Assembly (NCBI GenBank): GCA_902461085.1
Contig: CABPWH010000001.1
Span: 10,520 to 74,519, forward strand
Source of the DNA: an uncultured Collinsella sp.
Lineage (GTDB): Bacteria; Actinomycetota; Coriobacteriia; Coriobacteriales; Coriobacteriaceae
Length of the DNA: 64,000 bases
Direction: 5' to 3'
Shown here: positions 1-64,000 of the stretch, in pieces
Layout: each line of letters opens with the position of its first letter
Position numbering within the stretch: position 1 is the stretch's first letter
The notes under the pieces: generated by a model
Databases searched by the model: none
Told to the model about the DNA's origin: nothing
Seen by the model: the letters and a program-made list of their open reading frames with translations, nothing else
Made by a program: the position numbers and the translations under genes

Positions 1-392
1 CAATCTTGAGCTGCGTTCCCAGGGGGAGCGAGAGCAGGTTGATGCCCTGGGTTGTGAAGTTCTCGCCAAAGTCGCCCTCGTGCACATCGAGCCCGCGCGT
101 CTGCGCCGTCTGGATGGACTCTGCGGCCAAAAAGGAAACCTGACGGTGCCAATGCCCGGCGTGCGCATCGGAGGCGAGGCCAAACTGCTCGATGACGGTG
201 TCGTGCCCGTCGGCGACGGGTGACTTACGCGTGCCTTTGTGCTCCGACGTGTTGATTGAGACGATGCGGGCGGGCCCGTTGTAGGCGTCGTTTGCCGTGC
301 ACAGGGGAGCGGTCGCTTTCGCACGTTCCGCCAGCTCGCGCCTCGCGGCATTGAGGATGGGATTATCGGTCGGATGGTCTTGGGGCACGTGT
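1..392 (-). CDS. MOSC domain-containing protein, partial. The N-terminal part is in the window and the C-terminus runs past position 1. Start is probably a GTG near 389-392
   Basis: Reverse-strand translation gives ...NAARRELAERAKATAPLCTANDAYNGPARIVSINTSEHKGTRKSPVADGHDTVIEQFGLASDAHAGHWHRQVSFLAAESIQ..., which matches the MOSC/YiiM signature (ISxSxxKGTxK, GDxHAG, RQVSLL). No stop codon occurs before the window edge. Confidence 0.55.
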
Positions 393-622
393 GCGCCTTT
401 CGCTCGAAGATGTCAATACGCTGAATCCTACAACAACGGTAGGTTCATTGCCTATTGTCATACAACGGTGAGCGCCGTCTTCGTGCTGGCCTTCGTGCTG
501 GACGATTGCGTCGATTGCCATAGATACGGTGGAGCTTTGGGCGCCGGCGGCTTGGCACGCTAGAATAAATCAGTTGCGCAAAGACCGCCCGTTGTGTGGG
601 CAGTTCATGATAGGAAGTTTCC

Positions 623-1879
623 ATGGCATTGCAATTTACAGAGCGCGAGTTCATTCCCGTGCTGCTCGGTGGCGACATCAACGCCTATTCGGTGGCGCGC
701 GCCTTCTACGAGGAGTACCAGGTCAAGAGTCTGGTCTTTGGCAAGTATCAGACGGGTCCCGCGTACCGCAGCCAGATTATCGACTACACGCCCAACGTGG
801 ATATCGACACCATGCCCGTGATGCTCAAAACCGTCAACGGCATTGCCCAAGCGCATACCGATAAGACGATTGTCCTTGTGGGCTGTGGCGACAACTATGT
901 CGCTCTCGTGGCTCAAGCCAAGGATGCTCATGAGCTGGCGGATAACATCGTCGCTCCCTACGCGCCCTACAGCATGCTCGAGCAGTGCCAGAAGAAGGAG
1001 ATCTTCTACGAGCTGTGCGAGAAGCATGGCGTGCCCTATCCGCACACGTTTACCTTTACCAAGGCGATGCTCAATGCCCAGGGTGAGGCGCCTGCCGAAG
1101 TGCTCGACCAGATCGATTTTCCTTACCCGATGATTCTGAAGCCTTCTGACGGCATCATGTGGTGGCAGCATGAGTTCGAGGGCCAGAAGAAGGCCTATGA
1201 GATTGCCGACCGCGCCGAGCTGGAACAGGTCATTCGCGACTCGTATGCCAGCGGCTACACCGACGACCTGATCTTGCAGGATCGCGTGCCCGGCAACGAC
1301 GAGTACATGCGCGTGCTCACCAGCTATTCCGACCGCAACGGTAAGGTCCGCATGATGTGCCTGGGCCATGTGCTGCTCGAGGAGCATCAGCCCCACGGTG
1401 TCGGCAACCATGCCTGTATCATTACCGAGCCCAACGACGAGCTCATGGGCGGCGTGCGCAAGCTGCTCGAGGACCTTCACTTTGTGGGCTATTCCAACTT
1501 TGACGTTAAGTACGACGAGCGCGACGGCTCGTTTAAGTTCTTCGATTTCAACACGCGCCAGGGTCGCAGCAACTACTACGTTACCAACAGCGGCTTTAAC
1601 GTTGCCAAGTATGTGGTGGACGAGTATGTGTTCAACCGCCCGTTTGAGCCGGAGTTTGTGACGGCGCAGGACGAGGCCCTGTGGATGGTCGTCCCCATGG
1701 GCGTCGTCGACAAGTACGTCAAGGATCCCGAGCTGCGCGCTAAGGTGCATCGCCTGGACAAGGAAGGTAAGGGCGCCGACCCTTCGTTTATGAAGGGCGA
1801 CTTTGTCTTTAACCGCTGGCTGCGCATGTGGCACACCAAGCTGCGCCACTTTAAGCTGTTCAAGACGTATTACAAGTAG
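623..1879 (+). CDS. ATP-grasp carboxylate-amine ligase, candidate D-aspartate ligase (Aslfm-like) for the peptidoglycan side chain
   Basis: 418 aa with an RBS aggaag upstream. ATP-grasp fold features (KPSDG, E-x-N-x-R-like FDFNTRQGRS). Immediately followed by an aspartate racemase gene, as in the Enterococcus racemase/ligase pair. Confidence 0.7.
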   Translation: MALQFTEREFIPVLLGGDINAYSVARAFYEEYQVKSLVFGKYQTGPAYRSQIIDYTPNVDIDTMPVMLKTVNGIAQAHTDKTIVLVGCGDNYVALVAQAKDAHELADNIVAPYAPYSMLEQCQKKEIFYELCEKHGVPYPHTFTFTKAMLNAQGEAPAEVLDQIDFPYPMILKPSDGIMWWQHEFEGQKKAYEIADRAELEQVIRDSYASGYTDDLILQDRVPGNDEYMRVLTSYSDRNGKVRMMCLGHVLLEEHQPHGVGNHACIITEPNDELMGGVRKLLEDLHFVGYSNFDVKYDERDGSFKFFDFNTRQGRSNYYVTNSGFNVAKYVVDEYVFNRPFEPEFVTAQDEALWMVVPMGVVDKYVKDPELRAKVHRLDKEGKGADPSFMKGDFVFNRWLRMWHTKLRHFKLFKTYYK

Positions 1880-1963
1880 ATGAGTGCGGCGCCCGTCCGG
1901 TTTGCATCGGGCGGGCGCGGGTATGATACGCGCAATTGCGCAAGCGTCACCAAGGAGGCGGCG

Positions 1964-2710
1964 ATGGAAAAGCTGGGAGTTATCGGCGGCATGGGCGCCG
2001 AGGCCACGTCGTATTACTACGACCAGGTGGTGCGTCATACGGCTGCTGCCTGCGATCAGGAACATATCGACATGGTGGTGCTCTCCAAGTCGACCATGCC
2101 CGACCGCACGCTGGCCATTAAGACCGGCGAGCATGCCAAGCTGCTGGCGACCATGAAAGAGTGTGCCCGGGCACTCGAGTCGCTGGGCTGTGCGCACATT
2201 GCCATTCCCTGCAACACGTCGCACTACTTCTACGACCAGATCCAGTCGTTTACGAAGGTGCCGATTATCCACATGCCGCGTGAGTCGGTTCGTTATGCCC
2301 TTGCGGGTGCGGTGATGGGAGAGTGCGAGTTCGACCCCAACCTGAGTGTGCCGGCCGAGCCGGTGCATAAGATCGGCATCATGGGCACCGATGGCACCGT
2401 GGGCGCGGGCGTCTACGGCCGCGAATGTAAGGCTGCGGGTGTTGAGGTCGTCTATCCCAGCGAGAAACGTCAGAACGATGTGATGTCGCTTATCTACGAT
2501 GATGTGAAGGCCGGACGTGAGCCCGATATGGATAAGTTCGACCGCGTGATGTGGGAGTTCGCCCGTAGCGGCTGCGACCGCGTCATTCTGGCCTGCACCG
2601 AGCTCTCGGTGCTGCAGAAGTACCGAGAGATGCCCGAGATCACCCTCGACGCCATGGATGTCCTGGTGCGCGAATCCATCATCCGTAGCGGCGCCCCCTA
2701 CCGCCTCTAG
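1964..2710 (+). CDS. Aspartate racemase (Asp/Glu/hydantoin racemase family)
   Basis: Starts MEKLGVIGGMGAEATS with a strong RBS aaggagg. Carries the catalytic motifs GGMG..AT and PCNTSH. The longer ORF beginning at 1880 has no RBS. Confidence 0.8.
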   Translation: MEKLGVIGGMGAEATSYYYDQVVRHTAAACDQEHIDMVVLSKSTMPDRTLAIKTGEHAKLLATMKECARALESLGCAHIAIPCNTSHYFYDQIQSFTKVPIIHMPRESVRYALAGAVMGECEFDPNLSVPAEPVHKIGIMGTDGTVGAGVYGRECKAAGVEVVYPSEKRQNDVMSLIYDDVKAGREPDMDKFDRVMWEFARSGCDRVILACTELSVLQKYREMPEITLDAMDVLVRESIIRSGAPYRL

Positions 2711-2770
2711 CTTCCGACCTGTCAAAAAGGGACAGGTTAATTTTGGTAGGTTTTATCTGGTGAAACAGTA

Positions 2771-2808
2771 AGGCCTCGGCTCGTTTGGTGCGAGCCGAGG
2801 CCTTTTGC
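2771..2808. terminator. Bidirectional stem-loop between convergent genes (racemase and ecfT)
   Basis: ggcctcggctcg-tttggtg-cgagccgaggcc forms a perfect 12-bp stem and is followed by ttttg. Confidence 0.6.
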
Positions 2809-2834
2809 GTTGGGCGGTTGCTGTCAGTGGTGAA

Positions 2835-3614
2835 CTAGAACAGGAAGCCGATGGCGATGAGGGCGATGCTGACGATGAGCACGGCGATGTCTAGGCCCTT
2901 GATGGGGTAGCGCTTGTACGAGCTGGCGCGCGTACGCAGATAGAAGCCGCGCTGTTCTGCCGCCAAGGCTGTGGCATCGGTCTTGCCCACGCTCGAGATG
3001 AGCAGCGGCACGCACAGTGGCAGCATGAGCTTAAGCTTCTTGATGGGGTTCTTGGTGTCGTACTCGACGCCGCGTGCGGTCTGCGCCTCCATGATGGCGT
3101 TCATCTCTTGACCAAACACCGGCACGAAGCGCAGCGCCGTGGTAAAGGTGAAAGCATAGCGATACGGCACGTGCAGCACCTCGACGCAGGCGTTGGCAAG
3201 GTCGTTGAGCTTGGTCACCATGAGCATGAGGATGAGTGGTAATGCCACACCCAGCAGGCGCAGGCAGGCCTTCGATCCTGTGATGAGGCCCGTGTCGGTG
3301 ATAAAACCCCACACCACGTTGCCATCGCGCATAAAGGCCAGCTGGAGCACCAGCATGATAAGCGCGAGCGGAATCAGCAACTTGAGCAGTGAGAACAGAC
3401 GGTCGACGACGCCGGCATAGGCACCCAGCGCAAGGGTGAGTGCCAAAAAGCCCAGCAGCGCCACGTAGGCGTCGGACAAGAAGATGCCGACGATGATGGC
3501 GGCGGCGAGGCCCAGTTTGACGACGGGATTCAGGCGATGCAGCAGCGTATCGCCCGGCATGTAGTCGATGACGTTAACCACGGTGGACCATCTCCTTGGT
3601 AATTCGAACGACAT
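2835..3614 (-). CDS. ecfT: ECF transporter transmembrane (T) component EcfT
   Basis: 259 aa multi-pass membrane protein with the YxPGxSxLHxLNP-type N-terminus typical of EcfT/CbiQ. Overlaps the upstream ATPase gene by 41 nt. Confidence 0.85.
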   Translation of the reverse strand: MSFELPRRWSTVVNVIDYMPGDTLLHRLNPVVKLGLAAAIIVGIFLSDAYVALLGFLALTLALGAYAGVVDRLFSLLKLLIPLALIMLVLQLAFMRDGNVVWGFITDTGLITGSKACLRLLGVALPLILMLMVTKLNDLANACVEVLHVPYRYAFTFTTALRFVPVFGQEMNAIMEAQTARGVEYDTKNPIKKLKLMLPLCVPLLISSVGKTDATALAAEQRGFYLRTRASSYKRYPIKGLDIAVLIVSIALIAIGFLF

Positions 3615-5325
3615 CGGTGACCTCGCTCACCTGCGCAAAAGCGGGCGAGACGGAAGATACCAGACGGCGCGAGAGTTCAATAACCTGGGGAGGCTCCACG
3701 TAGGCACGCCGCATGAGATCGATGTTCGAGAATAACTCGTGCGTGCGGCCGCGGTCGAGGATGCGACCGTCGGCCATTACCACAATGCGCTCGGCAAAAT
3801 CCGAGACGACTTCCATATCGTGGCAGACCATGATAACGGCGCAACCGCGCTCGGCCATGGTGCGCACCGTTTCCATGACGGTCATGCACTCGCGGTAATC
3901 AAGGCCGCTCGTGGGCTCGTCGAGCACGACGATCTTGGGTTCAACCACCACGACGGAGGCAAGCGCCACCATTTGTCGCTGGCCGCGCGAAAGCGAGAAA
4001 GGCGCCTCATCGGCAGGCAGGCCAAAGCGGTCGATGACGAGTTGAGCACGACGCAGAGCCTCGGCACGGTCCATGCCGCCAAGCTCCAGGCCAAATGCGA
4101 CCTCGTCGAGCACAGTGTCCTTGCAGATCTGACGGTCAGGGTTTTGGAAGAGGGTTGCGACTTCGCGGGCGATGCGGCTCGTGGGAACGGCTGCGGTATC
4201 CAGTCCCGTGACGCGCACGCTGCCCGAGGCGGGCTTAAGCAGGCCTGTGAGCAGTTTGGTGAGCGTGGTCTTGCCGGCGCCGTTTTGGCCGACGATGCCC
4301 ACGAGCTCGCCGGGATAGAGCGTCAGGCTAAGGTCGTGTACGGCGGCGCCGCCATTGGGATAGGCAAACTCAACATGGTCGAAGGTGAGTACGGGTTCGG
4401 CGTCCTTGGCATGAGGGCGCAACGATGGTGCATGCGGGGAACCGGCGGGCGGCTGGGCTTTGGTAGACGCGGGTGCGGGGGCGTCGAGCAAAGAAATCAT
4501 GCGCTCGGCCTCATCGACATCCAAGCAGGGGGTACCGCTTACCAGGCCATCGGCCTCGAAGCTATTGAAGATACGCGTGACGCGAGGGCAGTCGACGCCG
4601 ATGGCACGGAGCTCGTCGGTATGCGCGAAGACCTCGTGTGGCTCGCCCTGCAGCGCGATTTCGCCATGGTTGAGCACGAGCACGCGGTTGCAGTACTCCG
4701 AGAGCAGGGCGACCTTTTGCTCGACGACGACGATGGTGATTCCAAGTGCGCGGTTTGCCTCACGCAGCGTCTCGAAGACCAACGTGGAGCTGGCGGGGTC
4801 GAGTGCCACGGTGGGCTCGTCGAGAACCAAGACGCGCGGACGCATGGCGAGGATGGCGGCGATGGCTACCTTTTGCTTCTGTCCGCCCGAGAGGGTGGCG
4901 ATCTCGCGGTCGTGCAGGTCGCTGATGCCGACGGTCTCGAGAGTTTCGCTCACGCGCTGCTCGATCTGGTCGTGGGGAACGCCAAAGTTCTCGAGGCCAA
5001 AGAGCATCTCGTCCTCGACGACCGAAGCGACCATCTGCGTGTCGATATCCTGCAGCACACTGCCGACGATTTGCGACACGTCGGTGAGCGAGACTTCGCA
5101 GGTGTCGTGGCCGTCGACCATGACGGACCCAAAGAACGTGCCGGTGTAGTGGTGGGGCACGGCACCTGACAGGCAGGCGGCAAGCGTGGACTTGCCGGCG
5201 CCCGAGGGCCCGATGATGCCGATGAAATCTCCCTTGTTCACGCTGAGCGAGATGTGGCTGAGCGCCTGCTCGGTCTGCGTGCCATAGGAGAACGAGACAT
5301 CGTCGACGTTGATGATCGTTTCCAT
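3574..5325 (-). CDS. ecfA: ECF transporter ATPase, fused EcfA1-EcfA2 (two ABC domains)
   Basis: 583 aa with two Walker A motifs (GPSGAGKST, GQNGAGKTT), two LSGGQ-like signatures (LSGGQKQ, LSRGQRQ) and two Walker B motifs (VLVLDEPT, IVVLDEPT). Confidence 0.9.
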   Translation of the reverse strand: METIINVDDVSFSYGTQTEQALSHISLSVNKGDFIGIIGPSGAGKSTLAACLSGAVPHHYTGTFFGSVMVDGHDTCEVSLTDVSQIVGSVLQDIDTQMVASVVEDEMLFGLENFGVPHDQIEQRVSETLETVGISDLHDREIATLSGGQKQKVAIAAILAMRPRVLVLDEPTVALDPASSTLVFETLREANRALGITIVVVEQKVALLSEYCNRVLVLNHGEIALQGEPHEVFAHTDELRAIGVDCPRVTRIFNSFEADGLVSGTPCLDVDEAERMISLLDAPAPASTKAQPPAGSPHAPSLRPHAKDAEPVLTFDHVEFAYPNGGAAVHDLSLTLYPGELVGIVGQNGAGKTTLTKLLTGLLKPASGSVRVTGLDTAAVPTSRIAREVATLFQNPDRQICKDTVLDEVAFGLELGGMDRAEALRRAQLVIDRFGLPADEAPFSLSRGQRQMVALASVVVVEPKIVVLDEPTSGLDYRECMTVMETVRTMAERGCAVIMVCHDMEVVSDFAERIVVMADGRILDRGRTHELFSNIDLMRRAYVEPPQVIELSRRLVSSVSPAFAQVSEVTDVVRITKEMVHRG

Positions 5326-5344
5326 GGATACCTTTCATAGTCAT

Positions 5345-5384
5345 TGGGGACGTTCTTACATGACCAGTCGTTTAAGAACGTCCC
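5345..5384 (-). other. Intercistronic stem-loop between the S-component and ATPase genes
   Basis: ggggacgttctta-N14-taagaacgtcccc forms a perfect 13-bp stem with no U-tract. It lies just upstream of the ecfA RBS. Confidence 0.5.
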
Positions 5385-5432
5385 CAAAAGCTAGTCGTTT
5401 GGGACAGTCTTTGCTGGTGGGGCAGCGATGAG

Positions 5433-6003
5433 TTAGTTGAGCTTCAGGGCCTTCTGGATGGGCAAGTAGAGGGCGCCGACCAGAATGGCGTTAAAGACGG
5501 CGGTCATGGCGACGACGGGCAGCATGGCGGCGGCGAGCTCGCCGACCACGCCGAGCATGGCCATCTTGATGATCATGAAGATGACGCCGGAGACAAAGGT
5601 GGTCAGGAAGGTTGCAACAATGGCGATGGCGGGCTTGACCTGACCGTTCTTGCCGGCGGCGTTGACGATGCCGGCCATGAGCATGGCGGCGATGCCCTCG
5701 GCGGCAAAATCGACGAAAGGCGAAGTGGTGGTGATCTGGATCACGGCAGCTGAGATGAGGCCAATGACGAGCGCCTGGCCGATGTTGGGGCGAACGACCA
5801 GGATGGTGAGGCAGAAGGCCGAGATGATGAACTCGGGGCTGATCATGCCGCCCGAGATGCCCGAGATGGCCTTGCCGACGGTGAAGTTGAGGATGAAGCC
5901 GGCGGCGAGCAGGATGGCGAGCAGGACGAGAGCACGGACGTCGAGTTTGCCGCGGTCGGCGGTCTGGACGGTGCGGGGCTGGGCGGTGGTGGTGTTCTGA
6001 GAC
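5433..6003 (-). CDS. ECF transporter substrate-specific (S) component; substrate unknown, tryptophan is a candidate given the WWW leader
   Basis: 190 aa from MSQNTTTAQPR..., small polytopic membrane protein, RBS aaagga. The listed 229-aa ORF runs upstream through the terminator and is an artefact. Confidence 0.75.
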
Positions 6004-6078
6004 ATGGTGAAAATCCTTTCGGAAGGGGAGTGCAAGAGAAAAGCGGAGGCGCGTGATGCGAATGCGATCGGGCTCGAG

Positions 6079-6110
6079 ATAGAAAAAAGGCCCCCGGTCG
6101 AAACCGGAGG
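6079..6110 (-). terminator. Intrinsic terminator / attenuator in the leader of the ECF operon
   Basis: Minus-strand RNA: ggccuccgg-uuucga-ccgggggcc (9-bp stem with one G-U pair) followed by uuuuuucu. Confidence 0.7.
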
Positions 6111-6148
6111 CCTTTCAATCACCTAGAGCGCAAAAACAGGCGTGAGGG

Positions 6149-6217
6149 ACTCACTGTCGACCGATCGTATTCGCATCACGCCACCACCAGTTGTTGAGAG
6201 AGTTCATCGTGTTCTTC
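6149..6217 (-). CDS. Leader peptide ORF, 22 aa, MKNTMNSLNNWWWRDANTIGRQ (three consecutive Trp codons)
   Basis: ATG preceded by a perfect RBS aaggag at a 7-nt spacer. The stop codon lies 38 nt upstream of the terminator stem. TGG TGG TGG at 6179-6187. Confidence 0.5.
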
Positions 6218-6261
6218 ATGTTGGTGGCTCCTTTCGTGATGCCGCGGCGCGGTCGCACCTA

Positions 6262-6300
6262 GTTGCTGTTGCGCTGCACTATAGCACAGCGAAGTGTGTG
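6262..6300 (-). promoter_or_regulatory. Candidate promoter of the leader/ECF operon (-10 tatagt)
   Basis: gctgtgctatagtgcagc on the minus strand, about 45 nt upstream of the leader ATG; the -35 element is weak. Confidence 0.3.
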
Positions 6301-6361
6301 CGGGGAAATCTTTTTTGAAAAGATTTCAGGCGGGTTTCCCGCCGGTCAAAAGAGCGGGCTG

Positions 6362-6398
6362 AGCGGGCGTGGTGACTCATGTGCCCCGCCCGCTCAGC
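6362..6398 (-). terminator. Stem-loop downstream of the C69 peptidase gene
   Basis: ctgagcgggcg ... cgcccgctcag gives 11-bp perfect arms directly after the stop codon at 6406. Confidence 0.5.
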
Positions 6399-6405
6399 TA
6401 AGACG

Positions 6406-8355
6406 TTACTCCTTATTGCGACGGTAGAGGAAGTAACCGCCCGCGGAGATGACGGCAACGCCAGCGATGGCGAATGCGGCCACCATGCGGCCATCAAAAC
6501 GATCGCCAGTGGTGGGCAGGCCGCCCTTGGTGTTCGTCTTGTTGGTGGTTACCGTGGTCGTGGTGTCCGACTTGCCAGGCTTCTCGGGCTTGGTGGTGGG
6601 CTGCTCGGGCTTAGCGGGCTGCTCGGGGGTACCGGGCTGCTCAGGAGTACCAGGCTGCTCGGGAGTGCCAGGCTGATCCGGGGTTACCGGGTCGGTGGCA
6701 AGAGCGTCCTTGGCGTAGGTGATGGACACCTTGAGGCCGTTGGTCTCGGTGTTCAGATCGCTCGGAGTGAAGGGCTGGTCGAAGTTTTCGGCCTTCTGAT
6801 AGGCGCGCATCTCCTGGAGCAGCGCCTTGCACTTCTTGTAGGTGTTCTCGGTAGCAGCCTTGCCGGCCTTGTTGGCCAGGGCAGTGCGGCCCTCGGTGGT
6901 CGTCTCGGCCAGCATGGCGGCGTCAACTTCCTTGTTCTGCTCGATAAGCTCGTTCTGGAGCGCATCGAGGTAGGCACGGACGCTGACACCAAGGGTGTCA
7001 GGGTTCTCGAAGCAGAGCGAGCTGATGTCCATGAGGACGTAGTTGATTGAGTTCTCGGGTTCCTCGTTGTACACGACGTCAGTCTGGTTGCAGTGATCGA
7101 AGGAGACGGTCTGATCGCTGAAGTACGGGCTGACCTCAGTTATCAGAGCGGAGTACAACGGGATGGCGACGGAGTACGCGGCGCGGGAGAGCATTTCCCA
7201 CTGGATGGTAGCGACTTCGGGGTCATACCCGCGACGAATCTGGAAGAGGTTGATCTCGGTGTTGCGCTCGCTGCCGATGCAATAAACACCATCAGTGTTC
7301 GCGTTGAGGCCAGGGACGTTCTCGCCGCGGTTGCCAAAGGCACGAATCAGCTCAAAGGTGCTCCAGCCAGACTTGCCAGGCCTGAAGAACAGGGGCTGGA
7401 TTTCGCTGACCATGGCTCCCTTTTGGTCAGGTTTTCCATCCTTCTTTACTGTGATAATGTCGTAATCTGTGCCTTCGGTCAGCTGACTACCAAAATAATC
7501 GCGGCCTTGCACATAGCGGGACCACTGGTTTACGCCGGAATCGGCGAGGCTTTCGCCATACGTTTGGGCGACATCGAATTTGCCGTCAGCGGAGTATTTG
7601 GCGAAGCCCTTCTCCACGGGCATGGACTCGATGCCCTCGGAGTGTAGGCAGTTCTCGGGGTCATCAAGGTCGACATCGTAGTTGAGGCTCCCGATATTAG
7701 GGTTGAGCGACGCGACGTCGTCAGCGAGCTTCATGGCGATCCACTGATGGGCGGAAAGTGTGGCGAACAGCCAGGTCTCGTTGTTGTCGGCGATGATGAT
7801 CTGGTCGTTGGTGCAGACGCCTTGATCATCGATCAGTCTGCCGAGAAGCTCGACGCCCTCGCGGGCCGTGGCGCTCTCGCCCAGGATGATGCTGCCGTAA
7901 CTGTACTCGCCCAGACCCACTTTCTCATCGATGTGGTCTGCTGCATCGGCCTCCTCGTTGTAGGAAGTGCTTAGCGTGGCAGAGCAGGAGACGCCCTTCT
8001 CGTTGATTCCGGCCTCGGAATAGGCGTCGGCGCGACCCATCCAGTTGGAGGGGTGGTCGCGTACATAGCTGTAACGATAGGTAGGCTTGTTCGAAGTGTA
8101 TTCAAAAGCAGATTCAATCGAGCTGTACTTAAAGCCAGGTTCGTGGGCAGGTTCGATGCCGTAGTGCTTAAGATAGCGCTTGCCAAAGTCCTCGGCGCGG
8201 CCGTAGTACGTATTGCCGTCGGCCGTATAGTTTTTGCCCATGTACATCTGCGTGCAGGCGAGCGCAGATGTCGGCATGGACATGATGGTTGCAGCTCCAA
8301 AGGCGAGGCCTATGCCTAGCTTCTTGAGCGCGTTGACGGGGTGAGTTTTCCTCAT
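6406..8355 (-). CDS. Secreted C69-family dipeptidase with a C-terminal LPXTG cell-wall sorting signal
   Basis: Signal peptide followed by ACTQMYMGKNY (C69 N-terminal Cys nucleophile). C-terminus has PEQPGT repeats, then LPTTGD, a hydrophobic stretch and YRRNKE. RBS gggagggaaa. Confidence 0.8.
   Translation of the reverse strand: MRKTHPVNALKKLGIGLAFGAATIMSMPTSALACTQMYMGKNYTADGNTYYGRAEDFGKRYLKHYGIEPAHEPGFKYSSIESAFEYTSNKPTYRYSYVRDHPSNWMGRADAYSEAGINEKGVSCSATLSTSYNEEADAADHIDEKVGLGEYSYGSIILGESATAREGVELLGRLIDDQGVCTNDQIIIADNNETWLFATLSAHQWIAMKLADDVASLNPNIGSLNYDVDLDDPENCLHSEGIESMPVEKGFAKYSADGKFDVAQTYGESLADSGVNQWSRYVQGRDYFGSQLTEGTDYDIITVKKDGKPDQKGAMVSEIQPLFFRPGKSGWSTFELIRAFGNRGENVPGLNANTDGVYCIGSERNTEINLFQIRRGYDPEVATIQWEMLSRAAYSVAIPLYSALITEVSPYFSDQTVSFDHCNQTDVVYNEEPENSINYVLMDISSLCFENPDTLGVSVRAYLDALQNELIEQNKEVDAAMLAETTTEGRTALANKAGKAATENTYKKCKALLQEMRAYQKAENFDQPFTPSDLNTETNGLKVSITYAKDALATDPVTPDQPGTPEQPGTPEQPGTPEQPAKPEQPTTKPEKPGKSDTTTTVTTNKTNTKGGLPTTGDRFDGRMVAAFAIAGVAVISAGGYFLYRRNKE
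6590..6680. repeat. Tandem 18-bp coding repeats (PGTPEQ x3-4) in the peptidase stalk
   Basis: ggtaccgggctgctcagg-like units are repeated. The antisense frame gives the artefactual GCSGVPG-repeat ORF 6449..6676. Confidence 0.6.
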
Positions 8356-8593
8356 TTTCCCTCCCAGCGTGCGAAAGCCCTCTGTCGCCAGAGGGCTTCA
8401 GCCAATAAAGACACCCCATTAGCGTAACGAACTGGAAACAATATTCATCTATGAAAGACACTTACTCGATAAGCGTGATGAAATATGCGACGAGCGGTTA
8501 ATTGTACTCAGTTTGTAGCTTTACTTTAATAAAGACGCCCTGTAATTACTGTAGCCGAATAAAGTAGCTGGGAATGCCTGAAATGAAAATCCC

Positions 8594-8628
8594 CTGCTGT
8601 TTGGCAAATGCATAAACAGCAGGGGAGA
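8594..8628 (-). terminator. Intrinsic terminator after the small membrane-peptide/DAGK operon
   Basis: cccctgctgttt-N11-aaacagcagggg (12-bp stem) followed by a T-rich tract on the minus strand. Confidence 0.55.
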
Positions 8629-8661
8629 CGATAATTGGATGAATATCATACCAATGTGGAA

Positions 8662-8754
8662 TTACTTCTTCCGGCGGTGAATCACGTTGATCGCATAGCC
8701 GACGAGCATGGCCAAAACGATGATGATAAAGCCGAGCAGGGGATTGTCGTTCAT
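8662..8754 (-). CDS. Small hydrophobic peptide, 30 aa, MNDNPLLGFIIIVLAMLVGYAINVIHRRKK
   Basis: RBS ggagga 5 nt upstream. Single TM helix with a basic C-terminus. Lies 10 nt downstream of the lipid kinase gene. Confidence 0.4.
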   Translation of the reverse strand: MNDNPLLGFIIIVLAMLVGYAINVIHRRKK

Positions 8755-8763
8755 AGGGTCCTC

Positions 8764-9681
8764 CTATTTTCCGAGCGGGGAGAATTCGTCGACGATGAGG
8801 TCGAGGCATTGTGGAAGCGCGCGGGCTCCAAAGACGCCCGAATTGCTGGAGATAATCTCGCCATCGAACTGCATGCCCAGCGACGGGGTGCAGGTGATCT
8901 TGGCTTCCTTGGTCTGGATGATCTTGAACTGCGGGCGGCCGAGTACCTTGCCGGCGGGGTCGAGTGCGGCGGTGATCACAGTCGGTAGAAGCTGCACAGT
9001 TTTTACGGGTTCGATGACCGCAATGTCGACCATGCCATCGTTCATACGGCAGTCGGGGAACAGGTTGATGTCGTTTTGGATGACCGAGGTGTTGCCGGCC
9101 ATGCAGCAGATGCCGTCGAGCTCCTCGACAATGCCGTCATGCTCAATCGTAAAGTGCGCCACCGTGGGATTGGGCGTGGCGAGCGCGGAGAGGAAGTAAG
9201 CGATCTCGCCGATGTCGTTTTTGGTGGGGGCGGCCTTCATCATGATCTCGGCGTCGAAGCCCGAGCCGGCGATGATGATAAAGCCGTGGCGCTTCTCGTT
9301 GCCGTTCTCGTCGAGCCAAAAGAGCTCACCCATGTCGACTTTGACCGTGCGACCGGCACGGCAGGCCTTGGCGAGCGCCGCTGCCTCGGGGGCATTACCG
9401 ATGTTGTTAAAGAATAGACAGGCTGTGCCGGAGGGGAAGACGAGCGTGGGGACACCGCACCCGCGCATCTGGTCGAGCACGTTGGAGACGGTGCCGTCGC
9501 CGCCCGAAACGACCACGCGATCAAACTCGCGCACGTCTGCCACGGCATCCTCGGGCTCCATGCCATCGCCGATAAAACGCATCACGACCTCGTCGCCGCC
9601 CTGCGCGAGGGCGTGCGTGAATGCGTAGATTTCATCTGAGCTGGGGCCCGATGCCGGGTTGTGGATGATAAGGCAGCGCAT
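8764..9681 (-). CDS. Diacylglycerol/lipid kinase catalytic-domain protein (YegS/DAGK_cat family)
   Basis: 305 aa. Carries the GGDGT motif (VVVSGGDGTVSNV) and the N-terminal IIHNPASG motif. Confidence 0.8.
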   Translation of the reverse strand: MRCLIIHNPASGPSSDEIYAFTHALAQGGDEVVMRFIGDGMEPEDAVADVREFDRVVVSGGDGTVSNVLDQMRGCGVPTLVFPSGTACLFFNNIGNAPEAAALAKACRAGRTVKVDMGELFWLDENGNEKRHGFIIIAGSGFDAEIMMKAAPTKNDIGEIAYFLSALATPNPTVAHFTIEHDGIVEELDGICCMAGNTSVIQNDINLFPDCRMNDGMVDIAVIEPVKTVQLLPTVITAALDPAGKVLGRPQFKIIQTKEAKITCTPSLGMQFDGEIISSNSGVFGARALPQCLDLIVDEFSPLGK

Positions 9682-9779
9682 ACTTACGTTCCCGTTCTGT
9701 GACTAACCGAGTATAGTTGTAAGGCAATGCCGATATCCTACCCGTGTTTTTCGGGCCTAACCTTATTCGATGGGTTGAT

Positions 9780-10913
9780 ATGTACATTTCCACACATCAG
9801 GCTCTACTCGCCTTTTGCCAGCGCGCCCGTGAGTTCGACGCGATTGCCGTCGATACCGAGTTTTTGCGCGAGCGCACATTCCACCCGCGTCTGTGTTTGG
9901 TTCAGATTGCCACCCCTGCCGAGAGCGTCGCGGTCGATCCCCTGGTAATCGACGACCTATTGCCGCTGGCCGAGCTTATGGCCGACGAGAGCGTGACCAA
10001 GGTCTTCCATGCGTGCTCGCAGGATATGGAGGTCATGCTCCATACCGTGGGCGTGCTGCCACGACCGATTTTCGATACGCAGGTCGCCGTCGCCTTTTTG
10101 GGCGAGCGCCAGCAGATTTCGTATGGCGCGCTTGTTCAGACGTTCTGCGGCGTATCGCTGCCCAAGACCGAGTCGCTGACCGACTGGTCGCGCCGCCCGC
10201 TGACCGATAAGCAGATTGAGTATGCGATCGATGACGTCAAGTACCTGATCGTCGCCTATACCGAGATGATGAGCCGCCTGCGCGAGCTGGGCCGTGTGGA
10301 CTGGGTGCTCGACGAGCTGCGCCCGCTGGCTGACGAGTCGCACTATCGCGCCGATCGCCACGAGGCGTTCCGCAAGGTCAAACGCATCAATTCGTGCAGC
10401 CGTCACCAGTTGGGCATCGCGCGCGAGCTCGCCGCCTGGCGCGAGGACCGCGCCGAGCGCCGTAACATCCCGCGCAAGTGGGTCATGTCCGACGACACGC
10501 TACTTGCGCTCGTTAAGCGCAATCCCGTGCGCGTTGAGGAGTTCCGTAGCATTCGCGGTACCGATCAGTTGGGGGAGCGCGACGTGGACGGTGCGCTCAT
10601 GGCCATCAAGCGCGGCGCGAGCTGCCCGCACGATCGCCTGCCGCTCATGGTGCGCGGGCACCGTCAGATTTCGCCGGAGTTGGAGAGCGTGACGGACCTG
10701 ATGTATGCGCTCATTCGCCTAGTTGCCGAGCGCTCGGGCGTGGCGACCTCGGTCATTGCCTCGCGCGATGACCTGGCCGACTATATTGAGCACCCCGAGC
10801 AGAGCCCCCTGCGCGAAGGCTGGCGTTTTGAGCTTGTGGGCTCGCGTCTGGACGATCTGCTCTCGGGCAATATGGGGTTGACGGTGAAGGACGGAAAAAT
10901 CGAATTGCTGTAA
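9780..10913 (+). CDS. rnd: Ribonuclease D (DEDDy 3'-5' exonuclease + HRDC)
   Basis: MYISTHQALLAFCQRAREFDAIAVDTEF..., DEDDy residues and a C-terminal HRDC-like region. The GTG start at 9744 is less likely. Confidence 0.8.
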   Translation: MYISTHQALLAFCQRAREFDAIAVDTEFLRERTFHPRLCLVQIATPAESVAVDPLVIDDLLPLAELMADESVTKVFHACSQDMEVMLHTVGVLPRPIFDTQVAVAFLGERQQISYGALVQTFCGVSLPKTESLTDWSRRPLTDKQIEYAIDDVKYLIVAYTEMMSRLRELGRVDWVLDELRPLADESHYRADRHEAFRKVKRINSCSRHQLGIARELAAWREDRAERRNIPRKWVMSDDTLLALVKRNPVRVEEFRSIRGTDQLGERDVDGALMAIKRGASCPHDRLPLMVRGHRQISPELESVTDLMYALIRLVAERSGVATSVIASRDDLADYIEHPEQSPLREGWRFELVGSRLDDLLSGNMGLTVKDGKIELL

Positions 10914-10977
10914 GGAAGCCTAGCCGTTTGAGTGGGTAAAATGCCTCCAACGTGTAACTCGATTCGGAGGAATTCGC

Positions 10978-11682
10978 ATGCCCTATTACTATGGTTACGG
11001 CTTTGGTATCGACCCGCTGTACCTGCTGGTTGTTCTTGTTTGTACAGTGCTTGGCCTTGCTGCGCAGAGCTATATCAATTCGACGTACAAGACCTGGTCC
11101 AAGGTTCGTTCGGACGGCGATACGGGTGCCACGGTCGCGCGCCGCATGCTCGATGCCAACGGTTGTAGCGCCGTGGGTATCAAGGGTGTCGCTGGCGAGC
11201 TCACCGACCATTACAACCCGCAGGACAACAACCTGTATCTGTCGGATGCCAACCGTTCGGGCGGTTCGGTCGCAAGCGTTGCCGTCGCCTGCCACGAGGC
11301 GGGCCATGCCGCCCAGCGTCAAAGCGGCTATGCCATGATGAAAGTGCGTACCGCCCTGGTTCCGGTTGTCAACTTTACCCAGAACACCTGGACCATCGTG
11401 TTGCTCTTGGGCCTGTTTATGAACATTGCCGGGCTCACATCCCTCGCGCTGATTTTCTTCTCGTTTAGCGTGCTGTTCCAGCTCGTTACGCTGCCGGTCG
11501 AGATTGACGCCAGCCGCCGCGCCGTGGCATATATTGAGCAGTCGGGTATGAGTTCCAAGCAGGTCAACGGTGCCAAGAAGGTCCTGACGGCAGCCGCGCT
11601 TACCTATGTGGCCGCAGCGCTCACTTCGATTATTCAGCTGCTCTACCTTATGGCTCGCTACAACAGAAACTCCAACCGATAA
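10978..11682 (+). CDS. Membrane zinc metallopeptidase (putative neutral Zn peptidase family, HEAGH motif)
   Basis: 234 aa with VACHEAGHAAQ, N- and C-terminal TM segments, and RBS ggagg. Confidence 0.75.
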   Translation: MPYYYGYGFGIDPLYLLVVLVCTVLGLAAQSYINSTYKTWSKVRSDGDTGATVARRMLDANGCSAVGIKGVAGELTDHYNPQDNNLYLSDANRSGGSVASVAVACHEAGHAAQRQSGYAMMKVRTALVPVVNFTQNTWTIVLLLGLFMNIAGLTSLALIFFSFSVLFQLVTLPVEIDASRRAVAYIEQSGMSSKQVNGAKKVLTAAALTYVAAALTSIIQLLYLMARYNRNSNR

Positions 11683-11797
11683 CAAATTGGGTCACTGGGC
11701 GCCGCGGGGATTCGTGTCCCCGCGGCGCTGTACTATGTGTTGGACTTGAATTTGCGCAGGGCCGAAGCCCTTGTGCACGATGACGAAAGGAGGCTGC

Positions 11798-13258
11798 GTG
11801 GCAGGCTGGAATCTAACCGGCAATGCCGTTTCCGCCGAATTTGACGGCTCGGACGATCAGGAGCGCAAGGAGCTCAGCGTGAGCCAGGCGGTGGAGATCG
11901 CCGCTGGTGCGCTCGATGCCATTCCGCAGCTGAGTGTCCTGGGCGAGGTCACGGGTTTCCGTGGTCCCAACGCCCGAAGCGGCCACTGCTACTTCCAGAT
12001 TAAAGACGACTCGGCCGCCGTCGACTGCATCATCTGGAAGGGCGCCTATCTCAAGCGTACCTTCGATCTGCGTGACGGCATGCAGGTGAGCTTTAAGGGC
12101 AGCTTCAACCTCTATAAGCCCACGGGTCGTATGAGCTTTGTCGCTCGCTCGTTTTCGCTGGCGGGGGAGGGTCTGCTGCGTCAACAAGTGGCGCAACTGG
12201 CCGAAAAGCTACGCCGCGAGGGCCTGATGGACGAAGCGCGCAAACGCCGCATCCCGGTGTTCTGCTCACGCGTGGCGGTTGTCACCTCGCTTTCCGGTGC
12301 GGTAATCGACGACGTCAAGCGTACGCTGCGCCGACGCAACCCGCTCGTCGAGCTCGTCTGCGTGGGCGCAAAGGTCCAGGGCGAGGGTGCGCCGGCAGAG
12401 CTTATTGAAGGCTTGCGCCGCGCCGCTGCCATTACGCCGGCGCCCGACTGTATTTTGCTCGTGCGTGGTGGCGGTTCCTTCGAGGACCTCATGACCTTTA
12501 ACGACGAGGAGCTTGCCCGCGCGGTGGCGGCTTGCCCTGTGCCCGTGGTGACCGGCATTGGCCATGAGCCCGATACCTCGATTTGCGACATGGTGAGCGA
12601 CCGCCGCGCCTCCACGCCCACGGCGGCGGCCGAATCGGTGGCGCCGGCCATGACGGAGTTGGCCGATGTGCTCGAGGCGCGCCATCAGCGTCTGGGTGCC
12701 GCGATGGCATCGATGATTGGGTCGGCCCAGGTCGACCTGGAGATGCTCGATCAGCGTGGCCGTCGTTCCTGGGATACCTATACGGCTCGCTTGGGCGACG
12801 CGCTCGATGCGGCCGCATGCCGCCCGTGTCTCAACGATCCGACGTTTATGGTCGAGCGTCGTGAGTCAGAGCTTGCCTTGACGGCCGATCGTTTGTCCGG
12901 TGCCATAACGCGTTCGGTTGGGGCCTTCCGCTCCAACTTCGAGCGTCTGCCCGAGCGCTTGATCGCAAGCACCTCGGGGCTCGATGGCAAGCGCCATGCG
13001 CTCACGCTTGCGAGTTCCCGCCTGGAGCATCAGGGGCGCACGATGCTCAACAAACCTGCGTCCGATTTGGGCCGTGCGGCAGCCTCGCTCGATGCCCTGT
13101 CGCCGCTCAAGGTGCTTGCCCGCGGTTACTCCATCGCGTACAGCGATGACGGTGTGGCTACGAGCGCCAAGACCTTTAAGCCCGGCGACGCCATCCGCGT
13201 GCGCATGGCGGACGGCAACGTGGCGGCAACGGTCGATACGGTCGATACGGTCGAGTAG
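11798..13258 (+). CDS. xseA: Exodeoxyribonuclease VII large subunit
   Basis: OB-fold N-terminus (VLGEVTGFRGPNARSGHCYFQIKDD) and a conserved catalytic core. GTG start with a perfect RBS aaggagg is preferred over the ATG at 11771. Confidence 0.85.
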   Translation: MAGWNLTGNAVSAEFDGSDDQERKELSVSQAVEIAAGALDAIPQLSVLGEVTGFRGPNARSGHCYFQIKDDSAAVDCIIWKGAYLKRTFDLRDGMQVSFKGSFNLYKPTGRMSFVARSFSLAGEGLLRQQVAQLAEKLRREGLMDEARKRRIPVFCSRVAVVTSLSGAVIDDVKRTLRRRNPLVELVCVGAKVQGEGAPAELIEGLRRAAAITPAPDCILLVRGGGSFEDLMTFNDEELARAVAACPVPVVTGIGHEPDTSICDMVSDRRASTPTAAAESVAPAMTELADVLEARHQRLGAAMASMIGSAQVDLEMLDQRGRRSWDTYTARLGDALDAAACRPCLNDPTFMVERRESELALTADRLSGAITRSVGAFRSNFERLPERLIASTSGLDGKRHALTLASSRLEHQGRTMLNKPASDLGRAAASLDALSPLKVLARGYSIAYSDDGVATSAKTFKPGDAIRVRMADGNVAATVDTVDTVE

Positions 13259-13300
13259 ACCGCGTTTCATAGCGATAAACCTTTAGGAAAGGAAACAGAT

Positions 13301-13567
13301 ATGGCAGAGAAGACCCCGGTCGAGCAGCTTACGTACAAGCAGGCCTCGCAGGAGCTGGAGCTCATCATCCGCAGCTTGGAGTCGGGTGATATGGAGCTCG
13401 AGGAGTCGCTCGAGAGCTATACCCGCGGCGTCGAGCTCCTCAAGAGCCTGCGCACCCGTCTCTCCGATGCCGAGCAGAAGGTCTCGGTACTCCTTAAGGA
13501 CGTCGACGGCAACGACGTGCTCGCCGACGGCGAAGCCGCCAACACGGACGACAACCTTTCGTTCTAA
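13301..13567 (+). CDS. xseB: Exodeoxyribonuclease VII small subunit
   Basis: 88 aa, LSFEQALxELEEIVxxLE-type helical hairpin, directly downstream of xseA. Confidence 0.85.
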   Translation: MAEKTPVEQLTYKQASQELELIIRSLESGDMELEESLESYTRGVELLKSLRTRLSDAEQKVSVLLKDVDGNDVLADGEAANTDDNLSF

Positions 13568-13616
13568 CCACCCCGACCAAATATAATTACCTTGGTCTGC
13601 GAGAAAGGAACCAACC

Positions 13617-13952
13617 ATGTGTGATTGCATCTTCTGCAAAATTGCCAACCACGAGATCCCCTCGACCGTTGTCTATGAGGACGACCAGGTCATCGCCTTC
13701 GACGACCTCAATCCCCAGGCGCCGGTCCATACGCTCGTGATTCCCAAGAAACACTACAGTGACATCGCCGACAACGTACCGGCCGAGACCATGGGCGCCA
13801 TGGCTCACGCCATCCAGGAGGTCGCTAAGGCCAAGGGCTTGGAGGACGGTTTCCGCGTCATCTCCAACAAGGGCGTCAACGCCGGCCAGACCGTCATGCA
13901 CTTCCACATGCACGTCCTCGGCGGCAAAAACCTGGGCGAGAACCTCATCTGA
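13617..13952 (+). CDS. HIT-family (histidine triad) nucleotide hydrolase
   Basis: 111 aa, CIFCKI N-terminus and the HFHMHVLGG histidine triad. Confidence 0.85.
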   Translation: MCDCIFCKIANHEIPSTVVYEDDQVIAFDDLNPQAPVHTLVIPKKHYSDIADNVPAETMGAMAHAIQEVAKAKGLEDGFRVISNKGVNAGQTVMHFHMHVLGGKNLGENLI

Positions 13953-14099
13953 GGGCGCTTCTTCCTTGCAATGAAACGGAAGCTCAAGCACCGATAACTT
14001 ATATATCAACGCAATAAACCCGAGCGCGAGGGCGTTTGGGTTTATTATTGAAGCGTATGTAACCTGGCGGCGCCACACCGCCTGTTAGTAGGGAGACAC

Positions 14100-15278
14100 A
14101 TGAACGTTCTGGTCGTCAACGCAGGATCTTCGACGCTTAAGTATCAGGTCATCGATACCAAGTCCCACAAGGTGTCCGCAAAGGGCTCCTGCGAGCGCGT
14201 CTGCTTTACCGGCGGTACCTTCACCCACGCTGCCAACGGTTCCAAGAAGGTGACCGAGAACATCGAGTTCCCCGACCACAAGGTCGCCATCGAGGTCGTC
14301 CTGAAGGACCTCGAGGCCAACGGCGTCAAGATCGAGGGCATCGGCCACCGTATCGTTCAGGGCGGTTGGTACTTCGGCGATTCCTCCCTCGTCGACGAGG
14401 ACGTCCTCGCCAAGATCCGCGAGGTCGCTCCGCTCGCCCCGCTGCACAACAACCCCGAGGCCAACGTTATCGAGTACTGCCTGGAGCAGTATCCCGACCT
14501 GCCCAACGTCACGGTCTACGACACTGCTTTCCACTTCAATATGCCCGAGGTCGCCAAGACCTACGCCCTGCCCAAGGACGTCTGCGACAAGCTGCACATC
14601 CGTAAGTACGGCGCCCACGGCACCAGCTACCGTTACATCTCCAAGAAGGTCGCCGAGATGACCAACGGCGAGGCTCGCAAGGTCGTCGTGTGCCATATCG
14701 GCTCCGGTGCTTCCCTGTGCGCCATCGAGGACGGCAAGTGCATGGACACCACCATGGGTCTCACCCCGCTCGACGGCGTCATGATGGGAACTCGCTGCGG
14801 CTCTATCGACCCGGCTACCGTGTGCTACCTGCAGCGCGAGGGTGGCTACACCTTCGACGAGGTCGACGAGATGATGAACAAGAAGTCCGGCCTTTTGGCT
14901 GTGACCGGCGGCAAGACCAACGACTGCCGCAACGTCGAGGAGCTCGCCGCCGCTGGTGACCCCGATGCTCAGCTCGCCTTCGACATGTTTGTCTACAAGA
15001 TTGCCGCTAAGGCAGCCGAGATGGCTACTTCTATGTGCGGTATGGACACCCTGGTCTTTACTGCCGGCATCGGCGAGCACGCTCCGGCTGTCCGCGCTGG
15101 CGTGGCCGACCGTCTGGCCTTTATGGGCGTCAAGATGGATCATGCCCGCAACGCCCTGCGTGGCGACGGCGCTTGGTGCCTGTCTGCCAAGGATTCCAAG
15201 GTCAAGATTTTCGTCATCCCCACGGACGAGGAGTTCATGATCGCCTCCGACGTCGAGCGCATCGTCAACGGCAAGTAA
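14100..15278 (+). CDS. ackA: Acetate/propionate kinase, paralog 1
   Basis: 392 aa, MNVLVVNAGSSTLKYQ..., complete acetokinase signature motifs, RBS gggag. Confidence 0.9.
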   Translation: MNVLVVNAGSSTLKYQVIDTKSHKVSAKGSCERVCFTGGTFTHAANGSKKVTENIEFPDHKVAIEVVLKDLEANGVKIEGIGHRIVQGGWYFGDSSLVDEDVLAKIREVAPLAPLHNNPEANVIEYCLEQYPDLPNVTVYDTAFHFNMPEVAKTYALPKDVCDKLHIRKYGAHGTSYRYISKKVAEMTNGEARKVVVCHIGSGASLCAIEDGKCMDTTMGLTPLDGVMMGTRCGSIDPATVCYLQREGGYTFDEVDEMMNKKSGLLAVTGGKTNDCRNVEELAAAGDPDAQLAFDMFVYKIAAKAAEMATSMCGMDTLVFTAGIGEHAPAVRAGVADRLAFMGVKMDHARNALRGDGAWCLSAKDSKVKIFVIPTDEEFMIASDVERIVNGK

Positions 15279-15442
15279 TTGCAAAAGGGGAGGGGCTGGA
15301 CGACCGAGCGCCGTTCGGCCCCTCTTTTGTGCTCGTTGGGCGATATGCCTGATAGCTATTTATCAAGTTGTGATAACTTCTTATTAAAATGCGGCCGCCT
15401 TAAGGGGTCTGCGTCGACCGTATTGCACTGCAAAGGAGTCTC

Positions 15443-16621
15443 ATGAACGTACTTGTTGTTAACGCCGGCAGCTCAAGCCTCAAATATCAGCTTTTGGATA
15501 CCGATACTCGCGAGGTTTTCGCCAAGGGCAACTGCGAACGTATCGGTTCGGACATGGGCATCTTTGGCCACTCCGAGAACGGTGGCGCCAAGCAGACCGA
15601 GGAGGTCCCCTTCCCGGACCATCGTTCGGCTATCGCGCGTGTGCTCGAGGAGCTCGAGAAGACCGACTTTACGATCGATGGCATCGGCCACCGTATCGTT
15701 CAGGGTGGCTGGCACTTCGATGATTCCGCGGTCGTCGACGACGAGGTCATGGCTAAGATTCTCGAGGTGGCCCCGCTCGCCCCGCTGCACAATTACGGCG
15801 AGGCCGCAGCAATCGAGTATTGCCGCGAGAAGTATCCGGAGCTGCCCAACGTCGCCGTCTTCGATACCTCGTTCCACATGACCATGCCCGAGGTCGCCTA
15901 CACCTACGCGCTGCCCAAGGACGTGTGCGATAAGTACCACGTGCGCAAGTACGGTGCCCACGGCACGAGCCACCGCTATGAGTGGATGATGGCCAAGGAG
16001 ATCCTGGGCTCGCGCTGCCACCGTCTGCTTTCGTGCCATCTGGGCAACGGCGCTTCGCTCGCCGCCATCGAGGACGGCGTGTGCCGCGATACCACGATGG
16101 GCCTCACGCCGCTCGATGGCCTGATGATGGGCACCCGTTGTGGTTCCATCGACCCGGCCACCGTGTGCTACCTGCAGCGCGAGGGCGGCTACAGCTACCA
16201 GGAAGTCGATGACATGATGAACAAGCAGTCTGGTCTGCTTGCCATCTCGGGCATCTCCAACGACGCCCGCGACATCCGCACGCGCGCCTCCGAGGGCGAC
16301 GAGCGCTGCCTGCTCGCCTTCGATATGTTCGCCTATAAGGCCATGCAGCAGGCCGGTTCCATGATCGCTTCCATGGCGGGCGTGGACACCATTACCTTTA
16401 CCGCCGGCATCGGCGAGAACGACTGGTCGATCCGCAAGGCCTTCTGCGACTGCTTTGAGTGGCTGGGCGTGCGCATCGACAACAACAAGAACCGCGAGGC
16501 CGTGGGCAACGGCCCACAGGTCATCAGCGCCGCCGGCTCTTCCGTCACGGTTATGGTCATCCCCACCGACGAGGAATACATGATCGCCCACGACGTCGAG
16601 CGCCTGACCAAGAACAACTAA
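15443..16621 (+). CDS. ackA: Acetate/propionate kinase, paralog 2 (roughly 60-65% identical to paralog 1 by eye)
   Basis: 392 aa, MNVLVVNAGSSSLKYQ..., own RBS aaaggag. An intergenic hairpin and a promoter-like AT-rich stretch separate it from paralog 1. Confidence 0.9.
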   Translation: MNVLVVNAGSSSLKYQLLDTDTREVFAKGNCERIGSDMGIFGHSENGGAKQTEEVPFPDHRSAIARVLEELEKTDFTIDGIGHRIVQGGWHFDDSAVVDDEVMAKILEVAPLAPLHNYGEAAAIEYCREKYPELPNVAVFDTSFHMTMPEVAYTYALPKDVCDKYHVRKYGAHGTSHRYEWMMAKEILGSRCHRLLSCHLGNGASLAAIEDGVCRDTTMGLTPLDGLMMGTRCGSIDPATVCYLQREGGYSYQEVDDMMNKQSGLLAISGISNDARDIRTRASEGDERCLLAFDMFAYKAMQQAGSMIASMAGVDTITFTAGIGENDWSIRKAFCDCFEWLGVRIDNNKNREAVGNGPQVISAAGSSVTVMVIPTDEEYMIAHDVERLTKNN

Positions 16622-16644
16622 CGCGCGCATTTGCAAGTAAACGA

Positions 16645-16680
16645 AAGGCCTCCAGAGCAACAGCTCCGGAGGCCTTTTTA
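16645..16680 (+). terminator. Intrinsic terminator after ackA paralog 2
   Basis: ggcctccagagc-aacagct-ccggaggcc followed by ttttta. Confidence 0.65.
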
Positions 16681-16828
16681 CTAGCAGGTGGAAATTCCAG
16701 TCCCAAAGTGATCGTCACCAGCAACGCCTGCTCTTTCAGCAACGACACCCATTCGTTCAGGATTCTCAGCCCCAGCTCGTAGCCAAGCCGCCGTCCACTC
16801 CAGATACCCTGATTGCCACGTGGCGGCA

Positions 16829-16955
16829 GGGGCCCTACAGGGTAAAGCTCTGAAAACTTTCCGCAGGACGCATGAAACCCCCGCCGCACGAAGTGCGCAG
16901 CGGGGGTTTCATGCATGTCCGAGGACGTTTTCAGAGCTTTACCCTGTAGGGCCCC
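16829..16955. repeat. Giant nested palindrome P1: 29-bp perfect outer arms, 15-bp perfect inner arms and a 5-bp core hairpin
   Basis: ggggccctacagggtaaagctctgaaaac ... gttttcagagctttaccctgtagggcccc; inner gcatgaaacccccgc/gcgggggtttcatgc; core cgcac-gaa-gtgcg. No U-tract on either strand. It lies 15 bp past the pta stop codon. Confidence 0.8.
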
Positions 16956-16970
16956 GAGGGGATAAGTCCG

Positions 16971-17951
16971 CTACTCAGCCATCTGAGCCTGGACGGCGGT
17001 GATGGCCACGACACCCACGATGTCGTCAGCAGAGCAGCCGCGCGACAGATCGTTGACCGGCTTGGCGATGCCCTGCAGGATGGGGCCGTAGGCGTCGGCG
17101 CCGGCGAAGCGCTGGACCAGCTTGTAGCCGATGTTGCCGGCCTCGAGGTCGGGGAACACGAGCACGTTGGCCTTGCCGGCAACGGAGGAGCCGGGAGCCT
17201 TGAGCTGGGCGACGGTGGGGACAATAGCGGCATCGAGCTGCAGGTCGCCGTCGATGGCGAGCTCGGGAGCCTTCTCCTTGCAGAACTTCACAGCCTCCTG
17301 GACCTTCTTGGCGACCTCGCCGCCAGCGGAGCCCATGGTGGAGTAGGAGAGCATGGCCACGTGCGGCTCAACGTTGCCCATGAAGGTGGACCAGGAGTGA
17401 GCGGAGGCGATGGCGATCTCGGAGAGCTCGTCGGAGGACGGGTTGATGTTGAGGCCGCAGTCGGCGAAGATCAGCGTGCCGTCAGTGCCGAACTGCGGGG
17501 TGTCGGTGCACATCACGAAGAAGGCCGAGACCAGCTTGGTGCCCGGGGCGGTCTTGAGGATCTGAAGCGCGGGGCGCAGGGTGTCGGCGGTGGAGTGGCA
17601 GGCGCCGGAGACCAGGCCGTCGGCATCGCCCATCTTGACCATCATGGTGCCAAAGTAGGTGGCGTCCATCACCTGGGCGCGAGCCTGCTCGATGGTAACG
17701 CCCTTCTTGGCGCGGAGCTCGGCAAACTTCTGCGCATACTCCTCGTGCTTCTCGGCATTGCGCGGGTCGATGACGGTAGCGCCGGGAACGTTGATCTCGT
17801 CGGGGTTGCCCAGGATGACGATCTTTGCCAGGCCCTCCTCGATGATTTTGGTGGCCGCGACGATAGTGCGCGGATCCTCGCCCTCGGGCAGGACGATCGT
17901 CTTAAGGTCGGCCTTGGCGGCAGACTTCATACGGTTTAGGAAATCGCTCAT
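16971..17951 (-). CDS. pta: Phosphate acetyltransferase
   Basis: 326 aa, MSDFLNRMKSAAKA..., conserved Pta core, RBS aaggag. Convergent with the ackA pair. Confidence 0.9.
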   Translation of the reverse strand: MSDFLNRMKSAAKADLKTIVLPEGEDPRTIVAATKIIEEGLAKIVILGNPDEINVPGATVIDPRNAEKHEEYAQKFAELRAKKGVTIEQARAQVMDATYFGTMMVKMGDADGLVSGACHSTADTLRPALQILKTAPGTKLVSAFFVMCTDTPQFGTDGTLIFADCGLNINPSSDELSEIAIASAHSWSTFMGNVEPHVAMLSYSTMGSAGGEVAKKVQEAVKFCKEKAPELAIDGDLQLDAAIVPTVAQLKAPGSSVAGKANVLVFPDLEAGNIGYKLVQRFAGADAYGPILQGIAKPVNDLSRGCSADDIVGVVAITAVQAQMAE

Positions 17952-18182
17952 GTTACTCCTTACAAGCGTTTCGCTAAGCTCCAGGCGCCCGGCTGTTCAC
18001 GAATAAACCCGCTGCTAGCTGGTTTACCTTACGTTAATGTTCGCCGCGGTGCTTGAGCTTTCCTTGTGTGGCAAGCTCATTATAGGACGCATTAGCGCTA
18101 TAATCGCTCTGATAAATGTGTCTCGAAGAATGTTCGAGAAAAGCCCAGCTAACGAGCCCGTGGCTTTTGACAAGGAGTATCG

Positions 18183-19385
18183 ATGCAGATTACCTCAGGC
18201 CTGCCTGAAGGCTTTAACGCCGGCGCGTACGACATGATTGTCGTCGGTGCTGGATATGCCGGTGCCGTTTGTGCCCGCCGTCTCGCCGAGACCATCGGCT
18301 ATCGTGTTGCCGTTTTGGAGCGCCGTAGCCACATTGCGGGCAATGCCTATGACTGCACTGACGAGGCCGGAATCCTGATCCACGAGTACGGTCCGCATAT
18401 CTATCACACCTTTAACGAGCGCGTGCACAATTTCCTGTCGCGCTTTACCAAGTGGACGGATTATCAGCACAAGGTGCTCGCCAACATCAACGGTACCCTT
18501 ATGCCCGTGCCCTTCAACCATGCGAGTCTCAAGCTCGCCTTTGGTGACGAGCGCGGCGAGGAGCTGTATCAGAAGCTCGTGGAGACCTTTGGCAAGGATG
18601 TCAAGGTGCCCATTATGGAGCTGCGTAAGAAGAACGACCCCGACTTGGCCGAGGTCGCCGATTACGTCTACGAGAACGTTTTTTTGCATTACACCATGAA
18701 GCAGTGGGGCCAGACGCCCGATCAGATCGATCCCTCGATCACCGGCCGCGTTCCCGTCTTTGTGGGCGATGATGACCGCTACTTCCCGCAAGCCCCCTTC
18801 CAGGGCATGCCGCAGGAGGGCTACACGGCGCTCTTTGAACACATGCTCGACCACGACCTGATCGACGTGTTCTGCGACGTGGACGCCCGCGATCTCTTTG
18901 AGATCGACGAGACCACCGTCAAGATCGACGGCAAGGTCTATGGTGGCGAGATTGTCTATACCGGTCCACTCGACGAGCTGTTCAACCTCGACTTGGGTGC
19001 GTTGCCGTACCGCACGCTCGATATGAAGTTCGAGACGCTCGATATGGACCAGTTCCAGCCCGTGGGCACCGTCAACTACACCACGAGCGAGGACTACACG
19101 CGTATCACCGAGTTCAAGAACATGACCGGTCAGGTCCTGCCCGGCAAGACCACCATCATGAAGGAGTACTCCAAGGCCTATACGCCCGGCTCGGGCGAGA
19201 CGCCGTACTACGCCATTCTTGAGCCCGAGAACCGTGAGCTCTATGAGCGCTATCTTGAGCGCGTCCAGAATCTGACGAACTTCCACCCGGTGGGTCGTCT
19301 GGCAGAGTATCGTTACTACGATATGGACGCTGTGACCAATTCCGCCCTCGATCTTTCGGATGAGATTATCGCCTGCCATGCATAA
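18183..19385 (+). CDS. glf: UDP-galactopyranose mutase
   Basis: 400 aa with an FAD-binding GAGYAG motif, strongly conserved UGM blocks (IHEYGPHIYHT) and RBS aaggag. Confidence 0.85.
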   Translation: MQITSGLPEGFNAGAYDMIVVGAGYAGAVCARRLAETIGYRVAVLERRSHIAGNAYDCTDEAGILIHEYGPHIYHTFNERVHNFLSRFTKWTDYQHKVLANINGTLMPVPFNHASLKLAFGDERGEELYQKLVETFGKDVKVPIMELRKKNDPDLAEVADYVYENVFLHYTMKQWGQTPDQIDPSITGRVPVFVGDDDRYFPQAPFQGMPQEGYTALFEHMLDHDLIDVFCDVDARDLFEIDETTVKIDGKVYGGEIVYTGPLDELFNLDLGALPYRTLDMKFETLDMDQFQPVGTVNYTTSEDYTRITEFKNMTGQVLPGKTTIMKEYSKAYTPGSGETPYYAILEPENRELYERYLERVQNLTNFHPVGRLAEYRYYDMDAVTNSALDLSDEIIACHA

Positions 19386-20409
19386 AGTCATAACATTCGG
19401 TATTCCCTCGTATAACGCCGCCAAGGACATGGACCATTGCATCACCTCCATCTTGGAGGGGAGCAATTACGCCACCGATATCGAGATTATCGTGGTGGAC
19501 GACGGCTCCAAGGACGAGACGGCCGATAAGGCCGATGAGTGGGAGGCGCGTTATCCCGGTATCATTCGCGCGGTACACCAGGAGAACGGCGGCCACGGTA
19601 TTGCCGTCCTTTCGGGTCTGTGCGAGGCACAGGGCACCTACTACAAGGTTGTTGATTCGGACGACTGGCTTGACGGCGCTGCCCTTTCGACCATGCTGTC
19701 GATTCTGCGTGGCTTTGAGGAGCGCGACCAGCGCGTTGACCTGTTTATCTCGAACTACGTGTACGAGAAGGTTTACGAGGGCACGCATACCGCTATTGGC
19801 TACAAATTTGCCCTGCCGCGCAAGAAGATCTTTTCCTGGGATCAGATCGGTCATTTCCGCCTGGACCAGAACCTACTCATGCACAGCCTGTGCTATCGCA
19901 CGGATGTGCTGCGCGAGTCCAACCTTCCCATGCCGCCGTACACGTTCTATGTGGACAACATCTACGCCTACGTGCCGCTGCCGCGTTGCAAGACCATGTA
20001 CTACGCCGACATCGACCTCTACCGCTACTTTATCGGTCGCGAGGGCCAGAGTGTCAACGAGGCCACGATGGTCAAGCGTCTGGACCAGCAGTTCCGTGTG
20101 ACGCGCATCATGATGGAGTCGTACCACCTGTACAGCGATGTTGAGTCGTCGCGTCTGCGCTCGTACATGATGGGCTATTTCACCATGATGATGGCGATCT
20201 GCTCGGTGCTCACCAAGCTTTCCGAGGAGGATTGCGCCGACGAGCGCCTAAAGACGCTGTGGAATGATTTGAAGGCCTACGACGAGCGCATGTATCGTCG
20301 TGCCCGCTACGGCGTGGTCGGCTTCTTCACTAACCTGCGTGGACGGGCCGGGGACAAAACCACACTCGGCCTATACCGTCTTGCCTCAAAGATCTTCAAA
20401 TTCAACTAG
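19378..20409 (+). CDS. Family 2 glycosyltransferase (probable galactofuranosyl transferase partner of glf)
   Basis: GT2 N-terminal Rossmann domain (ITFGIPSYNAAKDMDHCITSIL, VVDDGSKDET, DSDDW). Overlaps the glf stop by 8 nt. Its last 12 codons lie inside palindrome P2. Confidence 0.8.
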   Translation: MHKVITFGIPSYNAAKDMDHCITSILEGSNYATDIEIIVVDDGSKDETADKADEWEARYPGIIRAVHQENGGHGIAVLSGLCEAQGTYYKVVDSDDWLDGAALSTMLSILRGFEERDQRVDLFISNYVYEKVYEGTHTAIGYKFALPRKKIFSWDQIGHFRLDQNLLMHSLCYRTDVLRESNLPMPPYTFYVDNIYAYVPLPRCKTMYYADIDLYRYFIGREGQSVNEATMVKRLDQQFRVTRIMMESYHLYSDVESSRLRSYMMGYFTMMMAICSVLTKLSEEDCADERLKTLWNDLKAYDERMYRRARYGVVGFFTNLRGRAGDKTTLGLYRLASKIFKFN

Positions 20410-20605
20410 CACAGAAGCGCTCGGGTAACGGGGACCCCTGGTCCTTAACTTGCTACTTCGAACAGTCCTGCGCAAGACGGAGGCGCCACTGGCGCCTCCT
20501 TTGCGTGCGGAACTCGTATCAAGTTAAGGACCAGGGGTCCTCTGCTATGTCTCGCTTTGTGTCAGCAAGCTGAATTTGAAGATCTTGGACGCGCGGTACA
20601 CAGGG
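20365..20605. repeat. Giant nested palindrome P2, about 240 bp with three nested tiers
   Basis: Outer imperfect arms with a 17-bp perfect core aagatcttcaaattca (20385-20401 / 20570-20586). Middle 21-bp perfect arms ggacccctggtccttaacttg (20431-20451 / 20519-20539). Core hairpin ggaggcgcc-act-ggcgcctcc (20478-20498). Confidence 0.8.
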
Positions 20606-20633
20606 GCCTGGGCTGAAAGAGATCTTGTTGAGT

Positions 20634-20758
20634 AGGTTGCCCGGTGGGGCTTGGTTATGTTTGTCGCGAGTTCCGCACGAGCCGAAGAGCACTTAATGTG
20701 CTCTTCGTGCGAGCCAGGACTGTAGAGCAGCAAACATAACCAAGCCCCGCCGGGCAAC
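20634..20758. repeat. Giant nested palindrome P3: 29-bp arms with one mismatch plus inner stems
   Basis: ggttgcccggtggggcttggttatgtttg ... caaacataaccaagccccgccgggcaacc; inner gaagagcac-ttaat-gtgctcttc. Shares the 13-mer cgagttccgcacg with P2 in inverted orientation. Ends 14 bp before the S58 peptidase stop. Confidence 0.8.
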
Positions 20759-20771
20759 CGGACGACCTAGT

Positions 20772-21773
20772 TTACTTTGCGGCTCCGGGGACGCCGTGGG
20801 AGGTTTTGGCAGTTTTGGCTCCGTTCACGATGGCGGTTTCCAGGGCCCTTACAGCGAGCATGCCCAGCAGGTCTAGGGGAACGGCGGCGCTTGCTTGGGC
20901 GCCTAGTTTGCCGCTGGCGAGGGTGTAGATGGTGTCGCCGTCGTTGGTGGTGTGCGTGGGACGGATGGCGTGTGCGTAGGCGTCTGCGGCCATCTGGGAG
21001 ACCTTGGTGGCTTGTGCCTTAGTGAGTTCCACGTTGGTGACGATGCAGCTGATGGTGGTGTTGGTGCGGTCGAGCGGCATCTGCATGGATCCGGCGGCGG
21101 CAAAGGCTGCGAGTTCCATGTCGACGATCTGGTCGCTATCGGCTGCGGCGCGCATACCGGCGACCCACTCGCCGGTGAAGGGGTCGACAACGTTGCCGCA
21201 GGCGTTGACCGAGACCACGGCGCCCACCTTGATGGGGCCGAGAGCCAAAGCGGCAGCGCCAAGGCCGGCCTTCATGCAGGTAGCGGGGCCCATGAGCTTA
21301 CCCACGGTAGCGCCCGTGCCGGCGCCTACGTTGCCCTGTTCGAGCTTGGTGGGGGTGTGGTCGAGTGCTTCGCGCACGGCGGCGATGCCGGCCTCAATGT
21401 CGGGGCGAACGGTGGGGTTACCAAAGGCGAGATCGAAGATACAGCTGGAGCACACGATAGGCACCTGCGTGGGGCCGACGGGAAGGCCGATGCCGCGTCT
21501 CTCAAGCTCGCGAGCGACGCCGCTTGCAGCCTCGAGGCCAAAGGCCGATCCACCCGAAAGGCAGACGGCGTGTACCTTGTCGACGGTGTTCTCGGGTCGC
21601 AGCAGGTCGGTTTCGCGCGATGCTGGAGCACCGCCGCGAACGTCAACGCCGCCGGTGGCGCCCTCGGGTGCCACGATTACGGTGCAACCGGTGCCGGCCT
21701 CCTCGTCCGTATAGTTGCCATAGCAAAAGCCATCGACATCGCAGACGTCAATGGCCTCGAGCAGTGTATCCAT
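20772..21773 (-). CDS. P1/S58-family peptidase (DmpA/L-aminopeptidase D-Ala-esterase-like)
   Basis: 333 aa carrying GTGCTVIV and the VRGGAPASRETDLL block typical of DmpA/ArgJ-fold autoproteolytic enzymes. RBS aggag. Confidence 0.75.
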   Translation of the reverse strand: MDTLLEAIDVCDVDGFCYGNYTDEEAGTGCTVIVAPEGATGGVDVRGGAPASRETDLLRPENTVDKVHAVCLSGGSAFGLEAASGVARELERRGIGLPVGPTQVPIVCSSCIFDLAFGNPTVRPDIEAGIAAVREALDHTPTKLEQGNVGAGTGATVGKLMGPATCMKAGLGAAALALGPIKVGAVVSVNACGNVVDPFTGEWVAGMRAAADSDQIVDMELAAFAAAGSMQMPLDRTNTTISCIVTNVELTKAQATKVSQMAADAYAHAIRPTHTTNDGDTIYTLASGKLGAQASAAVPLDLLGMLAVRALETAIVNGAKTAKTSHGVPGAAK

Positions 21774-21835
21774 GTTTAACTCCTATCGGTTTTCCGCCGC
21801 GCCTTGTGCCCGGTCGGGATCCGTACGGTACGCCA

Positions 21836-21870
21836 AAATTGTAGGCGCTGGGGAATACCCAGCGCCAGAT
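21836..21870 (-). terminator. Stem-loop after maf
   Basis: ggcgctggg-gaata-cccagcgcc followed by a T-rich tract on the minus strand. Confidence 0.45.
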
Positions 21871-21874
21871 GCAA

Positions 21875-22456
21875 TTACGAGAGTTTTTGAATCGCGCGCG
21901 CGACGCGGGCGATGGGTAGGCCCACCACATTATAGAAGTCGCCCGAAATATCGTGCACGAGCATGCGTCCGCCTGTGCCCTGAATGCCGTAGGCGCCGGC
22001 CTTGTCCATGGGCTCACCCGAGGCGACGTAGCGCTCGATCTGCTCGTCGGTGAGCTCGTAGAACGTCACGTCGGTCACATCGACAAAGGACAGGCTCTCG
22101 GCGGCATGCGGGGCGGCCGTATCGCCTGCCTTAACGATGCAGACGCCGGTTGCGACCTGGTGCGTGCGGCCCGAAAGCTCACGGAGCATGGTGCGCGCCT
22201 CGTCCTCGGTTGCCGGCTTGCCCAAAATCTTGCCGTCGAAGGTGACGATGGTGTCGGCCGCGACGGTCAACTCATTGGGCTCGGCATACTCGGCAGCAAC
22301 GGCAGCCGCCTTGGCGCGTGCCAAGCGCTCGACAAGCGTGAGCGGGGGCTCGCCATCAAAGGGCGTTTCGTCGATATCCGCGGGAATCACGCGAATGTTG
22401 TAGCCTGCCTCGCGCATCAGCTCTATGCGGCGCGGCGATTGGGAAGCCAAAATCAT
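21875..22456 (-). CDS. maf: Maf-like nucleoside triphosphate pyrophosphatase
   Basis: 193 aa, MILASQSPRRIELMREAG..., conserved Maf motifs. 4-nt overlap with the upstream DJ-1 gene. Confidence 0.85.
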   Translation of the reverse strand: MILASQSPRRIELMREAGYNIRVIPADIDETPFDGEPPLTLVERLARAKAAAVAAEYAEPNELTVAADTIVTFDGKILGKPATEDEARTMLRELSGRTHQVATGVCIVKAGDTAAPHAAESLSFVDVTDVTFYELTDEQIERYVASGEPMDKAGAYGIQGTGGRMLVHDISGDFYNVVGLPIARVARAIQKLS

Positions 22457-22995
22457 AGTTGGATGCCCTCGGCGACCTTCTCGACGGCCTTGTCGCCGGC
22501 GAGCGTGCGCAGCAGCTCCAATGCAAAGGGGAGTGACTGTGCCATGCCGCTGGCAGTGATGATGTTGCCGTCTTGCGTGACCTTCTCGCCGGTATAGGCG
22601 CCTTCGGGGAAGCTTTTCTCAAAGCCAGGGAAGCACGTGGCGTGGCGCCCCTCGAGCAGGTCGAGCTCGCCCAGGATAAACGGGGCGGCGCAGATGGCGG
22701 CGACGTGCTTGGTCGCGGCGAACTCGCAGACCACGTCGCAGACACGCTGATCGGCGCGCAGGTTGGTGGCACCGGGCAGGCCGCCGGGCAGCACGACGCA
22801 GTCGTACTCGTCAAAGTTGATCTCATCAAAGAGCGCATCGCAGGTCACGGGGATCTGCAGCGAGCTTACGACCTCACGCGTGGGCATAATCGAGACGAGC
22901 GTGGCACGCACGCCGCCGCGACGCATGACATCGACCATGGTCAAGCATTCAATAGTTTCAAAGCCATCGGCGGCGAGAACGGCAACGCTGGGCAT
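22453..22995 (-). CDS. DJ-1/PfpI (ThiJ) family protein
   Basis: Class I glutamine amidotransferase-like fold with the catalytic Cys in the AAICAAP context. The start at MPSVAVLAADG is preferred because of the RBS aaagga. Confidence 0.8.
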   Translation of the reverse strand: MPSVAVLAADGFETIECLTMVDVMRRGGVRATLVSIMPTREVVSSLQIPVTCDALFDEINFDEYDCVVLPGGLPGATNLRADQRVCDVVCEFAATKHVAAICAAPFILGELDLLEGRHATCFPGFEKSFPEGAYTGEKVTQDGNIITASGMAQSLPFALELLRTLAGDKAVEKVAEGIQL

Positions 22996-23101
22996 GAGGG
23001 TTCCTTTCATAGGCGGCATACAATTAGCCGTCTTATACCCCGAAGACCTCCGCTTGCCACGCTCGATTTCCCAATGATTTTTCTGAGCAATGATTAAGTG
23101 G

Positions 23102-24415
23102 CTAGTTGCGCTTGAGGTGGACGACGGTTTCGCAGTGGAAGGTTTGTGGGAATAGGTCGACTGGCGTGATCTTTATGGGGGAGAAGGTGCCTTCTTCGAC
23201 AAAGCGTTTGAGATCGCGCGCCAGGGTGGCCGGGTCGCAGCTCACGTAGGCGACATCGCGGGCACTCGTGCTGGCGATAAGGTCGATCGCCTCGGGGGCG
23301 AGGCCTGCGCGCGGCGGGTCGACCACCAAGATGTCGGCATCCTGGTCGGGGAACTCGCGCACCGCGTCTCCGCCAATGACGTCGACGTTATCAAGCTTGT
23401 TGATTTCCAGGTTACGGCGTAGATCGCGCACGGCGGGGCCGTAGGCCTCGACGGCAGCGACAAAGTCGCAGCGGCGGGCGAGCGGCAGGGTAAAGGTGCC
23501 GGCACCGCAGTACAGGTCCACGGCAAGCTCGTCTTCCTGCGGGTCGAGCGCTTTCATGACAAGCTCGATCAAAATCTCGGCACCCTTGGTGTTGACCTGG
23601 AAAAAAGACGGGGCAGACAAGCGCATCTGACCCTCGGCGATATTCTCGGTCCATGAGCCCTCTCCGGCGAGCATTTCGACCTTGGAGACACGGCGGGCCT
23701 TCTTTTCGCCCTTGCTCATCACGCGCACGATGCTCGTGGGATGAGCGGCGTCCGCCAGCACGCGGGAGACCTGCGAGCGCGGAAAAGAGCCTGTGGGCGT
23801 CCAGAGCGCCACTTCGAGTGCCTTGGTGCGACGCGAGGCGCGAATGCCCACGCGCTCGAGGCCCAGGTCGTGGCTGCCGCTCAGATAATTGAGCGCACCG
23901 ACGACCGATTTGAGTGCCTTGGGGAAGCGTTTGTCGAACAACGGGCACGAATCGACGGTCACGATCTTGCGAGGATCGACACCGTGCATGCCAAGACGCA
24001 CGCGGCCGTTTACAACGGTCGGCTCGAGTTCGATTTTATTGCGGTAGCCCCAATCATCCTTGGTGTGGCGGATGGGTTGCACCAGTTCATCGACTTGATC
24101 GGGGCTGAACTTGCCGATACGCTCGAGCGTGGAGCGCAGATTTTGCTCCTTGGCGGCGAGCTGTGCCGTGCGTGAGAGATTGCCCCACGAGCAGCCGCCG
24201 CAGATGCCCACGAAGGGGCAGGGAGGCTGAACGCGATCGGGGCTTGGCTCCAGAATCTCGGTGGTGCGGGCACGCATGAACGACTTGCCGTCCTGTACGA
24301 CCTCGGCCTCGACGGTGTCGCCTGCCACGGCGCCCTGCACAAAGACGGCCTTACCGTTGTCGGCGTGCGCCAGCCCGTCGGCGCCGTAGGTCATCGATTC
24401 TATAGTGAGCTTCAT
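23102..24415 (-). CDS. rlmD: 23S rRNA (uracil-C5)-methyltransferase RlmD/RumA family (TRAM + Fe-S + SAM MTase)
   Basis: TRAM domain at the N-terminus, Cys cluster CPFVGICGGC, SAM motifs DLYCGAGTF and the catalytic block YVSCDPATLARD. Confidence 0.8.
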   Translation of the reverse strand: MKLTIESMTYGADGLAHADNGKAVFVQGAVAGDTVEAEVVQDGKSFMRARTTEILEPSPDRVQPPCPFVGICGGCSWGNLSRTAQLAAKEQNLRSTLERIGKFSPDQVDELVQPIRHTKDDWGYRNKIELEPTVVNGRVRLGMHGVDPRKIVTVDSCPLFDKRFPKALKSVVGALNYLSGSHDLGLERVGIRASRRTKALEVALWTPTGSFPRSQVSRVLADAAHPTSIVRVMSKGEKKARRVSKVEMLAGEGSWTENIAEGQMRLSAPSFFQVNTKGAEILIELVMKALDPQEDELAVDLYCGAGTFTLPLARRCDFVAAVEAYGPAVRDLRRNLEINKLDNVDVIGGDAVREFPDQDADILVVDPPRAGLAPEAIDLIASTSARDVAYVSCDPATLARDLKRFVEEGTFSPIKITPVDLFPQTFHCETVVHLKRN

Positions 24416-24457
24416 ATTCCTGCCTGTCATTCGCGTTGTTGTTCGCACCATGGTAGC

Positions 24458-24504
24458 AGGGAAAAGCGCCCCGCATCCGAGGCTTTCCTCAAATGCGGGG
24501 CGCT
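24458..24504 (-). terminator. Intrinsic terminator after ppk1
   Basis: agcgccccgcat-N16-atgcggggcgct (12-bp perfect stem) followed by uuuuccc on the minus-strand RNA. Confidence 0.6.
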
Positions 24505-24536
24505 TCTACAACCGCTTCTACAAACTGCTTCTACAA
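24502..24536. repeat. Three tandem direct repeats gcttctacaa (period 12-13) immediately 3' of ppk1
   Basis: gcttctacaacc gcttctacaaact gcttctacaaacg. Confidence 0.7.
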
Positions 24537-24540
24537 ACGA

Positions 24541-26949
24541 CTATTTCGTCTTGCCGGTAATGAGCGTCTTAAGACCCAGGCCGATCAGACCCAGGCCCAT
24601 GCGCACGCGACCGGGGCGATGGCGCTCGATGGCCTTGGTCTTGCCGGCGGGCTTATCGCGACGGGCGCTCGTCTCGGGTGCGGGCTTGGTGACCTGCGGC
24701 TCGGGCTGAGGTGCAGGTGCGGGCTCGGGCTCAATGACGGTCGCCTGGACCTCTTGGACTTTGGGTGCTACCGGCTGCGGCTCGGGCTCGGGGGCGGGTT
24801 TCGCCTCAATGACGGGCTCGGGCGCGGCCTCGGCGTTGCGATAGGCACGCTCCAGCAGGGCTTCCTGCGAGTTGAAGGGTTTCTCACCCTCTGCACGCTC
24901 CACGGGGACCCAGGTGCCGTCGCTCGTGAGGCTGCGGGCCTTCACGTTGTCGCGCAGCTGCATGCCCATGTACTCGTGCACTAGGGCGCGGCAGGTGGGG
25001 TCGAGCACGGGGAAGGCAATCTCCACGCGGTGCTCGGTGTTGCGCGTCATCATGTCTGCCGAGCTCAGGTAAATCATGTCCGAGTCCACGCCGAAAGCAT
25101 AGACGCGCGCGTGCTCCAAAAAGCGTCCGACGATGGAGCGGACATGCACGTTCTCGGTCTTGCCCGGAACACCGGGCTTGAGACACGAGATGCCGCGGAT
25201 GATCATGTCCACGCGGACTCCTGCGCACGATGCCTCGGCGATCTTGTCGATAACCTCGCGGTCGGTCAGCGAGTTGAGCTTAAAGAACACGCGGGCGGGC
25301 TCGCCGGCAAGGGCGCGCTGGATCTCGCGGTCAAGCCCGCGCATGATGAGCGGTTTCAGTCCGACGGGCGCCACACCCAGGAAGCGGTAGTCGCCGCGCA
25401 GGTTGCCCAGCGACAGATTGCGGAAGAACAGGTTGGCGTCCTCGCCGATGCCGGGATGGGCTGTCATGAGCATAAAGTCGCTGTAGAGTTTGGCCGTCTT
25501 CTCGTTAAAGTTGCCGGTGCCCAAAAGCGTGAGGCGCGTTAGCGCCATGCCCTCGCGATAGGTGAGCTGGCAGATCTTTGAGTGGCATTTAAAGCCCTCG
25601 GAACCATAGATGACGGTGCAGCCGGCCTCTTCCAGGCGCTCGGCCCACTCGATGTTGTTCTGCTCGTCAAAGCGGGCACGAAGTTCCATGAGCACCGTGA
25701 CCTCTTTGCCGTTCTCGGCAGCATCGATCAGCGACTCGCACAGGCGGCTCTGCTTGGCCACGCGGTAGAGCGTGATGCGCAGCGAGATGCACTCGGTGTC
25801 GTAGGCGGCCTCGTGCACCAGATCCAGGAAGGGGTTCATGGCCTCGTAGGGATAAAAGAGCAGCTTGTCGTGCTGCAGCACCTGCTCGCGGATGGAGCGG
25901 GTCATGTCGATGGTGGGATTGGGCTGCGGCCTAAACGGCGTAAAGAGCAGCTCGTTGCGCAGGTGCTCGGGAATCTTGCCCTCAATGCCAAAGACGTAGC
26001 CCAGGTCGAGCGGGATATCGCAGGTAAAGACAGAGCGGCGCGAAAGCTCGAGCGCCTTGCGGATGGTCTTGAGCGTTGCCTTCTCGAGCGACCCCGAGAC
26101 CGCGAGCACTACCGGCTGCAGACGCAGGCGCTTCTTGAGGATGCGCTTCATGTGCTGGCGGTAGTCCTCTTCCTCTTCGACGCCCTCGCCGTCCGGATCG
26201 ATGTCGGCGTTGCGGGTGACGCGGATCAGCGCACGATCCAGCGGCTTATAGGAGCCAAAGCAGCTGTCCAGGCAGGCGAGGATGACGTCCTCGAGCAAGA
26301 TGTAGGAGTAGGTGCCGGTGGGCGAGGGGATCTCGACCACGCGGTTCATCGAGGCGGAAATCTCGATAAGGCCCAGCAGGCTCTCCTCGTCGGTGGCGCC
26401 GTCCAGACCACAGGCCAGATAGAGCGCGCCATTGCGTAGGTTGGGGAAGGGGTGGCGAGGATCGATGACCAGCGGCGAGATGACCGGCGACACGTAGGCC
26501 TGGAAGTAGCGGGTTACAAAGGTGCGCTCCTCGGGCGTAAGCGAATCGATGCGGGCGCGGTGAACGCCCAAGGTGTCGAGCTTGCCCTCGATGCTCTTAA
26601 AGATGGACTCCCAACGGGTAAGGAGCCCGGGCATTTCGGCCATGACAGCATCGACCTGTTCGGAGGCGGTCATATTGCTCTTGTTGTCGACAGGTTGTTT
26701 TTTGAGCTCCGCCAGATCGGACAGGCCGCCCACGCGCACCATGAGAAACTCGTCGAGGTTAGACTCGAAAATCGATACGAACTTTAGACGCTCGAACAGC
26801 GGAACGGTCTCATCGAAGGCTTCGTCAAGCACGCGGTTGTCAAAGCGCAGCCAGCTAAGCTCTCGGTTTTGCGTGTACGAGAAGTCGCGCGGCGGTTTGC
26901 GCAGCTTTGCGGCGGCTTGCTTCTTTTCGATTTTGCTCGGCATATGCAT
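24541..26949 (-). CDS. ppk: Polyphosphate kinase 1 with a C-terminal PE-rich extension of about 100 aa
   Basis: NRELSWLRFNxRVLxEA N-terminus, PLD-like HKD domains, PE-rich tail (APEPVIEAKPAPEPEPQP...) ending in a hydrophobic GLGLIGLGL segment. Start at 26949 (MHMPSK) or 26943 (MPSK) is preferred over 26988. Confidence 0.85.
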   Translation of the reverse strand: MHMPSKIEKKQAAAKLRKPPRDFSYTQNRELSWLRFDNRVLDEAFDETVPLFERLKFVSIFESNLDEFLMVRVGGLSDLAELKKQPVDNKSNMTASEQVDAVMAEMPGLLTRWESIFKSIEGKLDTLGVHRARIDSLTPEERTFVTRYFQAYVSPVISPLVIDPRHPFPNLRNGALYLACGLDGATDEESLLGLIEISASMNRVVEIPSPTGTYSYILLEDVILACLDSCFGSYKPLDRALIRVTRNADIDPDGEGVEEEEDYRQHMKRILKKRLRLQPVVLAVSGSLEKATLKTIRKALELSRRSVFTCDIPLDLGYVFGIEGKIPEHLRNELLFTPFRPQPNPTIDMTRSIREQVLQHDKLLFYPYEAMNPFLDLVHEAAYDTECISLRITLYRVAKQSRLCESLIDAAENGKEVTVLMELRARFDEQNNIEWAERLEEAGCTVIYGSEGFKCHSKICQLTYREGMALTRLTLLGTGNFNEKTAKLYSDFMLMTAHPGIGEDANLFFRNLSLGNLRGDYRFLGVAPVGLKPLIMRGLDREIQRALAGEPARVFFKLNSLTDREVIDKIAEASCAGVRVDMIIRGISCLKPGVPGKTENVHVRSIVGRFLEHARVYAFGVDSDMIYLSSADMMTRNTEHRVEIAFPVLDPTCRALVHEYMGMQLRDNVKARSLTSDGTWVPVERAEGEKPFNSQEALLERAYRNAEAAPEPVIEAKPAPEPEPQPVAPKVQEVQATVIEPEPAPAPQPEPQVTKPAPETSARRDKPAGKTKAIERHRPGRVRMGLGLIGLGLKTLITGKTK

Positions 26950-27351
26950 CTGTCCGTTCAGTCCCCACAGAGGACGGTAGCCTAACACTTTTCACTATTG
27001 TCTCAATTTAGTCGACCGCTGGCACGGACGTATCGCGTGAACGGTATCTTTACCTACTTCTTACGCTGACAAGTCATAGGACTGACGCCCTGCTCGTCTG
27101 CAAGTGGTCTATATCCTCACTCAACTGGTACGTAAGTGTGAATAAGAATGATAGATAGCTGAATATCATCGAATACAGGCGGAAACGTAAACAAGCGTCA
27201 TTTATATACATAAAACTTATTTAGCTATGCAATTCTGAATCAAAAGTTTAGAGATGCAATTGCAAATGGTTTTTAGGAAAAAAGAGCGTTTACCTTAGAA
27301 AAGTTACTTTAGAATGCCGAAGTACATCATGGGGGAATCACATGCGATATA

Positions 27352-27416
27352 CCGTTCATCGCACTTTGTTGACCGTTCGGGGGCGAGGTGGAATTGCGGG
27401 TGGAATTTGGATATAA
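27352..27416 (+). promoter_or_regulatory. arcA copy-1 promoter region: two direct CCGTTC repeats 21 bp apart followed by a -10-like gatataa
   Basis: accgttcatcgc ... gaccgttcggggg ... ggatataact. The same architecture is conserved upstream of arcA copy 2. Confidence 0.4.
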
Positions 27417-27473
27417 CTAGAGCTGTCAGCAAGCAGCGTCCGCTATGGAAGGGCGCTGAGAGATTCGGCCGAA

Positions 27474-28740
27474 AGGCCCGAAAGAAAGGTAGGAGGCCAT
27501 GACGAAAGGTCTGCACGTGCCTTCCGAGATCGGCAAGCTCAGGAAGGTCTGCCTGCACCGTCCCGGCGACGAGCTCCTCAACCTGCCGCCCGACGAGCTC
27601 GAGCGACTCCTGTTCGACGACGTCCCGTTCCTGGAGGTCGCGCAGCAGGAGCACGACACCTTCGCCCAGATCCTGAGGGACCAGGGCGTGGAGGTCCTCT
27701 ATCTCGAGAACCTCGTCGCCGAGGTGTTCGACCAGGTCCCCGGCGCCCGCGCCGAGTTCACCGACCAGTACATCGCCGAGGCCGGCATCCGCGGCCAGCA
27801 CATGCCGCAGATCGTCCGCGAGAAGCTGGACTCCATCGAGGACAACCTCGAGTTCGTCAAGAAGACCATGGCCGGCATGACCAAGTCCGAGATCGACATG
27901 CCCCTCACGGCGTCCACGACCCTCGACTCCCTGGTCAACTCCGAGTCCGAGTCCGACCTGATCATCGACCCGATGCCCAACCTCTACTTCACCCGCGACC
28001 CGTTCGCGGTCATCGGCGAGGGCGTCAACCTCAACCGCATGTACTCGGTCACCCGCAACCGCGAGACCCTGTACGGCAAGTACATCTTCAAGTACCACCC
28101 CGACTACAAGGACGTCTCGCTGTACTTCCGTCGCGACTGCCAGTTCCACACCGAGGGCGGCGACGTGCTGAACATCAACGAGAAGACCCTCGCCGTCGGC
28201 ATCTCCCAGCGCACCCAGGCCGCCGCGATCGACGTCATGGCCCAGAACATCTTCTGGAACTCCGACTCCAAGGTCGAGCGCATCCTGGCCTTCGACATCC
28301 CGGTCTCGCGCGCCTTCATGCACCTCGACACGGTCTTCACCCAGATCGACGTCGATAAGTTCACGATCCACCCCGCCATCATGGGCACCCTGCGCGTCTA
28401 CGAGCTGACCGCCGGCAAGAACCCGGGCGACGTGAACATCCGCCTGATCGAGGACACCCTCGAGCACGTCCTGGAGGACGCCACCGGCGTCGACCAGGTC
28501 AAGCTGATCCCCTGCGGCGGCGGCGACCCGATCGCGGCCTCCCGCGAGCAGTGGAACGACGGCTCCAACACCCTGTGCGTCGAGCCCGGCAAGATCTGCG
28601 TCTACGCCCGCAACACCGTCACCAACGACGTGCTGTACAAGGAGGGCCTGGACCTTCTCGTCGTGCCCTCCGCCGAGCTCTCCCGCGGCCGCGGCGGCCC
28701 GCGCTGCATGAGCATGCCCTTCTGGCGCGAGGACCTCTAA
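27474..28740 (+). repeat. Direct repeat copy A: RBS plus the full arcA CDS, 100% identical to 30563..31829
   Basis: Identity begins 25 nt upstream of the ATG and ends exactly at the stop codon. All overlapping six-frame ORFs are identical between copies. Confidence 0.9.
27499..28740 (+). CDS. arcA: Arginine deiminase, copy 1
   Basis: 413 aa, MTKGLHVPSEIGKLRKVCLHRPGDEL... with a C-terminal catalytic Cys (GGGPRCMSMP). RBS aggagg. Very high GC3. Confidence 0.9.
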   Translation: MTKGLHVPSEIGKLRKVCLHRPGDELLNLPPDELERLLFDDVPFLEVAQQEHDTFAQILRDQGVEVLYLENLVAEVFDQVPGARAEFTDQYIAEAGIRGQHMPQIVREKLDSIEDNLEFVKKTMAGMTKSEIDMPLTASTTLDSLVNSESESDLIIDPMPNLYFTRDPFAVIGEGVNLNRMYSVTRNRETLYGKYIFKYHPDYKDVSLYFRRDCQFHTEGGDVLNINEKTLAVGISQRTQAAAIDVMAQNIFWNSDSKVERILAFDIPVSRAFMHLDTVFTQIDVDKFTIHPAIMGTLRVYELTAGKNPGDVNIRLIEDTLEHVLEDATGVDQVKLIPCGGGDPIAASREQWNDGSNTLCVEPGKICVYARNTVTNDVLYKEGLDLLVVPSAELSRGRGGPRCMSMPFWREDL

Positions 28741-28803
28741 AGTCTTCAAGGACTCGTACGGGTCATAATACATACATCTAGCTGCCATTAGATGTCTCCC
28801 ATT

Positions 28804-28831
28804 GGGGCGGTGCGGGTTTTCGCACCGCCCC
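28804..28831 (+). terminator. Stem-loop after arcA copy 1
   Basis: ggggcggtgcg-ggtttt-cgcaccgcccc (11-bp perfect stem) with a weak U-tract. Confidence 0.4.
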
Positions 28832-28889
28832 AACCTTGTATGAGGAACGTCAACACGATTGGACGACTGCTTTTGTAAGGAGCTTGGCC

Positions 28890-30014
28890 ATGGACATCAA
28901 GACGATTGGCGTTGAGGAATGGCTCAACGTTTGGGAGAAGAGCGCCGCGTGGGACATCGCCCAGTCGACGATCTCGTCGCTCACCATGGGCGAGCTGCGC
29001 GCGCTCGATGAACAGGACGGCGCCACGTTCTACGAGCGCCTGGACCGCGAGAAGATGAACTACGGCTGGATCGAGGGCTCGCCGGAGTTTAAGGCCGAGG
29101 TTGCCAAGCTGTATCGTCGCGAGGTCAATCCCGATCACATTCTGCAGACCAATGGCTGCACGGGCGCTAACCTCAACGCCATCATGGCTGTGGTCGAGCC
29201 CGGCGACCATGTTATCGCCGAGTGGCCCACCTACGCGCCGCTCTACGAGATTCCGCGCACGCTGGGCGCCGAGGTCGAGTATTGGGGGCTTCGCGAGGAA
29301 CTCGGCTGGAAGCCCGATATCGAACAGCTCAAGCGCCTGGTTCGCCCCACCACCAAGCTCATCTGCATCAACAACGCATCGAACCCCATCGGTACGGTGC
29401 TCGATGCCGATATGCTCGGCCAGATTGCCGAGATCGCCCGTTCGGTGGGCGCCTACGTGCTGTGCGACGAGGTGTACCTGCCGCTTGAGAACACCGAGGC
29501 CTTTATGTCGATGGCTGACGTGTACGAGAATGCCATTGTCACCAACTCGTTGTCGAAGACCTATTCGACGCCTGCGGCCCGCGTGGGCTGGGTCGTGGCA
29601 GACGAAGAGGTGTCCAACCGTATCCGTACCTATCGCGATTACACCATGATCTGCGGCGGCGTGTTCAACGATGCCCTGGCGACCTATGTGCTCGAGCACA
29701 AGGACAAGATTGTCGAGCGCAATCGCAAGATCGTGTTTGGCAACCGCGATATCGCGCAGGCTTGGATCGATACGCAGCATCGCGTTTCCTGGACGGCTCC
29801 GCAGGGCGTGTCCACCTCGTTTATCCAGCTTGATATTCCCGAGGACGACGAGGGGTTCTGCAAGCGCCTGCTGTCCGAGAGGGGAGTGCTGCTGGTACCC
29901 GGCAGCCGCTTTGAGCTTCCCTGTGGCGCACGCCTGGGCTACTGCGCGAGCGAGGACGTTCTGCGTGAGGGCCTGATGCTTTTGGGCGAGGCACTGGCGG
30001 AGTTTGATCGCTAG
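28890..30014 (+). CDS. Class I/II PLP-dependent aminotransferase; substrate unknown
   Basis: SLSKTYS PLP-lysine motif and NASNPIG block. RBS aaggag before MDIKTIG. Lies between the two arcA copies. Confidence 0.8.
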   Translation: MDIKTIGVEEWLNVWEKSAAWDIAQSTISSLTMGELRALDEQDGATFYERLDREKMNYGWIEGSPEFKAEVAKLYRREVNPDHILQTNGCTGANLNAIMAVVEPGDHVIAEWPTYAPLYEIPRTLGAEVEYWGLREELGWKPDIEQLKRLVRPTTKLICINNASNPIGTVLDADMLGQIAEIARSVGAYVLCDEVYLPLENTEAFMSMADVYENAIVTNSLSKTYSTPAARVGWVVADEEVSNRIRTYRDYTMICGGVFNDALATYVLEHKDKIVERNRKIVFGNRDIAQAWIDTQHRVSWTAPQGVSTSFIQLDIPEDDEGFCKRLLSERGVLLVPGSRFELPCGARLGYCASEDVLREGLMLLGEALAEFDR

Positions 30015-30439
30015 GATTCCGATGATCTTCGAGGGCCTTATCTAAATTGGCCGAAGATAATCGAAAACGGACCCGTTTCCCTAGTGAAGCGGGTCCGTTT
30101 TTCTATACCGAGAAGTCAAGTTGTTACAAATGGGGCTGTAAAGCGAGCCGGTATCCGCTGGGCCTTATACTGAGTTTCCGGTGAACGGTATCAAGCGTCT
30201 GGTAAACGGTAATTTATTTACCAGAAATGAATAGGACAAACTTTTTTCTGAATAAAAATGAAAATGGTTGAGACACGGTATGAACCGCTAATTCTATTCA
30301 TAGCTTTATTGGAAATATGCAATTTGAGGATGGTTTAACAAAGTTTAGTTCCATTTGATTTTAGGATTGAAAACGCGTTTAAGCACGTAAATACGCTTTA
30401 TTAAGATGAAGTGTGCCATGCGTGAAGTATATGTGTATG

Positions 30440-30506
30440 CCGTTCACCCCCTATAAAAAACCGTTCGGGGGCAAGGTGGAAGTATGAGCTGATTTTGGAT
30501 ATAAAT
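30440..30506 (+). promoter_or_regulatory. arcA copy-2 promoter region (a diverged paralog of the copy-1 promoter) with the same CCGTTC-N15-CCGTTC and gatataa elements
   Basis: gccgttcaccccc ... aaccgttcggggg ... ggatataaat. Confidence 0.4.
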
Positions 30507-30562
30507 ATGTCGTCAGCAATAACGCCTCACACGGAGGGGCGCTAACGAATCGGCCCTGACAA

Positions 30563-31829
30563 GGGCCCGAAAGAAAGGTAGGAGGCCATGACGAAAGGTC
30601 TGCACGTGCCTTCCGAGATCGGCAAGCTCAGGAAGGTCTGCCTGCACCGTCCCGGCGACGAGCTCCTCAACCTGCCGCCCGACGAGCTCGAGCGACTCCT
30701 GTTCGACGACGTCCCGTTCCTGGAGGTCGCGCAGCAGGAGCACGACACCTTCGCCCAGATCCTGAGGGACCAGGGCGTGGAGGTCCTCTATCTCGAGAAC
30801 CTCGTCGCCGAGGTGTTCGACCAGGTCCCCGGCGCCCGCGCCGAGTTCACCGACCAGTACATCGCCGAGGCCGGCATCCGCGGCCAGCACATGCCGCAGA
30901 TCGTCCGCGAGAAGCTGGACTCCATCGAGGACAACCTCGAGTTCGTCAAGAAGACCATGGCCGGCATGACCAAGTCCGAGATCGACATGCCCCTCACGGC
31001 GTCCACGACCCTCGACTCCCTGGTCAACTCCGAGTCCGAGTCCGACCTGATCATCGACCCGATGCCCAACCTCTACTTCACCCGCGACCCGTTCGCGGTC
31101 ATCGGCGAGGGCGTCAACCTCAACCGCATGTACTCGGTCACCCGCAACCGCGAGACCCTGTACGGCAAGTACATCTTCAAGTACCACCCCGACTACAAGG
31201 ACGTCTCGCTGTACTTCCGTCGCGACTGCCAGTTCCACACCGAGGGCGGCGACGTGCTGAACATCAACGAGAAGACCCTCGCCGTCGGCATCTCCCAGCG
31301 CACCCAGGCCGCCGCGATCGACGTCATGGCCCAGAACATCTTCTGGAACTCCGACTCCAAGGTCGAGCGCATCCTGGCCTTCGACATCCCGGTCTCGCGC
31401 GCCTTCATGCACCTCGACACGGTCTTCACCCAGATCGACGTCGATAAGTTCACGATCCACCCCGCCATCATGGGCACCCTGCGCGTCTACGAGCTGACCG
31501 CCGGCAAGAACCCGGGCGACGTGAACATCCGCCTGATCGAGGACACCCTCGAGCACGTCCTGGAGGACGCCACCGGCGTCGACCAGGTCAAGCTGATCCC
31601 CTGCGGCGGCGGCGACCCGATCGCGGCCTCCCGCGAGCAGTGGAACGACGGCTCCAACACCCTGTGCGTCGAGCCCGGCAAGATCTGCGTCTACGCCCGC
31701 AACACCGTCACCAACGACGTGCTGTACAAGGAGGGCCTGGACCTTCTCGTCGTGCCCTCCGCCGAGCTCTCCCGCGGCCGCGGCGGCCCGCGCTGCATGA
31801 GCATGCCCTTCTGGCGCGAGGACCTCTAA
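30563..31829 (+). repeat. Direct repeat copy B: RBS plus the full arcA CDS, 100% identical to 27474..28740
   Basis: See copy A. The period between copies is 3089 bp. Confidence 0.9.
30588..31829 (+). CDS. arcA: Arginine deiminase, copy 2
   Basis: Protein identical to copy 1. Confidence 0.9.
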   Translation: MTKGLHVPSEIGKLRKVCLHRPGDELLNLPPDELERLLFDDVPFLEVAQQEHDTFAQILRDQGVEVLYLENLVAEVFDQVPGARAEFTDQYIAEAGIRGQHMPQIVREKLDSIEDNLEFVKKTMAGMTKSEIDMPLTASTTLDSLVNSESESDLIIDPMPNLYFTRDPFAVIGEGVNLNRMYSVTRNRETLYGKYIFKYHPDYKDVSLYFRRDCQFHTEGGDVLNINEKTLAVGISQRTQAAAIDVMAQNIFWNSDSKVERILAFDIPVSRAFMHLDTVFTQIDVDKFTIHPAIMGTLRVYELTAGKNPGDVNIRLIEDTLEHVLEDATGVDQVKLIPCGGGDPIAASREQWNDGSNTLCVEPGKICVYARNTVTNDVLYKEGLDLLVVPSAELSRGRGGPRCMSMPFWREDL

Positions 31830-31934
31830 GTCTTTCCGTTTCCGGTGCGGTCCCCCTACAACCGCACCGGCTTCGCCCGTTAAACGGGCACCACTAATAC
31901 TTACGTAATTCATTTCTTCGAAAGGAATCAAACC

Positions 31935-32930
31935 ATGGGTGTTAACCTCTCCGGCCGTAGCTTCCTCAAGCTTCTTGACCTCACCACCGAGGAGATCGAG
32001 TACCTGCTCAAGCTCTCCAAGAACTTCAAGGATATGAAGCGCGCTGGCGTTCCGCACCGCTATCTCGAGGGCAAGAATATCGTTCTGCTCTTCCAGAAGA
32101 CCTCTACTCGTACCCGCTGCGCCTTCGAGGTCGGCGGCATGGATCTGGGTATGGGCGTGACCTACCTCGATCCGGGTTCGTCGCAGATGGGCAAGAAGGA
32201 GTCCATCGAGGACACCGCCCGCGTTCTCGGCCGCATGTATGACGGCATCGAGTTCCGTGGCTTTGCCCAGGACGACGTCGAGGAGCTCGCTGCTAAGTCC
32301 GGCGTGCCCGTGTGGAACGGCCTGACCACCGAGTGGCACCCCACCCAGATGCTCGCCGACATCCTGACCGTCCAGGAGAACTTCAACTACGACATCAAGG
32401 GCAAGACCCTCGTCTTCATGGGCGACTGCAAGAACAATGTCGCTCGCTCCCTCATGGTCGCCTGCTCCAAGCTCGGCATGAACTTCGTGGCCTGCGGCCC
32501 CGAGGAGTGCATGCCCGCCGACGACGTCATCGAGGCCTGCAAGCCCATCGCCGAGGCCAACGGCTGCACCATCAAGCTGACCACCGACGTCAAGGACGGC
32601 GTCACCGGTGCCGACGTTATCTACACCGACGTGTGGGTCTCCATGGGCGAGCCCGACGAGGTCTGGGCCGAGCGCATCGCTCAGCTCACTCCGTATCGTG
32701 TTACCTCCGAGGTCATGGCTATGGCCAACCCGGGTGCCATCTTCCTGCACTGCCTGCCCAGCTTCCACGACACCAACACCACCATTGGCGCCGAGAAGTG
32801 CGAGCAGTTCGGCATCACCGAGCAGGAGGTCACCGACGAGGTCTTCGAGAGCCCCGCTTCCAAGGTCTTCGACGAGGCCGAGAACCGCATGCACACCATC
32901 AAGGCTGTCATGTACGCCACGCTCAAGTAA
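31935..32930 (+). CDS. arcB: Ornithine carbamoyltransferase (catabolic)
   Basis: 331 aa carrying STRTR, HPTQ and HCLP motifs. RBS aaagga. Confidence 0.9.
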
Positions 32931-33077
32931 GAGCATCTAGCATCTCGCTCGGGGTGTATTGTTGAACACCCCGAGCGGCTGTGTCTGGTAAATATCTCGC
33001 GTCGGGCGGTGGGCACGGCACGGAAGATCCGCTTCGCACGAGAAAGTTAAATGATTTATGAAGGGGGGATGAGAACA

Positions 33078-34556
33078 ATGACTGAGACCGCTAAGAAAAA
33101 GCGCGGTATGCCTTCATCGTTCACCATTCTTCTTGCTCTGCTGGCAATTGTCGCAGTGATTACCGTTATCGTCTCCGGCACGTCCGGCGGCGCGGTTACT
33201 GCCGCCCGTCTGAGCGATTTCTGCACCGCCCCGATTAAGGGCTTCGCTGACGCTCTGCCCGTCTGCCTCTTCGTTATGATCCTGGGCGGCTTCCTCGGCA
33301 TGATGACCGAGACCGGCGCTCTGGACAACGGCATCGCCGTCCTGGTGCAGAAGCTTAAGGGCAACGAGATCATGCTCGTTCCCGTGCTGATGCTCATTTT
33401 CTCCCTCGGTGGTACCACTTATGGTATGTGCGAGGAGACCGTTCCCTTCTACGCCCTGCTCGCCGCTACCATGATGGCCGCTGGCTTCGACCCGATGGTC
33501 GGCGCCGCTACCGTCCTGCTCGGCGCTGGCTGCGGCTGCCTGGGCTCCACGGTTAACCCGTTCGCCGTCGGCGCTGCCGTCGACGCTCTGACCGGCGTTG
33601 GCATTGAGGTCAACCAGTCCATCATCATCGGCCTCGGTGCCGTCCTGTGGATTGTCACTACCGCTATGTCCATCGTCTTCGTGATGAACTATGCCAAGAA
33701 GGTCAAGGCTGACAAGGGTTCTACCATCCTGTCGATGCAGGAGCTCAAGGACGCCGAAGAAGCTCACGGCAAGGCTGCTTCCGAGGTCCACAAGGAGGTC
33801 AAGCTCACCGGTCGTCAGAAGGGTGTTCTGATCGCCTTCGCCTTCACCTTCGTCGTCATGATCGTCGGCTTCATCCCGCTGGCCGACCTCAACGAGGGCG
33901 TCGCCAACTTCTTCGACGCTGGCGCTGTCTACGACGCCGACGGTAACGCCGTCGTCCAGGGCTGGTCTGCCCTGATCACCGGCCTGCCCATTGGCCAGTG
34001 GTACTTCGACGAGGCTTCCACCTGGTTCTTCCTCATGGCCGTCCTGATCGGTATCATCGGTGGCCTGTCCGAGAAGCAGATCGTTAACACCTTCATCACC
34101 GGCGCTGCCGACATGATGTCCGTTGTTCTCGTCATCGCCCTCGCCCGTGGCATCTCCGTCCTCATGGCTAACACCGGCCTCGACGTCTTCGTCCTTGACG
34201 CTGCCGCCAATGCCCTGGCTGGCCTGTCCGGCGTGATCTTCGCTCCCATGAGCTTCCTGGTCTACTTCGGCCTGTCCTTCCTGATCCCCTCGACCTCCGG
34301 TATGGCCACCGTCTCCATGCCCATCATGGGACCGTTGGCTGTTAAGCTCGGCTTCTCGCCTGAGGTCATGGTCATGATCTTCTCCGCCGCCATCGGTGTC
34401 GTGAACCTTTTCACCCCGACCTCCGGCGCCATCATGGGCGGTCTCGCCCTGGCCAAGATCGAGTGGACGACCTGGCTCAAGTTTGCCCTTAAGCTCATCG
34501 TCGCGCTCTCTGTCGTCTGCGCCATCATCCTGACCGTCGCCTGCGTGTTGATCTAA
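33078..34556 (+). CDS. YfcC/DcuC-like anaerobic carrier (putative arginine:ornithine antiporter of the ADI locus)
   Basis: About 490 aa and 12+ TM segments. The start MTETAKKKRGMP has a G-rich RBS at a 9-nt spacer. Lies directly downstream of arcB. Confidence 0.75.
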   Translation: MTETAKKKRGMPSSFTILLALLAIVAVITVIVSGTSGGAVTAARLSDFCTAPIKGFADALPVCLFVMILGGFLGMMTETGALDNGIAVLVQKLKGNEIMLVPVLMLIFSLGGTTYGMCEETVPFYALLAATMMAAGFDPMVGAATVLLGAGCGCLGSTVNPFAVGAAVDALTGVGIEVNQSIIIGLGAVLWIVTTAMSIVFVMNYAKKVKADKGSTILSMQELKDAEEAHGKAASEVHKEVKLTGRQKGVLIAFAFTFVVMIVGFIPLADLNEGVANFFDAGAVYDADGNAVVQGWSALITGLPIGQWYFDEASTWFFLMAVLIGIIGGLSEKQIVNTFITGAADMMSVVLVIALARGISVLMANTGLDVFVLDAAANALAGLSGVIFAPMSFLVYFGLSFLIPSTSGMATVSMPIMGPLAVKLGFSPEVMVMIFSAAIGVVNLFTPTSGAIMGGLALAKIEWTTWLKFALKLIVALSVVCAIILTVACVLI

Positions 34557-34984
34557 GTACCCAACGGGTACCCCACGGAAACCTTGACGATCCTGTAGAG
34601 GATCACCTGGTCATCGTCTGTCCGGTGGGGTAAACCCACCGGTAGACTCCTACCTTTAGCCCCCTTCCGTTCCGTGCGCGGGAGGGGGCGCTCTTGTGTT
34701 CCGGCGTTTTACCAAACGCCGGAACCACTCGACGCTGCAAGCCCGCCAGAGCGGCAATCTGACGTTCAATCGTCGGGCATGGCCAAAAGGCCTATGCCCT
34801 CCCCTTTCACGTCACCTTGCTCGCTCTGGCGGGCTTTCGCTGACTTTTGCCCCACCTGCGGCGCTGCCATTGTTGCTGCAGGGGGACAGCTTGCTCGCTC
34901 TGGTGCCTGTTCGCTGTCCGTTCTCTGCCCGCAACGTTTCTGCTGTTGGTGCAAAGGGGTCAGATTACTTTGCGCCAAAAGGGG

Positions 34985-35053
34985 AAGTTGCGGTGGAATA
35001 GTTCCTGTTTGGCCGTCTTGAGGGGTTAAACGGGAACTATTTCACCGCAACTT
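34985..35053. other. Long stem-loop (21-bp arms, one mismatch) in the structured intergenic region
   Basis: aagttgcggtggaatagttcc-N27-ggaactatttcaccgcaactt. Confidence 0.6.
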
Positions 35054-35160
35054 ATCGATGGCGTGTTTGGTTGGTGCCAGTTGATTGCTTGGGCGTTGGG
35101 GAGGGTCTGCTCCGTTATAATCGCCTAGAACATTAAATGGAAACGGGACGGGAGCCATAT

Positions 35161-36642
35161 ATGCGCCAGGGTTTCGACAACGCGAAGTATATCGAGCTGC
35201 AGGCTGCTCACATTAAGGAGCGCATCTCGCAGTTTGGTGGCAAGCTCTATTTGGAGTTTGGCGGTAAGCTGTTCGATGACTATCATGCGAGCCGCGTGCT
35301 GCCGGGTTTTGAACCGGACAGCAAGTTCCGCATGCTCAAGAGCATCGCCGACGATGTCGAGGTTATCATCGCGATCAACGCGAACCACATCGAGAAAAAC
35401 AAGGCTCGTGGTGACCTCGGCATTACCTATGACGAGGATGTGCTGCGCCTGGTTGACCTGTTCCGCGGCAACGGCTTTGCTGTCGCGGCTGTGGTCATCA
35501 CCCAGTACGCCGGCCAGCCCGCTGCCGATGTGTTCCGCAACCGCCTGAACGCGCTCGGTATTCCCGCCAAGCTGCACTATCCCATCGAGGGGTATCCGCA
35601 CGATGTCGATCTGATCGTGTCCGACGATGGCTACGGCAAGAACGAGTTTGTCGAGACCACCCGACCGCTCGTCGTGGTCACTGCCCCCGGTCCTGGCTCG
35701 GGCAAGCTTGCCACCTGCCTGTCTCAGCTCTATCACGAGCACAAGCATGGCACGGCCGCCGGCTATGCCAAGTTCGAGACCTTCCCTGTCTGGAATCTTC
35801 CTCTGACGCATCCGGTCAATATTGCCTACGAGGCCGCCACGGCTGACCTCGACGACGCCAATATCATCGATTCGTTCCACCTTGAGGCCTACAACAAGAC
35901 CACGGTCAACTACAACCGCGACGTCGAGGCCTTCCCGGTGGTCCGTGCCCTGATGGAAAAGATCCTGGGCAAGAGTCCCTACCAGAGTCCTACGGACATG
36001 GGCGTCAATATGGTCGGCTTTGCCATCACCGATGACGATGCCTGCCGCGACGCTTCCAAGATGGAGATCGTCCGCCGCTACTTTACCGCGGTCGAAAATG
36101 TGCGCCGTACCGGCGTGGGCGATGAGCAAGTCGACCGTCTCAAGATTATTATGAAGAAAGCCGGCATCGATAAGAACTACTCACCGGCGCGCTCGGCGGC
36201 CCTCACCAGGGAGCAGCTGACGGGTGGTCCCGTGGGTGCCATGGTCATGCCCGATGGCTCCGTGGTGACCGGTAAGACCTCCACGCGCCTGGGCGCCGCA
36301 AGTTCGCTCATTATGAACGCCCTCAAGCATGTCTCGGGCGTCGACCTTGAGCTCGAGGTCATTAGCGATGAGGCGATCGAGCCCATCAGCAAGCTCAAGA
36401 CGCATTTCCTGGGCAGTAAAAACCCGCGCCTCCACACCGACGAGACGCTTATGGCGCTGTCGATCACCTCGGCCACGAGTGAGACGGCCGCTCGCGTCCT
36501 TTCGGGCCTGGAGCAGCTGCGCGGTTGCGATGCCTTCTTTAGCGTGATTATCTCGCCGACGGACGAGACGGTACTGCGCAAACTTGGTATCAACGTGTGC
36601 TGCGAGCCCAAGTTTGAGCGCCGCGGTTTCTTCCATCGCTAA
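35161..36642 (+). CDS. Conserved protein of unknown function, DUF1846/UPF0371-like
   Basis: About 494 aa from MRQGFDNAKYIELQ. Soluble, with no recognisable catalytic motif. Family assignment is from memory of the UPF0371 N-terminus (GFDNEKY). Confidence 0.55.
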   Translation: MRQGFDNAKYIELQAAHIKERISQFGGKLYLEFGGKLFDDYHASRVLPGFEPDSKFRMLKSIADDVEVIIAINANHIEKNKARGDLGITYDEDVLRLVDLFRGNGFAVAAVVITQYAGQPAADVFRNRLNALGIPAKLHYPIEGYPHDVDLIVSDDGYGKNEFVETTRPLVVVTAPGPGSGKLATCLSQLYHEHKHGTAAGYAKFETFPVWNLPLTHPVNIAYEAATADLDDANIIDSFHLEAYNKTTVNYNRDVEAFPVVRALMEKILGKSPYQSPTDMGVNMVGFAITDDDACRDASKMEIVRRYFTAVENVRRTGVGDEQVDRLKIIMKKAGIDKNYSPARSAALTREQLTGGPVGAMVMPDGSVVTGKTSTRLGAASSLIMNALKHVSGVDLELEVISDEAIEPISKLKTHFLGSKNPRLHTDETLMALSITSATSETAARVLSGLEQLRGCDAFFSVIISPTDETVLRKLGINVCCEPKFERRGFFHR

Positions 36643-36683
36643 GTTTGAAGCACCGCGGTAATTGCATTGCATTTTGGCCGTAT

Positions 36684-36718
36684 CGGGTTAGCGCCCGGTA
36701 CGGCTTTTTGATCAATAA
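36684..36718 (+). terminator. Intrinsic terminator after the DUF1846 gene
   Basis: gccgtatcggg-ttagcg-cccggtacggc followed by ttttt. Confidence 0.6.
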
Positions 36719-36898
36719 AGCGCCTATTTCGGCGAAAAATAGCTGTTTACCTGCCTAGAAACATTTTGAGCGGTATACAATAACCGTAACTGTTTCATCC
36801 TTAGCGGGATGCCGCATGATGGATATTACCTGCCATCGTGAGGTGTGTCGGTCGCGCACGGCGCGTTAGATGCTCGTGCTCGGTTTGAGGAGGCTGCT

Positions 36899-37237
36899 AT
36901 GGCGGGCAAGGGTCGTGCGAGTGTCAACGATATGAAGCGTGTCGAGGTGCTGGTGTTGATGGAGATCGACCAGCAAACCGAAGATAATGGCGGGCCGTAT
37001 GGTTTCTCGCGCAAAACGCTTGCCGAGCGCGTGGGGGTTTCGCCGTATCGTGCCCGCGCTGCAATCGATCGCTTGGATTCCGAAGGCATGATTGATGTCG
37101 TCTCGCGTTATAGCGACGACGGCGGTCAGCTTGCAAATGGCATTTGCCTCACCGAACGTGGCGAGTGGTATCTTGAGGGCGTCCGTACCGGCATGCTCGT
37201 TCAAGAAATGCTTGAGGACGAGGTTGCTGATCGATAG
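36899..37237 (+). CDS. Small helix-turn-helix DNA-binding protein (113 aa)
   Basis: RBS ggagg. FSRKTLAERVGVSPYRARAAIDRLDSEGMI resembles a winged-helix recognition region. Confidence 0.5.
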   Translation: MAGKGRASVNDMKRVEVLVLMEIDQQTEDNGGPYGFSRKTLAERVGVSPYRARAAIDRLDSEGMIDVVSRYSDDGGQLANGICLTERGEWYLEGVRTGMLVQEMLEDEVADR

Positions 37238-37257
37238 CAGCATGTAACCCTTGCCAT

Positions 37258-37292
37258 AGCGACGCCGCTTGGGAAACCGGGCGGCGTTTTGT
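37258..37292 (+). terminator. Intrinsic terminator after the HTH gene
   Basis: gacgccgc-ttgggaaaccgg-gcggcgtt followed by ttgtttc. Confidence 0.5.
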
Positions 37293-37409
37293 TTCAAGAT
37301 TGAGAAATGCAATCGCACGCGAGAAAAATTGCGAACGGTCCGCGGCGCGAGTATTACAATGAAGACCCGTAAGATGTGTATGGACAACTTCTACGGGAAG
37401 CGCAGGTAA

Positions 37410-39077
<1,668 letters not shown>

Positions 39078-39127
39078 GGGTGCCGTCGAATAAGGGGCAT
39101 ACCGAAGCTACTCCCTCGTCGCTCGCT

Positions 39128-40021
39128 GTGGCGGCGGGGGAGTATCTCGATTACCTCGCGGTCGAGCGGGGTTTGGCGCGCAACACGATTGCGGCCTATC
39201 GTCGTGACCTGACGACGTACTGCGCCTATCTGGAGCGGGCGGGTACTGTGTCTTTTGAAGAGGTGACCCGTCGGGTCGTGGAGGGCTTTGTCGCCGACCG
39301 TCGCGATGGGGGCTATTCCGATGCCTCGGTGGAGCGTGCGCTTGCGGCTGTGAAGGGCCTGCATGCCTTTTTGGTGCGCGATGGGGCTGTGGCCCAAAAT
39401 CCAACGGCGGCGTTGCGCCTGCCTAAAAAGGCTGATCGTTTGCCGGAGTATCTATCGGTGGAGGATGTCTCGGCGCTGCTTGATCAAGACTTCCCCGAGG
39501 GCGAGATGGGCTTGCGCGACCATGCCATCTTGGAAGTGCTCTACGGATGCGGTTTGCGTGTGAGCGAGTTGGTGGGGCTCGATGTGGGCGATATCCATAT
39601 CGACGATGGCTTTGTGCTCGTTCGCGGTAAGGGCTCAAAGGAACGCCTGTCCCCGCTGGTGGGAAGCGCGGCGCGAGCTCTGACGCTCTATGTAACTGAG
39701 GGGCGTTCTCGCTTGGCGGCCCATGCCCGCGGAACCGAGACCTCGGCGGTCTTTTTAAATAAGAACGGCCGCCGTCTGTCGCGTCAGGGCATCCATGCCA
39801 TCTGTGAGCGCTACGGGCGCCAGGTGGGGCTGGTGGGACTCCATCCCCACACGCTGCGTCACTCCTTTGCTACCCATATGCTTGCGGGCGGCGCAGACCT
39901 CCGTGTGCTACAGGAGATCTTGGGACATGCCGATATATCGACCACGCAGGTCTACACGCATGTCGATCGTACGCAACTGACCGAGGTCTATCTGGCGGCG
40001 CACCCGCTGGCGCATCGTTAA
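39128..40021 (+). CDS. xerD: Tyrosine recombinase XerD/XerC
   Basis: Catalytic R..HxxR..Y motifs (HTLRHSFATHML, TQVYTHV). No ATG is available after the pyrG stop, so a GTG start at 39128 is assumed. Confidence 0.8.
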   Translation: MAAGEYLDYLAVERGLARNTIAAYRRDLTTYCAYLERAGTVSFEEVTRRVVEGFVADRRDGGYSDASVERALAAVKGLHAFLVRDGAVAQNPTAALRLPKKADRLPEYLSVEDVSALLDQDFPEGEMGLRDHAILEVLYGCGLRVSELVGLDVGDIHIDDGFVLVRGKGSKERLSPLVGSAARALTLYVTEGRSRLAAHARGTETSAVFLNKNGRRLSRQGIHAICERYGRQVGLVGLHPHTLRHSFATHMLAGGADLRVLQEILGHADISTTQVYTHVDRTQLTEVYLAAHPLAHR

Positions 40022-40054
40022 CTCATCGCTGACCTGCAAATTTATAGGTATTTG

Positions 40055-40125
40055 GGGACGAGCCCCAGATTGCCACGGCGTGCTTTTGCGCGCGCATGGG
40101 CAATCTGGGGCCCGTCCCATTTTTC
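40055..40125 (+). terminator. Long-stem intrinsic terminator after xerD
   Basis: gggacgagccccagattgcc-N24-ggcaatctggggcccgtccc (20-bp arms, one mismatch) followed by atttttc. Confidence 0.7.
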
Positions 40126-40337
40126 GCCACTTGGCATCGCGGTGGTGGGCCGAATGTGCCTTGGGTGGGGGAGTTTGGGGGCGATGTGAACGGCATGTAA
40201 AGGGACGTAAAAATCGCTTCAAGGTCAACTTGAAGGTTGAGGTTGAACGGCGGGGTGCCACAGGTGGCATCCGCCGTTGCTGTAAACACAACATATTGTG
40301 TTTTCGAACATATGCTTGGGGGTGTTTTGCAATATAT

Positions 40338-40380
40338 GGTGGGTGGAGTGGTGGGGCGGAGTGGGGGAAGGGGTGGGGAA
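40338..40380 (+). promoter_or_regulatory. Four direct GTGGG repeats (spacing 12/10/12), candidate MraZ operator
   Basis: ggtgggtggagtggtggggcggagtgggggaaggggtggggaaagg, immediately upstream of the Pmra -35 element. Confidence 0.55.
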
Positions 40381-40385
40381 AGGTG

Positions 40386-40414
40386 TTGAAAAATGGGGCG
40401 GTTCCCCATATTAT
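40386..40414 (+). promoter_or_regulatory. Candidate Pmra promoter, ttgaaa-N17-tattat
   Basis: Near-consensus sigma-70-type hexamers about 70 nt upstream of mraZ. Confidence 0.5.
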
Positions 40415-40482
40415 TAATGACGTCGACAGGCGGGGGGGTTCCCCGCGTACGTGCCATCTGAGTAACCGAGGGGAGGGCGCAC

Positions 40483-40917
40483 ATGGGAATGACTGGTGCA
40501 TACGAGCGCAATCTCGATGCAAAAGGTCGTCTATCCCTGCCTGCACCCCTTCGCGAGGAGCTTGGAGAGCATGTTCGCGTGTTCAAAGCCCTGGATGTCG
40601 ATGCTCTGTACGTGTTCTCTGCCGAGGCCTTCGATAAGTGGGTCGAAGGACTCTTCGCGGGTCGTGAGGGCCACGAGGGTTTTAACCCGCGTGACATTAA
40701 CGACCAGAAGCTCATGAGGGCGATCAACAAGCGCACCACGTCGATGGACGTGGACAGCGCCGGTCGTATCGGTCTTTCCGAGTCTCTCCGCAAGCAGGCG
40801 AACCTCGACCGCGAGGTCACGGTTGTGGGCAACTACGACCACCTTGAGGTTTGGGATCGCGCCGCGGCCGATGAGGACGATGACGATGAGGCCCTGCTGG
40901 ACCTCTTCTTCTCGTAA
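40483..40917 (+). CDS. mraZ: Transcriptional regulator MraZ
   Basis: 144 aa with two DXXXR-containing MraZ repeats and an acidic C-terminus. Confidence 0.9.
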   Translation: MGMTGAYERNLDAKGRLSLPAPLREELGEHVRVFKALDVDALYVFSAEAFDKWVEGLFAGREGHEGFNPRDINDQKLMRAINKRTTSMDVDSAGRIGLSESLRKQANLDREVTVVGNYDHLEVWDRAAADEDDDDEALLDLFFS

Positions 40918-40937
40918 GGGCAAGGCACGGGTAACGG

Positions 40938-41903
40938 ATGGAGCGTGGGATCTTGACACAAGAATATCGGCATGAACCTGTCATGCTCGGCGAAGTGCTT
41001 GAGTCGCTGCGGCTAAAGAGCGGCTCCGTTGTCTGCGATTGCACCCTTGGCGGTGCCGGCCATTCGGTAAAGATGGCCGCGCAGGTGGGGGAGACGGGCC
41101 TTTTGCTCGGCGTCGATCAGGACGACATGGCCCTCGAGGCCGCTGGCGCCCGTCTGGACCGCGAGGTTCCCGGCGTTCCGCACCAGCTGCTGAAGGGCAA
41201 CTTCGGCGACTTGGACGAGCTGCTTTGCTCGGCCGAGGTGCCCGGGGTCGATGGCTTCCTGTTCGATTTGGGCGTTTCGTCGCCGCAACTCGATATCCCT
41301 GGCAGGGGCTTTTCGTATAACGAGGACGCCCCATTGGACATGCGGATGGATCCGGGCAATAACACCTTAAACGCAGCTGAGGTCATCAACACCTATAACG
41401 AACACGACCTCGCCCGGATTCTACGCGTCTACGGCGAAGAGAAGTTCGCCTCGCAGATCGCGCGCGAGATCGTGCGCCGCCGCGAGCAAGAACCGATCGA
41501 AACCACCGGCCAATTTGTCGAGATCATCAAGGCGGGTATCCCGGCTGCCGCTCGTCGGCATGGCGGACACCCGGCCAAGAAAAGTTTCCAGGCCATTCGC
41601 ATCGAGGTCAATCACGAGCTCGATGTGCTCGAACGAGGGCTTGATGCCGCCACCAGGTGGCTCAACCCGGGCGGACGTATCTGCGTCATCTCGTATCACT
41701 CGCTCGAGGACCGTATCGTAAAGAACCACTTTAAGGAGATGAGCCAGGGGTGCACGTGTCCGCCGGAGATTCCGGTGTGCGTGTGCGGCAACGTGCCGAT
41801 ACTCAAGGTCATCACCCGCAAACCCTTGGTTGCCCAGCCTGATGAGGTTGCGCGCAACCCTCGGGCGAGATCAGCCAAAATCCGCGTGGCGCAGCGTCTG
41901 TAG
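40938..41903 (+). CDS. rsmH: 16S rRNA (cytosine1402-N4)-methyltransferase
   Basis: HEPVMLGEVL, GGAGHS, and FDLGVSSPQLD motifs. Confidence 0.9.
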   Translation: MERGILTQEYRHEPVMLGEVLESLRLKSGSVVCDCTLGGAGHSVKMAAQVGETGLLLGVDQDDMALEAAGARLDREVPGVPHQLLKGNFGDLDELLCSAEVPGVDGFLFDLGVSSPQLDIPGRGFSYNEDAPLDMRMDPGNNTLNAAEVINTYNEHDLARILRVYGEEKFASQIAREIVRRREQEPIETTGQFVEIIKAGIPAAARRHGGHPAKKSFQAIRIEVNHELDVLERGLDAATRWLNPGGRICVISYHSLEDRIVKNHFKEMSQGCTCPPEIPVCVCGNVPILKVITRKPLVAQPDEVARNPRARSAKIRVAQRL

Positions 41904-41993
41904 GCGCGACCGCGCGATATTGGACCTCCCGCTCGCACCATAAACGAAGCTTAAACACACTACCAACGTACTCGGGATGGGAGGCGGCATATC

Positions 41994-42464
41994 ATGGGCT
42001 ACAACACTTCAAGCGCAGCACTCGCCTATGATATGAACGCCATGCCCGCCTATCGTGAGGCGCCGCAGGCCCCCGTTGCTCCCCGTGAGCAGCGCGCGCC
42101 GCGCTTTGATGTCTACACGGGCGCGGGCCGTCAGGCAAACCAGGCGGTAAGCCCGGTTTTCATGAGCGTTCTTAAAACGTTTTGCATCATTGCGGCTATC
42201 TTCATGACGATCGGCGTCGCCCGCGTGGCGCTCGCCGGCGTTACGGCCCAGGTGCTCAACAGCAACGCCGAGCTTACCAGCACGCTTGAAAAGGCGACCG
42301 ATGAGAGCTCCGACCTGGAGGTCATGCATTCGGTCTATGGCGCCGACACGCGCATTCGCGACCTTGCGGGCGCTTATGGCATGGTGGAGCCCAGCGAGAG
42401 CGTTACACTTGACTTTTCGCAGGATGCAGCCGCGGGCGCCAACGCGACCGCGACCGCTCAGTAG
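41994..42464 (+). CDS. ftsL: FtsL-like cell division membrane protein
   Basis: 156 aa with a single TM helix followed by a coiled-coil. Its position between rsmH and ftsI supports the call. Confidence 0.6.
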   Translation: MGYNTSSAALAYDMNAMPAYREAPQAPVAPREQRAPRFDVYTGAGRQANQAVSPVFMSVLKTFCIIAAIFMTIGVARVALAGVTAQVLNSNAELTSTLEKATDESSDLEVMHSVYGADTRIRDLAGAYGMVEPSESVTLDFSQDAAAGANATATAQ

Positions 42465-42481
42465 CAAGACGGTAGCTGAGT

Positions 42482-44347
42482 ATGACAAATGACTATCGCC
42501 GCGGTTCCGATGGGGGCCGCGGTTCTGGACGTCCCTCGTCGCGGGGACGTTCTGGTTATCAAGGAACGGGTCGGCAATCTTACAACGTCGGGCAGTCCCG
42601 TGGCAACGACCCGGCGTCGCGACTTCGCGGCTCGGGCGGCCCTCAAGTGCATAACACCAGGTCGCGCAAAAGTTCGTCGACCGAATGGCTCACAGGCGCA
42701 CCTCTGCCTCGCCGCAAAGCCGTCATGGGCTTCATCGGGCTTGGCTTGGGCTTGGGCGTCTTTCGCCTTGCCGACTATCAAATTGTCGAAGCCGATAAAC
42801 TGCGCGAGCGTGCCGATGCGCGCCGCCTGCTTGCGCAGACCCTCTATGCCAAACGCGGCACCATCTACGACCGCAACGGCAACGTGTTGGCGTCGTCGGT
42901 CGAATGTCGCAACATCGCCGTGAACCCGCAGCTTGTCGAGGATGTTGACAAGACGGTGTCGGCGCTGGTCAAGGCAACTGGAATCGATAAAAAGACCTGC
43001 CGCAAGCTCGTTGAGTCCGATGGAACCTGGGTGTATATCAAGCGCCAGGTGGACGAAGACGATGTTGCGGCGCTGGAGAAGAAGAACCTGCCCGGCGTGC
43101 TTTTTGAGCAGGCCATGAAGCGCGTATATCCATACGGCAATCTGGCATCGCAGGTGCTGGGTGTAGTGAATGTAGACAACGACGGCTTGACGGGTCTCGA
43201 AAAGCAATACAACAAGCTTCTGACCGGCACGAACGGTTCTCTCGTACGCGAGCGCGCGAGGGACGGCAGCTATATCGCGGGCGGTGCCTATAAAAAGGTG
43301 GCTGCGGTCGACGGCGTTGATATCGTGACGACGCTCGACGTCAATATCCAGCGTGCGGCCGAGGATGCCCTGGCAGAGGCAGTTGAGAAGACTAAGGCCA
43401 AGAACGGCTCGGCGCTGGTCACCGATCCTACGACAGGCGAGATTTTGGCAGCCTGCTCGTACCCGACCTACGACCAGACCGATCTGGAGAATGCCAAGAC
43501 CGAGGATATGAATCTGCGCCTGGTCACCGACGCCTACGAGCCCGGCTCGGTCTTTAAGACGCTCGTGGCGGGCGCCGGCTTCGACTTGGGCGTCGTGCGA
43601 TCGAGTACGTCGTTTGAGGTGCCGGCGAGCATCAAGGTGGGCGACGATACCGTCACCGATGCCGACAAGCGCGACTATGCCATGACCATGGATGTGCGCG
43701 AGATGATGCGCCGTTCGTCCAACGTGGGCTTTGTCCTGGTGGGGCGCAAGATCGGTGCCGACGACTTTGCCGCCTATGTGGACAAGTGGGGCATCGGTCA
43801 CAGCTCGGGTGTCGATTTTCCGGGAGAGAGTCTGGGTATCGTCAAGGAGCGTGACCAGTATGACGGCGCCACGCTGGGCTCGATGAGCTTTGGACAGGCA
43901 CTGTCCGTCTCGCCGATTGAGATCGCACGTGCCGTGGGCGGCATCGCCAACGGCGGCGTGATGATGACACCGCACTTCTATAAGTCCAGCAAAGGCGACG
44001 AGAAGGACTGGGGTGAAGGCGAGCGCGCGATTTCGGAGGACGCCGCATCCCAGGTGACATCGTGCATGCAGACGGTCGTGTCCGAGGGAACGGGCGTTGG
44101 CGGCGCGGTTGACGGCTATGACGTGGCGGGTAAGACCGGTACGGCCGAACGTGCCGACGAGAACGGCGGCTACCTCAAGGAGAACTACATGTCGTCCTTT
44201 ATGGGCTTTGCACCGGCACAATCGCCCAAGGTGCTGTGCTATATCACGCTCGACGGAACGCCGAGCGGCTCAGATGCCGCTGCGGTGCCGTTCCAGTCCA
44301 TTATGGCCAACGCGCTCGACGTGCTGGGTATCCCGCACACGAAGTAG
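42482..44347 (+). CDS. ftsI: Penicillin-binding protein (FtsI-type transpeptidase) with an RG-rich N-terminal tail
   Basis: Dimerisation domain plus transpeptidase domain with motifs TxEPGSVFK, SSN and KTGT. Confidence 0.85.
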   Translation: MTNDYRRGSDGGRGSGRPSSRGRSGYQGTGRQSYNVGQSRGNDPASRLRGSGGPQVHNTRSRKSSSTEWLTGAPLPRRKAVMGFIGLGLGLGVFRLADYQIVEADKLRERADARRLLAQTLYAKRGTIYDRNGNVLASSVECRNIAVNPQLVEDVDKTVSALVKATGIDKKTCRKLVESDGTWVYIKRQVDEDDVAALEKKNLPGVLFEQAMKRVYPYGNLASQVLGVVNVDNDGLTGLEKQYNKLLTGTNGSLVRERARDGSYIAGGAYKKVAAVDGVDIVTTLDVNIQRAAEDALAEAVEKTKAKNGSALVTDPTTGEILAACSYPTYDQTDLENAKTEDMNLRLVTDAYEPGSVFKTLVAGAGFDLGVVRSSTSFEVPASIKVGDDTVTDADKRDYAMTMDVREMMRRSSNVGFVLVGRKIGADDFAAYVDKWGIGHSSGVDFPGESLGIVKERDQYDGATLGSMSFGQALSVSPIEIARAVGGIANGGVMMTPHFYKSSKGDEKDWGEGERAISEDAASQVTSCMQTVVSEGTGVGGAVDGYDVAGKTGTAERADENGGYLKENYMSSFMGFAPAQSPKVLCYITLDGTPSGSDAAAVPFQSIMANALDVLGIPHTK

Positions 44348-44473
44348 GGGGTTACAATCTTTGGGGCGTTGTTTGTTGTCCCATATGAGGGTGTTCACAT
44401 GCCCTGCACCACGCATGTGCGGCGCTGGGATACAATACGCCGATAGCATTATTAGGTTTACAGGGGAGCTGCA

Positions 44474-45898
44474 ATGATAGAGATCGCCGTCAACAACCTC
44501 GCGGCCGCAACAGGGGCCCGAACCGTGACGGGAGAAGCCGATCGGGTATGCCGCGGGTGCGTTATCGACTCGCGCCAGGTCGAGGAAGGGACGATTTTCG
44601 TCGCCTTTCCCGGTGAAAACGTCGACGGCAATGATTTTGCTTCCCGTGCCGTCCAGTCGGGTGCCGGCGCCGTCGTGATGACGCGTGAGCCCGAGGCTGA
44701 GCTGGTCTCGCTGGCGCAGGACAAGGGGTGCGCCATCCTGCTGACCGATGATCCCGAGGAGTTTCTGCTGCGTTTGGCGCACACGTATCGCCTGGAGCTT
44801 GGCTGCCTGGTCGTTGGCATTACCGGTTCCATCGGCAAGACGACGACCAAGGACGTGCTCGCCGCCGTGCTCGCCAAGCGCTATCGTGTCTGGGCCACCA
44901 AGGGCAATTTCAATAACCTGATCGGCATGCCGCTCACGGTGCTTTCCGCTCCGGCCGATACCGAGGTCCTGGTGCTCGAGATGGGCATGAACCATTTCCA
45001 CGAGATTGAGCGCCTTTCCCAGTCCGCCAATCCCAACCTTGCCATCGTAAGCAAGATTGGTACCTCTCACATCGGCATTTTGGGCAGCCGCGAGAACATC
45101 GCCCGCGCTAAGGCCGAGATTGTCCAGGGTATGTGCGCCGCCGGCGACTTCTTGCCGCTGCTGGTTTTGGGCGGCGAGGACGACTTTACGCCGTTCATTC
45201 GCGATACGTTCGCCCAGCCTGCTGGTATCGATGTGATGCTGGCCGGCGTCTCGGACGATGATGAGGTCCGTGCCCGCGACATTCGTGTTGATGACGAGGG
45301 ACGTCCGGTCTTTACGCTCGATTTTGGCCAGGGTGAGACGATCGATACCATGCTTGCCATCCCCGGCGTGCAGTCCGTTCCTAATGCCGTTAAGGCCGCC
45401 GCGGTTTCCTATCGCCTGGGCGTGACGCCCGAGCAGATCGATGCTGCCTTTAGGGGCCTCACGATCACCGGTCACCGCCAGGAGATCAAGCGCGCCAAGA
45501 GCGGTGCCCGCGTCATCGACGATTCCTATAACGCCAGTGCCGAATCCATGGCTGCTGGCCTCGATCTACTGTGCTCGCTTTCGTGCACGGGGTCTCGCAT
45601 GGCGATCCTGGGCGAGATGGGCGAGATGGGCGATGAGGCTCCTCGCATGCATGAGCTCGTGGGCGCCTATGCGGCCGCCAAGAAGCTCGACATGCTGGCG
45701 TGCGTGGGTGGTGAGCTGGCCCAGCTTATGGCCGATGCCGCGCGCATGATGGGCATGGACGAGGACCGCATCCAGGTGTTCTCCGATTATCAGCAGGTGC
45801 TCGACCGCATGGGCGGCGCGCTTGAAAAACATGATGTTGTACTGGTCAAGGGTTCCCGCTTTGTTGAGCTCGACCGCTTTGTGGAAGGTGTGTGCTAG
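44474..45898 (+). CDS. murF: UDP-MurNAc-tripeptide--D-Ala-D-Ala ligase
   Basis: Mur ligase with GSIGKTTTKD and the MurF-specific DDSYNAS block. Confidence 0.85.
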   Translation: MIEIAVNNLAAATGARTVTGEADRVCRGCVIDSRQVEEGTIFVAFPGENVDGNDFASRAVQSGAGAVVMTREPEAELVSLAQDKGCAILLTDDPEEFLLRLAHTYRLELGCLVVGITGSIGKTTTKDVLAAVLAKRYRVWATKGNFNNLIGMPLTVLSAPADTEVLVLEMGMNHFHEIERLSQSANPNLAIVSKIGTSHIGILGSRENIARAKAEIVQGMCAAGDFLPLLVLGGEDDFTPFIRDTFAQPAGIDVMLAGVSDDDEVRARDIRVDDEGRPVFTLDFGQGETIDTMLAIPGVQSVPNAVKAAAVSYRLGVTPEQIDAAFRGLTITGHRQEIKRAKSGARVIDDSYNASAESMAAGLDLLCSLSCTGSRMAILGEMGEMGDEAPRMHELVGAYAAAKKLDMLACVGGELAQLMADAARMMGMDEDRIQVFSDYQQVLDRMGGALEKHDVVLVKGSRFVELDRFVEGVC

Positions 45899-45901
45899 CC
45901 C

Positions 45902-46921
45902 ATGTTCGGCAATCCCTCGTATCCAACGTATCAGGCTTTTTTGGGGCTTGGCATCGCCGCTGCCATTGCGCTGCTGCTCATGCCGTGGTGGATCAAGCTG
46001 CTGAAGGTCGAGGGTATCGGCCAACAGGTCCGAGCCGACGGCCCCAAGCGTCATTTGATTAAACAGGGTACGCCGACCATGGGCGGCGTCATCATCCTTG
46101 TTGCGATTTCGCTGACCTGCCTGCTGATGGGCAAGCTCACCACCGAGCTCGTGCTCGTGCTGCTCGCCACGCTGGCGACCGGCGTGCTGGGCCTGATCGA
46201 CGACCTGACCTCCGTTACGCATGGGCGCTCGCTCGGTCTGACGCCTCATGCCAAGATGATCGGCCTAACCATTATCTGTGTCACCTTTACGGTACTTGCC
46301 GTCAACTGGTGCGGCGTCGCCCCCGAGATTCGTTTTCCCGGCGGCCTGACGATTGACCTTGGCGTGCTTTCGACCACCATCTGCGGCCTTTCGTTCCCGT
46401 GGCTCTACATTGTCTTTTGCTGGCTGATGATCGCCGGTCTTTCTAATGCCGTGAACCTGACCGATGGCCTTGACGGTCTTGCCGGCGGCACCTCCATGAT
46501 TGCCATGCTTGCCATGGCTGCCATGGCGTTTTTGCACGGAGACGTGAACCTGTCCATCTTCTGCGCCGCGTGTGCCGGTGCCTGCTTGGGCTTTCTGTGG
46601 TTCAACTGCTATCCGGCGAGCATCTTTATGGGCGATACCGGCTCGCTTGCCCTGGGCGCCGCGTTTGCCTGCACGTCCATCATGACCAACACCGAGGTCG
46701 TCTCCCTCATCATCGGCGGCCTGTTTATCGTTGAGACCCTGTCGGTCATGATTCAGGTTGTCTACTTCCACTTTACGCACAAGCGCGTCTTCCTTATGGC
46801 GCCCATCCATCATCATTTCGAAAAGAAGGGCTGGGCCGAGACCAAGGTCGTCATCCGTTTTTGGATTATCGCTGCGGCCTTTGGTGCCGTTGGCCTTGCT
46901 CTGTTCTTCCAGTTGGGATAG
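45902..46921 (+). CDS. mraY: Phospho-MurNAc-pentapeptide translocase
   Basis: 339 aa polytopic protein with conserved MraY motifs (NAVNLTDGLDGLA). Confidence 0.9.
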   Translation: MFGNPSYPTYQAFLGLGIAAAIALLLMPWWIKLLKVEGIGQQVRADGPKRHLIKQGTPTMGGVIILVAISLTCLLMGKLTTELVLVLLATLATGVLGLIDDLTSVTHGRSLGLTPHAKMIGLTIICVTFTVLAVNWCGVAPEIRFPGGLTIDLGVLSTTICGLSFPWLYIVFCWLMIAGLSNAVNLTDGLDGLAGGTSMIAMLAMAAMAFLHGDVNLSIFCAACAGACLGFLWFNCYPASIFMGDTGSLALGAAFACTSIMTNTEVVSLIIGGLFIVETLSVMIQVVYFHFTHKRVFLMAPIHHHFEKKGWAETKVVIRFWIIAAAFGAVGLALFFQLG

Positions 46922-46930
46922 TGGTCTTTC

Positions 46931-48337
46931 ATGTCTCTTGCTGATGTCTTTAGCCTGCTCGTTTTGGGTCAGGGCAAATCCGGTCTCGATGTCGCCCGCT
47001 GGGCGCTGGCACATCCCGAGCGCGTAAGCGCCGTTACCGTGTATGGCGGCGGCACCTCTGAGCCCAATGACGCCACGCGTGCGCTCGAGGCTGCTGGTGT
47101 GTCGTTTGTCTATGGGACCGAACAGGTCGAGGGCGCCTATGACGTATGCGTGACGTGCCCGGGCATCTCGGAGTTCTCGGGCTTCTTTAAGGCCGGGCGC
47201 GAACATGCCGCCCAGATTATGGGTGAGCCCGAGTTTGCCTATCGCCTGTCGCCCGATAACTGGATTGCCATCACGGGCACCAACGGCAAGACGACCACCA
47301 CGTCGCTGACTGATTATCTGCTTAAGGCTGCCGGCGAGGCCAGCGTTGCTGTCGGCAACATCGGCGAGCCGCCGGTCAACGAGATTGACGGCCGAGCCCA
47401 CAACGAGTGGTTTGTGGCTGAGCTTTCGAGCTATCAGATTGCTACGACCACCGAGCTCCACCCCCGCGTGGCGGTGCTGCTCAACATCACTCCCGACCAC
47501 CTGGGCTGGCATAAGAGCCATAAGAACTACGCGCTTGCCAAGATCAAACTGTTTGACAATATGGTCGATGACGATCTGGCGGTTGTCGACGTCGAAGACG
47601 CCGGCATTCACGAGTTCGATGAGTACATCTACACGCCGGGTCGTCGCATCTGCAAGGTTGCCTTTGACGAGCCTGAGGGCAAGGATGCCGCCTTTGTGCG
47701 CGACGGCAAGATGGTCGTGCGCCTGAAGGGCGTCGAGACTCAGCTTGTCGCCACGTCCGAGCTCAAGATCTCGGGCCATCACAATGTTATCAATGCCCTG
47801 TGCGCTGCCACGGCTGCCCTGGCAGTCGGTGCCGATGTCGATGGTGTCTGCCGCGGTCTGGCCTCGTTCCAGCCGCTCGAGCACCGCGTGGAGCCGTGTG
47901 GCGAGATTGACGGCGTGCGCTACGTCAACGATTCCAAGGCGACCAACACCGATGCGGTCGAGAAGGCGCTGACGGCATTTCCCGATGACGATGTGATCTT
48001 GCTGCTCGGCGGCCACGATAAGGGCACGCCGCTCACGGACTTCGCGCGCGTCGTTATGGACAACGTGCGCTCGGTCGTCTGCTTTGGCGATGCGCGCGAG
48101 CGCTTCACCGCCGCTATGGACGAGGCCGATGTCGATGGTGATGTGGATATCGCCCAGGCGGATGACCTGCGCGACGCCGTGGACGTTGCCCGTTCGCTTT
48201 CGAGCCGTGGTGACGTGATCTTACTTTCTCCTGCCTGCTCTTCGTTCGATGAGTTCTCGGGCTATGAGGAGCGCGGCCGCGTGTTTAAGGACTACGTGGC
48301 TCAGCTTGCCGCTACAGCGAAATCACAAATGGAATAG
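46931..48337 (+). CDS. murD: UDP-MurNAc-L-Ala--D-Glu ligase
   Basis: ITGTNGKTTTT and other MurD motifs. Confidence 0.9.
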   Translation: MSLADVFSLLVLGQGKSGLDVARWALAHPERVSAVTVYGGGTSEPNDATRALEAAGVSFVYGTEQVEGAYDVCVTCPGISEFSGFFKAGREHAAQIMGEPEFAYRLSPDNWIAITGTNGKTTTTSLTDYLLKAAGEASVAVGNIGEPPVNEIDGRAHNEWFVAELSSYQIATTTELHPRVAVLLNITPDHLGWHKSHKNYALAKIKLFDNMVDDDLAVVDVEDAGIHEFDEYIYTPGRRICKVAFDEPEGKDAAFVRDGKMVVRLKGVETQLVATSELKISGHHNVINALCAATAALAVGADVDGVCRGLASFQPLEHRVEPCGEIDGVRYVNDSKATNTDAVEKALTAFPDDDVILLLGGHDKGTPLTDFARVVMDNVRSVVCFGDARERFTAAMDEADVDGDVDIAQADDLRDAVDVARSLSSRGDVILLSPACSSFDEFSGYEERGRVFKDYVAQLAATAKSQME

Positions 48338-48345
48338 GGGTTGCG

Positions 48346-49866
48346 GTGAGAGAGGAGAGCCCCCGACAAGGTATGAGGAGGCCCGACTCGGACCGTGCTT
48401 CCTCACGGCGCATCACACCGCGTTCCAGCCGCGGCGGGCAGTCGTTTAGCGAACGCTATATTGCCGGCGTTCCCGCCCGTATCATGCGCCCCCGTTTGAT
48501 ATTCATGGCCTGCTTGTTTACCTTGGTATGCTTTGGCCTGCTGATGGTGTACTCGGCGTCTTCGGTCGAGGCGCTGCACGAGAATGGCTCGGCGACGTTT
48601 TTTCTGGGCCGACAGGCCGCGTTTGCAGTGGTCGGTGTTCTGGCGCTGATTGCCATCGTGCGCGTTTTGCCGGACAGCTGGTTTGGGGAGGATGTGCTCA
48701 GGATCTTCCTCATAGGCATGATAGGGCTACTGCTTCTGGTGTTCTTGGTGGGCAGCGGCAGCCGCGGCGCCACGCGCTGGCTCAACATCGCCGGTATTCA
48801 GTTCCAGCCTTCCGAGTTTTTAAAGCCATTTGCCATTGCGTATTCGGCCATCATGCTTGATCGCTTCTTTTCGCCCGGTGGCAACATCAACGAATTCCTT
48901 CGCAAGATGGGCATCTACCTGGGCATTTCGCTCTTTCTGATCTTTATCCAGCCCGATTTCGGTACTGTCCTGATCATCCTGTTGACCCTCATGTGCATGG
49001 CGTTGTTTGCGGGTCTCGACCCCAGATTTATCATCGGCGTGCTAATCTTCGGCATTCTCGTGATCGTGATTGCGCTTGTCGCAGAGCCGTACCGTATGGT
49101 GCGTATTCAGGTTGCCTTGAACCCTTGGGCCGACGAGTATGGTGACGGCTATCAGGCCACGCTTGCCATCATGGCCTTTGCCTCGGGCGGTCTGTTCGGC
49201 CGTGGCATCGGCAACTCAACCATGAAGTACTCGTATCTGCCCGAGGCACACAACGACTACATCTTGGCCATCATTGGCGAGGAAGTCGGTTTTGTCGGAA
49301 CCGTGCTGTTCTTCTTGGTGTTTGCGATGCTGATCTACTCGGCGTTTCGCATTGCCGAGCAGGCGACCGATCGTCGGGGCGCGCTCATGGCGTCTGGCTC
49401 CGCGGTCATTCTCGCGGTGCAGTTTTTGATTAACGCGCTGGGCATCCTCAACGTATTTCCCATGACGGGCAAACCGTTGCCGTTTATTAGCTACGGCGGT
49501 TCGTCGATTATTGTGTCGCTTATGCTTGCCGGGTTGATCCTGCGCGTTTCATACGAGAGCGCCTGCCGCGATGAGTATGACCGCCGCCGTGAGAGCTTTG
49601 CCGTTATGGATGAGAGCACCGCCGGCGTGCCCCACGTGCGCGGTGAACGACCTTCGCGTAGCGGCTTTACCGTTCTGGATGGTTCTGCATCCGAGCCGGC
49701 AGCTCGTCCGCGCCCGCGAACGGCTCCGCAAGGTCGTCCGCAGCGCCCCAGCCCTCGCAACGCGGGCGGCGGATATAATCGAATCGATTTGAACTCGGAC
49801 CCGTCGGCGCGTCTGCGCACCGACGACCAGGGACCGCGTGTACGAAGGGACTACCATGACCGATAA
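48346..49866 (+). CDS. ftsW: FtsW (SEDS) with a roughly 110-aa R/P-rich cytoplasmic C-terminal tail
   Basis: SEDS core. The start may be at a later Met (MRPRLIF, 48484). Overlaps the murG start. Confidence 0.85.
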   Translation: MREESPRQGMRRPDSDRASSRRITPRSSRGGQSFSERYIAGVPARIMRPRLIFMACLFTLVCFGLLMVYSASSVEALHENGSATFFLGRQAAFAVVGVLALIAIVRVLPDSWFGEDVLRIFLIGMIGLLLLVFLVGSGSRGATRWLNIAGIQFQPSEFLKPFAIAYSAIMLDRFFSPGGNINEFLRKMGIYLGISLFLIFIQPDFGTVLIILLTLMCMALFAGLDPRFIIGVLIFGILVIVIALVAEPYRMVRIQVALNPWADEYGDGYQATLAIMAFASGGLFGRGIGNSTMKYSYLPEAHNDYILAIIGEEVGFVGTVLFFLVFAMLIYSAFRIAEQATDRRGALMASGSAVILAVQFLINALGILNVFPMTGKPLPFISYGGSSIIVSLMLAGLILRVSYESACRDEYDRRRESFAVMDESTAGVPHVRGERPSRSGFTVLDGSASEPAARPRPRTAPQGRPQRPSPRNAGGGYNRIDLNSDPSARLRTDDQGPRVRRDYHDR

Positions 49867-50971
49867 AATGACCGTTGCTATTGCAGCCGGCGGCACGGCA
49901 GGACACATCAACCCCGCGCTCGCCTTGGCCGAAGAGCTGCGTGACCGTGGCCACCACGTTGTGTTCGTGGGCCAGTCGCGCAAGCTCGAGGGTCGTCTGG
50001 TCCCCGAGGCTGGGTTTGATTTTGTGCCCATTACGGTCACGGGCTTCGACCGCTCCCGTCCTTGGACGGCGCTCACCTCGCTGTGGCGTGTCAACAAGGC
50101 CAAGCGTGCGCTCGCCAGTCATTTCTCAAAGGTCGGCAAGCCCGATGCCGCCATTGGTTTTGGTGCCTATGTCGAGGTTCCGCTGCTGGGGTGGTGCAAG
50201 GGCGCGGGCGTTCCGTATCTGCTGCATGAGCAGAACTCTGTTCCGGGCCTGGCCAACAAGATGATGAACTCCCACGCCGCCCGCGTGTGCATCTCGGTGC
50301 CGGCAGCGCGTTCGGTCTTTGAGCGCGAAGGTGACCCTGACCACGTGCTCATGACCGGCAACCCCGTACGTCGCTCGGTGATCGAGGGCGATCGCGCTCG
50401 CGGCCGCAAGGCACTTGGCGTTCCCGAGGACGCTACGCTGCTGCTCGTCTTTGGCGGTTCACTTGGCGCCCAGCACCTCAACGAGCGCGTGGTTTCGCTC
50501 AAAAACGAGCTGCTTTCGCGCAAGAACCTCTATGTGTTGCATTCGACTGGTGCCGACGGCTTTGAGGAGACCGAGCGCGCTTTGGCGCTGACGCCCGAGG
50601 AGGCGAAGCGTTACCGCGTCCAGCCTTACATCGACAACATGGGCGATATGCTGGCTGCTGCCGATTTGGTGCTCTCGCGTTCGGGCGCATCGAGCGTGGC
50701 CGAGATCGCTGCACTCGCCGTGCCTTCGGTGCTCGTGCCGTACCCGCATGCGACGGCCGACCACCAAACCACCAATGCCCGTTATCTGGTCGACGCCGGG
50801 GCCGGCGTGCTCTGCGCCGATGCCGATATCGACGGTTCTGCCTTTGCCGATGAGCTGCTGCACCTGGTCGATGACGCGGCGGCACGCGACGCCATGCGTC
50901 AGGCGGCGCGTGGTCTGGCTCAGGATAGGGCCGCCGCTCTTCTGGCGGATGCGGTAGAGGGTTTGCGTTAG
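49856..50971 (+). CDS. murG: UDP-GlcNAc:lipid I GlcNAc transferase
   Basis: AGGTAGHINPALA N-terminus, RBS gaaggga. Confidence 0.9.
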   Translation: MTDKMTVAIAAGGTAGHINPALALAEELRDRGHHVVFVGQSRKLEGRLVPEAGFDFVPITVTGFDRSRPWTALTSLWRVNKAKRALASHFSKVGKPDAAIGFGAYVEVPLLGWCKGAGVPYLLHEQNSVPGLANKMMNSHAARVCISVPAARSVFEREGDPDHVLMTGNPVRRSVIEGDRARGRKALGVPEDATLLLVFGGSLGAQHLNERVVSLKNELLSRKNLYVLHSTGADGFEETERALALTPEEAKRYRVQPYIDNMGDMLAAADLVLSRSGASSVAEIAALAVPSVLVPYPHATADHQTTNARYLVDAGAGVLCADADIDGSAFADELLHLVDDAAARDAMRQAARGLAQDRAAALLADAVEGLR

Positions 50972-51068
50972 TTAGACGGGATATCGTCGGTCGCCCTCGC
51001 GCTGATGCGGTAGGTGCGGTACAGTTAACGGGTTACAGGCAGTGTTTACGCAAGGAGTACACGAGCAC

Positions 51069-52487
51069 ATGGCTGATTCCCAGACTGCAACCTCCGCGCC
51101 CGAGTTTAAGAGCGCCCACTTTATCGGTATCGGCGGCGCCGGCATGAGTGGCATCGCCCTCGTTCTTCACGAGCGCGGTTATGCCGTTACCGGCTCCGAC
51201 CTTAAGACGTCACGTTATATTCGCCAGCTTACCCGCGCTGGTGTGAAGGTGCATGTGGGCCATGAGGCCGCCACGATCGACGAGGTCAAGCCCGACGTGG
51301 TTGTTGTCTCCACCGCTATTCCGGAGTCCAACCCTGAACTCGTGCGCGCTCGCGAGCTTGGTATTCCCGTGTGGCCCCGTGCCAAGATGCTCTCTGCTTT
51401 GGGCCACGGCTACACCACCGTCGCTGTTGCCGGCACGCATGGCAAGACCACCACGTCTTCGATGTGCGCCACCATGCTCGACCGCATGGGCCTGGATCCG
51501 AGCTTCTTGATCGGCGGCATCGTCGAGGGCTATGACACGAACGGCAAGAACGGCTCGGGCGACTACTTTGTCGCCGAGGCCGACGAGTCCGACAGCTCCT
51601 TCCTGTTCCTGAACCCCAACGTGGTCATTGTGACCAACGTCGAGGCCGACCACCTCGATCACTACTCGGGTATCGAGGAGATCGAGGCAACTTTCGCCAA
51701 ATTCATGAGCCTGGTGGGCGAGGACGGCACCGTCATCGTCTGCGGTGAGGACCCGCATCTGGTCGAGCTCGCCAAGTCGACGGGCCGTCACGTGCTTTCC
51801 TACGGCTTTGCCGAGAGCAACGACATCGTCTGCATGCACCCGGATGTCAAGGGCATCCAGAGTGACTTTATCGTTCGCTTTGAGGATGGCACTGAGCATG
51901 CCGTGGAGATCAAGAGCAATCCCGGTCGCCACAACATGCTCAACGCCACGGCGGTGCTCACCGTCGCCCATGTCCTGGGCCTTGACATCGACGCCGCCGC
52001 CAAGGCGCTCTCGAGCTTTGAGGGCGTCCGCCGTCGCTTTACCCACGTGGGCGATATCGATGGCATCACCGTGGTCGATGATTACGGCCATCATCCCACC
52101 GAGATCAAGGCGACGCTCGCTGCTGCCTCTTCGCTGGGCTACAAACATGTCGACGTCGTGTTCCAACCGCACCGCTATTCGCGTCTGCAGGCCCTGTGCG
52201 ACGACTTTGCCGATGCATTTGCCAATGCCGATAAACTGCTGCTGATTGATGTGTTCTCGGCTGGCGAGATGCCCATTCCGGGTGTTACCTCTAAGATGCT
52301 CGCCGATACCGTGCGCGCCAAGCATCCTGGCAAGGAGGTCGTGTACTGCTCCAGCCGTCTTGAGCTCAATCAGGAGCTCGAGCAGATGGTGGGCGAGGGC
52401 GACTTGCTGCTCACTATGGGTGCCGGTGACGTTACGACCGTCGGCCCCGAGTTTATCGAGTATTTGACTGCCAAGAAAGACGCTTAA
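51069..52487 (+). CDS. murC: UDP-MurNAc--L-Ala ligase
   Basis: HFIGIGGAGMSG and GTHGKTTT motifs. The start at MADSQ is preferred because of the RBS aaggag. Confidence 0.9.
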   Translation: MADSQTATSAPEFKSAHFIGIGGAGMSGIALVLHERGYAVTGSDLKTSRYIRQLTRAGVKVHVGHEAATIDEVKPDVVVVSTAIPESNPELVRARELGIPVWPRAKMLSALGHGYTTVAVAGTHGKTTTSSMCATMLDRMGLDPSFLIGGIVEGYDTNGKNGSGDYFVAEADESDSSFLFLNPNVVIVTNVEADHLDHYSGIEEIEATFAKFMSLVGEDGTVIVCGEDPHLVELAKSTGRHVLSYGFAESNDIVCMHPDVKGIQSDFIVRFEDGTEHAVEIKSNPGRHNMLNATAVLTVAHVLGLDIDAAAKALSSFEGVRRRFTHVGDIDGITVVDDYGHHPTEIKATLAAASSLGYKHVDVVFQPHRYSRLQALCDDFADAFANADKLLLIDVFSAGEMPIPGVTSKMLADTVRAKHPGKEVVYCSSRLELNQELEQMVGEGDLLLTMGAGDVTTVGPEFIEYLTAKKDA

Positions 52488-52492
52488 GTCTA

Positions 52493-53404
52493 ATGGGTCT
52501 GTTTAACGCCGTCATGGCGCTCTCGGGCATGATCGACACGGATGTGATCGAGGACGAGCGCCTTGCGCGTCATACGAGCTATCGTATCGGCGGCAAGGCT
52601 GACCTCTTTGTGACGTGCCATAGCTATCATGCCCTCCGCCGCGCCGTGGCGGTGCTCGATCGCGAGCAGGTGCCGTGGGTCATCATCGGCAAGGGCTCCA
52701 ATCTGCTGGTTGCCGATGGCGGTTATCGCGGTGCCGTCATTTCGCTCGGACGTGAGTTTCAGCGCACGGTTGTTGCCGATGACGGTTGTACGCTGACGGT
52801 CGGTGCGGGCGTGATGTTTGCGCGCCTGGTCAACGATGCCCTGTCGCGTAGCCTCTCGGGCCTTGAGTTTGCCGTTGGCATCCCTGGTTCGGTCGGCGGT
52901 GCGATATCTATGAATGCCGGCACACGGACCGAGTGGATTGGCTCGCTGGTTGAGGATGTCGTAACGTTTGACCCGGCATCCGGTATCAAGCATTATGCGG
53001 GGTCCGAGATCACTTGGGGCTACCGCGAATGTAGCCTTCCCCGCAATGAGATCATCCTCGAGTGCGTGCTCAAGCTTAAACCGGCGCCCAAGGCCGACAT
53101 TCGCGAGCGCATGGAACGGTACCTGACGAGGCGCAAGCGTACACAGCCCATGGGTCGCGCATCCTGCGGGTCGGTCTTTCGCAACCCGCCCGATGCGAGC
53201 GTGGGCAAGCTTATCGAGGATTGTGGATTAAAGGGTTTTTCGATTGGCGGCGCGGAAGTTTCGCCCGTTCACGCTAATTTTATCGTTAATAACGGAACTG
53301 CCTCGGCCGATGACGTTGCCGCGGTTATCAGACATGTGCACGGAAAGGTGAGGGAGGCGTATGGCATCGAGCTCAGACCGGAAGTTAAATTCCTCGGCTT
53401 CTAG
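52493..53404 (+). CDS. murB: UDP-N-acetylenolpyruvoylglucosamine reductase
   Basis: FAD-binding domain and the conserved C-terminal SCGSVFRNP block. Confidence 0.9.
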   Translation: MGLFNAVMALSGMIDTDVIEDERLARHTSYRIGGKADLFVTCHSYHALRRAVAVLDREQVPWVIIGKGSNLLVADGGYRGAVISLGREFQRTVVADDGCTLTVGAGVMFARLVNDALSRSLSGLEFAVGIPGSVGGAISMNAGTRTEWIGSLVEDVVTFDPASGIKHYAGSEITWGYRECSLPRNEIILECVLKLKPAPKADIRERMERYLTRRKRTQPMGRASCGSVFRNPPDASVGKLIEDCGLKGFSIGGAEVSPVHANFIVNNGTASADDVAAVIRHVHGKVREAYGIELRPEVKFLGF

Positions 53405-54617
53405 AGCATCGAAACCCACCTTCCGCCGCGCCGGAGGGCGTTCCGGCGCGCCTGCCAAACCTCAACGCAATACCGTCGCGCACTCTAAGTCTGTCGGGCA
53501 TGCTCGACAGACCAGTCGTCCGGTTGTCGGCTCGCAGCTCGGTAATCTTCCGGCCGCAAAAAAGTCCTCGCGTCCCTCGGTGACGTCAAAGCCTGTTATG
53601 GGCGCCAAGCCTGGCCGTCCCATGGCAACTCCTAAGCCCTCGACGGGAACTAAGGCGGCGCGTCCGGGTCGCACGCTTGGCGCATCGAAACCGCGCTCGC
53701 TGACATCGGTGCCGGCTACCGCCAAGAAGCCTTCGGGTAAAAAAGGCGTCAACCCGTTGTCTTCACTTGGGGCGATGGCAAATAAAACGTCAGACGCCGC
53801 TTCTCTCGTTACAGGCAAAGGCAAAATCGTGGGCGGCGTTCTGGCCGTCTTGGCCGTGCTCGTCGTCGTTGCCGTCGTGGTGATCAACTCTGGATTGTTT
53901 ACCGCCACTGATATTCAGATTCAAGGCAGCGAGCATGTGACGAAGCACGATGCTATCCAGCTGATCGATTTGCCCGAGGGAACGTCGCTTTTCAACGTCG
54001 ATCCCGACCAGATTACCGAGGACCTCAAGCAGAACCCGTGGGTCTCGGGCGTGAATGTCCAGCGTCAGTTCCCGCATACGCTCATCATTACGCCGATGGA
54101 GCGCAAGGTCATCGCAATTGCCTATATCAGCTCCGATGACCTTGCCTGGGCCATCGGGGATGATGACACCTGGATCGCCCCGCTGTCGACGTCGGTCGAA
54201 GTGGATGACCAGGGCAACGTCATCACGACGGGGCAGGGCTCAAATACCCTGACCGGCATTGATGCCGCACTGGCGCTCGCTAAGCACTATGGCGCGGTGT
54301 TGTTGACTGATGTCTCGGCGGATGTCGCTCCGGTTTCCGGCCAGGCGGTGAGCTCCAAGGCCGTTAAGGCTGGCTTGGATTATGTGCGTGGTTTTTCGAG
54401 CGAGTTCTTGGGACAAGTCAAGGATATTTCCACGCCTTCGGTCGAATCCATCTCGGCAAACCTCAATAACGGCATTGAGGTGTCGCTGGGCGATTCGGAT
54501 GATATCGCCAAGAAAGAACGCATCGTGACCAAGCTACTTTCGCAGGTAGAGGGCGTAACCTATATCAATGTGCGCTCTCCGGGCAACTACACGTTTAGGA
54601 ACGCACCGACCGCCTAG
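53361..54617 (+). CDS. ftsQ: FtsQ/DivIB (POTRA domain) with a basic, P-rich N-terminal tail
   Basis: TM helix followed by a POTRA domain. Overlaps murB by 44 nt, so the exact start is uncertain. Confidence 0.7.
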   Translation: MASSSDRKLNSSASRASKPTFRRAGGRSGAPAKPQRNTVAHSKSVGHARQTSRPVVGSQLGNLPAAKKSSRPSVTSKPVMGAKPGRPMATPKPSTGTKAARPGRTLGASKPRSLTSVPATAKKPSGKKGVNPLSSLGAMANKTSDAASLVTGKGKIVGGVLAVLAVLVVVAVVVINSGLFTATDIQIQGSEHVTKHDAIQLIDLPEGTSLFNVDPDQITEDLKQNPWVSGVNVQRQFPHTLIITPMERKVIAIAYISSDDLAWAIGDDDTWIAPLSTSVEVDDQGNVITTGQGSNTLTGIDAALALAKHYGAVLLTDVSADVAPVSGQAVSSKAVKAGLDYVRGFSSEFLGQVKDISTPSVESISANLNNGIEVSLGDSDDIAKKERIVTKLLSQVEGVTYINVRSPGNYTFRNAPTA

Positions 54618-54816
54618 CATCCTAAATGGCTTTGTTGAGGGGCCATACCACGCCGTTTATCTGGTTTGTTTGGTTTTCACGGTCAATTATTTGACTGCAA
54701 CGTTCATAATGTGCAAACATAATACGGTTTACCTTTGCATTTACTTTCAACCTGAAGGTTAATGTGCGCAGGGGTCAACCCATGCTATGGCTATAACCTT
54801 TGTTCGGAGGACCGAC

Positions 54817-55971
54817 ATGCACGAGACAGAGATCAACAACTACCTTGCCGTCATTAAGGTGGTCGGCGTCGGCGGCGGCGGTACCAACGCGGTCAATCGA
54901 ATGATCGAAGAGGGCATCCGCGGCGTCGAGTTTGTTGCCATCAACACCGATGCTCAGGCGCTCGCGATCTCTGATGCCGATATCAAGGTGCACATCGGCA
55001 CCGACCTTACCCGCGGCCTGGGCGCCGGCGCCAACCCCGAGGTTGGCCGCAAGGCTGCCGATGAGTCCCGCGACGATATCGCCGAGGCGCTCGCTGGCGC
55101 CGACATGGTGTTCATCACCTGCGGCGAGGGCGGTGGTACCGGTACCGGCGCCGCTCCCATCGTTGCTGATATCGCGATGAACGAGGTCGGCGCGCTGACC
55201 GTCGCCGTCGTGACCAAGCCCTTCACCTTCGAGGGTCGCAAGCGCAAGAAGAGCGCCGAGGAGGGCATCAAGACCCTCTCCGATTGCGTCGACACCATGA
55301 TCGTTATCCCTAACGACAAGCTGCTCGACATCGCCGAGAAGAAGACCACTATGCTCGAGGCTTTCGCGATTGCCGATGGCGTCCTTTCCCAGGGCACCCA
55401 GGGCATCACCGACCTCATCACCGTCCCGGGTATCATCAACCTGGACTTCGCCGATGTTAAGACCATCATGAAGCAGGCCGGTACCGCCATGATGGGTATC
55501 GGTACCGCTTCTGGGGACACTCGTGCCGTCGACGCTGCCCAGCAGGCTATCTCCAGTCCGCTGCTCGAGAGCTCCATCGATGGCGCCACGCGCGTCCTGC
55601 TTTCCATCGCCGGCTCCAAGGACCTCGGCATCCAGGAGATCAGCGACGCCGCCGACGTTGTTGCCAACGCCGTCGACCCCGAGGCCAACATCATCTTTGG
55701 TACCGTTGTCGACGAGTCCCTGGGCGACCAGGTTCGCATCACCGTTATCGCCACGGGCTTCTCCGACTCCAACGTCAACCGTCAGGACGAGCTCTTCGCT
55801 GCCCAGCAGTCGCAGAGCAAGGCCGCTGCTTCTGCCGAGCCGCAGCGCACCGCTCCGGCTGCCAGCCCTGCTCAGGCTGCCCCGACTCGCAACGTTGGCG
55901 GTACCGAGCTTCCCAACTTTGGTAACGACCAGTTCGAGCTTCCCGATTTCCTTAAGCGCGGTAGCTTCTAA
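54817..55971 (+). CDS. ftsZ: Cell division GTPase FtsZ
   Basis: [22 protein letters not shown] and GGGTGTG motifs. RBS ggagga before MHETEIN. Confidence 0.95.
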
Positions 55972-55996
55972 GTCGTTCTTCACATTGTTTTGCACA

Positions 55997-56030
55997 GGGG
56001 CGCGTCCGTATGGATGCGCCCTTTTTGTTT
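55997..56030 (+). terminator. Intrinsic terminator after ftsZ
   Basis: gggcgcgtcc-gtatg-gatgcgccc followed by tttttgttt. Confidence 0.7.
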
Positions 56031-56181
56031 CTCGTTTGTAAACGAAAGCCTCCAATCTCCTTACGTTCCCTTTACGTTTGGTCCCTACCGCTGCGGGTAT
56101 CCTTTTAAAGAAGTATGGCAGCCGTATGACACGGACTGCTGCGGCTTCGCCGCGATACTTGTGTTATTAGGAGGCTTTAGT

Positions 56182-56982
56182 ATGGCAGCACGTGCGGACA
56201 ACGTTTCGCGTGTCGACCATGATGGAGTTACGTTGGTAGAGGGCGCGACGCACGATGTCCGCTTTGCCTTTACCGAGCGCACTGGTGGCGTTTCCGAAGA
56301 TGCGTACTCCTCGCTCAATCTGGGCTCGCATGTTGGCGATGACCCCTTTACCGTTCAAGAAAATCGTCGCCGCGTACTCGAGGCCATGGGTGCCGCCGAG
56401 TGCGAGCACAACTTGCTTGTCCCCAATCAAGTACATGGTGACCACGTCGTGACGGTGACCTCGAACGGTGCCGATGATCTCGAGAACATTCGTGAGCAGA
56501 TTGCCGAGGGCTGTGATGCCCTCGTCTGTACGGCCCATGAGGTGCCCGTGATGCTCTGCTTTGCCGATTGTGTTCCCGTGGTGCTGGTGGCTCCCGGCGG
56601 CTTTGCCGTGGTACATTCTGGCTGGAAGGGCACGATTGCGCGTATTTCCGCCAAAGCCTGCCAGGCGCTTTGTGAGGCGGCTGACTGCACGCCGGAGGAC
56701 ATCTCTGCCTATATTGGGCCCCATATCCTGGGCGACGAGTATGAGGTGTCCCAAGAACTTATGGATCGCTTTGCCGCCGAGTTCGCGTGCATCGATGCTA
56801 CCGCTTCCCGTATGCTCGATCTTTCCGCCGCCATTCGCGAGGCGCTGGTGGATGCCGGTGTCGATGTGAATGGCATTGTGGACACCAAACTTTCCACCGT
56901 GCGTCAAAACGACCGCTTTTATTCCTATCGCAACGAGGGCGGGACCTGTGGGCGCCATGCTGCGATCGGCGTGATGCTATGA
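56182..56982 (+). CDS. pgeF: PgeF/YfiH family purine nucleoside phosphorylase (DUF152)
   Basis: RBS aggagg, conserved His/Cys residues (HSGWKG). The longer listed ORF starts inside the terminator and is rejected. Confidence 0.8.
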   Translation: MAARADNVSRVDHDGVTLVEGATHDVRFAFTERTGGVSEDAYSSLNLGSHVGDDPFTVQENRRRVLEAMGAAECEHNLLVPNQVHGDHVVTVTSNGADDLENIREQIAEGCDALVCTAHEVPVMLCFADCVPVVLVAPGGFAVVHSGWKGTIARISAKACQALCEAADCTPEDISAYIGPHILGDEYEVSQELMDRFAAEFACIDATASRMLDLSAAIREALVDAGVDVNGIVDTKLSTVRQNDRFYSYRNEGGTCGRHAAIGVML

Positions 56983-57815
56983 GAAAGATCGCATCGGTCC
57001 TGAGTGCAGCAGTGCTCGCGCTCACGCTGTGCGCCTGCTCCTCGGGATCTTCTACGTCTTCTATTACCGTGGCCGGCTCGACCACCTGCCTTCCCATTGC
57101 CGAGATTGCGGCCGAGGGCTTTAAGGAAGAGACCGGCATCGACGTGCTCGTCTCCGGCCTTGGCTCATCTGCTGGCATCGAAGCTGTTAGCGCCGGCACC
57201 GCCGACATCGCCAGCTCGTCTCGTGGCCTCAATGCCGACGAGCAGGATTTGGGCCTGACGCCTATCGTTATCGCACACGACGGCATTGCAGTCATCGTGA
57301 ACGACGACAACCCGGTCGACAATCTCTCGACCGAGCAGCTCCGCGATATTTACGCCGGCAAGATCACCAACTGGAAAGAAGTCGGCGGAGAGGACCTGAT
57401 GATTCAGGTTATCAACCGCGACGAGGCGTCCGGTACGCGCGAGGCCTTCCGCACTATCGTGATGGACGGCGCGCCGTTCGATCGCCGCTCGGCTGTTCTT
57501 TCGGGTACGGGCCAGGTACGCGATGTCGTATCCCGCTCACGTGGCGCTATTGGCTACATCTCGCTGGGTTTTGTCGAGAGCCTCAACGCCAAGACCTCGG
57601 TCAAGGCCGTTTCGGTCAACCATGTCGAGGCATCCGAGAAGACGGTCGCAAGTGGCGGCTATCCCATCTCGCGTGACCTTTACTTCTTTGTGAAGGGTAC
57701 GCCTTCGCAGCAGGCGCAGGACTACATTGACTATGTGACATCCGAGAAGATGGACAAGCAGATTCGCGAGGCGGGCTTTATTCCCGTCACCAACGACGGA
57801 AAGGGGAGTGAGTAG
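56979..57815 (+). CDS. pstS: Phosphate ABC transporter substrate-binding lipoprotein
   Basis: Signal peptide with lipobox-like LTLCACSS; PBP-like fold. 4-nt overlap with pgeF. Confidence 0.85.
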   Translation: MRKIASVLSAAVLALTLCACSSGSSTSSITVAGSTTCLPIAEIAAEGFKEETGIDVLVSGLGSSAGIEAVSAGTADIASSSRGLNADEQDLGLTPIVIAHDGIAVIVNDDNPVDNLSTEQLRDIYAGKITNWKEVGGEDLMIQVINRDEASGTREAFRTIVMDGAPFDRRSAVLSGTGQVRDVVSRSRGAIGYISLGFVESLNAKTSVKAVSVNHVEASEKTVASGGYPISRDLYFFVKGTPSQQAQDYIDYVTSEKMDKQIREAGFIPVTNDGKGSE

Positions 57816-58740
57816 CGTGGAAGCACAGGAAACCCCCCAGATTGAGCATGAGGCGCAGGTGCCCAAAAAGCGTGAGTTGGCGTTGGTGTCACGCAGCACC
57901 TATCTTAAGGAGAAGGCGCTGCAGTGGATCTTCTTTGCCTGCGCGTTCTTGGCGGTCGTCACCGTCATCCTGATCTTTGTCTTTACCACGTACTCGGCGC
58001 TGCCGGTCTTTACCGACATCGGTCTGGTGGACTTCTTTAGCTTTACGTGGGCGCCCTCTGAGGGTCACTACGGCATCATGTCGCTGCTGGCGGGCTCTGG
58101 CCTGGTGACGGTCGGTGCCCTTGCCATGGGCGTGCCGTTGGGTGTGGGCACAGCCGTGTATCTGGTCGAGATCGCCAGCAAGCGCGTGCGCAGGCTCATT
58201 AGCCCCGCTGTCGACCTGCTGGCGGGCATCCCCTCCATCATCTACGGCTTCTTCGGCATGATCATCATCCGCCCGTTTATCGCCCAGCTGACCGGCGGCC
58301 TTGGATTTGGCGCACTGACGGCGTGGTTCGTGCTCGCCATCATGATCGTCCCTACCATCACCACGCTCACCATCGATGCCCTCAATTCCATTCCCATGGG
58401 CATTCGCGAGGCGTCCTATGCCATGGGTGCCACCAAGTGGCAGACCATCTACAAGGTCGTGCTTCCTGCAGCCAAGCTGGGCATTGTCGATGCGATTGTC
58501 TTGGGTATGGGGCGTGCCATCGGTGAGACCATGGCCGTGCTGATGGTCGTGGGAAACGCCCCGGTCATTCCGGATAGCATCTCGAGCCCCATCTCGACGC
58601 TCACGAGTCAGATTGCGCTCGACATGAGTTATTCCTCGGGCCTGCACCGCTCGGCTCTGTTCGGCATGGGCGTTGTCCTGTTTATCATCTCCGCTGCACT
58701 GGTGGGTATCGTCCGCCTGATTTCCAAGAAGAGGGGGTAG
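57808..58740 (+). CDS. pstC: Phosphate ABC transporter permease PstC
   Basis: 6-TM permease with an EAA-like loop. Confidence 0.85.
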   Translation: MSSVEAQETPQIEHEAQVPKKRELALVSRSTYLKEKALQWIFFACAFLAVVTVILIFVFTTYSALPVFTDIGLVDFFSFTWAPSEGHYGIMSLLAGSGLVTVGALAMGVPLGVGTAVYLVEIASKRVRRLISPAVDLLAGIPSIIYGFFGMIIIRPFIAQLTGGLGFGALTAWFVLAIMIVPTITTLTIDALNSIPMGIREASYAMGATKWQTIYKVVLPAAKLGIVDAIVLGMGRAIGETMAVLMVVGNAPVIPDSISSPISTLTSQIALDMSYSSGLHRSALFGMGVVLFIISAALVGIVRLISKKRG

Positions 58741-58743
58741 GCT

Positions 58744-59649
58744 ATGTCCGATTCCGTTGACACGACGGTCGATGCGACCTCGTCGCGTGAGCGCATCAAG
58801 CGTGCCCTTTCCCATGGCAAGAATGGCCGCATCAACAAGGACCTGTCCAACAAGATCATGCTTGGCGTGTTTCGTGCCGCTGCCTACATCACCACGCTGG
58901 TGCTGGTCGCTATCATCGCCTACGTGGTCATCAACGGCCTGCCGCATATCTCGCTCGACTTTATCTTCGGTTGGCCCCAGGGCGTCAACGCCGAGGGCGG
59001 AATTTGGCCTACGATCGTCTCGACCGTCTACGTGACGGCGCTCGCCATGCTTATCTGCACGCCGATCGCTGTGCTGGCAGCCGTCTATCTGGCCGAGTAC
59101 GCCAAGCAGGGCAAGATCGTCGAGCTCATTCGCTATGCTGCTGACGCTTTGGCCTCGGTGCCCTCCATCGTTATGGGCCTGTTTGGCTACGCCTTGTTTG
59201 TCGAGGCCATGGGCCTGGGCCTTTCGATGGTCTCTGCCGCTCTGGCGCTCGCGCTCTTGATGCTTCCCATCGTCATGCGCACCACCGAGGAGGCTATTCG
59301 CGCCGTTCCGCGCTATATCCGTTGGGGCGCGTACGGCCTGGGCGCCACCAAGTGGCAGGTCGTTTCCAAGATCGTGCTCCCTTCTGCCTTTGGCCGCATC
59401 GCCACCGGTATCGTCCTTGCCATCGGCCGTGCCATCGGCGAGACTGCGGTGGTGCTTTACACCATGGGTCAGGCCATCAACCTGCCTATCTCGCCGCTTG
59501 ATTCCGGTCGCCCCATGACGGTTCATCTGTACCTGCTTGCCAACGACGGCATCAACATGAACGCAGCCTACGGCACCGCGCTCTTGCTGATGGTGATCAT
59601 TCTGGCCTTCAACCTGTTTGCGCGCTTCCTGTCGCGCAAGCGTCGCTAG
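58744..59649 (+). CDS. pstA: Phosphate ABC transporter permease PstA
   Basis: 6-TM permease, paralog of PstC. Confidence 0.85.
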   Translation: MSDSVDTTVDATSSRERIKRALSHGKNGRINKDLSNKIMLGVFRAAAYITTLVLVAIIAYVVINGLPHISLDFIFGWPQGVNAEGGIWPTIVSTVYVTALAMLICTPIAVLAAVYLAEYAKQGKIVELIRYAADALASVPSIVMGLFGYALFVEAMGLGLSMVSAALALALLMLPIVMRTTEEAIRAVPRYIRWGAYGLGATKWQVVSKIVLPSAFGRIATGIVLAIGRAIGETAVVLYTMGQAINLPISPLDSGRPMTVHLYLLANDGINMNAAYGTALLLMVIILAFNLFARFLSRKRR

Positions 59650-59661
59650 CTAAGGAGTCCC

Positions 59662-60465
<804 letters not shown>

Positions 60466-60557
60466 TCGGTGCGACTAGTCCCAAGCTGATCGGACCTGGT
60501 CCGGTGTGTATTCACTGTGCGGGCGGCATGACCGCACCCAACTGATTGGAGTGAACC

Positions 60558-61415
60558 ATGCGCAAACTGTTTTCCCGTCAGCTCGTCGAGGCCCGTCACG
60601 AGATGCTGAGCATCTATGAGGCCGTCGATCTGGCCCTCCACGATGCCGTGAAGGCCTATGTGACCGACGACCGCAAGCTCGCCACCAAGACCAAGAAGCG
60701 CACGCTTTCGATTGACGCGCGCTGCGCCAACCTGGAGGCCGTCTGCTACAACCTGATCGCCACGCAGTCACCGGTCGCCTCCGACTTCCGCCTGCTTCAG
60801 ACGATCATCTACGTCGACTTTAACCTGCAGCGCATGACCGATAAGGTCCGTCAGATCTGCCGCGCCACGCGTCATATGATCAAGGCTGACATCTCGCTGC
60901 CCAAGGAGCTTGTCGGCACGGTCGAGGCCGAGGCTGAGGCCGTCTACCAGGTGCTGGGCTCTTCGCTTTCTGCGCTCGTCACCAATGACATGTCCATCAT
61001 TTGCAACTTGGCCGTCGAGGACGAGCCGGTGCACGCTGCCTACGAGAAGTTCTTCCGCACCTTTAACCGTATGGATACGGGCGACTTTATGGACGACGAC
61101 AGCAACTATGACGACCTGCGCCGCGCCATCATGGTTTCGCGCTACCTCGATCGCATCGCCTCGATTTCCATCGATGCCGCCTGCCGTCTGACTTTCCTGT
61201 TGACTGGTCAGCGCATGAATGCCGGCGATATCGCCCGCACTGATGAGGATGAGCTCGAGAGCATGCGCGTGCCTTCGGGCGAGGGCGTTATCATGAGGCC
61301 CGCCGTCGACGCTCGCTACGTTGCCAAGGTGCCCGTTAACGAGGTCGGCGAGGGTCTTCGCTATCTGCTCGATCATCTTGAGGACGAGGACGATGGCGAG
61401 GACGACGAGGAGTAA
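60558..61415 (+). CDS. phoU: PhoU-family phosphate signalling regulator with an acidic C-terminal tail
   Basis: Two PhoU repeats; C-terminus EDEDDGEDDEE. Confidence 0.85.
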   Translation: MRKLFSRQLVEARHEMLSIYEAVDLALHDAVKAYVTDDRKLATKTKKRTLSIDARCANLEAVCYNLIATQSPVASDFRLLQTIIYVDFNLQRMTDKVRQICRATRHMIKADISLPKELVGTVEAEAEAVYQVLGSSLSALVTNDMSIICNLAVEDEPVHAAYEKFFRTFNRMDTGDFMDDDSNYDDLRRAIMVSRYLDRIASISIDAACRLTFLLTGQRMNAGDIARTDEDELESMRVPSGEGVIMRPAVDARYVAKVPVNEVGEGLRYLLDHLEDEDDGEDDEE

Positions 61416-61452
61416 GCAACCCCGTTCGTCGAAAGATTGTAAATACCTAAGT

Positions 61453-61491
61453 GAGCGCGGCCTTGCACATGCGGGGCCGCGCTCTTGCGTT
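61453..61491 (+). terminator. Intrinsic terminator after phoU
   Basis: gagcgcggcc-N12-ggccgcgctc followed by ttgcgtt. Confidence 0.55.
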
Positions 61492-61534
61492 AGCATGGGA
61501 CTACTTGTTTGGCTGTCAGCGGAGGCGATTAGCA

Positions 61535-62272
61535 ATGGATAACTATTTGGACTTGATGCGCGCTCGCCGCGAGCAGATTCTTGAACGTTTTTATGCGGCG
61601 CTCGATCGCGCAGGCCGTCCCCACGACGCCGCGCGCCTCATTGCCGTGTCCAAGACCGTTGGTGTCGATGAGACCGTTGCCGCCATCCAGGCGGGGTATC
61701 GCCATTTTGCCGAGAATCGCCCGCAGGAGCTGGTTCGCAAGCTCACGGGTCTGGCGGAGCATCCGGAGCTGCCCGAGGTGCGCTTCGATATGATCGGCAA
61801 CCTGCAGACCAATAAGATCAATGCGGTGCTGGGCTCAGCCGAGCTGATTCACTCGGTGGGTTCGCTGCATCTGGCGCAGGCGATCTCGAGCCGTGCTGTC
61901 CGCAAGATTGAGGCAGGCGAGCTCGCCGGCCCCCAGCGTGTGCTCATCGAGGTCAATGTGAGTGGTGAGGAGTCGAAGGGAGGCTTTTCGCCCGATGAGA
62001 TTCGCGCCGCCGCGGGTGAGCTTGCGGAACTTGAGGGAATTTGCGTGCAGGGGCTTATGACTATGGCGCCCCGGGGGAATAAGGATGTGGCACGCCGCAC
62101 CTTTGCGGGGCTTCGTGAGCTGAGGGATGAGCTGGAGGCGACGCATCCCGATTTGAACCTGCCTGAGCTTTCCTGCGGCATGAGCGAGGACTTTGAGTCT
62201 GCCCTTGAGGAGGGCTCTACGCTCGTTCGCCTGGGCAGGGTAGTATTTAGCCCGGAGTTTGCAGTAAAATAA
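61535..62272 (+). CDS. ylmE: YggS/YlmE PLP-homeostasis protein
   Basis: LIAVSKTV PLP lysine, alanine-racemase N-domain fold. RBS ggagg. Confidence 0.85.
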   Translation: MDNYLDLMRARREQILERFYAALDRAGRPHDAARLIAVSKTVGVDETVAAIQAGYRHFAENRPQELVRKLTGLAEHPELPEVRFDMIGNLQTNKINAVLGSAELIHSVGSLHLAQAISSRAVRKIEAGELAGPQRVLIEVNVSGEESKGGFSPDEIRAAAGELAELEGICVQGLMTMAPRGNKDVARRTFAGLRELRDELEATHPDLNLPELSCGMSEDFESALEEGSTLVRLGRVVFSPEFAVK

Positions 62273-62332
62273 GGCTCTGAAGTGCGCACTGATTATCGGG
62301 GCGCCTGCACTAAACCGCGAGAGGACACAACC

Positions 62333-63055
62333 ATGGGCTTCCTTGACGAGATTAAAAATAAGATGCACCTGGGCGGCCAGCAGGGTTACGACCAGGGTTA
62401 TGGCCAGGACGACGACTACGGCTACGATGACGGCTATGACGACAGTTATCAGGGCAACGGCTACAGCGGTGCTTCGGGCGAGGGCTTCTACACCCAAGAC
62501 GAGCCGAGCAACGGCCTGCTTGGTCAGACGCGCCGCGGTGAAGCTGAGTCGGTTGCCGTGTATACGCGCTCCGGTCAGCTGGTCGGCGATGACTCCCGCC
62601 ATGCCACGACGTATAACCCGCCTTCGCGCTCGCAGGACAGTGTTGCGAGCGGTTATCGTCCTGGTGCCTATGACACGCCGTCGAGCTACGCCGAGAACAC
62701 CCGCGCCCGTGCCGCCGCTGCGCCCGCGCCTGCACCGAGCGATGCCTCGGCCTATGCGAGCAATATCATCAACGCCACACCGCAGCTGCCGGCCTATGTC
62801 CTGCGCCCCGAGAGCTATGACGACGTGGAGACCGTGGTGCGCCGCGTTCGCACCAAGCAGCCTGTCGCACTGATTTTTGTGGGCGTACGCACCGAAGTTG
62901 CCAAGCGCGTCTTGGACTTCTCTTACGGCTTTGCCTGCGGTCTGGGTGCCACGGTCAAGGAGGTGGGCGACCGCGTGTTCATGGTGCTGCCCGCCGGTTG
63001 CGAGGTCAAAGATTCCGATCTCAAGAAGCTTCGTGCCGACGGCTACCTTAAGTAA
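62333..63055 (+). CDS. sepF: Cell division protein SepF with a long disordered Y/G/D-rich N-terminal region
   Basis: C-terminal SepF domain (PVALIFVGVRTEVAKRVLDFSYGFACGLGATV). Confidence 0.85.
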   Translation: MGFLDEIKNKMHLGGQQGYDQGYGQDDDYGYDDGYDDSYQGNGYSGASGEGFYTQDEPSNGLLGQTRRGEAESVAVYTRSGQLVGDDSRHATTYNPPSRSQDSVASGYRPGAYDTPSSYAENTRARAAAAPAPAPSDASAYASNIINATPQLPAYVLRPESYDDVETVVRRVRTKQPVALIFVGVRTEVAKRVLDFSYGFACGLGATVKEVGDRVFMVLPAGCEVKDSDLKKLRADGYLK

Positions 63056-63154
63056 AGACAAGACGAGGAGATTCCCATCAACATCTACACTGTCGTCCAG
63101 CTGGTCAACACGCTGTTCAACTTCTATTCCACGCTCATTGTCGTCTACTGCTTT

Positions 63155-63358
63155 ATGACGTGGATTCCCATGAAGCAGGGTGGTTTGCTTCAGGATATTG
63201 CCGCGGTGCTTGATAGCGTGTGCGGTCCGTGGCTCAACCTGTTCCGTCGTTTCATCCCGCCGATGGGCGGTATCGATTTTTCGCCGGTCGTTGCGATTAT
63301 TGCGTTGCAGTTGGTGCAGAGGCTGGTTCTGCAGCTTCTTATAGGTATACTCGTGTAG
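63155..63358 (+). CDS. yggT: YggT-family membrane protein. The true start is probably upstream near 63068 with a non-ATG start codon
   Basis: The conserved YggT N-terminus (IYTVVQLVNTLFNFYSTLIVVYCFMTWIP) lies in-frame upstream of the first ATG. That reading frame is open back to the sepF stop codon but contains no ATG, GTG or TTG. Confidence 0.6.
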   Translation: MTWIPMKQGGLLQDIAAVLDSVCGPWLNLFRRFIPPMGGIDFSPVVAIIALQLVQRLVLQLLIGILV

Positions 63359-63419
63359 AACTGACTTAGTAACTTACGTCGGGCGTGTAGCGCCGAGGCG
63401 ATGAAAAAGGAGACTTGTT

Positions 63420-64000
63420 ATGGCTATTACCCCTGCAGACATCCAGGCTCAGACTTTCTCTGAGGCCAAGCGTGGCTACGATCCTACTGAGGTCGACGTC
63501 TTCTTGGAGACGCTGTCCTCCGAGGTCGACGCTATGCTCGCTAAGATCGTCGACCTTAAGGGTCGTCTGACTGCTACCGAGCAGCAGCTTGCCGATGCGC
63601 AGGCTCAGCTTGCCCAGGCTCAGGATGCCACCGCCCAGGCCGTTCCTGCCGCCCCCGTGGCTGCTCCCGCCCCTGACTTCTCCGCTCAGGAGCGCCAGAT
63701 TTCCGCTGCCCTGATCGCTGCCCAGCAGACCGCTGAGACCATCGTTAACGATGCCAACGAGAACGCTGAGCGTATCCGCAACGAGGCTGACGCCAAGGCT
63801 CGCGAGGTTATCCGCCAGGCTCTGACTGAGAAGCAGGCCGAGCTCGAGGAGATCGATCGTCTCAAGGCTTCCCGTGAGGAGTTCAAGGCCGAGTATCTTA
63901 AGCTCATCCAGCACTTCATGGACGATGCCCAGAACTCCTTCCCGGCCGACCTCATGGCCTCCACGCCGGTCGGTTCTGCCGCTTCTCCTGCAGTGACTGT
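63420..64000 (+). CDS. divIVA: DivIVA, partial (C-terminus beyond the window)
   Basis: MAITPADIQAQTFSEAKRGYDPTEVDVFLE... is the canonical DivIVA N-terminus. RBS aaggag. Confidence 0.85.
   Translation, partial: MAITPADIQAQTFSEAKRGYDPTEVDVFLETLSSEVDAMLAKIVDLKGRLTATEQQLADAQAQLAQAQDATAQAVPAAPVAAPAPDFSAQERQISAALIAAQQTAETIVNDANENAERIRNEADAKAREVIRQALTEKQAELEEIDRLKASREEFKAEYLKLIQHFMDDAQNSFPADLMASTPVGSAASPAVT

Follow-up and report, generated by a model that had tools for sequence, protein, structure and literature searches.

The 127-bp palindrome that directly follows pta in this 64-kb stretch of Collinsella DNA (hereafter the window, meaning the whole stretch that was analysed) belongs, as we conclude with high confidence, to a Collinsella family of palindromic repeats that each combine a conserved, asymmetric core, placed at the apex, with long and near-perfect arms of a different sequence at every locus. 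Two sister elements, P2 and P3, lie 3.5 kb away from this copy, P1, and all three carry their internal motifs in the same relative places (TTCCGCA, then the inner hairpin, then AGGAC), begin 12-22 nt past the stop of a gene and share one orientation relative to that gene. The preliminary description, which considered P1 on its own, was right about the palindrome and missed the two sister elements, the conserved asymmetry of the core and a tail of ~123 nt that 'empty' strains have lost along with P1.

Three tiers of pairing directly after pta

P1 lies between a tandem pair of + strand acetate kinase paralogues and pta, which is on the - strand (Table 1). Its nested tiers had been described as perfect outer arms of 29 bp, perfect inner arms of 15 bp and a 5-bp core, placed 15 bp beyond the pta stop and followed by no T/U run, and each of these particulars is borne out: the inner arms, at 16870-16884 and 16900-16914, pair perfectly over 15 nt, the apex is the 5-bp hairpin CGCAC-GAA-GTGCG, the TAG stop of pta (- strand, 16971-16973) stands 15 nt from P1, and no T-run adjoins the element on either strand. 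A 12-nt segment on either side, TTTCCGCAGGAC (16858-16869) and ATGTCCGAGGAC (16915-16926), keeps the outer and inner tiers apart; the two are similar to one another as direct repeats and pair only partially. Read on the pta-sense strand, the element has the order 5'-arm-GUCCUCGGAC..inner hairpin..GUCCUGCGGAAAG-arm'. Within its 5' loop motif the sequence GTCCTCG is found in 40 of 41 P1 alleles, and the inner hairpin occurs in the allelic types A, B and D.

Table 1. Coordinates of P1, its neighbours and its sister elements in the window (a point in the strand column marks features given without a strand)
Feature	Coordinates	Strand	Remarks
P1, complete element	16829..16955	-	127-bp palindromic element; strand is the sense of pta
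P1 outer arm, pta-distal	16829..16857	.	29 nt, locus-specific
P1 outer arm, pta-proximal	16927..16955	.	29 nt, perfect complement of 16829-16857
P1 inner hairpin	16870..16914	.	15-bp perfect arms and 5-bp apical hairpin
P1 conserved 3' loop motif	16858..16869	-	GTCCTGCGGAAA; common family motif, site of IS3-family insertion
P1 conserved 5' loop motif	16915..16926	-	GTCCTCGGACAT
Tail downstream of P1	16700..16828	-	unique to the locus, lost with P1 in 'empty' strains
pta	16971..17951	-	PTA_PTB family; upstream gene of P1
ackA2 canonical terminator	16644..16682	+	hairpin and T-run, separate from P1
P2	20432..20540	+	sister element, main subfamily; R1 covariance model 80.1 bits
P3	20635..20759	-	sister element; R1 covariance model 98.9 bits
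Outer imperfect inverted repeat around P2	20383..20592	.	arms 20383-20410 / 20565-20592, 86% complementary

Folded as RNA, P1 reaches a minimum free energy of -114.1 kcal/mol on the + strand (z -12.3) and of -119.2 kcal/mol on the - strand (z -15.0), with none of 200 shuffles equally stable, and shuffled windows contained no equivalent of its outer-arm inverted repeat. The exact sequence of P1 occurs once in the 64-kb window, and related copies exist. The mirror-image open reading frames that had been noted across P1 on both strands are real as reading frames and have no Pfam match, on which ground a coding role was rejected; an SD-plus-ATG-like string spotted by eye in the apical hairpin was discarded because the peptide lengths are inconsistent. 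A terminator scan of the locus made a single call, the ackA2 hairpin at 16644-16677, and the earlier statement that ackA paralogue 2 has a conventional terminator of its own is thus correct. The exact pta protein of the window is indexed in ~26,900 blocks of public assemblies and is also encoded in the 2.43-Mb complete genome CP048433.1 (GCA_010509075.1), that of Collinsella aerofaciens ATCC 25986, and the window is assigned to this species.

Related copies across Collinsella

A core pattern derived from the common core of P2 and P3 was scanned over viral and species-representative genome collections. It marks at least 120 loci in the species-representative genomes, nearly all of them in records titled Collinsella or Coriobacteriaceae; the remaining records are two Eggerthellaceae MAGs, some entries titled 'uncultured bacterium' and one Methanobrevibacter MAG contig, which is probably contamination, and the viral collection yielded two contigs. 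Records titled C. aerofaciens contain the same elements. We then built a covariance model, R1, from 46 cores with P1 left out, and P1 proved to be the best non-training match in the window, scoring 19.7 bits (E 0.007) on the - strand, which is the pta-sense strand and the one predicted, and 15.5 bits on the + strand. Cores of the P1 type (AACGTCCTCG...GTCCTGCGGAWG) with unrelated arms are also present at other loci, specifically 33 nt past the groEL stop, 9 nt past the asd stop and, in another strain, upstream of ftsE. These copies, combined with the R1 match, identify P1 as a member of a diverged subfamily.

The sister elements in the window illustrate the arrangement that recurs in the family. 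P2 starts 22 nt past a GT2 glycosyltransferase gene that stops with TAG, and P3 starts 12 nt past a - strand Peptidase_S58 gene that stops with TAA. With 95 bp between them, they face opposite ways, and each is in the sense orientation of its own gene, so that the direction of replication cannot be what sets the orientation. In the larger, imperfect inverted repeat that encloses P2, the left arm covers the final GT2 codons with their stop, and the repeat looks like a template-switch expansion that copied coding flank. Among contigs sampled independently of both elements, P2 is present in 43/43 and P3 in 42/43, the sole contig without an intact P3 (L224) retaining one of its arms.

The window, at 64 kb, contains three copies, and three more lie in 272 kb of a C. 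aerofaciens record of 900 kb from another strain, in the whole of which BLAST marks 15 and 6 places; we estimate tens of copies per genome, not hundreds. Many contigs terminate within the core, as is expected of a repeat. The copy count that the preliminary description had proposed turned up related copies, and single-copy status does not hold for the family. Neither the window nor 18 family-bearing loci matched Rfam at gathering thresholds, and permissive scans of P1 and of P2/P3 gave matches at chance level only. Identity with Collinsella-1 (RF01700; PMC2864571) was rejected because its covariance model gave no match. P1 had no match in a phage collection, and its only match in a plasmid collection is the 900-kb record, which is labelled plasmid and is really chromosomal. 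The searchable literature returned no description of these Collinsella elements, which is absence of evidence only, and the hairpin repeat family is apparently undescribed so far.

A conserved apex on locus-specific arms

In the main subfamily the core is asymmetric, spans ~85 nt and has sharp edges (TTAAGTTTRTCGCG...AGAGCAGSAAACTTAA), and in the P1 subfamily it reads ..AAC|GTCCTCG-inner hairpin-GTCCTGCGGAWG|TT... In both it stands at the apex of the arms, which are specific to their locus, extend for 25-45 bp and are ~97% Watson-Crick paired. In the 116 complete copies, outer stems reach 49 bp with a median of 32 bp, and the median length of the element is 132 nt, the family being described as 110-150 bp. 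Conservation follows a step function, with 1-2 bits per position throughout TTAAGTTTRTCGCG-core-AGAGCAGSAAACTTAA and at most ~0.6 bits outside it. The distal arms are ~76% G+C, and the 5' arm is G-enriched (GC skew 0.17).

No distal arms are common to different loci, and the idea that arm and core move as one unit was rejected on this basis; in 58 copy pairs that have the same flanks (75-98% identical), the arms are very different. There were no identical copies at different loci and, among orthologous loci, no 'hairpin-only' empty sites of the kind that a core inserted into an older hairpin would leave. A search for target-site duplications gave a distribution of flanking direct repeats equal to that of shuffled controls. 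The inner core unit of the main subfamily has 8-bp inverted ends, short inverted repeats that begin with TTAA/TA, and in this it resembles MITEs. The suggestion that P1 is a REP/MITE-like repeat thus holds in its first half, as the elements are multi-copy and lineage-restricted, and fails in its second, as they have neither target duplications nor conserved outer ends.

Folding does not tell the two strands apart. Main-subfamily elements fold equally stably in sense and in antisense, for which reason strand assignment by folding energy was rejected; the fold of the P1 alleles favours the sense strand by 2.7 kcal/mol, a value obtained from non-independent alleles of one locus. Assignment by wobble pairs was rejected as well, the counts of G·T and A·C being about equal.

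Position and orientation relative to genes

We counted the genes that end within 40 nt of an element, taking as the sense side the one on which the gene's sense strand reads ..ACAGUCCUG..hairpin..CGUGCGGAACU... For open reading frames of at least 300 aa, 26 stops fall on the sense side and 1 on the antisense side (p = 4e-7), and for those of at least 200 aa the counts are 32 and 4 (p 1.9e-6); the 68 'unique' elements behind these numbers count some orthologous loci repeatedly, and truly distinct loci number ~20-35. The median distance from stop to element is 14 nt. By Pfam, the upstream reading frames are real, unrelated genes, including gatB, nrdD, valS, a sulfatase, FecCD permeases, DUF711, SDR, tsaD, uvrD and pnp. 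High expression of the upstream gene was considered as a rule and is not clear from such partners as gatB, nrdD, valS, tsaD, uvrD and the permeases.

The stops that precede the elements are TAA in 17 cases, TAG in 15 and TGA in none, representing ~19 distinct loci, and TGA makes up 20-30% of the stops of long reading frames in the same DNA. This absence of TGA is suggestive, at a p of roughly 0.002-0.02. Two exceptions to the placement were seen: the second element of a pair between pnp and rnj is antisense and stands behind no gene end, and the P1-type copy near ftsE lies upstream of that gene. Inverted pairs recur in the family and comprise P2/P3, the pnp-rnj pair and several loci with two matches in opposite orientation.

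Arm evolution

The arms of the unique main-subfamily elements contain 2233 Watson-Crick pairs, 22 G·T, 16 A·C and 26 others. For P1 itself, a metagenome scan keyed on the 3' end of pta gave 120 contigs, of which 41 clean alleles were analysed. Covariation of the arms at orthologous positions, which had been put forward earlier as a check, is confirmed in these alleles, in which 15 of the 29 arm positions have compensated changes, with at least two types of Watson-Crick pair. Their pair cells divide into 1154 Watson-Crick, 8 G·T, 11 A·C and 16 others, and neither the main subfamily nor the P1 alleles have an excess of G·U or other wobble pairs in the stems on either strand. Near-identical alleles differ by compensated transversions (GGGACCC/GGGTCCC vs GGGTCCC/GGGACCC), and a C·C intermediate in one contig (L136) is resolved to C-G in another (L246).

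Pervasive compensation without a wobble excess is the pattern predicted by hairpin-templated template switching, and it is not that of slow double substitution at the RNA level through G·U. Template switching has been documented for quasipalindromes of E. coli and put forward as the process by which perfect stems arise, are repaired and grow longer (PMC7202029, PMC8794818, PMC13100816, PMC8604942). The arms are therefore probably kept mirror-symmetric by this process. The core stays asymmetric while the arms around it are symmetrised, which argues that the core is under constraint.

Strain variation and insertion sequences at pta

The spacer between pta and ackA is highly polymorphic, as judged from ten strain loci (L001-L010). 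It measures 349 bp in the window, 99 bp in L002, 550 bp where an extra ~200-bp module is present and several kb in strains that bear insertion sequences. The L002 allele is without P1 and ~123 nt of tail, and the whole indel of ~250 bp is bounded by the direct repeats GGGAC / GGG(G/A)C. Between L009 and the window, identity is 99.7% in pta, 60% in P1, 89% in the tail and 95% in ackA2, and despite their divergence from the P1 of the window the L009 arms are perfectly complementary.

Two deeply diverged classes of allele, A/B/D and C, are both common at the pta locus in metagenomes. An intact P1 of class A/B/D is present in 31 contigs and one of class C in 25; a further 23 were binned as 'other junction', 12 have an empty site (10 of the L002 type and 2 of the L161 type) and 8 carry an IS3-family element inside P1. 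By eye, the 'other junction' contigs include ~16 intact alleles with one arm-base mismatch, which were not split by class, and ~5 with a foreign right arm (L135, L188, L225, L228 and L243). The empty site thus amounts to ~12% of roughly 100 informative contigs, and since P1 is missing from this share of the sampled strains it is dispensable at pta. The empty sites of both types, like the P3 deletion allele L224, may reflect either a deletion or the ancestral state.

Three P1 alleles (L142, L048 and L212) are chimeric, with a left arm of one class, a right arm of another and mismatches between them, and three chimeras were found in the main subfamily (L017, L117 and L121), a pattern that points to crossing-over within the conserved core. 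At pta, the inner hairpin of type D matches that of the groEL copy exactly, implying exchange between loci, and in one contig (L213) the interior is inverted between the arms together with its IS elements.

The P1-type core is a hot spot at which the IS3-family element inserts. Its end lies exactly at GTCCTG^CGGAA, between window positions 16863 and 16864, and the junction at GTC(C)TG| recurs at pta, where six core contexts show it, and once more in the copy behind groEL in L066; the candidate target sequence in the core is GTCCTGCGGAA. In L001, the sole fully sequenced case, an IS110-family element comes next after the IS3-family one, and the far end of this second element borders on |TGCGGAA. 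Elements of both the IS3 and the IS110 family specifically target REPs (PMC1525189, PMC12288879, PMC3333891).

Models for the role and upkeep of the elements

The account that we favour, and to which we give an even chance of being right, is that P1 is a copy of a REP/BIME/ERIC-like repeat that is co-transcribed as a 3'-UTR hairpin and whose arms are symmetrised by template switching. The upstream gene's transcript would have the element at the start of its 3' UTR, where an extremely stable hairpin would be expected to block 3'->5' exonucleases and may also hinder read-through between convergent genes, as REP/BIME and ERIC sequences do in enterobacteria, and the conserved asymmetric core would be the probable recognition site of a trans-acting factor. 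At the DNA level, arms would drift and a template-switch mutation templated by the hairpin would restore mirror symmetry, with recombination between copies and alleles homogenising and shuffling the cores. Position and orientation are the sole indication of a role at the RNA level, and on sequence grounds they fit the 3'-end stabiliser or RNase III site that the preliminary description had listed among candidate roles. We nevertheless treat a function of P1 as a 3'-UTR hairpin as tentative, and our analysis places it somewhat below an even chance.

A purely selfish or neutral repeat could present much of the same picture if copies survived just past gene ends because they are harmless there, with the orientation arising from the insertion mechanism or from asymmetric harm. 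P1 is dispensable in the strains with an empty site, copies attract IS elements and join rearrangements (foreign arms, the inversion and the chimeras), the stems have no wobble signature of the RNA type, and contigs break at the cores as they do at typical repeats. Against this stand a nearly absolute orientation bias and a tight distance to the stop codon, the presence of P2 and P3 in essentially every independently sampled contig, the lack of the target duplications and conserved termini of ordinary transposition, and a core that stays asymmetric despite rapid symmetrising of the arms, which argues for constraint on the core. On this balance we consider a purely selfish origin rather unlikely.

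The same placement allows a more far-reaching reading, in which hairpins about one ribosome footprint (a median of 14 nt) past stops readable by RF1 would make up a new element class with a coupling to the mRNA 3' end or to the termination of translation, the core being read by a dedicated factor and the arms remaining free to diverge through re-symmetrising switching. At about 19/19 distinct loci the stop before the element is the RF1-readable UAA or UAG, and UGA is found at none. We hold this reading to be improbable; if it were true, the rules of orientation and stop codon would themselves represent function, for example in ribosome release or rescue or in mRNA decay, and the positions of the elements would be more than merely tolerated.

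It is doubtful that P1 is a factor-independent 'I-shaped' actinobacterial terminator of pta that works without a U-tract, perhaps in both directions. Long hairpins without T-runs at gene ends have been described for high-GC Actinobacteria, and P1 is a very stable, GC-rich hairpin directly past a gene and between convergent genes; mycobacterial RNA polymerase, however, reportedly requires a U-tract in vitro. TTTT follows the 3' arm in only 2/68 members in the sense direction and 1/68 in the antisense direction, so that U-tracts are absent across the family and the unusual intrinsic terminator envisaged earlier finds no support there. The same genome does have canonical terminators of hairpin plus T-run, namely that of ackA2 and a hairpin at 40055-40123, and a plain terminator could do without a conserved asymmetric core and without a fixed orientation.

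We are equally sceptical of a site that acts at the DNA level, where the extruded cruciform, listed as protein-binding in the preliminary description, or the asymmetric core would bind a protein, for instance one forming a polar transcription roadblock, a factor of the nucleoid or gyrase type like those at BIMEs, or a site-specific recombinase. Pairing quality is equal on both strands, the core is conserved in sequence and asymmetric, transposases recognise it with single-nucleotide precision, and inverted pairs occur as in BIMEs, all of which such a site would accommodate; yet no candidate protein gene lies beside the copies, whose neighbours are unrelated housekeeping genes, and the tight spacing from the stop codon is more natural for a role linked to RNA or translation. 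An inverton, in which the long inverted arms would let the core flip and change local expression, has in its favour the 29-45-bp inverted arms around a short asymmetric segment and the inverted, IS-bearing interior of L213, but it is largely excluded and very improbable given a single core orientation in all ~70+ intact P1 alleles and all sampled P2/P3 alleles and a family-wide orientation of 26:1.

C. aerofaciens is among the most widespread Actinobacteria of the human gut, and the absence of this family from Rfam affects annotation through spurious reading frames and assembly breaks at the cores. As places where IS insertion, inversion and recombination are concentrated, the elements are markers of strain variation. 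With their conserved apex and locus-specific, mirror-perfect arms, a design opposite to that of REPs and MITEs, they offer a natural system in which to follow the maintenance of hairpins by template switching in bacterial populations. Should the rules of orientation and stop codon represent function, the family would also give access to the biology of mRNA 3' ends in a phylum that has been little studied, for which natural strains with and without P1 are ready-made controls.

Comparison with known repeats and hairpins

Several known kinds of sequence share part of this architecture. The I-shaped terminators are, like P1, long GC-rich hairpins directly past genes and have no U-tract, but they lack the conserved asymmetric core, the fixed orientation and the allelic structure of the P1 family. 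Integron attC sites were rejected as a counterpart because they have conserved R/L boxes at the hairpin base and a variable apex, the opposite of the Collinsella family. MITEs such as Correia/NEMIS, RUP and Nezha are likewise small, non-coding, hairpin-forming intergenic repeats that are often found at gene ends; the Collinsella elements differ from them in having no target-site duplication, no conserved outer termini and no identical copies at different loci, and no parent IS with matching ends was identified for the family.

ERIC/IRU elements, imperfect palindromes of ~127 bp in enterobacteria, are in the same size class as the 127-bp P1. ERICs occur in transcribed intergenic regions, form long hairpins, have no obvious transposase and vary in presence between strains. 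Their copies are similar over the full length, whereas the Collinsella arms are unrelated between loci, and the taxon differs; to our knowledge, a rule of orientation and stop codon has not been described for ERICs.

The REP, BIME and REPIN sequences of Enterobacteriaceae and Pseudomonas resemble the Collinsella family in being multi-copy extragenic palindromes found mostly at gene 3' ends or between convergent genes, and REP/BIME sequences further resemble it in their frequent inverted pairs and in the absence of target duplications. REPs are co-transcribed and serve as 3' stabilisers of mRNA. They are 20-40 nt long with a conserved palindrome and reach hundreds of copies per genome, whereas the Collinsella elements are 110-150 nt long with locus-specific arms, conserve only the apical core and number in the tens. 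The GTAG/GTGG head of REPs was not seen in the family, and as regards a RAYT link, the sole tnpA of the IS200/IS605 family seen in the loci examined (L254, 7884-8342) has no copies on its flanks. Among known kinds, REP/BIME/REPIN and ERIC come closest, and the Collinsella family is set apart from REPs by its larger size, its conserved apex on a variable base and its strict relation to the orientation and stop codon of the upstream gene.

Stop codons and sequence flanking the palindromic elements

The stop codon immediately 5′ of a family element is TAA or TAG in ~19 of ~19 distinct loci, counted across L013–L132 (family-bearing comparison loci), L253 (an additional family-bearing locus) and the three elements of the window (P1–P3). 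TGA directly before an element was found in none of these ~19 loci, the background being that TGA closes 20–30% of the long ORFs that the same DNA contains.

P2, the element behind the GT2 glycosyltransferase gene, is itself enclosed by an outer inverted repeat that is kept in every strain we examined. The left arm covers the closing codons of the GT2 gene, its TAG included, so that the non-coding right arm resembles an inverted copy of coding sequence, and the repeat looks like an outward expansion of the palindrome. In one metagenome contig (L224) that carries the spacer between the GT2 and Peptidase_S58 genes, the core and right arm of P3, the element behind the latter gene, are missing and its distal left arm is retained, with a CGG microhomology at the junction. 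This configuration would represent either a hairpin-stimulated deletion that left a single arm or a state that preceded the palindrome.

Elements in other records and hairpins outside the family

Two RNA-decay genes, encoding PNPase and RNase J, flank an inverted pair of family elements in L253; the second of the pair lies ~190 nt upstream of rnj and is antisense to pnp as well as rnj. The source record of L253–L258, NZ_OY725717.1, is an 899,693-bp PLSDB entry titled ‘C. aerofaciens plasmid 6’; it contains recA, pnp, rnj, ftsK and many ribosomal protein and tRNA synthetase genes, and looks like a chromosome segment rather than a plasmid. A typical Collinsella family element also terminates contig L043 (CAVHBE010000088.1), which is binned as Methanobrevibacter smithii, probably through bin contamination. 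The window additionally holds long hairpins that do not belong to the family, listed with the other features in the table.

Features in the window and in comparison loci
Feature	Position	Description
Acetate kinase paralogues, tandem	window 14100-15278 and 15443-16621	392 aa each; full-length Pfam Acetate_kinase
Outer inverted repeat enclosing P2	window arms 20383-20410 and 20565-20592	28 nt, 86% complementary
Non-family hairpin	window 40055-40123	at 40055-40118, 29-nt arms, then T-run; canonical long-stem terminator
Non-family hairpin	window 34985-35053	
Non-family hairpin	window 6051-6181	21-nt arms around ordinary bidirectional terminator hairpin
Non-family hairpin	window 5344-5387	
Non-family hairpin	window 24464-24505	
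Non-family hairpin	window 30064-30101	
Inverted pair of family elements	L253 19953-20371 (record 52502-52920)	between pnp and rnj
Extra module, ~200 bp	pta-ackA spacer of L003, L004, L006	~330-545 nt past pta stop
MFS_1 transporter and LysR regulator gene pair	L001-L010 (missing from L007-L009), locus coordinates ~13700-16300	beside ackA1

The pta-ackA region

Among the pta-ackA strain loci, some (L003, L004 and L006; also L001 and L008) carry the additional module between the tail downstream of P1 and the terminator of ackA2, the second acetate kinase paralogue. The module contains direct repeats, CCGGAAAGYGTGTCCC, and weak partial copies of it occur close to other family elements in L024, L069, L079, L081, L087 and L104, and it may constitute a further small repeat family. 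On the ackA1 side, the MFS_1–LysR pair was found in L001–L006 and L010, broken into fragments in L005, and is missing from L007–L009; judged by gene order, the window probably belongs to the type without the pair. L001 also has a Transposase_mut element beside ackA1.

Past its TAG, the pta frame runs for 138 further codons without a stop (window 16557-16973, minus strand), crossing P1 and its tail and entering the antisense strand of ackA2, and the ORF at 16557..16916 shares this frame. The open frame is probably an accident of high GC content. Both acetate kinase paralogues are convergent with pta, in contrast to the usual pta-ackA operon.

Follow-up and report, generated by a model that had tools for sequence, protein, structure and literature searches.

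The long palindrome at the 3′ end of a GT2 glycosyltransferase gene in Collinsella (P2) contains one member of a dispersed family of hairpin repeats, and this member begins directly after the stop codon (20410-20570, plus strand). Next to it downstream is an arm (20571-20598) which comparison among orthologous loci shows to be derived: it repeats the last 11 codons of GT2 in inverted form at the mirror position. The C-terminal tail LYRLASKIFKFN* is ancestral. The neighboring palindrome P3 is a second copy of the same family. Coordinates refer to the window, the whole 64,000-nt stretch of DNA that was analyzed, which belongs to a genome of the Collinsella aerofaciens complex. We hold it reasonably probable that four statements are true together: P2 is a family copy, its derived arm mirrors an ancestral tail, that arm arose by template switching, and the element plays a REP-like role in mRNA.

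Anatomy of P2 and ancestry of the GT2 tail

P2 forms a nested hairpin from about 20368 to 20605 with perfect tiers of 16, 21 and 9 bp. A sequence-only reading of this DNA had described three nested tiers here, and they are present, centered at 20489 and not near 20486. The apical core it reported, GGAGGCGCC-ACT-GGCGCCTCC, lies at 20479-20499, and its 21-bp perfect middle arms lie at 20432-20452 and 20520-20540, extending to 25 nt at 96% identity (20432-20456 / 20516-20540). The outer-arm repeat also exists, with a perfect stretch of 16 bp in place of the 17 bp claimed: AAGATCTTCAAATTCA (20389-20404) pairs with TGAATTTGAAGATCTT (20571-20586) within a longer tier of 28 nt at 86% (20383-20410 / 20565-20592). 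Each arm motif has exactly two occurrences in the 64-kb window, one on each strand, against an expectation of 0.02 or 0.00. The predicted RNA fold of 20360-20610 is a single long hairpin of −131 kcal/mol, compared with −78 ± 5.5 kcal/mol for 200 shuffles (z = −9.6), none of which reached the observed energy.

The GT2 coding sequence (19360-20409, plus strand; Pfam PF00535, 6.9e-22) lies downstream of glf (18183-19385), starts in most orthologs at M7 (position 19378, 343 aa) and ends in TAG (20407-20409). As the sequence-only reading had stated, its last codons and stop fall within the left arm of the palindrome: the ancestral left outer arm (20374-20404, plus strand) holds the last 11 codons, YRLASKIFKF and the AA of the final Asn codon, and encodes the protein end ...LYRLASKIFKFN*. 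The element proper follows on the plus strand. Its outer, locus-specific stem segments (20410-20431 and 20541-20570) enclose a left arm (20432-20456) that pairs with a right arm (20516-20540), and between these arms is the conserved asymmetric core ACAGTCCTG...GTGCGGAACT (20462-20514), in which the apical hairpin (20479-20499) is followed by TTTGCG. The derived right outer arm, TGAATTTGAAGATCTTGGACGCGCGGTA (20571-20598, plus strand), repeats the end of the GT2 gene in inverted and diverged form, perfect over the 16-mer at 20571-20586 and missing one codon-equivalent. Read on the minus strand, this mirror arm gives YRASKIFKFSL. The two minus-strand open reading frames across it (20545-20757 and 20519-20692) have no Pfam match and codon-usage scores of −12.4 and −2.5, compared with +136 for GT2, and are therefore artefacts of the palindrome, as had been suspected.

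The tail (K/R)I(F/V)(K/N)FN ends all full-length GT2 orthologs (about 115 of 120 among the matches listed, down to 67% identity). It is kept where the P2 palindrome and any downstream tail copy are missing, as in Coriobacterium glomerans (30-nt spacer), Collinsella vaginalis (51-nt spacer), Collinsella sp. An2 (plain U-tract terminator) and three further species; the spacers of palindrome-free genomes that retain KIFKFN* measure 30-120 nt. The outgroup loci L081-L086 and L088 have the tail and lack both the palindrome and the tail complement. The one outgroup with P2 is L087 (87% amino-acid identity); in it ATCGAAGATCTTC pairs with GAAGATCTTCGAT, the complement tracking the codons of that species. 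Because orthologs without the palindrome keep the same tail, the tail is ancestral and the downstream arm is the derived copy.

The main idea of the sequence-only reading had been the reverse, namely that GT2 owes its last 12 codons and stop to an element that had jumped into its 3′ end. The inner tiers are indeed a repeat element, and the palindrome does take in the last codons. However, the tail and stop are shared by about 115 orthologs, including element-free ones in other genera and species, and the element starts after the stop codon like the copies at 19 other genes; we regard this origin as refuted. The ortholog alignment proposed to see whether GT2 proteins stop short of the tail shows that palindrome-free orthologs carry it. 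From the accompanying suggestion of a MITE-like insertion we retain the repeat, as the inner two tiers are a dispersed MITE/REP-like sequence, and discard the site, as the repeat sits behind the stop codon and not inside the gene.

An assembler-made fold-back or chimera would also yield a palindrome of this kind; many contigs end 130-350 nt past the GT2 stop, and one metagenome contig (L116) begins in a perfect fold-back that exceeds 100 nt and looks suspicious. However, 80 genomes carry this architecture within long contigs, with intact genes on both sides and with differences between alleles, and the carriers include isolates and a 2.4-Mb closed contig. Since P2 is present with variants at 80 independent Collinsella genome loci, we give an assembly artefact practically no weight.

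A dispersed hairpin repeat family behind stop codons

The P2 element matches covariance model R1 at 20439-20536 with 85.2 bits (E 1e-23). P3 (20635-20759, minus strand; 29-nt arms at 97%) scores 96 bits (E 6e-27), with its core at 20669-20723 (minus strand) and its apical hairpin at 20683-20707. P3 is sense-oriented for the convergent peptidase family S58 gene (20772-21773, minus strand; Pfam PF03576, 1.2e-32), its core beginning 48 nt past the TAA stop of that gene. Weaker opposite-strand matches to both palindromes reach about 30 bits. P1, a long hairpin adjoining the pta stop codon (16829-16955, minus strand; 59-nt arms at 83%), scores 27 bits (E about 1e-5), the minus strand above the plus; its motifs CTCGGACA...TGCGGAAAG point to a possible distant kinship with the family, and it is absent from 11 related loci. 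Besides P1-P3, no site in the window exceeds 16 bits with R1.

In a metagenome scan, the family comprises at least 120 full-size copies in at least 40 contexts (41-42 flanking-sequence clusters) of human-gut Collinsella. Each copy consists of ACAGTCCTG, a short stem, a GC-rich apical hairpin (usual loop CACATTAAGTG) and then GTGCGGAACT, together a conserved, asymmetric core of about 55 nt, with arms of 30-65 nt on each side that are copy-specific in sequence yet complementary. Each arm motif is present at its own locus only. Across 49 diverse copies, 85% of cells pair compared with 70.5% in shuffles and about 40% in slid controls; 24 of 33 pairs are changed on both sides, and none of 500 shuffles reaches the observed value. 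The motif GCTAC...GTAGC or GTATC is confined to the P2-type subfamily, the commonest subtype having GCTGCTC...CGCGAC, and the TTTGCG that follows the core hairpin of P2 is replaced in other subtypes by GGCTCG or TGTTCG.

No part of the window matches Rfam 15 at gathering thresholds, and a permissive search (E up to 5) returned only chance-level matches to miRNA and sRNA models. The literature searched on palindromes, repeats, hairpins, terminators and MITEs in Collinsella and Coriobacteriia yielded no description of the family, which we regard as previously undescribed; candidate Collinsella motifs listed in a human-microbiome RNA screen (PMC8040213) may overlap with it. Among 2.9 million viral contigs the element occurs in one context (two contigs), with 11 other pattern matches attributable to chance, and a phage origin was dropped. 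Within 6 kb on either side of GT2 at 44 loci there are no extra or polymorphic family copies.

In sense copies behind stop codons the core lies 43-100 nt past the stop, and in most of 59 copies the distance is 43-66 nt, which places the hairpin base within about 15 nt of the stop; it is at most 15 nt away in 29 of 33 cases. Counted as distinct genes that close to a copy, 19 are in the sense and two in the antisense orientation (p = 2e-4). The genes with sense copies are unrelated to one another and many are housekeeping genes. Gene calls came from a home-made codon-usage model trained on the window, and in a Pfam spot check 8 of 10 upstream reading frames proved to be real genes (GatB, ValRS, NrdD, TsaD, CoaE and others). 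About one third of family contexts do not adjoin a sense-strand stop codon. The stop codons beside copies are TAG (27) and TAA (16), never TGA; because TGA serves only about 15% of Collinsella genes, this preference is marginal and was dropped.

Pairing between an element and its own coding sequence is rare, being found in about 2 of about 25 family contexts. In a longest-complement test, GT2 gave 15-16 nt, the family copy at locus L178 gave 14 nt and that at L154 gave 10 nt, while all other contexts gave 4-8 nt, equal to mismatched controls; overlap with coding sequence was accordingly rejected as a general family property. A looser stem-extension estimate over-calls such overlap and was kept out of the count.

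The dispersed extragenic hairpin repeats of Proteobacteria (REP/BIME/REPIN) are mosaic elements concentrated behind genes, commonly where two genes converge, and E. coli REPs stabilize upstream mRNA. REPs are 20-40 nt long, with arms conserved among copies and a variable spacer. The Collinsella copies are likewise dispersed, extragenic and mosaic, and they too are enriched at gene 3′ ends and often sit where genes converge. Many are no more than about 15 nt from a stop codon, a distance at which E. coli REPs stall ribosomes (work cited in PMC12306157). They differ in that conservation falls on the central core while the long arms vary from copy to copy, apparently also in lacking a GTAG tetranucleotide common to all subtypes, in their size (150-230 nt) and in their actinobacterial host (Coriobacteriia).

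Bacterial MITEs (Correia/NEMIS, ERIC, RUP, BOX and others) are similar to the family in being non-coding, 100-250 bp long and dispersed, with inverted-repeat ends, presence/absence polymorphism and transcripts that can fold into long hairpins. The Collinsella termini, however, differ from copy to copy and are related only in the segments beside the core; there is no known parent IS with matching ends, and the strong bias in orientation and stop-codon position is unusual for MITEs. At the single site compared, filled in L173 (ttggca, element, ttcc) and empty in L147 (ttggca-GGTT-ttct), no direct repeat marks a target-site duplication. An IS-like segment beside one family copy has its own 28-bp terminal inverted repeats, unrelated to the element.

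Origin of the mirror arm at GT2

The mirror arm matches 31 nt of the GT2 coding sequence save for a 3-nt gap, and the outer arms are placed symmetrically about the P2 center (85-100 nt to the left, 82-97 nt to the right); this match and this placement argue for copying and against convergence. Hairpin stems can be created and repaired by template switching (PMC8794818). The most likely origin of the GT2-specific pairing is a template-switch extension of the palindrome, an event that we infer from sequence comparison. Replication switching templates at the hairpin would have copied the gene's end onto the opposite foot (quasipalindrome extension), and the same DNA-level process would keep arms complementary and produce the deletions, re-palindromizations and loop inversion seen among strains.

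Several observations fit this origin. The arm is a mirror-placed reverse-complement copy at an existing inverted repeat, absent from outgroups, and clustered multi-base changes in close relatives raise complementarity. Thus the P2 center is rewritten to a perfect palindrome, GCTACTGCG...CGCAGTAGC, in L007, L015 and L073, L058 has an inverted loop, and L017 carries a paired double substitution among near-identical strains. The family copy at L178, with its 14-nt complement to coding sequence, is a second case of such an arm. Between strain alleles, 7-8 pairs of the middle-tier stem are altered on both sides. In some strains the P2 apical hairpin is lost between GCTCG repeats, and in some P3 is deleted between ATTAC and GTTAC repeats. 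Documented template-switch mutations (PMC8794818, PMC5453318) likewise place neighboring sequence, inverted, at the base of a hairpin that was already there, and they share the pairing-restoring multi-base changes, the loop inversion and the short-direct-repeat deletions in close relatives. GT2 is unlike them in that the template is coding sequence under purifying selection and the product is a 3′-UTR mimic of the C-terminus. P3 arms at one site are entirely different between strains; no source copy was found for either of the two arm alleles, both being confined to this locus.

Between the window and L002 the right outer arm is 96.4% identical and the palindrome interior 68.8%. Gene conversion off the constrained coding arm, instead of selection, could account for conservation of the right outer arm.

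The sequence-only reading had offered as its alternative a structured 3′ UTR that begins inside GT2, which would mean a selected long-range RNA duplex whose downstream arm was built by point mutation without copying. The conservation of that arm (96%, compared with 69% for neighboring non-coding sequence) speaks for this alternative, as does a complement that tracks local codon choice in L087 and L063. However, covariation is absent from the outer tier, where 58 of 59 alleles show no change, pairing with the gene's own coding sequence is limited to about 2 of 25 family contexts, and a 16-nt perfect match with homology continuing across a codon-sized gap and encoding the same peptide has the look of a duplication. 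Nor does the sense strand have a folding advantage: the minus-strand P2 fold is slightly better in 48 of 58 alleles, and the non-Watson-Crick stem positions of 66 distinct copies are G.T in 104 cases and A.C in 91. As neither strand test is asymmetric, stem composition lends no support to RNA-level selection, and sense-strand selection in the stems was dropped. We judge a duplex built by point mutation improbable.

Proposed role of the hairpin

The family is probably a REP-like 3′-UTR hairpin that acts on mRNA 3′-end stability, termination or translation termination. In mRNA, P2 would form a very stable hairpin near the stop codon that would block 3′ exonucleases, and it may also, or instead, help end transcription between the convergent genes. 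Because the GT2 stem holds the stop codon and last codons, a terminating ribosome would have to melt it, which could damp or couple GT2 expression. According to work cited in PMC12306157, REPs at most 15 nt from a stop codon make ribosomes stall and reduce expression.

The hairpin has features of an intrinsic terminator, being a GC-rich stem-loop just past the stop codon, in transcript orientation and between convergent genes. A consensus scan of 20000-21200 found no plus-strand terminator, and the GT2-S58 intergenic region has no other terminator-like site. Known terminators include U-tract-poor actinobacterial ones and sequence-conserved motifs such as the mycobacterial TRIT. Unlike an intrinsic terminator, the family has no U-tract of five or more, UUU being the best that follows the core hairpin and many subtypes having none, and its hairpin is set in stems of more than 40 bp. 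A canonical U-tract terminator lies behind at least one family copy, so the elements cannot simply be equated with terminators.

A selfish or neutral REP/MITE-like DNA palindrome, mobile or spread by recombination and of no use to the host, could instead explain the family, with hairpin-templated repair alone keeping the arms complementary and, at GT2, gene conversion from the coding arm holding the complementary arm similar as a neutral by-product. The stems lack a sense-strand wobble bias, overlap with coding sequence is rare across the family, instabilities are frequent and assemblies break here, the arms of P3 can differ wholly at one site, and a 189-nt copy whose presence varies beside the IS-like segment has a 94.7% identical counterpart 2 kb away. 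However, a 19:2 sense bias with stop-to-core distances mostly of 43-66 nt is unexpected of a neutral element; the asymmetric core is conserved and the termini are not, no transposase partner is known, and the one polymorphic site shows no target-site duplication. We therefore consider a host-neutral palindrome a serious but less probable explanation, and retain the REP-like role.

A more specific and rather speculative proposal, which we regard as unlikely as it stands, is that the core (ACAGUCCUG, hairpin, GUGCGGAACU) is a recognition site for a host factor, for which an RNase, a termination factor or a ribosome-associated factor would be candidates, that the hypervariable but self-complementary arms are kept by hairpin-templated repair, and that the GT2 element is a translation-coupled switch. 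With the last 11 codons captured in the stem, a ribosome that has reached the stop codon would exclude folding of the hairpin, and the folded hairpin would exclude the ribosome. If true, translation would be coupled to mRNA decay, termination or protein output of the cell-wall galactofuranose operon.

Collinsella aerofaciens is among the commonest actinobacteria of the human gut, and its non-coding genome is almost unstudied. Covariance model R1 is ready for use in annotation; family elements break short-read assemblies and create spurious antisense reading frames, and their intergenic alleles could act as strain markers. The GT2 locus provides a natural series of palindrome mutations in dozens of close strains, in which the palindrome has grown into coding DNA, double changes compensate each other, the loop has been inverted and segments have been deleted; such a series is rarely on hand for studying how hairpins originate and persist. 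Because the family is dispersed, covarying and placed just behind the stop codons of housekeeping genes in a single orientation, it points to post-transcriptional regulation or 3′-end processing.

P2 and the end of the GT2 gene

The glycosyltransferase gene GT2 (19360-20409, plus strand; Pfam GT2), located 3′ of glf, ends within P2, a single nested hairpin spanning 20368-20605 in which the CDS end forms the left outer arm. The sequence-only reading had described this three-tier palindrome correctly overall, with the outer repeat being 16 bp instead of 17 and the centre at 20489. On the plus strand, the core (GGAGGCGCC-ACT-GGCGCCTCC, 20479-20499) is enclosed by 21-bp perfect middle arms (20432-20452 with 20520-20540) and a 16-bp perfect outer pair (AAGATCTTCAAATTCA, 20389-20404, with TGAATTTGAAGATCTT, 20571-20586; 86% when extended to 28 nt). 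Each arm motif has exactly two matches in the 64-kb window, one per strand (~0 expected), and the RNA fold of P2 is −131 kcal/mol versus −78 ± 5.5 in shuffles (z = −9.6). The next gene, convergent to GT2, encodes an S58 peptidase (Pfam; 20772-21773, minus strand). Minus-strand ORFs across the palindromes have no Pfam match and negative codon scores and are therefore mirror artefacts, including the antisense ORF through the mirror arm that had been suspected as such.

To ask whether an inserted palindromic or MITE-like element supplied the GT2 C-terminus, as had been proposed, we compared GT2 ortholog DNA at growing evolutionary distance. GT2 has thousands of relatives, the closest in Collinsella, and the tail ...LY(R/H)LA(S/G/A)(K/R)I(F/V)KFN closes all full-length sequences among the best 120 of these thousands, at identities down to 67%; Coriobacterium glomerans GT2 ends in RRIFNFN. 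In C. glomerans 30 nt separate GT2 from a convergent gene, maf; the corresponding GT2 spacer is 51 nt in C. vaginalis, a plain AAAAAGCGCCACGT...ACGTGGCGCTTTTT terminator follows GT2 in Collinsella sp. An2, and three more species carry unrelated hairpins there. No downstream complement of the tail is found in C. glomerans, C. vaginalis, An2 or three further species, and among the orthologs compared only L087 (87% identity to GT2) has a P2 homolog. Because orthologs without the palindrome share these C-terminal residues and do not end before the tail, the proposal is refuted: no element donated coding sequence, and it is the downstream arm that is derived. On its minus strand the right outer arm (20571-20598) reads TACCG-CGCGTCCAAGATCTTCAAATTCAGC against TACCGTCTTGCCTCAAAGATCTTCAAATTCAAC in the CDS (peptides YR-ASKIFKFS and YRLASKIFKFN), which identifies it as an inverted duplicate, since diverged, of the 11 terminal GT2 codons.

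Pairing of a CDS end with downstream sequence is not a trait of the repeat family to which P2 belongs; a CDS-end complement beyond the right arm rises above mismatched controls only at GT2 (15-16 nt), L178 (14 nt) and perhaps L154 (10 nt). The GT2 mirror arm is symmetrically placed about the P2 centre and nearly invariant across 59 alleles. Between the window and the related locus L002 it is 96.4% identical, versus 68.8% for the P2 interior, a difference in favour of the structured 3′ UTR that had been offered as the alternative; the spacer plus P3, a second palindrome, is 76.6% identical, GT2 98.0% and the S58 gene 90.5%. A local Ser codon is matched by its complement in L087 and strain L063 (TCG pairing with CGA), reflecting either an arm that tracks the CDS or a preserved ancestral state.

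A dispersed family of hairpin repeats

At the 80 nearest genome loci the intergenic region sorts into five strongly divergent allele groups, despite 98-99% identity of the GT2 protein. In most alleles P2 contains a ~75-nt module that matches, in reverse complement and at 86% identity, the interior of P3 (20635-20759, minus strand); both convergent genes therefore have the module in their own transcript orientation. A search of metagenomes with the pattern ACAGTCCTG-N(10-40)-GTGCGGAAC recovered at least 120 full-size copies on human-gut contigs, in at least 41-42 flanking-sequence clusters; the inner tiers of P2 are a copy of this dispersed repeat, the part of the MITE-like proposal that stands.

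The conserved core is present in every copy among the matches listed. Beside it lies a short stem in three covarying versions (CGCAAGAC/TTTGCG, CTCGCAC/GGCTCG and CTCACGAC/TGTTCG), and the usual form of the apical hairpin is NNNNNCAC-ATTAA-GTGNNNNN. The arms (30-65 nt) are AT-rich near the core, GC-rich distally and locus-private in sequence. In a hairpin model of 49 diverse copies, 85% of cells are paired versus 70.5% when shuffled (~40% with slid partners), and 24 of 33 pairs changed on both sides, a value matched by 0 of 500 shuffles. R1, a covariance model built from family copies, scores P3 at 96 bits, P2 at 85 bits and P1, a hairpin adjoining pta (16829-16955), at 27 bits; barring weaker opposite-strand matches to the same palindromes, the rest of the window stays at or below 16 bits. 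The family has no Rfam match, and our literature search found no published description.

Several related loci differ around such elements. The P3 arms swap wholly between strains at one site (window 20635-20759, GGTTGCCCGGTGGGGCTTGGTTATGTTTG; L002 7250-7400, GTCGGTCGGAGGCGGGCGGGCATTACGTTTG); both versions are perfectly self-complementary around the common core, and neither arm type was found at other loci. The apical motif GAAGGCCAC-GTTAT/ATTAA-GTGGC... also stands alone, lacking the remainder of the core, ~100 nt past the element (L099, L118, L126), and thus the apical hairpin may also be a stand-alone unit. P1, with weak family likeness on the minus strand, forms part of a 248-nt block (16705-16952; 124 nt unique plus the hairpin, adjoining the pta stop) missing from 11 related Collinsella loci (e.g. 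L026, L200), where the empty site reads ...GGAAATTCCTGTCCC|GAGGGGATATGTCC... with 3-nt CCC microhomology. A 189-nt copy, E, adjoins an IS-like segment of 1.86 kb that carries ~28-bp terminal inverted repeats TGCCAAATAGGGACAGGTTTATTTTGGT (L107, L147 8360-10540, L173). Three configurations occur: X-E-R, X-E-IS-R (in which the site of a second E is cleanly empty) and X-E-IS-E-R; identity between the two E copies is 94.7%, and no target-site duplication is visible at these three loci. Further strong intergenic hairpins in the window (40055-40118, 6051-6181, 5344-5387; 21-29-nt arms at 83-95%) are unrelated to the family in sequence (R1 ≤16 bits).

Palindrome changes and a proposed origin of the outer tier

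The GT2 locus displays the whole range of palindrome behaviours at the DNA level. The apical hairpin is deleted between GCTCG repeats (L004, L014, L044, L045), the centre is rewritten as a perfect palindrome GCTACTGCG...CGCAGTAGC (L007, L015, L073), and L058 has an inverted loop. Deletion between ATTAC or GTTAC repeats has removed P3 (L011, L059), otherwise near-identical strains are separated by paired double substitutions (L017), and in 7-8 pairs of the middle tier both partners differ from one allele group to another. These changes are signatures of slipped-strand and template-switch replication errors, which are known to build or mend a hairpin stem in one step (PMC8794818, PMC5453318). 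The outer tier would therefore most simply have arisen by a template switch at the element foot, copying the adjacent CDS end in reverse complement.

Family elements also break or distort short-read assemblies, and breaks are frequent at the GT2 locus. In about 20 of the 80 genome assemblies a contig terminates within P2/P3, 130-350 nt past the GT2 stop, and metagenome contig L116 starts with a perfect fold-back of >100 nt.

Orientation beside stop codons

With gene calls from a codon-usage model that was trained on the window, we found a same-strand upstream gene for 59 copies among the matches listed, with the core mostly 43-66 nt from the stop (GT2, 52 nt; S58 gene, 48 nt). Among these matches, 19 distinct genes adjoin a sense copy and 2 an antisense copy (p = 2e-4), and about a third of contexts have no sense-strand stop-codon arrangement. 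Pfam confirms eight of ten upstream ORFs tested as genes that end at the stop in question (GatB, sulfatase, ValRS, NrdD, DUF711, TsaD, mannose-6-phosphate isomerase and CoaE), and the hairpin foot lies ≤15 nt from the stop in 29 of 33 cases.

This bias in orientation and stop-codon position argues for a transcript-level role and against a purely selfish or neutral element, a reading we consider rather unlikely. In its favour, the stems carry no strand-specific wobble signature (G·T versus A·C, strand folds compared), which also weighs against the structured-3′-UTR alternative. The core lacks a real U-tract, and a separate canonical terminator lies downstream of at least one copy. Among functional parallels the E. 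coli REP element comes closest; it protects upstream mRNA and, within 15 nt of a stop codon, stalls ribosomes and lowers expression (PMC12306157). We therefore propose a REP-like 3′-UTR hairpin; at GT2, the terminating ribosome would have to melt it. We hold some REP-like role at the RNA level to be possible, at slightly below an even chance.

A canonical U-tract terminator (AAAGGCCTCCAGAGC...GCTCCGGAGGCCTTTTT) follows the second of two tandem acetate kinase genes (14052-15278 and 15404-16621; ~78-81% DNA identity), and the genome therefore has ordinary terminators besides long hairpins. A direct repeat of at least 300 nt, 100% identical (27472-27771 and 30561-30860, spacing 3089 nt) with diverged upstream leaders (27372, 30460), looks like a recent tandem gene duplication. 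TGA is rarely used as a stop in these sequences (window: TAG 24, TAA 24, TGA 4; metagenome contigs: TAA 280, TAG 273, TGA 98), which is unusual at ~60% G+C.

The GT2 locus offers a clear case from nature of a palindrome growing into coding DNA, and P2 belongs to a new Collinsella repeat family of unusual architecture, with a conserved asymmetric centre, hypervariable compensated arms and one orientation beside stop codons.

Follow-up and report, generated by a model that had tools for sequence, protein, structure and literature searches.

The long palindrome P3, lying in the 64,000-nucleotide stretch of DNA analysed here (the window), is one member of an apparently undescribed family of hairpin repeats of Collinsella and Coriobacteriaceae. 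The adjacent palindrome P2 and P3 are oppositely oriented copies of one repeat family, and a third palindrome, P1, is a diverged family member. The family is new and the behaviour of its core and arms is unusual, while the general category, bacterial intergenic palindromic repeats, is a familiar one. The literature searched, including a 2024 review of prokaryotic MITEs, contained nothing comparable for Collinsella, Coriobacteriia, Coriobacteriaceae or Actinobacteria. On balance, the sequence comparisons favour a transcribed 3'-UTR hairpin repeat, similar in kind to the REP, ERIC and Correia elements, the arms of which would be matched by template switching and the cores exchanged. The features of the window are the following:

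16702..16952, minus strand: P1 presence/absence segment of 251 nt, comprising P1 and a 3' tail of ~125 nt (filled/empty comparison)
16829..16955, minus strand: P1, diverged family member, AACGTCCTCG ... CTGCGGAAAG (59-nt arms; covariance model 17.7 bits)
20383..20410, plus strand: left arm of the outer inverted repeat around P2 (last codons and stop codon of GT2)
20432..20540, plus strand: P2, complete family member of class II with a short internal loop and a GCC-ACT-GGC apex (inverted repeat, covariance model)
20565..20592, plus strand: right arm of the outer inverted repeat around P2 (inverted copy of the GT2 3' end)
20635..20759, minus strand: P3, complete family member of class I (inverted repeat, folds, covariance model, orthologous copies)
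20731..20759, minus strand: 5' arm of P3 in element orientation (inverted repeat; orthologues)
20715..20723, minus strand: conserved 5' core motif ACAGTCCTG of P3, within the 5' half of the asymmetric internal loop
20685..20707, minus strand: apical hairpin GAAGAGCAC-ATTAA-GTGCTCTTC of P3 (stem covarying family-wide; ATTAA loop near-constant)
20669..20679, minus strand: conserved 3' core motif CGTGCGGAACT of P3, including most of a 13-mer pointed out in the initial annotation
20635..20663, minus strand: 3' arm of P3 in element orientation (inverted repeat)

The stop codon of the S58 peptidase gene and the start of P3 are separated by 12 nt. The initial annotation had described arms of 29 bp with a single mismatch around an inner 9-bp hairpin, and the inverted-repeat search recovered the same structure, two 29-nt arms that are 97% complementary at a spacing of 67 nt. 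On the plus strand the inner hairpin reads GAAGAGCAC-TTAAT-GTGCTCTTC (20685-20707). The fold energy of P3 is -90.4 kcal/mol on the plus strand and -85.4 kcal/mol on the minus strand, compared to means of -44.6 and -41.9 for shuffled P3 (z = -11.8 and -11.6, respectively), and none of 200 dinucleotide shuffles was as stable. The single mismatch is a derived substitution in the 5' arm, where P3 has C and the orthologues have T; the orthologous copies in contigs L021, L026, L058, L092, L122 and L124 pair without mismatch. The locus is present in ten same-species human gut metagenome contigs, and P3 is invariant there except for one base.

P2 begins 22 nt past the GT2 stop codon and has its arms at 20432-20456 and 20516-20540. 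Both ACAGTCCTG and CGTGCGGAACT occur exactly twice in the 64 kb, in P2 on the plus strand and in P3 on the minus strand, and on the sense strand of the preceding gene both elements display the order ACAGTCCTG, mid-stem, apical hairpin, CGTGCGGAACT. The 13-mer CGAGTTCCGCACG, located at 20667-20679 in P3, had been reported to occur inverted in P2. The match is indeed exact, and its reverse complement lies at 20504-20516 rather than at 20500-20512. Together with the outer 28-nt inverted repeat P2 makes up a 210-nt structure with a fold of -122 kcal/mol; this outer repeat and the derived nature of the P3 mismatch had both been overlooked. A replaced P2 allele is found between the same flanks in L006, its arms differing at five positions, all compensated, and its interior resembling the reverse complement of the P3 interior (a P3-like core).

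P1 lies 15 nt beyond the pta stop codon and has an allele in L007 and a further related copy in L038. The 251-nt segment containing it is missing from two same-species metagenome contigs, L003 and L010, in comparison with L001 and others. GGG is repeated at both junctions of the segment and makes the boundaries ambiguous; in this single filled/empty pair the GGG is the only candidate for a target-site duplication, and a very short one. A conserved 3' tail was considered as a family feature, prompted by this indel, and was rejected, as non-orthologous right flanks align like shuffled sequence. The P1 tail itself (16702-16826, minus strand) is approximately 85-88% conserved in L007 and has a short open reading frame, MGVVAERAGVAGDDHFGTGISTC, within it. 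Several hairpin elements are adjoined by another small repeat family of the approximate sequence CGGAAAsnGTGTCCCrGAATT ... GGGAT..GTTTCCGC. It was seen in the right flanks of L024, L069 and L096 and in the extra 200 nt of the pta-ackA spacer L007:10803-11359, and the window fragment GGGACTGGAATTTCC (~16690-16701), next to the P1 tail, could be a vestige of this small family.

The palindromes at 5344, 6051, 34985, 40055, 24464 and 30064 were rejected as members, their scores being at most 15 bits and the family motifs missing, and the long-stem terminators of this genome are therefore a separate phenomenon. The 40055 hairpin, which the initial annotation had mentioned alongside P1-P3 for its long stem, has no family core, and the same applies to those at 34985, 6051 and 5344. 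The long-stem hairpins at 40055-40118, 34985-35053 and 5344-5387 have arms of 29, 26 and 21 nt, respectively, and a T-tract follows the one at 40055. At 6051-6181 an ordinary terminator, AAAAAAGGCCCCCGGTCGAAACCGGAGGCCTTTC, is nested inside a 21-nt inverted repeat (95% complementary) without the family core.

The spread of the family was assessed by scanning the exact split pattern ACAGTCCTG-N26-44-CGTGCGGAACT in viral contigs and in a one-genome-per-species collection. The exact 20-base pattern matched at least 137 copies on at least 122 contigs overall (at least 120 contigs in the one-genome-per-species collection and two viral contigs). Among the matches listed nearly all come from Collinsella or Coriobacteriaceae, together with two Eggerthellaceae MAGs, and the at least 137 copies listed comprise 40 distinct cores. 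A blastn search with P3 gave 13 places in one 900-kb C. aerofaciens record, and family copies were not found in the phage collection. The initial annotation had staked its proposal of a repeat family on the existence of copies elsewhere, and there are more than 130 of them in Collinsella and relatives.

Covariance model R1 was trained only on copies outside the window and run over the window with filters off. P3 scored 102.3 bits on the minus strand and 25.5 bits on the plus strand, P2 80.9 bits on the plus strand, and P1 17.7 bits on the minus strand (E 0.013 over 64 kb) with GUCCU and UGCGGAA in register. Beyond P1-P3 the model finds only generic hairpin-level scores across the 64-kb window. 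Copies generally score approximately 100 bits on the sense strand and 30 bits on the antisense strand. Rfam 15 gave no matches over the window at gathering thresholds, and at permissive E-values the only overlap with P2 or P3 was mir-203, at a chance-level 19.9 bits against a threshold of 65. With 17.7, 81 and 102 bits, the three palindromes do belong to a Coriobacteriia-specific structured repeat family, as had been supposed.

Several observations concern the records themselves. In the IMG/VR contigs L011 and L012 a copy lies 8 nt behind a host-like gene, which ordinary Collinsella contigs (L030, L082) have as well; L011 and L012 may be prophage-adjacent host DNA or misclassified. Approximately 23 of the 137 listed copies end at a contig end inside the hairpin (L014, L034, L041-L043, L054, L057, L060, and further L069, L076, L077, L082, L089, L097, L101, L108 and others), and Collinsella short-read assemblies evidently break at the family repeat. 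L043 (CAVHBE010000088.1), a 5-kb contig filed as Methanobrevibacter smithii, terminates in a typical Collinsella element and is probably bin contamination. The record NZ_OY725717.1 (L137-L140; 899,693 bp) is filed as 'plasmid 6' of C. aerofaciens TSDC17.2-1.1. With recA, groEL/ES, ribosomal proteins, many tRNA ligases and pnp among its genes, it seems to be chromosomal DNA under a wrong plasmid label.

The element is 110-180 nt in size and consists of a hairpin with a sequence-conserved asymmetric core inside long G+C-rich arms. The order of the core is 5' ..CTGCTCT-ACAGTCCTG, mid-stem, apical hairpin with the ATTAA loop, and CGTGCGGAACT-CGCGA.. 3'. The outer arms are 19-55 nt long, G-rich on the 5' side and C-rich on the 3' side, with the loose pattern CCCGG..GGGGCGGGG, and are followed by a semi-conserved A+T-rich inner arm (TTAAGTTTG / CAAACTTAA) and then by the conserved asymmetric internal loop. 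The mid-stem occurs in three covarying versions, CGCAAGACG..TTTGCG, CTCACGACG..TGTTCG and CTCGCACG..GGCTCG, and the apical stem of 9-10 bp covaries freely beneath the ATTAA loop. Compensated double changes were found in 19 of the 24 pairs of the consensus fold. Paired cells amount to 93%, compared to 69.5% in column shuffles (0/500 as high) and to at most 56% when the partners are slid. In the arms 96.3% of the pairs are Watson-Crick (2890 pairs in 88 distinct copies); the wobble pairs, 39 G.U in sense and 29 in antisense, display no strand preference and are uninformative on the strand.

The invariance of ACAGTCCTG and CGTGCGGAACT is partly artificial, because both motifs are imposed by the search pattern. 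Indeed, copies found solely by the covariance model vary at these motifs (GGTCCTG, GCGGAATCT), and the residual universal signal is GTCCT[GC] ... TGCGGAA. The subtypes include a short-internal-loop class to which P2 belongs, a valS-upstream type, a loop type CATGCTCAA..GCGCGTGGA and a short form without the apical hairpin. In core subtype A the apical hairpin and TTTG are similar to the ordinary terminator nearby in L024 and L069. Inspection of the core by eye gave no convincing match to K-turn, IHF, dif, ECF-promoter or attC motifs.

Flank similarity groups 113 complete copies into 28 genomic loci. Positions relative to genes were counted with a codon log-likelihood gene caller that had been validated on the Pfam-supported genes of the window. 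Approximately 16 of the 28 loci have the element in sense orientation 3-59 nt past a stop codon and approximately 10 have it antisense between co-directional genes, and three loci lie between divergent genes. The gene-proximal side is the 5' end of the element at most loci, and at no fewer than four antisense loci this end abuts the ribosome-binding site and start codon of the antisense gene. On the sense strand a hairpin with a T-tract was found within 250 nt downstream at 17 of 32 representative loci, as compared to 6/32 and 7/32 in two control sets of flank and strand and to 11/32 on the opposite strand of the right flank. At these 17 loci the canonical terminator is a separate one, 30-220 nt downstream of the element, and copies are often situated ahead of, within or overlapping an ordinary terminator. 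Because the canonical terminator downstream is so often a separate one, the elements cannot simply be equated with terminators; they reside in 3' UTRs and intergenic spacers, where the usual terminator is a different structure.

The 900-kb C. aerofaciens record illustrates these arrangements. One copy lies directly behind the pnp terminator, which precedes and overlaps the element, with an inverted partner before rnj, and another is upstream of groES. A convergent glycosyltransferase and dut each have a sense copy behind them, with an ordinary bidirectional terminator in between. The genes beside the inspected copies include valS, clpX, pnp, rnj, groES and pta, and no transposase was found beside copies in the few-kb neighbourhoods and the 200 kb of one record that were read.

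In the window the gene order is glf and GT2 (19360-20409) on the plus strand, facing S58 peptidase (20772-21773), Maf, DJ-1/PfpI and tRNA methyltransferase on the minus strand. As had been noted, P2 adjoins GT2 and P3 adjoins S58 as a convergent pair, with no T-tract after either element. A scan of 20300-20900 found no T-tract, canonical terminator or sigma-70-like promoter, and the sole terminator-like match there, a 5-pair stem at 20408-20421 on the minus strand, occurs at the rate of shuffled sequence. In the relative L134, S58-GT2 synteny is kept (S58 being 78% identical) and the spacer of 129 nt has one canonical terminator and neither P2 nor P3, whereas the window has two elements and no canonical terminator. 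It is thus plausible, as judged from this arrangement, that P2 and P3 act as terminators or insulators at the GT2/S58 locus. The initial annotation had given each gene its own terminating element, which may be right here but is not general, considering the 17/32 loci with a separate terminator and the approximately 10/28 antisense loci.

Two further observations were made on the neighbouring genes. For glf and GT2 (18183-20409) a GC-frame caller chose the wrong strand, while the codon-usage caller and Pfam place them on the plus strand. Their codon-position composition is atypical, and the two may therefore have been acquired together as a module for cell-wall glycan. The exact GT2 protein is absent from the records and the S58 protein is widespread.

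The arms and the core have evolved differently. Between different loci the outer arms are unrelated (median identity 48%, maximum 79%), and identical 55-nt cores occur within unrelated arms. At the same orthologous locus the median arm identity is 66% and the differences are always compensated (L015 vs L020; L109 vs L123). By a crude estimate the arms have diverged by 0.19-0.22, which is about equal to or slightly above the synonymous third-position divergence of the adjacent genes (0.11-0.19), and the cores, by an equally crude estimate, by 0.09-0.12, below the arms. Copies occupy fixed orthologous sites across many species, and the core subtype is not locus-specific, as A, B or C may be found at one site across species. 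No empty sites were met among the fetched loci, which is expected given how the loci were chosen. The family is largely vertically inherited, and its arms are constrained, or kept, only to pair. An invertible switch, with the core flipping between the arms, was rejected after 0 inversions in 558 orthologous comparisons.

Individual copies record unusual events. The element at L017:6690-6808 is a recombinant of two diverged alleles with unpaired arms. In the second element of L113 a perfect complement of the 3' half of the core has taken the place of the 5' half, and in the comparison of L019 with L102 a short-subfamily copy lies in opposite orientation at a site where the other species has a full copy. 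Extra inverted repeats of host-like sequence enclose the element at 6 distinct loci, compared to 0.1% in shuffles. The examples include the coding end of GT2, the T-tract of the pnp terminator, which has been copied inverted into the far arm, and the copy upstream of groES, which splits a TTTTCTGAATGCCGGG..CCCGGCATTCAGAAAA terminator. Mutation by template switching is established for quasipalindromes (PMC7202029). Taken together, the patterns of the arms, cores and outer repeats point to maintenance of the palindrome at the DNA level, with outward growth by fold-back template switching and exchange of cores, and switching from arm to arm is probably what keeps the arms matched. The lack of a strand bias in the wobble pairs is expected if pairing is maintained in DNA and not selected in RNA.

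In the explanation that we favour, the element would be co-transcribed in the 3' UTR and fold into a very stable irregular hairpin, which on the RNA could be a barrier to 3' exonucleases, a substrate of a double-strand RNase or a pause site. Where the canonical terminator is gone, as between GT2 and S58, each of the two convergent genes could have its element as terminator or insulator. A host factor would be expected to recognise the conserved internal loop. Intrastrand template switching would keep the arms complementary and extend the palindrome into flanking host sequence, and cores would be swapped between copies via short-tract ectopic conversion or re-insertion. Spread to new sites would be rare and would prefer terminator hairpins. 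Some findings speak against parts of this scheme, among them the missing strand bias of the wobble pairs. The antisense loci with the element 5' end at a ribosome-binding site are unexplained by a simple 3'-UTR role, and the 30-55 perfect arm pairs far exceed the need of an RNA barrier. As to a function of the core, conversion alone could keep core identity between copies.

The main alternative is a mobile element that acts at the level of DNA with the help of a putative enzyme. The family would then be an active non-autonomous DNA transposon of MITE or REPIN type, the ssDNA hairpin of which is cleaved in its core by a trans-acting enzyme, for example an HUH/Y1 transposase or a recombinase recognising the asymmetric core, and RNA effects would be incidental. 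We consider this unlikely, although much is compatible with it: the family is interspersed and multi-copy, P1 is present or absent within a species and P2 and P3 between relatives, the wobble pairs have no strand bias, and a different element or opposite orientation may occupy one orthologous site (L102 vs L019). Elements are also nested in other palindromes, in the way IS elements target REPs, and assemblies break within the element. Even the vertical inheritance and long life of the copies have a parallel in the REPIN-RAYT systems (PMC3116915; bioRxiv 10.1101/2022.05.22.493013). However, no arms are common to two loci (the maximum and median identities being those given above), so that no recent copy-and-paste of the whole hairpin is evident. 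Conserved terminal repeats are missing, nothing but a GGG at the P1 junctions hints at a target duplication, copies are fixed at orthologous sites in many species, and the inspected ones adjoin valS, clpX, pnp, rnj, groES and pta instead of a transposase.

It is also conceivable, but in our view rather improbable, that only the core of approximately 75-90 nt is heritable, as selfish DNA that enters or converts existing hairpins, chiefly terminators, the palindrome around it being built and constantly rewritten from flanking host DNA through fold-back template switching. Such a core would explain why identical cores sit in unrelated, perfectly paired and neutrally drifting arms, and why arms hold the last codons of a gene or the T-tract of a terminator. 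If true, the core would represent a new type of selfish DNA, mobile or convertible, that has no conserved ends and may do without a transposase of its own.

Equally doubtful is the view that the elements are plain factor-independent terminators, a conserved type without a U-tract, with P2 ending GT2 and P3 ending S58. Copies do lie directly behind stop codons and their stems are very stable, the GT2/S58 spacer is without the canonical terminator that the relative L134 has, and the apical hairpin and TTTG of subtype A are like the ordinary terminator in L024 and L069. Still, the arms are not followed by a T-tract, a canonical terminator lies downstream at 17/32 loci, and at pnp one comes before and overlaps the element. 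Copies are also found directly upstream of ribosome-binding sites (valS and others), where there is no room for a promoter and full termination would therefore silence the genes. In addition, a terminator needs neither a sequence-conserved asymmetric core nor a fixed polarity.

Long perfect double-stranded RNA is a natural substrate of RNase III. Correia elements bind this enzyme and are cleaved by it (PMC2649163). A small-RNA precursor, a scaffold that would offer a locus-specific duplex to a double-strand RNase and release short RNAs acting in trans, would suit such processing and the combination of a conserved core with a variable perfect duplex, but is very improbable, as the arms are not independent sequences, sharing the loose composition CCCGG..GGGGCGGGG, and a rate of drift as near to neutral as theirs speaks against a specific target.

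Collinsella is common in the human gut, and the genus is represented by hundreds of species-level genomes. The repeat is unannotated, although dozens of copies occur per genome and lie directly behind housekeeping genes, pnp, pta, valS and groES among them. It may affect mRNA 3' ends and convergent transcription. A constant core combined with arms that diverge at about the synonymous rate and are yet 96% paired provides a natural system for studying the maintenance of long palindromes, and could help to decide between selection on the RNA and template switching in the DNA. As bait, the conserved internal loop could serve to find a putative nucleic-acid-binding factor in Coriobacteriia, and the covariance model and motifs permit annotation and masking of the family.

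The element is like the REP/REPIN, Correia, ERIC and BOX/RUP/SPRITE repeats in its location and folding, and does not have the conserved stems or terminal repeats by which these are defined. REP, BIME and REPIN sequences of Enterobacteria and Pseudomonas are extragenic palindromes in transcribed 3' UTRs and between cistrons (PMC3116915, PMC3337134). Similarly to the Collinsella family they are mostly vertical and long-lived, often occur as inverted pairs and are nesting targets for other elements (PMC3116915, PMC3337134). REPs, however, are 20-40 nt long, with a conserved stem sequence and 5' GTAG-type tetranucleotide, and depend on a RAYT gene (PMC3116915, PMC3337134), whereas the Collinsella element is 110-180 nt, its arms are unconserved between loci and it is the central asymmetric loop that is conserved. 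No REP-type conserved stem or terminal motif was found, only a loose G-rich arm composition being common to the loci. The comparison with RAYT covered the neighbourhoods read (a few kb around copies and 200 kb of one record); the neighbours there are housekeeping genes and none is a RAYT.

The Correia elements (CREE) of Neisseria are approximately 100-150 nt, consist of inverted repeats around a conserved core and are gene-adjacent, and they are further alike in being co-transcribed, in forming hairpins bound and cut by RNase III and in insertion polymorphism between strains (PMC2649163, PMC2229807). Their terminal repeats of 26 nt are conserved, a TA is duplicated at the target, and they carry an IHF site and ends that form promoters (PMC2649163, PMC2229807). 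The Collinsella arms, in contrast, are variable, and neither a clear target duplication nor a match to the IHF consensus or to a promoter was found. As regards MITEs in general, insertion polymorphism is present, the P1 segment being missing in L003/L010 and P2 and P3 in L134, and conserved terminal inverted repeats are not, since it is the interior that is conserved and the arms vary. The pneumococcal BOX, RUP and SPRITE are structured intergenic repeats of small size, which occur in clusters and also inside each other, and SPRITE is similar to a Rho-independent terminator (PMC3049150, PMC10969869). These have modular structures or conserved terminal repeats, and in none of them is a constant core enclosed by a perfect stem of variable sequence.

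ERIC (IRU) sequences of Enterobacteriaceae and Vibrio are imperfect palindromes of approximately 127 nt, transcribed, intergenic and present in few to hundreds of copies per genome. They are likewise conserved across species and have size variants produced by internal insertions or deletions, but are conserved over their full length, occur in both orientations, belong to another phylum and have no sequence relation to the present family. The mycobacterial TRIT is a repeated terminator family without a U-tail. TRIT and Rho-independent terminators share with the Collinsella element a stable G+C-rich hairpin a few bases past the stop codon; the element differs in its size, its structured interior of 67 nt, its fixed polarity and the frequent separate terminator alongside. 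A Rho-independent terminator has a stem of ~5-15 pairs, a small loop and a U-tract, and P2 and P3 lack the T-tract. In integrons each gene is followed, always in the same orientation, by an attC site, an imperfect palindrome of 57-141 nt in which structure is conserved over sequence. The core sites of attC are RYYYAAC / GTTRRRY, and the genes surrounding the Collinsella element give no cassette array or integrase context. In attC the stem base (R''/R') is conserved and the centre is variable; in the Collinsella element it is the opposite, with a stem base that varies from locus to locus around a conserved centre.

Follow-up and report, generated by a model that had tools for sequence, protein, structure and literature searches.

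The DNA analysed here (the window, a stretch of 64,000 nucleotides) is that of a member of the Collinsella aerofaciens species complex and carries two arginine deiminase genes in the gene order ppk (minus strand), up1-arcA1-aminotransferase and up2-arcA2-OTC-arcE, where up1 and up2 denote the regions upstream of the arcA copies and OTC the ornithine carbamoyltransferase gene. All features described below lie on the plus strand. Two segments, 27475-28740 and 30564-31829, form a 1266-bp direct repeat without any mismatch, at an offset of 3089. Each is composed of 24 nt of 5' UTR followed by a complete arcA of 413 codons (arcA1, 27499-28740; arcA2, 30588-31829), and the two ORFs are translated into one identical 413-aa protein. 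This product is an arginine deiminase, matching Pfam ADI (1e-115) and the TIGR01078 equivalog with 496.8 bits (cut-off 489.1). The 5' border of the repeat falls 24 nt before the ATG, within the 3' arm of a leader hairpin, so that the 5' UTR of copy 1 comprises the 3' arm of hairpin 2 and the RBS AAAGAAAGGTAGGAGG. The 3' border is the final base of the TAA stop codon, and a BLAST comparison of the copies' surroundings found no homology between the two 3' flanks past the stop codons. The 3' flank of arcA2 is co-linear into OTC, as in single-copy relatives. An exact repeat of 1.27 kb cannot be a chance product. A preliminary description of this DNA had reported a perfect arcA repeat 3089 bp apart, which the exact match and the identical translations bear out; the end that it placed at the stop codon is correct, and the start is at 24, not 25, nt before the ATG.

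The genes around the repeat are those of an arginine deiminase (ADI) pathway. The gap between arcA1 and the aminotransferase gene contains a strong stem-loop without a T-run (GGGGCGGTGCG-GGTTTT-CGCACCGCCCC, 28804-28831), also present in genome L018, which may serve as a partial terminator or a stabiliser. The gene between the two arcA copies (28890-30014) encodes an arcT-like class I/II PLP aminotransferase (Pfam Aminotran_1_2; PRK07324; NF005593 with 526 bits, cut-off 476), 374 residues long as called in public contigs and sharing 70% amino acid identity with the one that ends the C. phocaeensis arc cluster. Downstream of it, a terminator-like hairpin with a T-run (AAAACGGACCCG...CGGGTCCGTTTTT, 30064-30104), read from the sequence, its loop exceeding the length range of the scanner, sets the arcA1 and arcA2 units apart. 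The catabolic ornithine carbamoyltransferase gene arcB (31935-32930; Pfam OTCace_N and OTCace; TIGR00658 with 405 bits, cut-off 281) starts 105 nt 3' of arcA2. It is followed by a putative arginine/ornithine exchanger gene of the arcE type (YfcC/DcuC family, 33078-34556; Pfam DcuC 1.8e-82), the best NCBIfam match of which is the YfcC basic amino acid antiporter, at 204 bits and under the 500-bit cut-off; the DcuC/YfcC family has been assigned to ArcE (PMC5300872). The locus associates an arginine deiminase gene with an adjacent arcB. Neither the genes between trmA and rsmH, these two included, nor the other scanned ORFs of the window contained an amino-acid-kinase or carbamate kinase domain, and arcC may be located elsewhere in the genome.

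The two upstream regions are AT-rich, as had been noted before: up1 (26989-27474), with the arcA1 regulatory region and leader, has a GC content of 44%, and its paralog up2 (30015-30563), with those of arcA2, 43%, versus 60% window-wide. Elements read from the sequence occur in both. Two ACCGTTC boxes in up1 (27351-27357 and 27372-27378) and two CCGTTC boxes in up2 (30439-30445 and 30460-30466) precede TTGGATATAA (27407-27416 and 30495-30504). Further down, up1 harbors a hairpin 1 (27434-27458), in which compensatory changes are seen, followed from 27467 by the 5' arm of hairpin 2 and its loop; hairpin 2 of up2 spans 30552-30567. The up1 elements are kept across 62 genomes and also in single-copy relatives, and up1 is at the same time a diversity peak, with pi up to 0.22. 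The conserved blocks ACCGTTCGGGGGC[GA]AGGTGGA, TTTGGATATAA and GTCAGCAA, listed in the preliminary description, were each found in both regions. Its estimate of ~450 bp at ~75% identity is overstated for the distal ~400 nt, which align weakly and with numerous gaps (64% identity over the columns aligned; z = 3.8 versus shuffles); solid homology is limited to the proximal part, at 78% with indels over ~130 nt (BLAST) or at 71% over 175 nt. No known RNA family was found by Rfam in the leaders, either in the window at the gathering threshold or permissively over 26900-32100, and a sigma-70 consensus scan returned a promoter in neither upstream region; the conserved TTGGATATAA counts as a -10 candidate only. 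The duplex energy of a conserved element downstream of arcE with the arcA RBS, taken alone, was not significant.

Across the 62 genomes compared, the leaders form two fixed classes separated by 33 fixed-difference columns. The identity of u1 to u2 is 67.5% over positions -160 to -25, orthologous leaders within a class share 92% and 96%, and both classes are equally far from outgroup leaders (53-59% identity). This comparison set is made of genomes of the same architecture, megabase contigs included. Useful contigs of 0.2-0.45 Mb were obtained from a DUF1846 look-up, and searches for exact matches to the OTC protein and to the 392-aa aminotransferase ORF yielded either short contigs or no match.

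Within this set, the arcA1 and arcA2 of one genome differ by 0 nt in 45 genomes, by 1 nt in 14, and by 2 nt in three (mean ~0.3), whereas arcA differs between genomes by 9.0 nt on average and by up to 23. This is the comparison with related strains that the preliminary description had proposed, and it fits the expectation for concerted evolution. Most variable sites (56/67) are concordant, the same variant being present in both copies. Third positions account for 46 of the 60 variable sites of a first set, nearly all of them concordant. Megabase contigs show this pattern as well: L040 has 11 sites that distinguish it from the window, each in both copies, while its own copies are identical. The window and L006 share an identical arcA despite a 1.5% difference in their flanks. 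Of 52 genomes, 49 have the 5' boundary of the repeat at -24. The second leader of three genomes is a mosaic: its u1-type part reaches about -98 in L018 and -34 in L068, and in L009 it is a patchwork. At the other end, the two copies of ten genomes end in different stop codons, TAG and TAA. Being adjacent is not enough to homogenise paralogs, since the tandem ackA genes of the same window, taken as a control, are only 60% identical. On these comparisons, the arcA pair would be a clear case of concerted evolution by gene conversion, ordinary in kind.

The duplication itself is old. The two-copy arrangement and its junctions are common to dozens of GTDB species-level clusters, the flanking genes of which show 10-13% third-position divergence, and the order ppk, arcA, aminotransferase, arcA, OTC, DcuC is present in every long contig. 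A single-copy arrangement (ppk, then arcA-OTC-arcE) is found in C. phocaeensis, two other Collinsella lineages, C. tanakaei, and Enorma. The protein P0019, considered as a second C. phocaeensis ArcA, is the same gene with an alternative start. Together with the concordant sites, the shared junctions, the two fixed leader classes, and the single copy of relatives indicate that the duplication is old and its coding repeat homogenised by conversion. The duplication predates the divergence of the compared genomes, and a fresh duplication is excluded. The preliminary description had likewise favored conversion over a fresh duplication, a reading upheld by the concordant sites, the old shared junctions, and the fixed leader classes.

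Nucleotide diversity falls exactly at the repeat borders. It amounts to ~0.007 in both arcA copies, compared with 0.06-0.09 in the aminotransferase gene between them, i.e., ~10-fold higher, and with 0.07-0.24 in the leaders. Synonymous diversity of arcA is about one third of that of OTC and one tenth of that of the intervening gene. Part of this low diversity is ordinary constraint, since single-copy lineages likewise have a slowly evolving arcA: in two close pairs of these, third-position differences number 5-8 per arcA versus 6-14 in OTC. An HKA-like ratio of diversity within and between genomes is partly confounded by saturation in the fast genes, which, together with the slow single-copy arcA, limits its use to the contrast of arcA with OTC. 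Base composition sets arcA apart as well, with a GC3 of 0.976 versus a window mean of 0.78; pta and OTC of the window reach 0.89 and 0.88. Third-position changes since the duplication run 11:0 toward G/C in arcA and 35:261 in neighbouring genes. The GC3 of arcA now exceeds that of the co-transcribed OTC, whereas it is at or below that of OTC in five of five single-copy lineages. This trend fits either GC-biased conversion or stronger codon selection, the two being inseparable here, and the extreme GC3 and low diversity of arcA may stem from either biased conversion or selection. GC-biased gene conversion has been proposed in bacteria from genome-wide correlations with inter-strain recombination. 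The arcA tract resembles this proposal in having a GC3 above its surroundings and third-position changes exclusively from W to S; unlike it, the signal comes from a single pair of paralogs, and codon selection, acting on a gene with high expression, is a confounding factor. That conversion between the arcA copies is GC-biased and frequent enough to reshape the gene is a tentative suggestion, somewhat doubtful at present; if true, the arcA locus would by itself demonstrate, in a natural setting, that GC-biased gene conversion can act via paralogs in a bacterium.

The identity of the copies could in principle come from the assemblies, one arcA, or two diverged ones, being turned into two identical copies when a collapsed repeat is traversed twice. 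The 62 genomes are for the most part MAGs assembled from short reads, where a loop through a single de Bruijn edge necessarily gives identical copies and the popping of bubbles may remove differences. Traces of collapse do exist, as the preliminary description had warned: the repeat sits as a stand-alone 1267-bp contig in five assemblies, many contigs end at its edges, nine bypass the aminotransferase loop, one is a chimera formed through the repeat, and one hybrid assembly has a garbled, frame-shifted arcA copy. However, contigs of 1.5-2.4 Mb from six samples contain both copies at equal spacing with 0-1 differences, and hybrid assemblies agree, identity being judged from assembled contigs of which only ~6-8 in the set are megabase-scale or hybrid. 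Several assemblies keep arcA1 and arcA2 apart at single internal differences, the mosaic leaders of three genomes fall outside the exact repeat, and both copies have unique flanks on either side, syntenic in more than 60 genomes. An assembly artefact is, on these contigs, an unlikely source of the two copies. The repeat had also been presented as a hotspot of deletion or amplification. The nine contigs joining up1-arcA to OTC without the aminotransferase gene are weakly in line with deletion and are indistinguishable from assembler short-cuts, while the sole "amplified" contig (L053, with two aminotransferase-up2-arcA units) was rejected as a two-strain chimera. The P0022 ArcA of a two-copy locus, whose apparent 91% identity had suggested a diverged copy, was likewise discarded, the value reflecting a ~100-nt frame-shifted stretch in a hybrid assembly.

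Biological alternatives to conversion are improbable as well. The absence of any difference between the two copies of the window is what a duplication too young to have diverged would leave, with no conversion needed; yet identical junctions recur in dozens of species-level clusters with diverged flanks, the leaders are 32% diverged and fixed as two classes, and the 56 between-genome polymorphisms present in both copies already refute this reading, the chances of which are negligible. For an enzyme with high expression, purifying selection on protein sequence and codon usage might by itself hold independent copies identical. It is in keeping with the extreme codon bias of arcA, its slow evolution in single-copy lineages, and the occurrence of the exact ArcA protein in 5867 collection blocks versus 21 for the exact OTC protein. 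The same synonymous variants found in both copies, genome after genome, are nevertheless beyond the reach of selection, and the identity includes the 24-nt UTR and ends exactly where homology ends, which leaves selection alone an extremely improbable cause. Cycles of unequal crossing-over (deletion and re-duplication), or inter-strain replacement of the whole locus, could also take the place of short-tract conversion, and find some echo in the up1-arcA-OTC contigs and in the arcA shared by the window and L006 despite their distinct flanks. Re-duplication, however, would at every cycle have to rebuild the aminotransferase insert and up2 as they were, whereas both match ordinary flanking DNA in diversity and keep their co-linearity in all genomes; locus replacement would not on its own render the two copies identical, and the mosaic leader tracts of 10-75 nt are a signature of conversion. 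Such events are improbable as the explanation. An ancient arcA duplication followed by repeated conversion of the coding copies, with promoter/leader regions staying distinct, is by far the most convincing account and a highly probable one.

In the history that this account suggests, a segment with the arcA regulatory region and arcA would have been duplicated in the ancestor of the C. aerofaciens species complex, turning a single arcA-arcB-arcE(-arcT) cluster into two units, up1-arcA1-aminotransferase and up2-arcA2-arcB-arcE. A tandem duplication of the whole operon with reciprocal loss may have led to this arrangement; a search for aminotransferase remnants downstream of arcE, as a test of it, found none. 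Since then, the coding copies would repeatedly have overwritten each other by non-reciprocal homologous recombination (intrachromosomal gene conversion), probably of the RecA type. A mutation arising in either copy would be erased or passed to the other, the pair evolving as one gene while the two promoter/leader regions remain distinct. The 3' end of the tracts would be set by the loss of homology at the duplication junction, that is, at the stop codon, and their 5' end by the leader, diverged and indel-rich from -25 upward, which conversion would pass only occasionally. The two promoters may be regulated independently and make the dosage and control of an arginine deiminase expressed at very high levels more flexible.

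Concerted evolution via gene conversion has been documented for the tufA/tufB pair of many bacteria, among them Salmonella and E. coli (PMC5485169; PMC6053082). The arcA pair resembles tuf in consisting of two highly expressed protein-gene copies in separate operon contexts, near-identical within a genome and different between species, with unrelated or diverged flanks. In contrast, tuf copies are far apart and often inverted, whereas the arcA copies are direct and 3.1 kb apart with one gene between them, so that deletion is possible. Furthermore, arcA encodes a catabolic enzyme and not a part of the translation machinery, its pair is as old as the radiation of one species complex and not hundreds of millions of years, and arcA is absent from the 26 genes listed in PMC6053082. 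Ribosomal RNA operons (PMC8022953) similarly combine recurrent intragenomic conversion, identical repeats, and assembly collapse; they are, however, multi-copy RNA genes, and arcA is a two-copy protein gene with separate promoters. Among ADI clusters, that of Lactococcus lactis harbors arcC1/arcC2, arcD1/arcD2, and arcT, and those of Streptococcus are ordered arcA-B-C-E-T (PMC5300872). The Collinsella locus likewise groups arcA and arcB with a putative exchanger of the ArcE type and an aminotransferase gene resembling arcT, and arc duplicates are known. Unlike these clusters, it has arcA itself duplicated and no adjoining carbamate kinase gene, and the arc duplicates described are diverged paralogs with different roles, whereas the Collinsella arcA copies are identical and under conversion. 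No account of a duplicated arcA in Collinsella was found in the literature.

The arcA pair provides a clean, population-scale example of protein-coding concerted evolution in a very common human gut actinobacterium, in an enzyme that feeds energy and ammonia metabolism. It also explains why the arcA locus breaks or collapses in short-read Collinsella assemblies, with effects on gene-copy calls, MAG completeness, and mapping-based arcA abundance. With GC3 moving in opposite directions in arcA and in the genes around it, the locus offers a way to test for GC-biased conversion in bacteria. Finally, distinct and conserved promoters and leaders in front of identical coding sequences constitute a ready-made system to address the benefit of a second promoter.

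Two arginine deiminase genes, arcA1 (27499-28740, + strand) and arcA2 (30588-31829, + strand), encode identical 413-residue proteins that match the Pfam ADI family (1e-115) and score above the TIGR01078 cut-off. Self-comparison of the window confirmed the exact duplication claimed in the preliminary description: a 1266-bp stretch at 27475-28740 recurs without mismatch at 30564-31829, 3089 bp further on. This tract starts 24 nt upstream of the ATG and ends with the final base of the TAA stop codon, beyond which alignment within the window detects no homology between the copies. Upstream, BLAST reaches the proximal ~130 nt only (78% identity, with indels), global alignment of the 175-nt upstream regions yields 71% identity, and the distal ~400 nt give a gap-rich alignment with 64% identity (z = 3.8 versus shuffles). 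The earlier estimate of about 450 bp of upstream homology at about 75% is thus broadly right for the proximal leader and overstates the distal part. The window belongs to the Collinsella aerofaciens group. Its exact ArcA protein is found in 5867 public-collection blocks, and the records found by scanning species representatives all belong to Collinsella or Coriobacteriaceae.

The first copy, preceded by its AT-rich regulatory region and leader (up1), lies between ppk (24541-26988, minus strand) and a class I/II aminotransferase gene (28890-30014, NCBIfam PRK07324). A terminator-like hairpin, the second regulatory region (up2) and arcA2 follow, and then the genes for ornithine carbamoyltransferase (OTC, arcB; 31935-32930) and a DcuC/YfcC-family membrane protein (33078-34556), DUF1846, CTP synthase, xerC and the dcw cluster. 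Membrane proteins of the DcuC/YfcC type are classed as ArcE arginine/ornithine exchangers, and arc clusters can include aminotransferases named arcT (PMC5300872). By its family, the membrane protein is a putative exchanger of the ArcE class. Domain scans of the cluster and the surrounding window genes found no carbamate kinase gene. In one lineage (locus L018, JBKWJT010000001.1), a gene for a 492-residue ArcD-like APA-family antiporter (4212-5831) is located between arcA1 and the aminotransferase gene, giving a first unit ordered arcA1-arcD-like-arcT-like; its best match, the arginine-ornithine antiporter model TIGR03810, scores 476 bits, below the cut-off of 591. In one strain (locus L009, ERZ28750378 contig_1872), inserted transposase genes of the IS110 and IS3 families (14535-16849) separate arcE from the DUF1846 gene, and the called product of the latter is shorter (440 residues).

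The prediction that the copies would be alike within and unlike between genomes was borne out in 62 genomes. Within a genome, arcA1 and arcA2 differ at no site in 45 of the 62, at one site in 14 and at two sites in three; ten of the single differences fall on the final base of the stop codon, where the tract ends. Between genomes, arcA differs at 9.0 sites on average and at up to 23, and at 56 of the 67 variable sites the copies are concordant in every genome. Locus L040, for instance, has two identical copies, each of which departs from the window sequence at 11 sites. Third codon positions account for 46 of the 60 variable sites in the initial 51-genome set, so protein-level selection cannot explain this concordance. 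Over 51 aligned loci, a drop in nucleotide diversity (pi) from 0.05-0.22 to ~0.007 coincides exactly with the repeat borders; the aminotransferase gene between the copies is back at 0.06-0.09, and copy 2 is low again. Homogenization is not shared by another paralogous pair of the window, the tandem acetate kinase genes (14100-15278 and 15443-16621) that adjoin pta (16971-17951, minus strand): they lie 165 bp apart, with a protein identity of just 60%.

The risk of assembly collapse, of which the preliminary description had warned, is real. Stand-alone contigs of 1267 bp (24 + 1242 + 1 nt, the exact stretch common to the copies in most genomes) are found in five assemblies, from isolates and MAGs; the repeat edges coincide with contig ends in many cases, and one contig (L053) is a two-strain chimera formed through the repeat (stand-alone contigs: L032, L034, L039, L059 and L083). 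In nine contigs, up1-arcA is joined straight to OTC, which is compatible with either an assembler short-cut or a deletion. An apparent "91% identical" protein cluster (P0022) proved spurious, arising from a ~100-nt frame-shifted arcA stretch in the hybrid assembly L116. Short-read graphs give identical copies by construction, and the case therefore rests on long contigs, resolved internal differences and mosaic leaders. In several metagenomes, both copies lie at unchanged spacing on contigs of 1.5-2.4 Mb, megabase and hybrid contigs display the same concerted pattern as the full set, and single internal differences between the copies are resolved in four loci (L009, L015, L104 and L108). The mosaics concern the second leader, which on the 1.47-Mb contig of L018 is of the first-leader class (u1) from about -98 (counted from the arcA ATG) to the ATG; in L068 its hairpin 2 is replaced by the u1 version and identity reaches -34, and on the 2.09-Mb contig of L009 it is a patchwork of u1 and second-leader (u2) segments. 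Lying outside the exact repeat, these mosaics cannot have been created by assembler collapse, and they look like conversion tracts with variable ends. The 5' limit of identity otherwise falls at -24 in 49 of 52 genomes, a point where the leaders differ by indels (loop and 5' arm of hairpin 2) and where AAAGAAAGGTAGGAGGC, invariant even in other genera, begins. On the 3' side, identity ends at the duplication junction: past the stop codon, copy 2 runs on into the ancestral arcA-OTC spacer and copy 1 into new sequence.

A fresh duplication is ruled out by the existence of two leader classes and by the presence of the duplication across the C. aerofaciens complex, in which trmA, ppk and the aminotransferase gene show 10-13% third-position difference. 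From -160 to -25, identity is 92% among u1 leaders, 96% among u2 leaders and 67.5% between classes, with 33 columns lacking any common state; both classes are equally distant from outgroup leaders (53-59%). Sixty-two genomes, drawn from GTDB species representatives and from further long contigs, have the two complete copies in the same arrangement. A single arcA at the same place (ppk, then arcA-OTC-arcE), with an ArcA protein 84-90% identical, is present in C. phocaeensis, C. tanakaei, Enorma and two further Collinsella lineages. On this distribution the duplication is derived, and common to the whole complex. In C. phocaeensis, an aminotransferase gene lies 3' of arcE; since its divergence from that of the window (70% protein identity) is on par with those of ppk and trmA, the two are probably one gene that changed position. 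The arcT-to-up2-to-arcA2 junction would have arisen if a promoter-arcA-arcB-arcE-arcT segment was duplicated in tandem, and the present order would follow if the first unit then lost arcB-arcE and the second lost arcT. A search for aminotransferase remnants 3' of arcE found none, and the operon-duplication origin therefore stays a model.

The composition of arcA is also peculiar. Its third-codon-position GC (GC3) is 0.976, versus a mean of 0.777 (sd 0.064) for the 49 gene-like ORFs of the window, the next-highest being pta (0.89) and OTC (0.88). Relative to OTC, arcA GC3 is 0.008-0.035 lower in five single-copy lineages and 0.093 higher in the window, where every other gene of the locus has a GC3 below those of its outgroup orthologs. 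Third-position changes private to the window lineage, counted with two outgroups, comprise 11 from A/T to G/C and none in the reverse direction in arcA, versus 35 and 261 in five pooled neighboring genes (Fisher p = 3e-10) and 7 and 24 in OTC alone (p = 7e-6). The T-ending codons of outgroup arcA (GTT, GCT, CGT, ATT) are almost missing. Within the complex, arcA has a third-position diversity of 0.016 and OTC one of 0.054. The divergence of arcA between single-copy lineages is no lower than that of OTC (0.230 versus 0.163); in two close single-copy pairs arcA is somewhat slower, on small counts (8 versus 14 and 5 versus 6 differences). These data fit either GC-biased conversion purging A/T mutations or stronger codon selection, and the duplication itself suggests a demand for high arcA expression.

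Both leaders and those of the single-copy relatives retain one common set of elements. Paired ACCGTTC-type boxes, 21 nt apart (27351-27378 and 30439-30466), sit ~30-60 nt 5' of a conserved TTGGATATAA in both leaders and all single-copy relatives, and are a likely binding site of an arc-gene regulator. The first leader hairpin exhibits compensatory changes (C-G in u1 versus U-A in u2; G-C versus A-U in three sequences), the second differs in sequence between copies with its pairing kept, and the RBS stretch is invariant. Neither leader matches an Rfam family, in the window search or in a permissive search of the locus. Given this full element set per leader and the terminator-like hairpin with its T-run after the aminotransferase gene, the arc genes appear to form two transcription units, arcA1-aminotransferase and arcA2-arcB-arcE, whose control regions are both complete and have diverged differently; differential regulation of the two units is plausible. 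Among genomes, the locus varies most in distal up1 (27000-27300; pi 0.12-0.22), where there appear to be two allele classes (~96-97% and ~80-82% identity to the window); up2 is more uniform. Directly 3' of arcE (34640-34705), a ~55-nt element is ~90% conserved out to Enorma, within an otherwise unalignable spacer. It combines 9-11 nt, CTCCTACCTTT, complementary to the invariant arcA RBS stretch AAAGGTAGGAG (27485 and 30574), with a subsequent GC-rich hairpin that resembles a terminator and shows one compensatory change. This element could act on both arcA leaders as a 3'-UTR anti-SD or small RNA; the predicted energy of its duplex with the arcA RBS is not significant by itself.

Conversion is well known to drive the concerted evolution of duplicated protein genes such as tufA/tufB and amo/hao (PMC5485169, PMC6053082), and rRNA operons are likewise homogenized (PMC8022953). 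The 26 prokaryotic genes listed in print as evolving in concert do not include arcA (PMC6053082), and among the literature found, Collinsella papers mentioning arginine deiminase describe no duplicate. The arcA pair is a further, solidly documented case of an already known process, paralog conversion. Its repeat has practical consequences for the assembly of Collinsella genomes, and the pair offers a possible handle on biased conversion.
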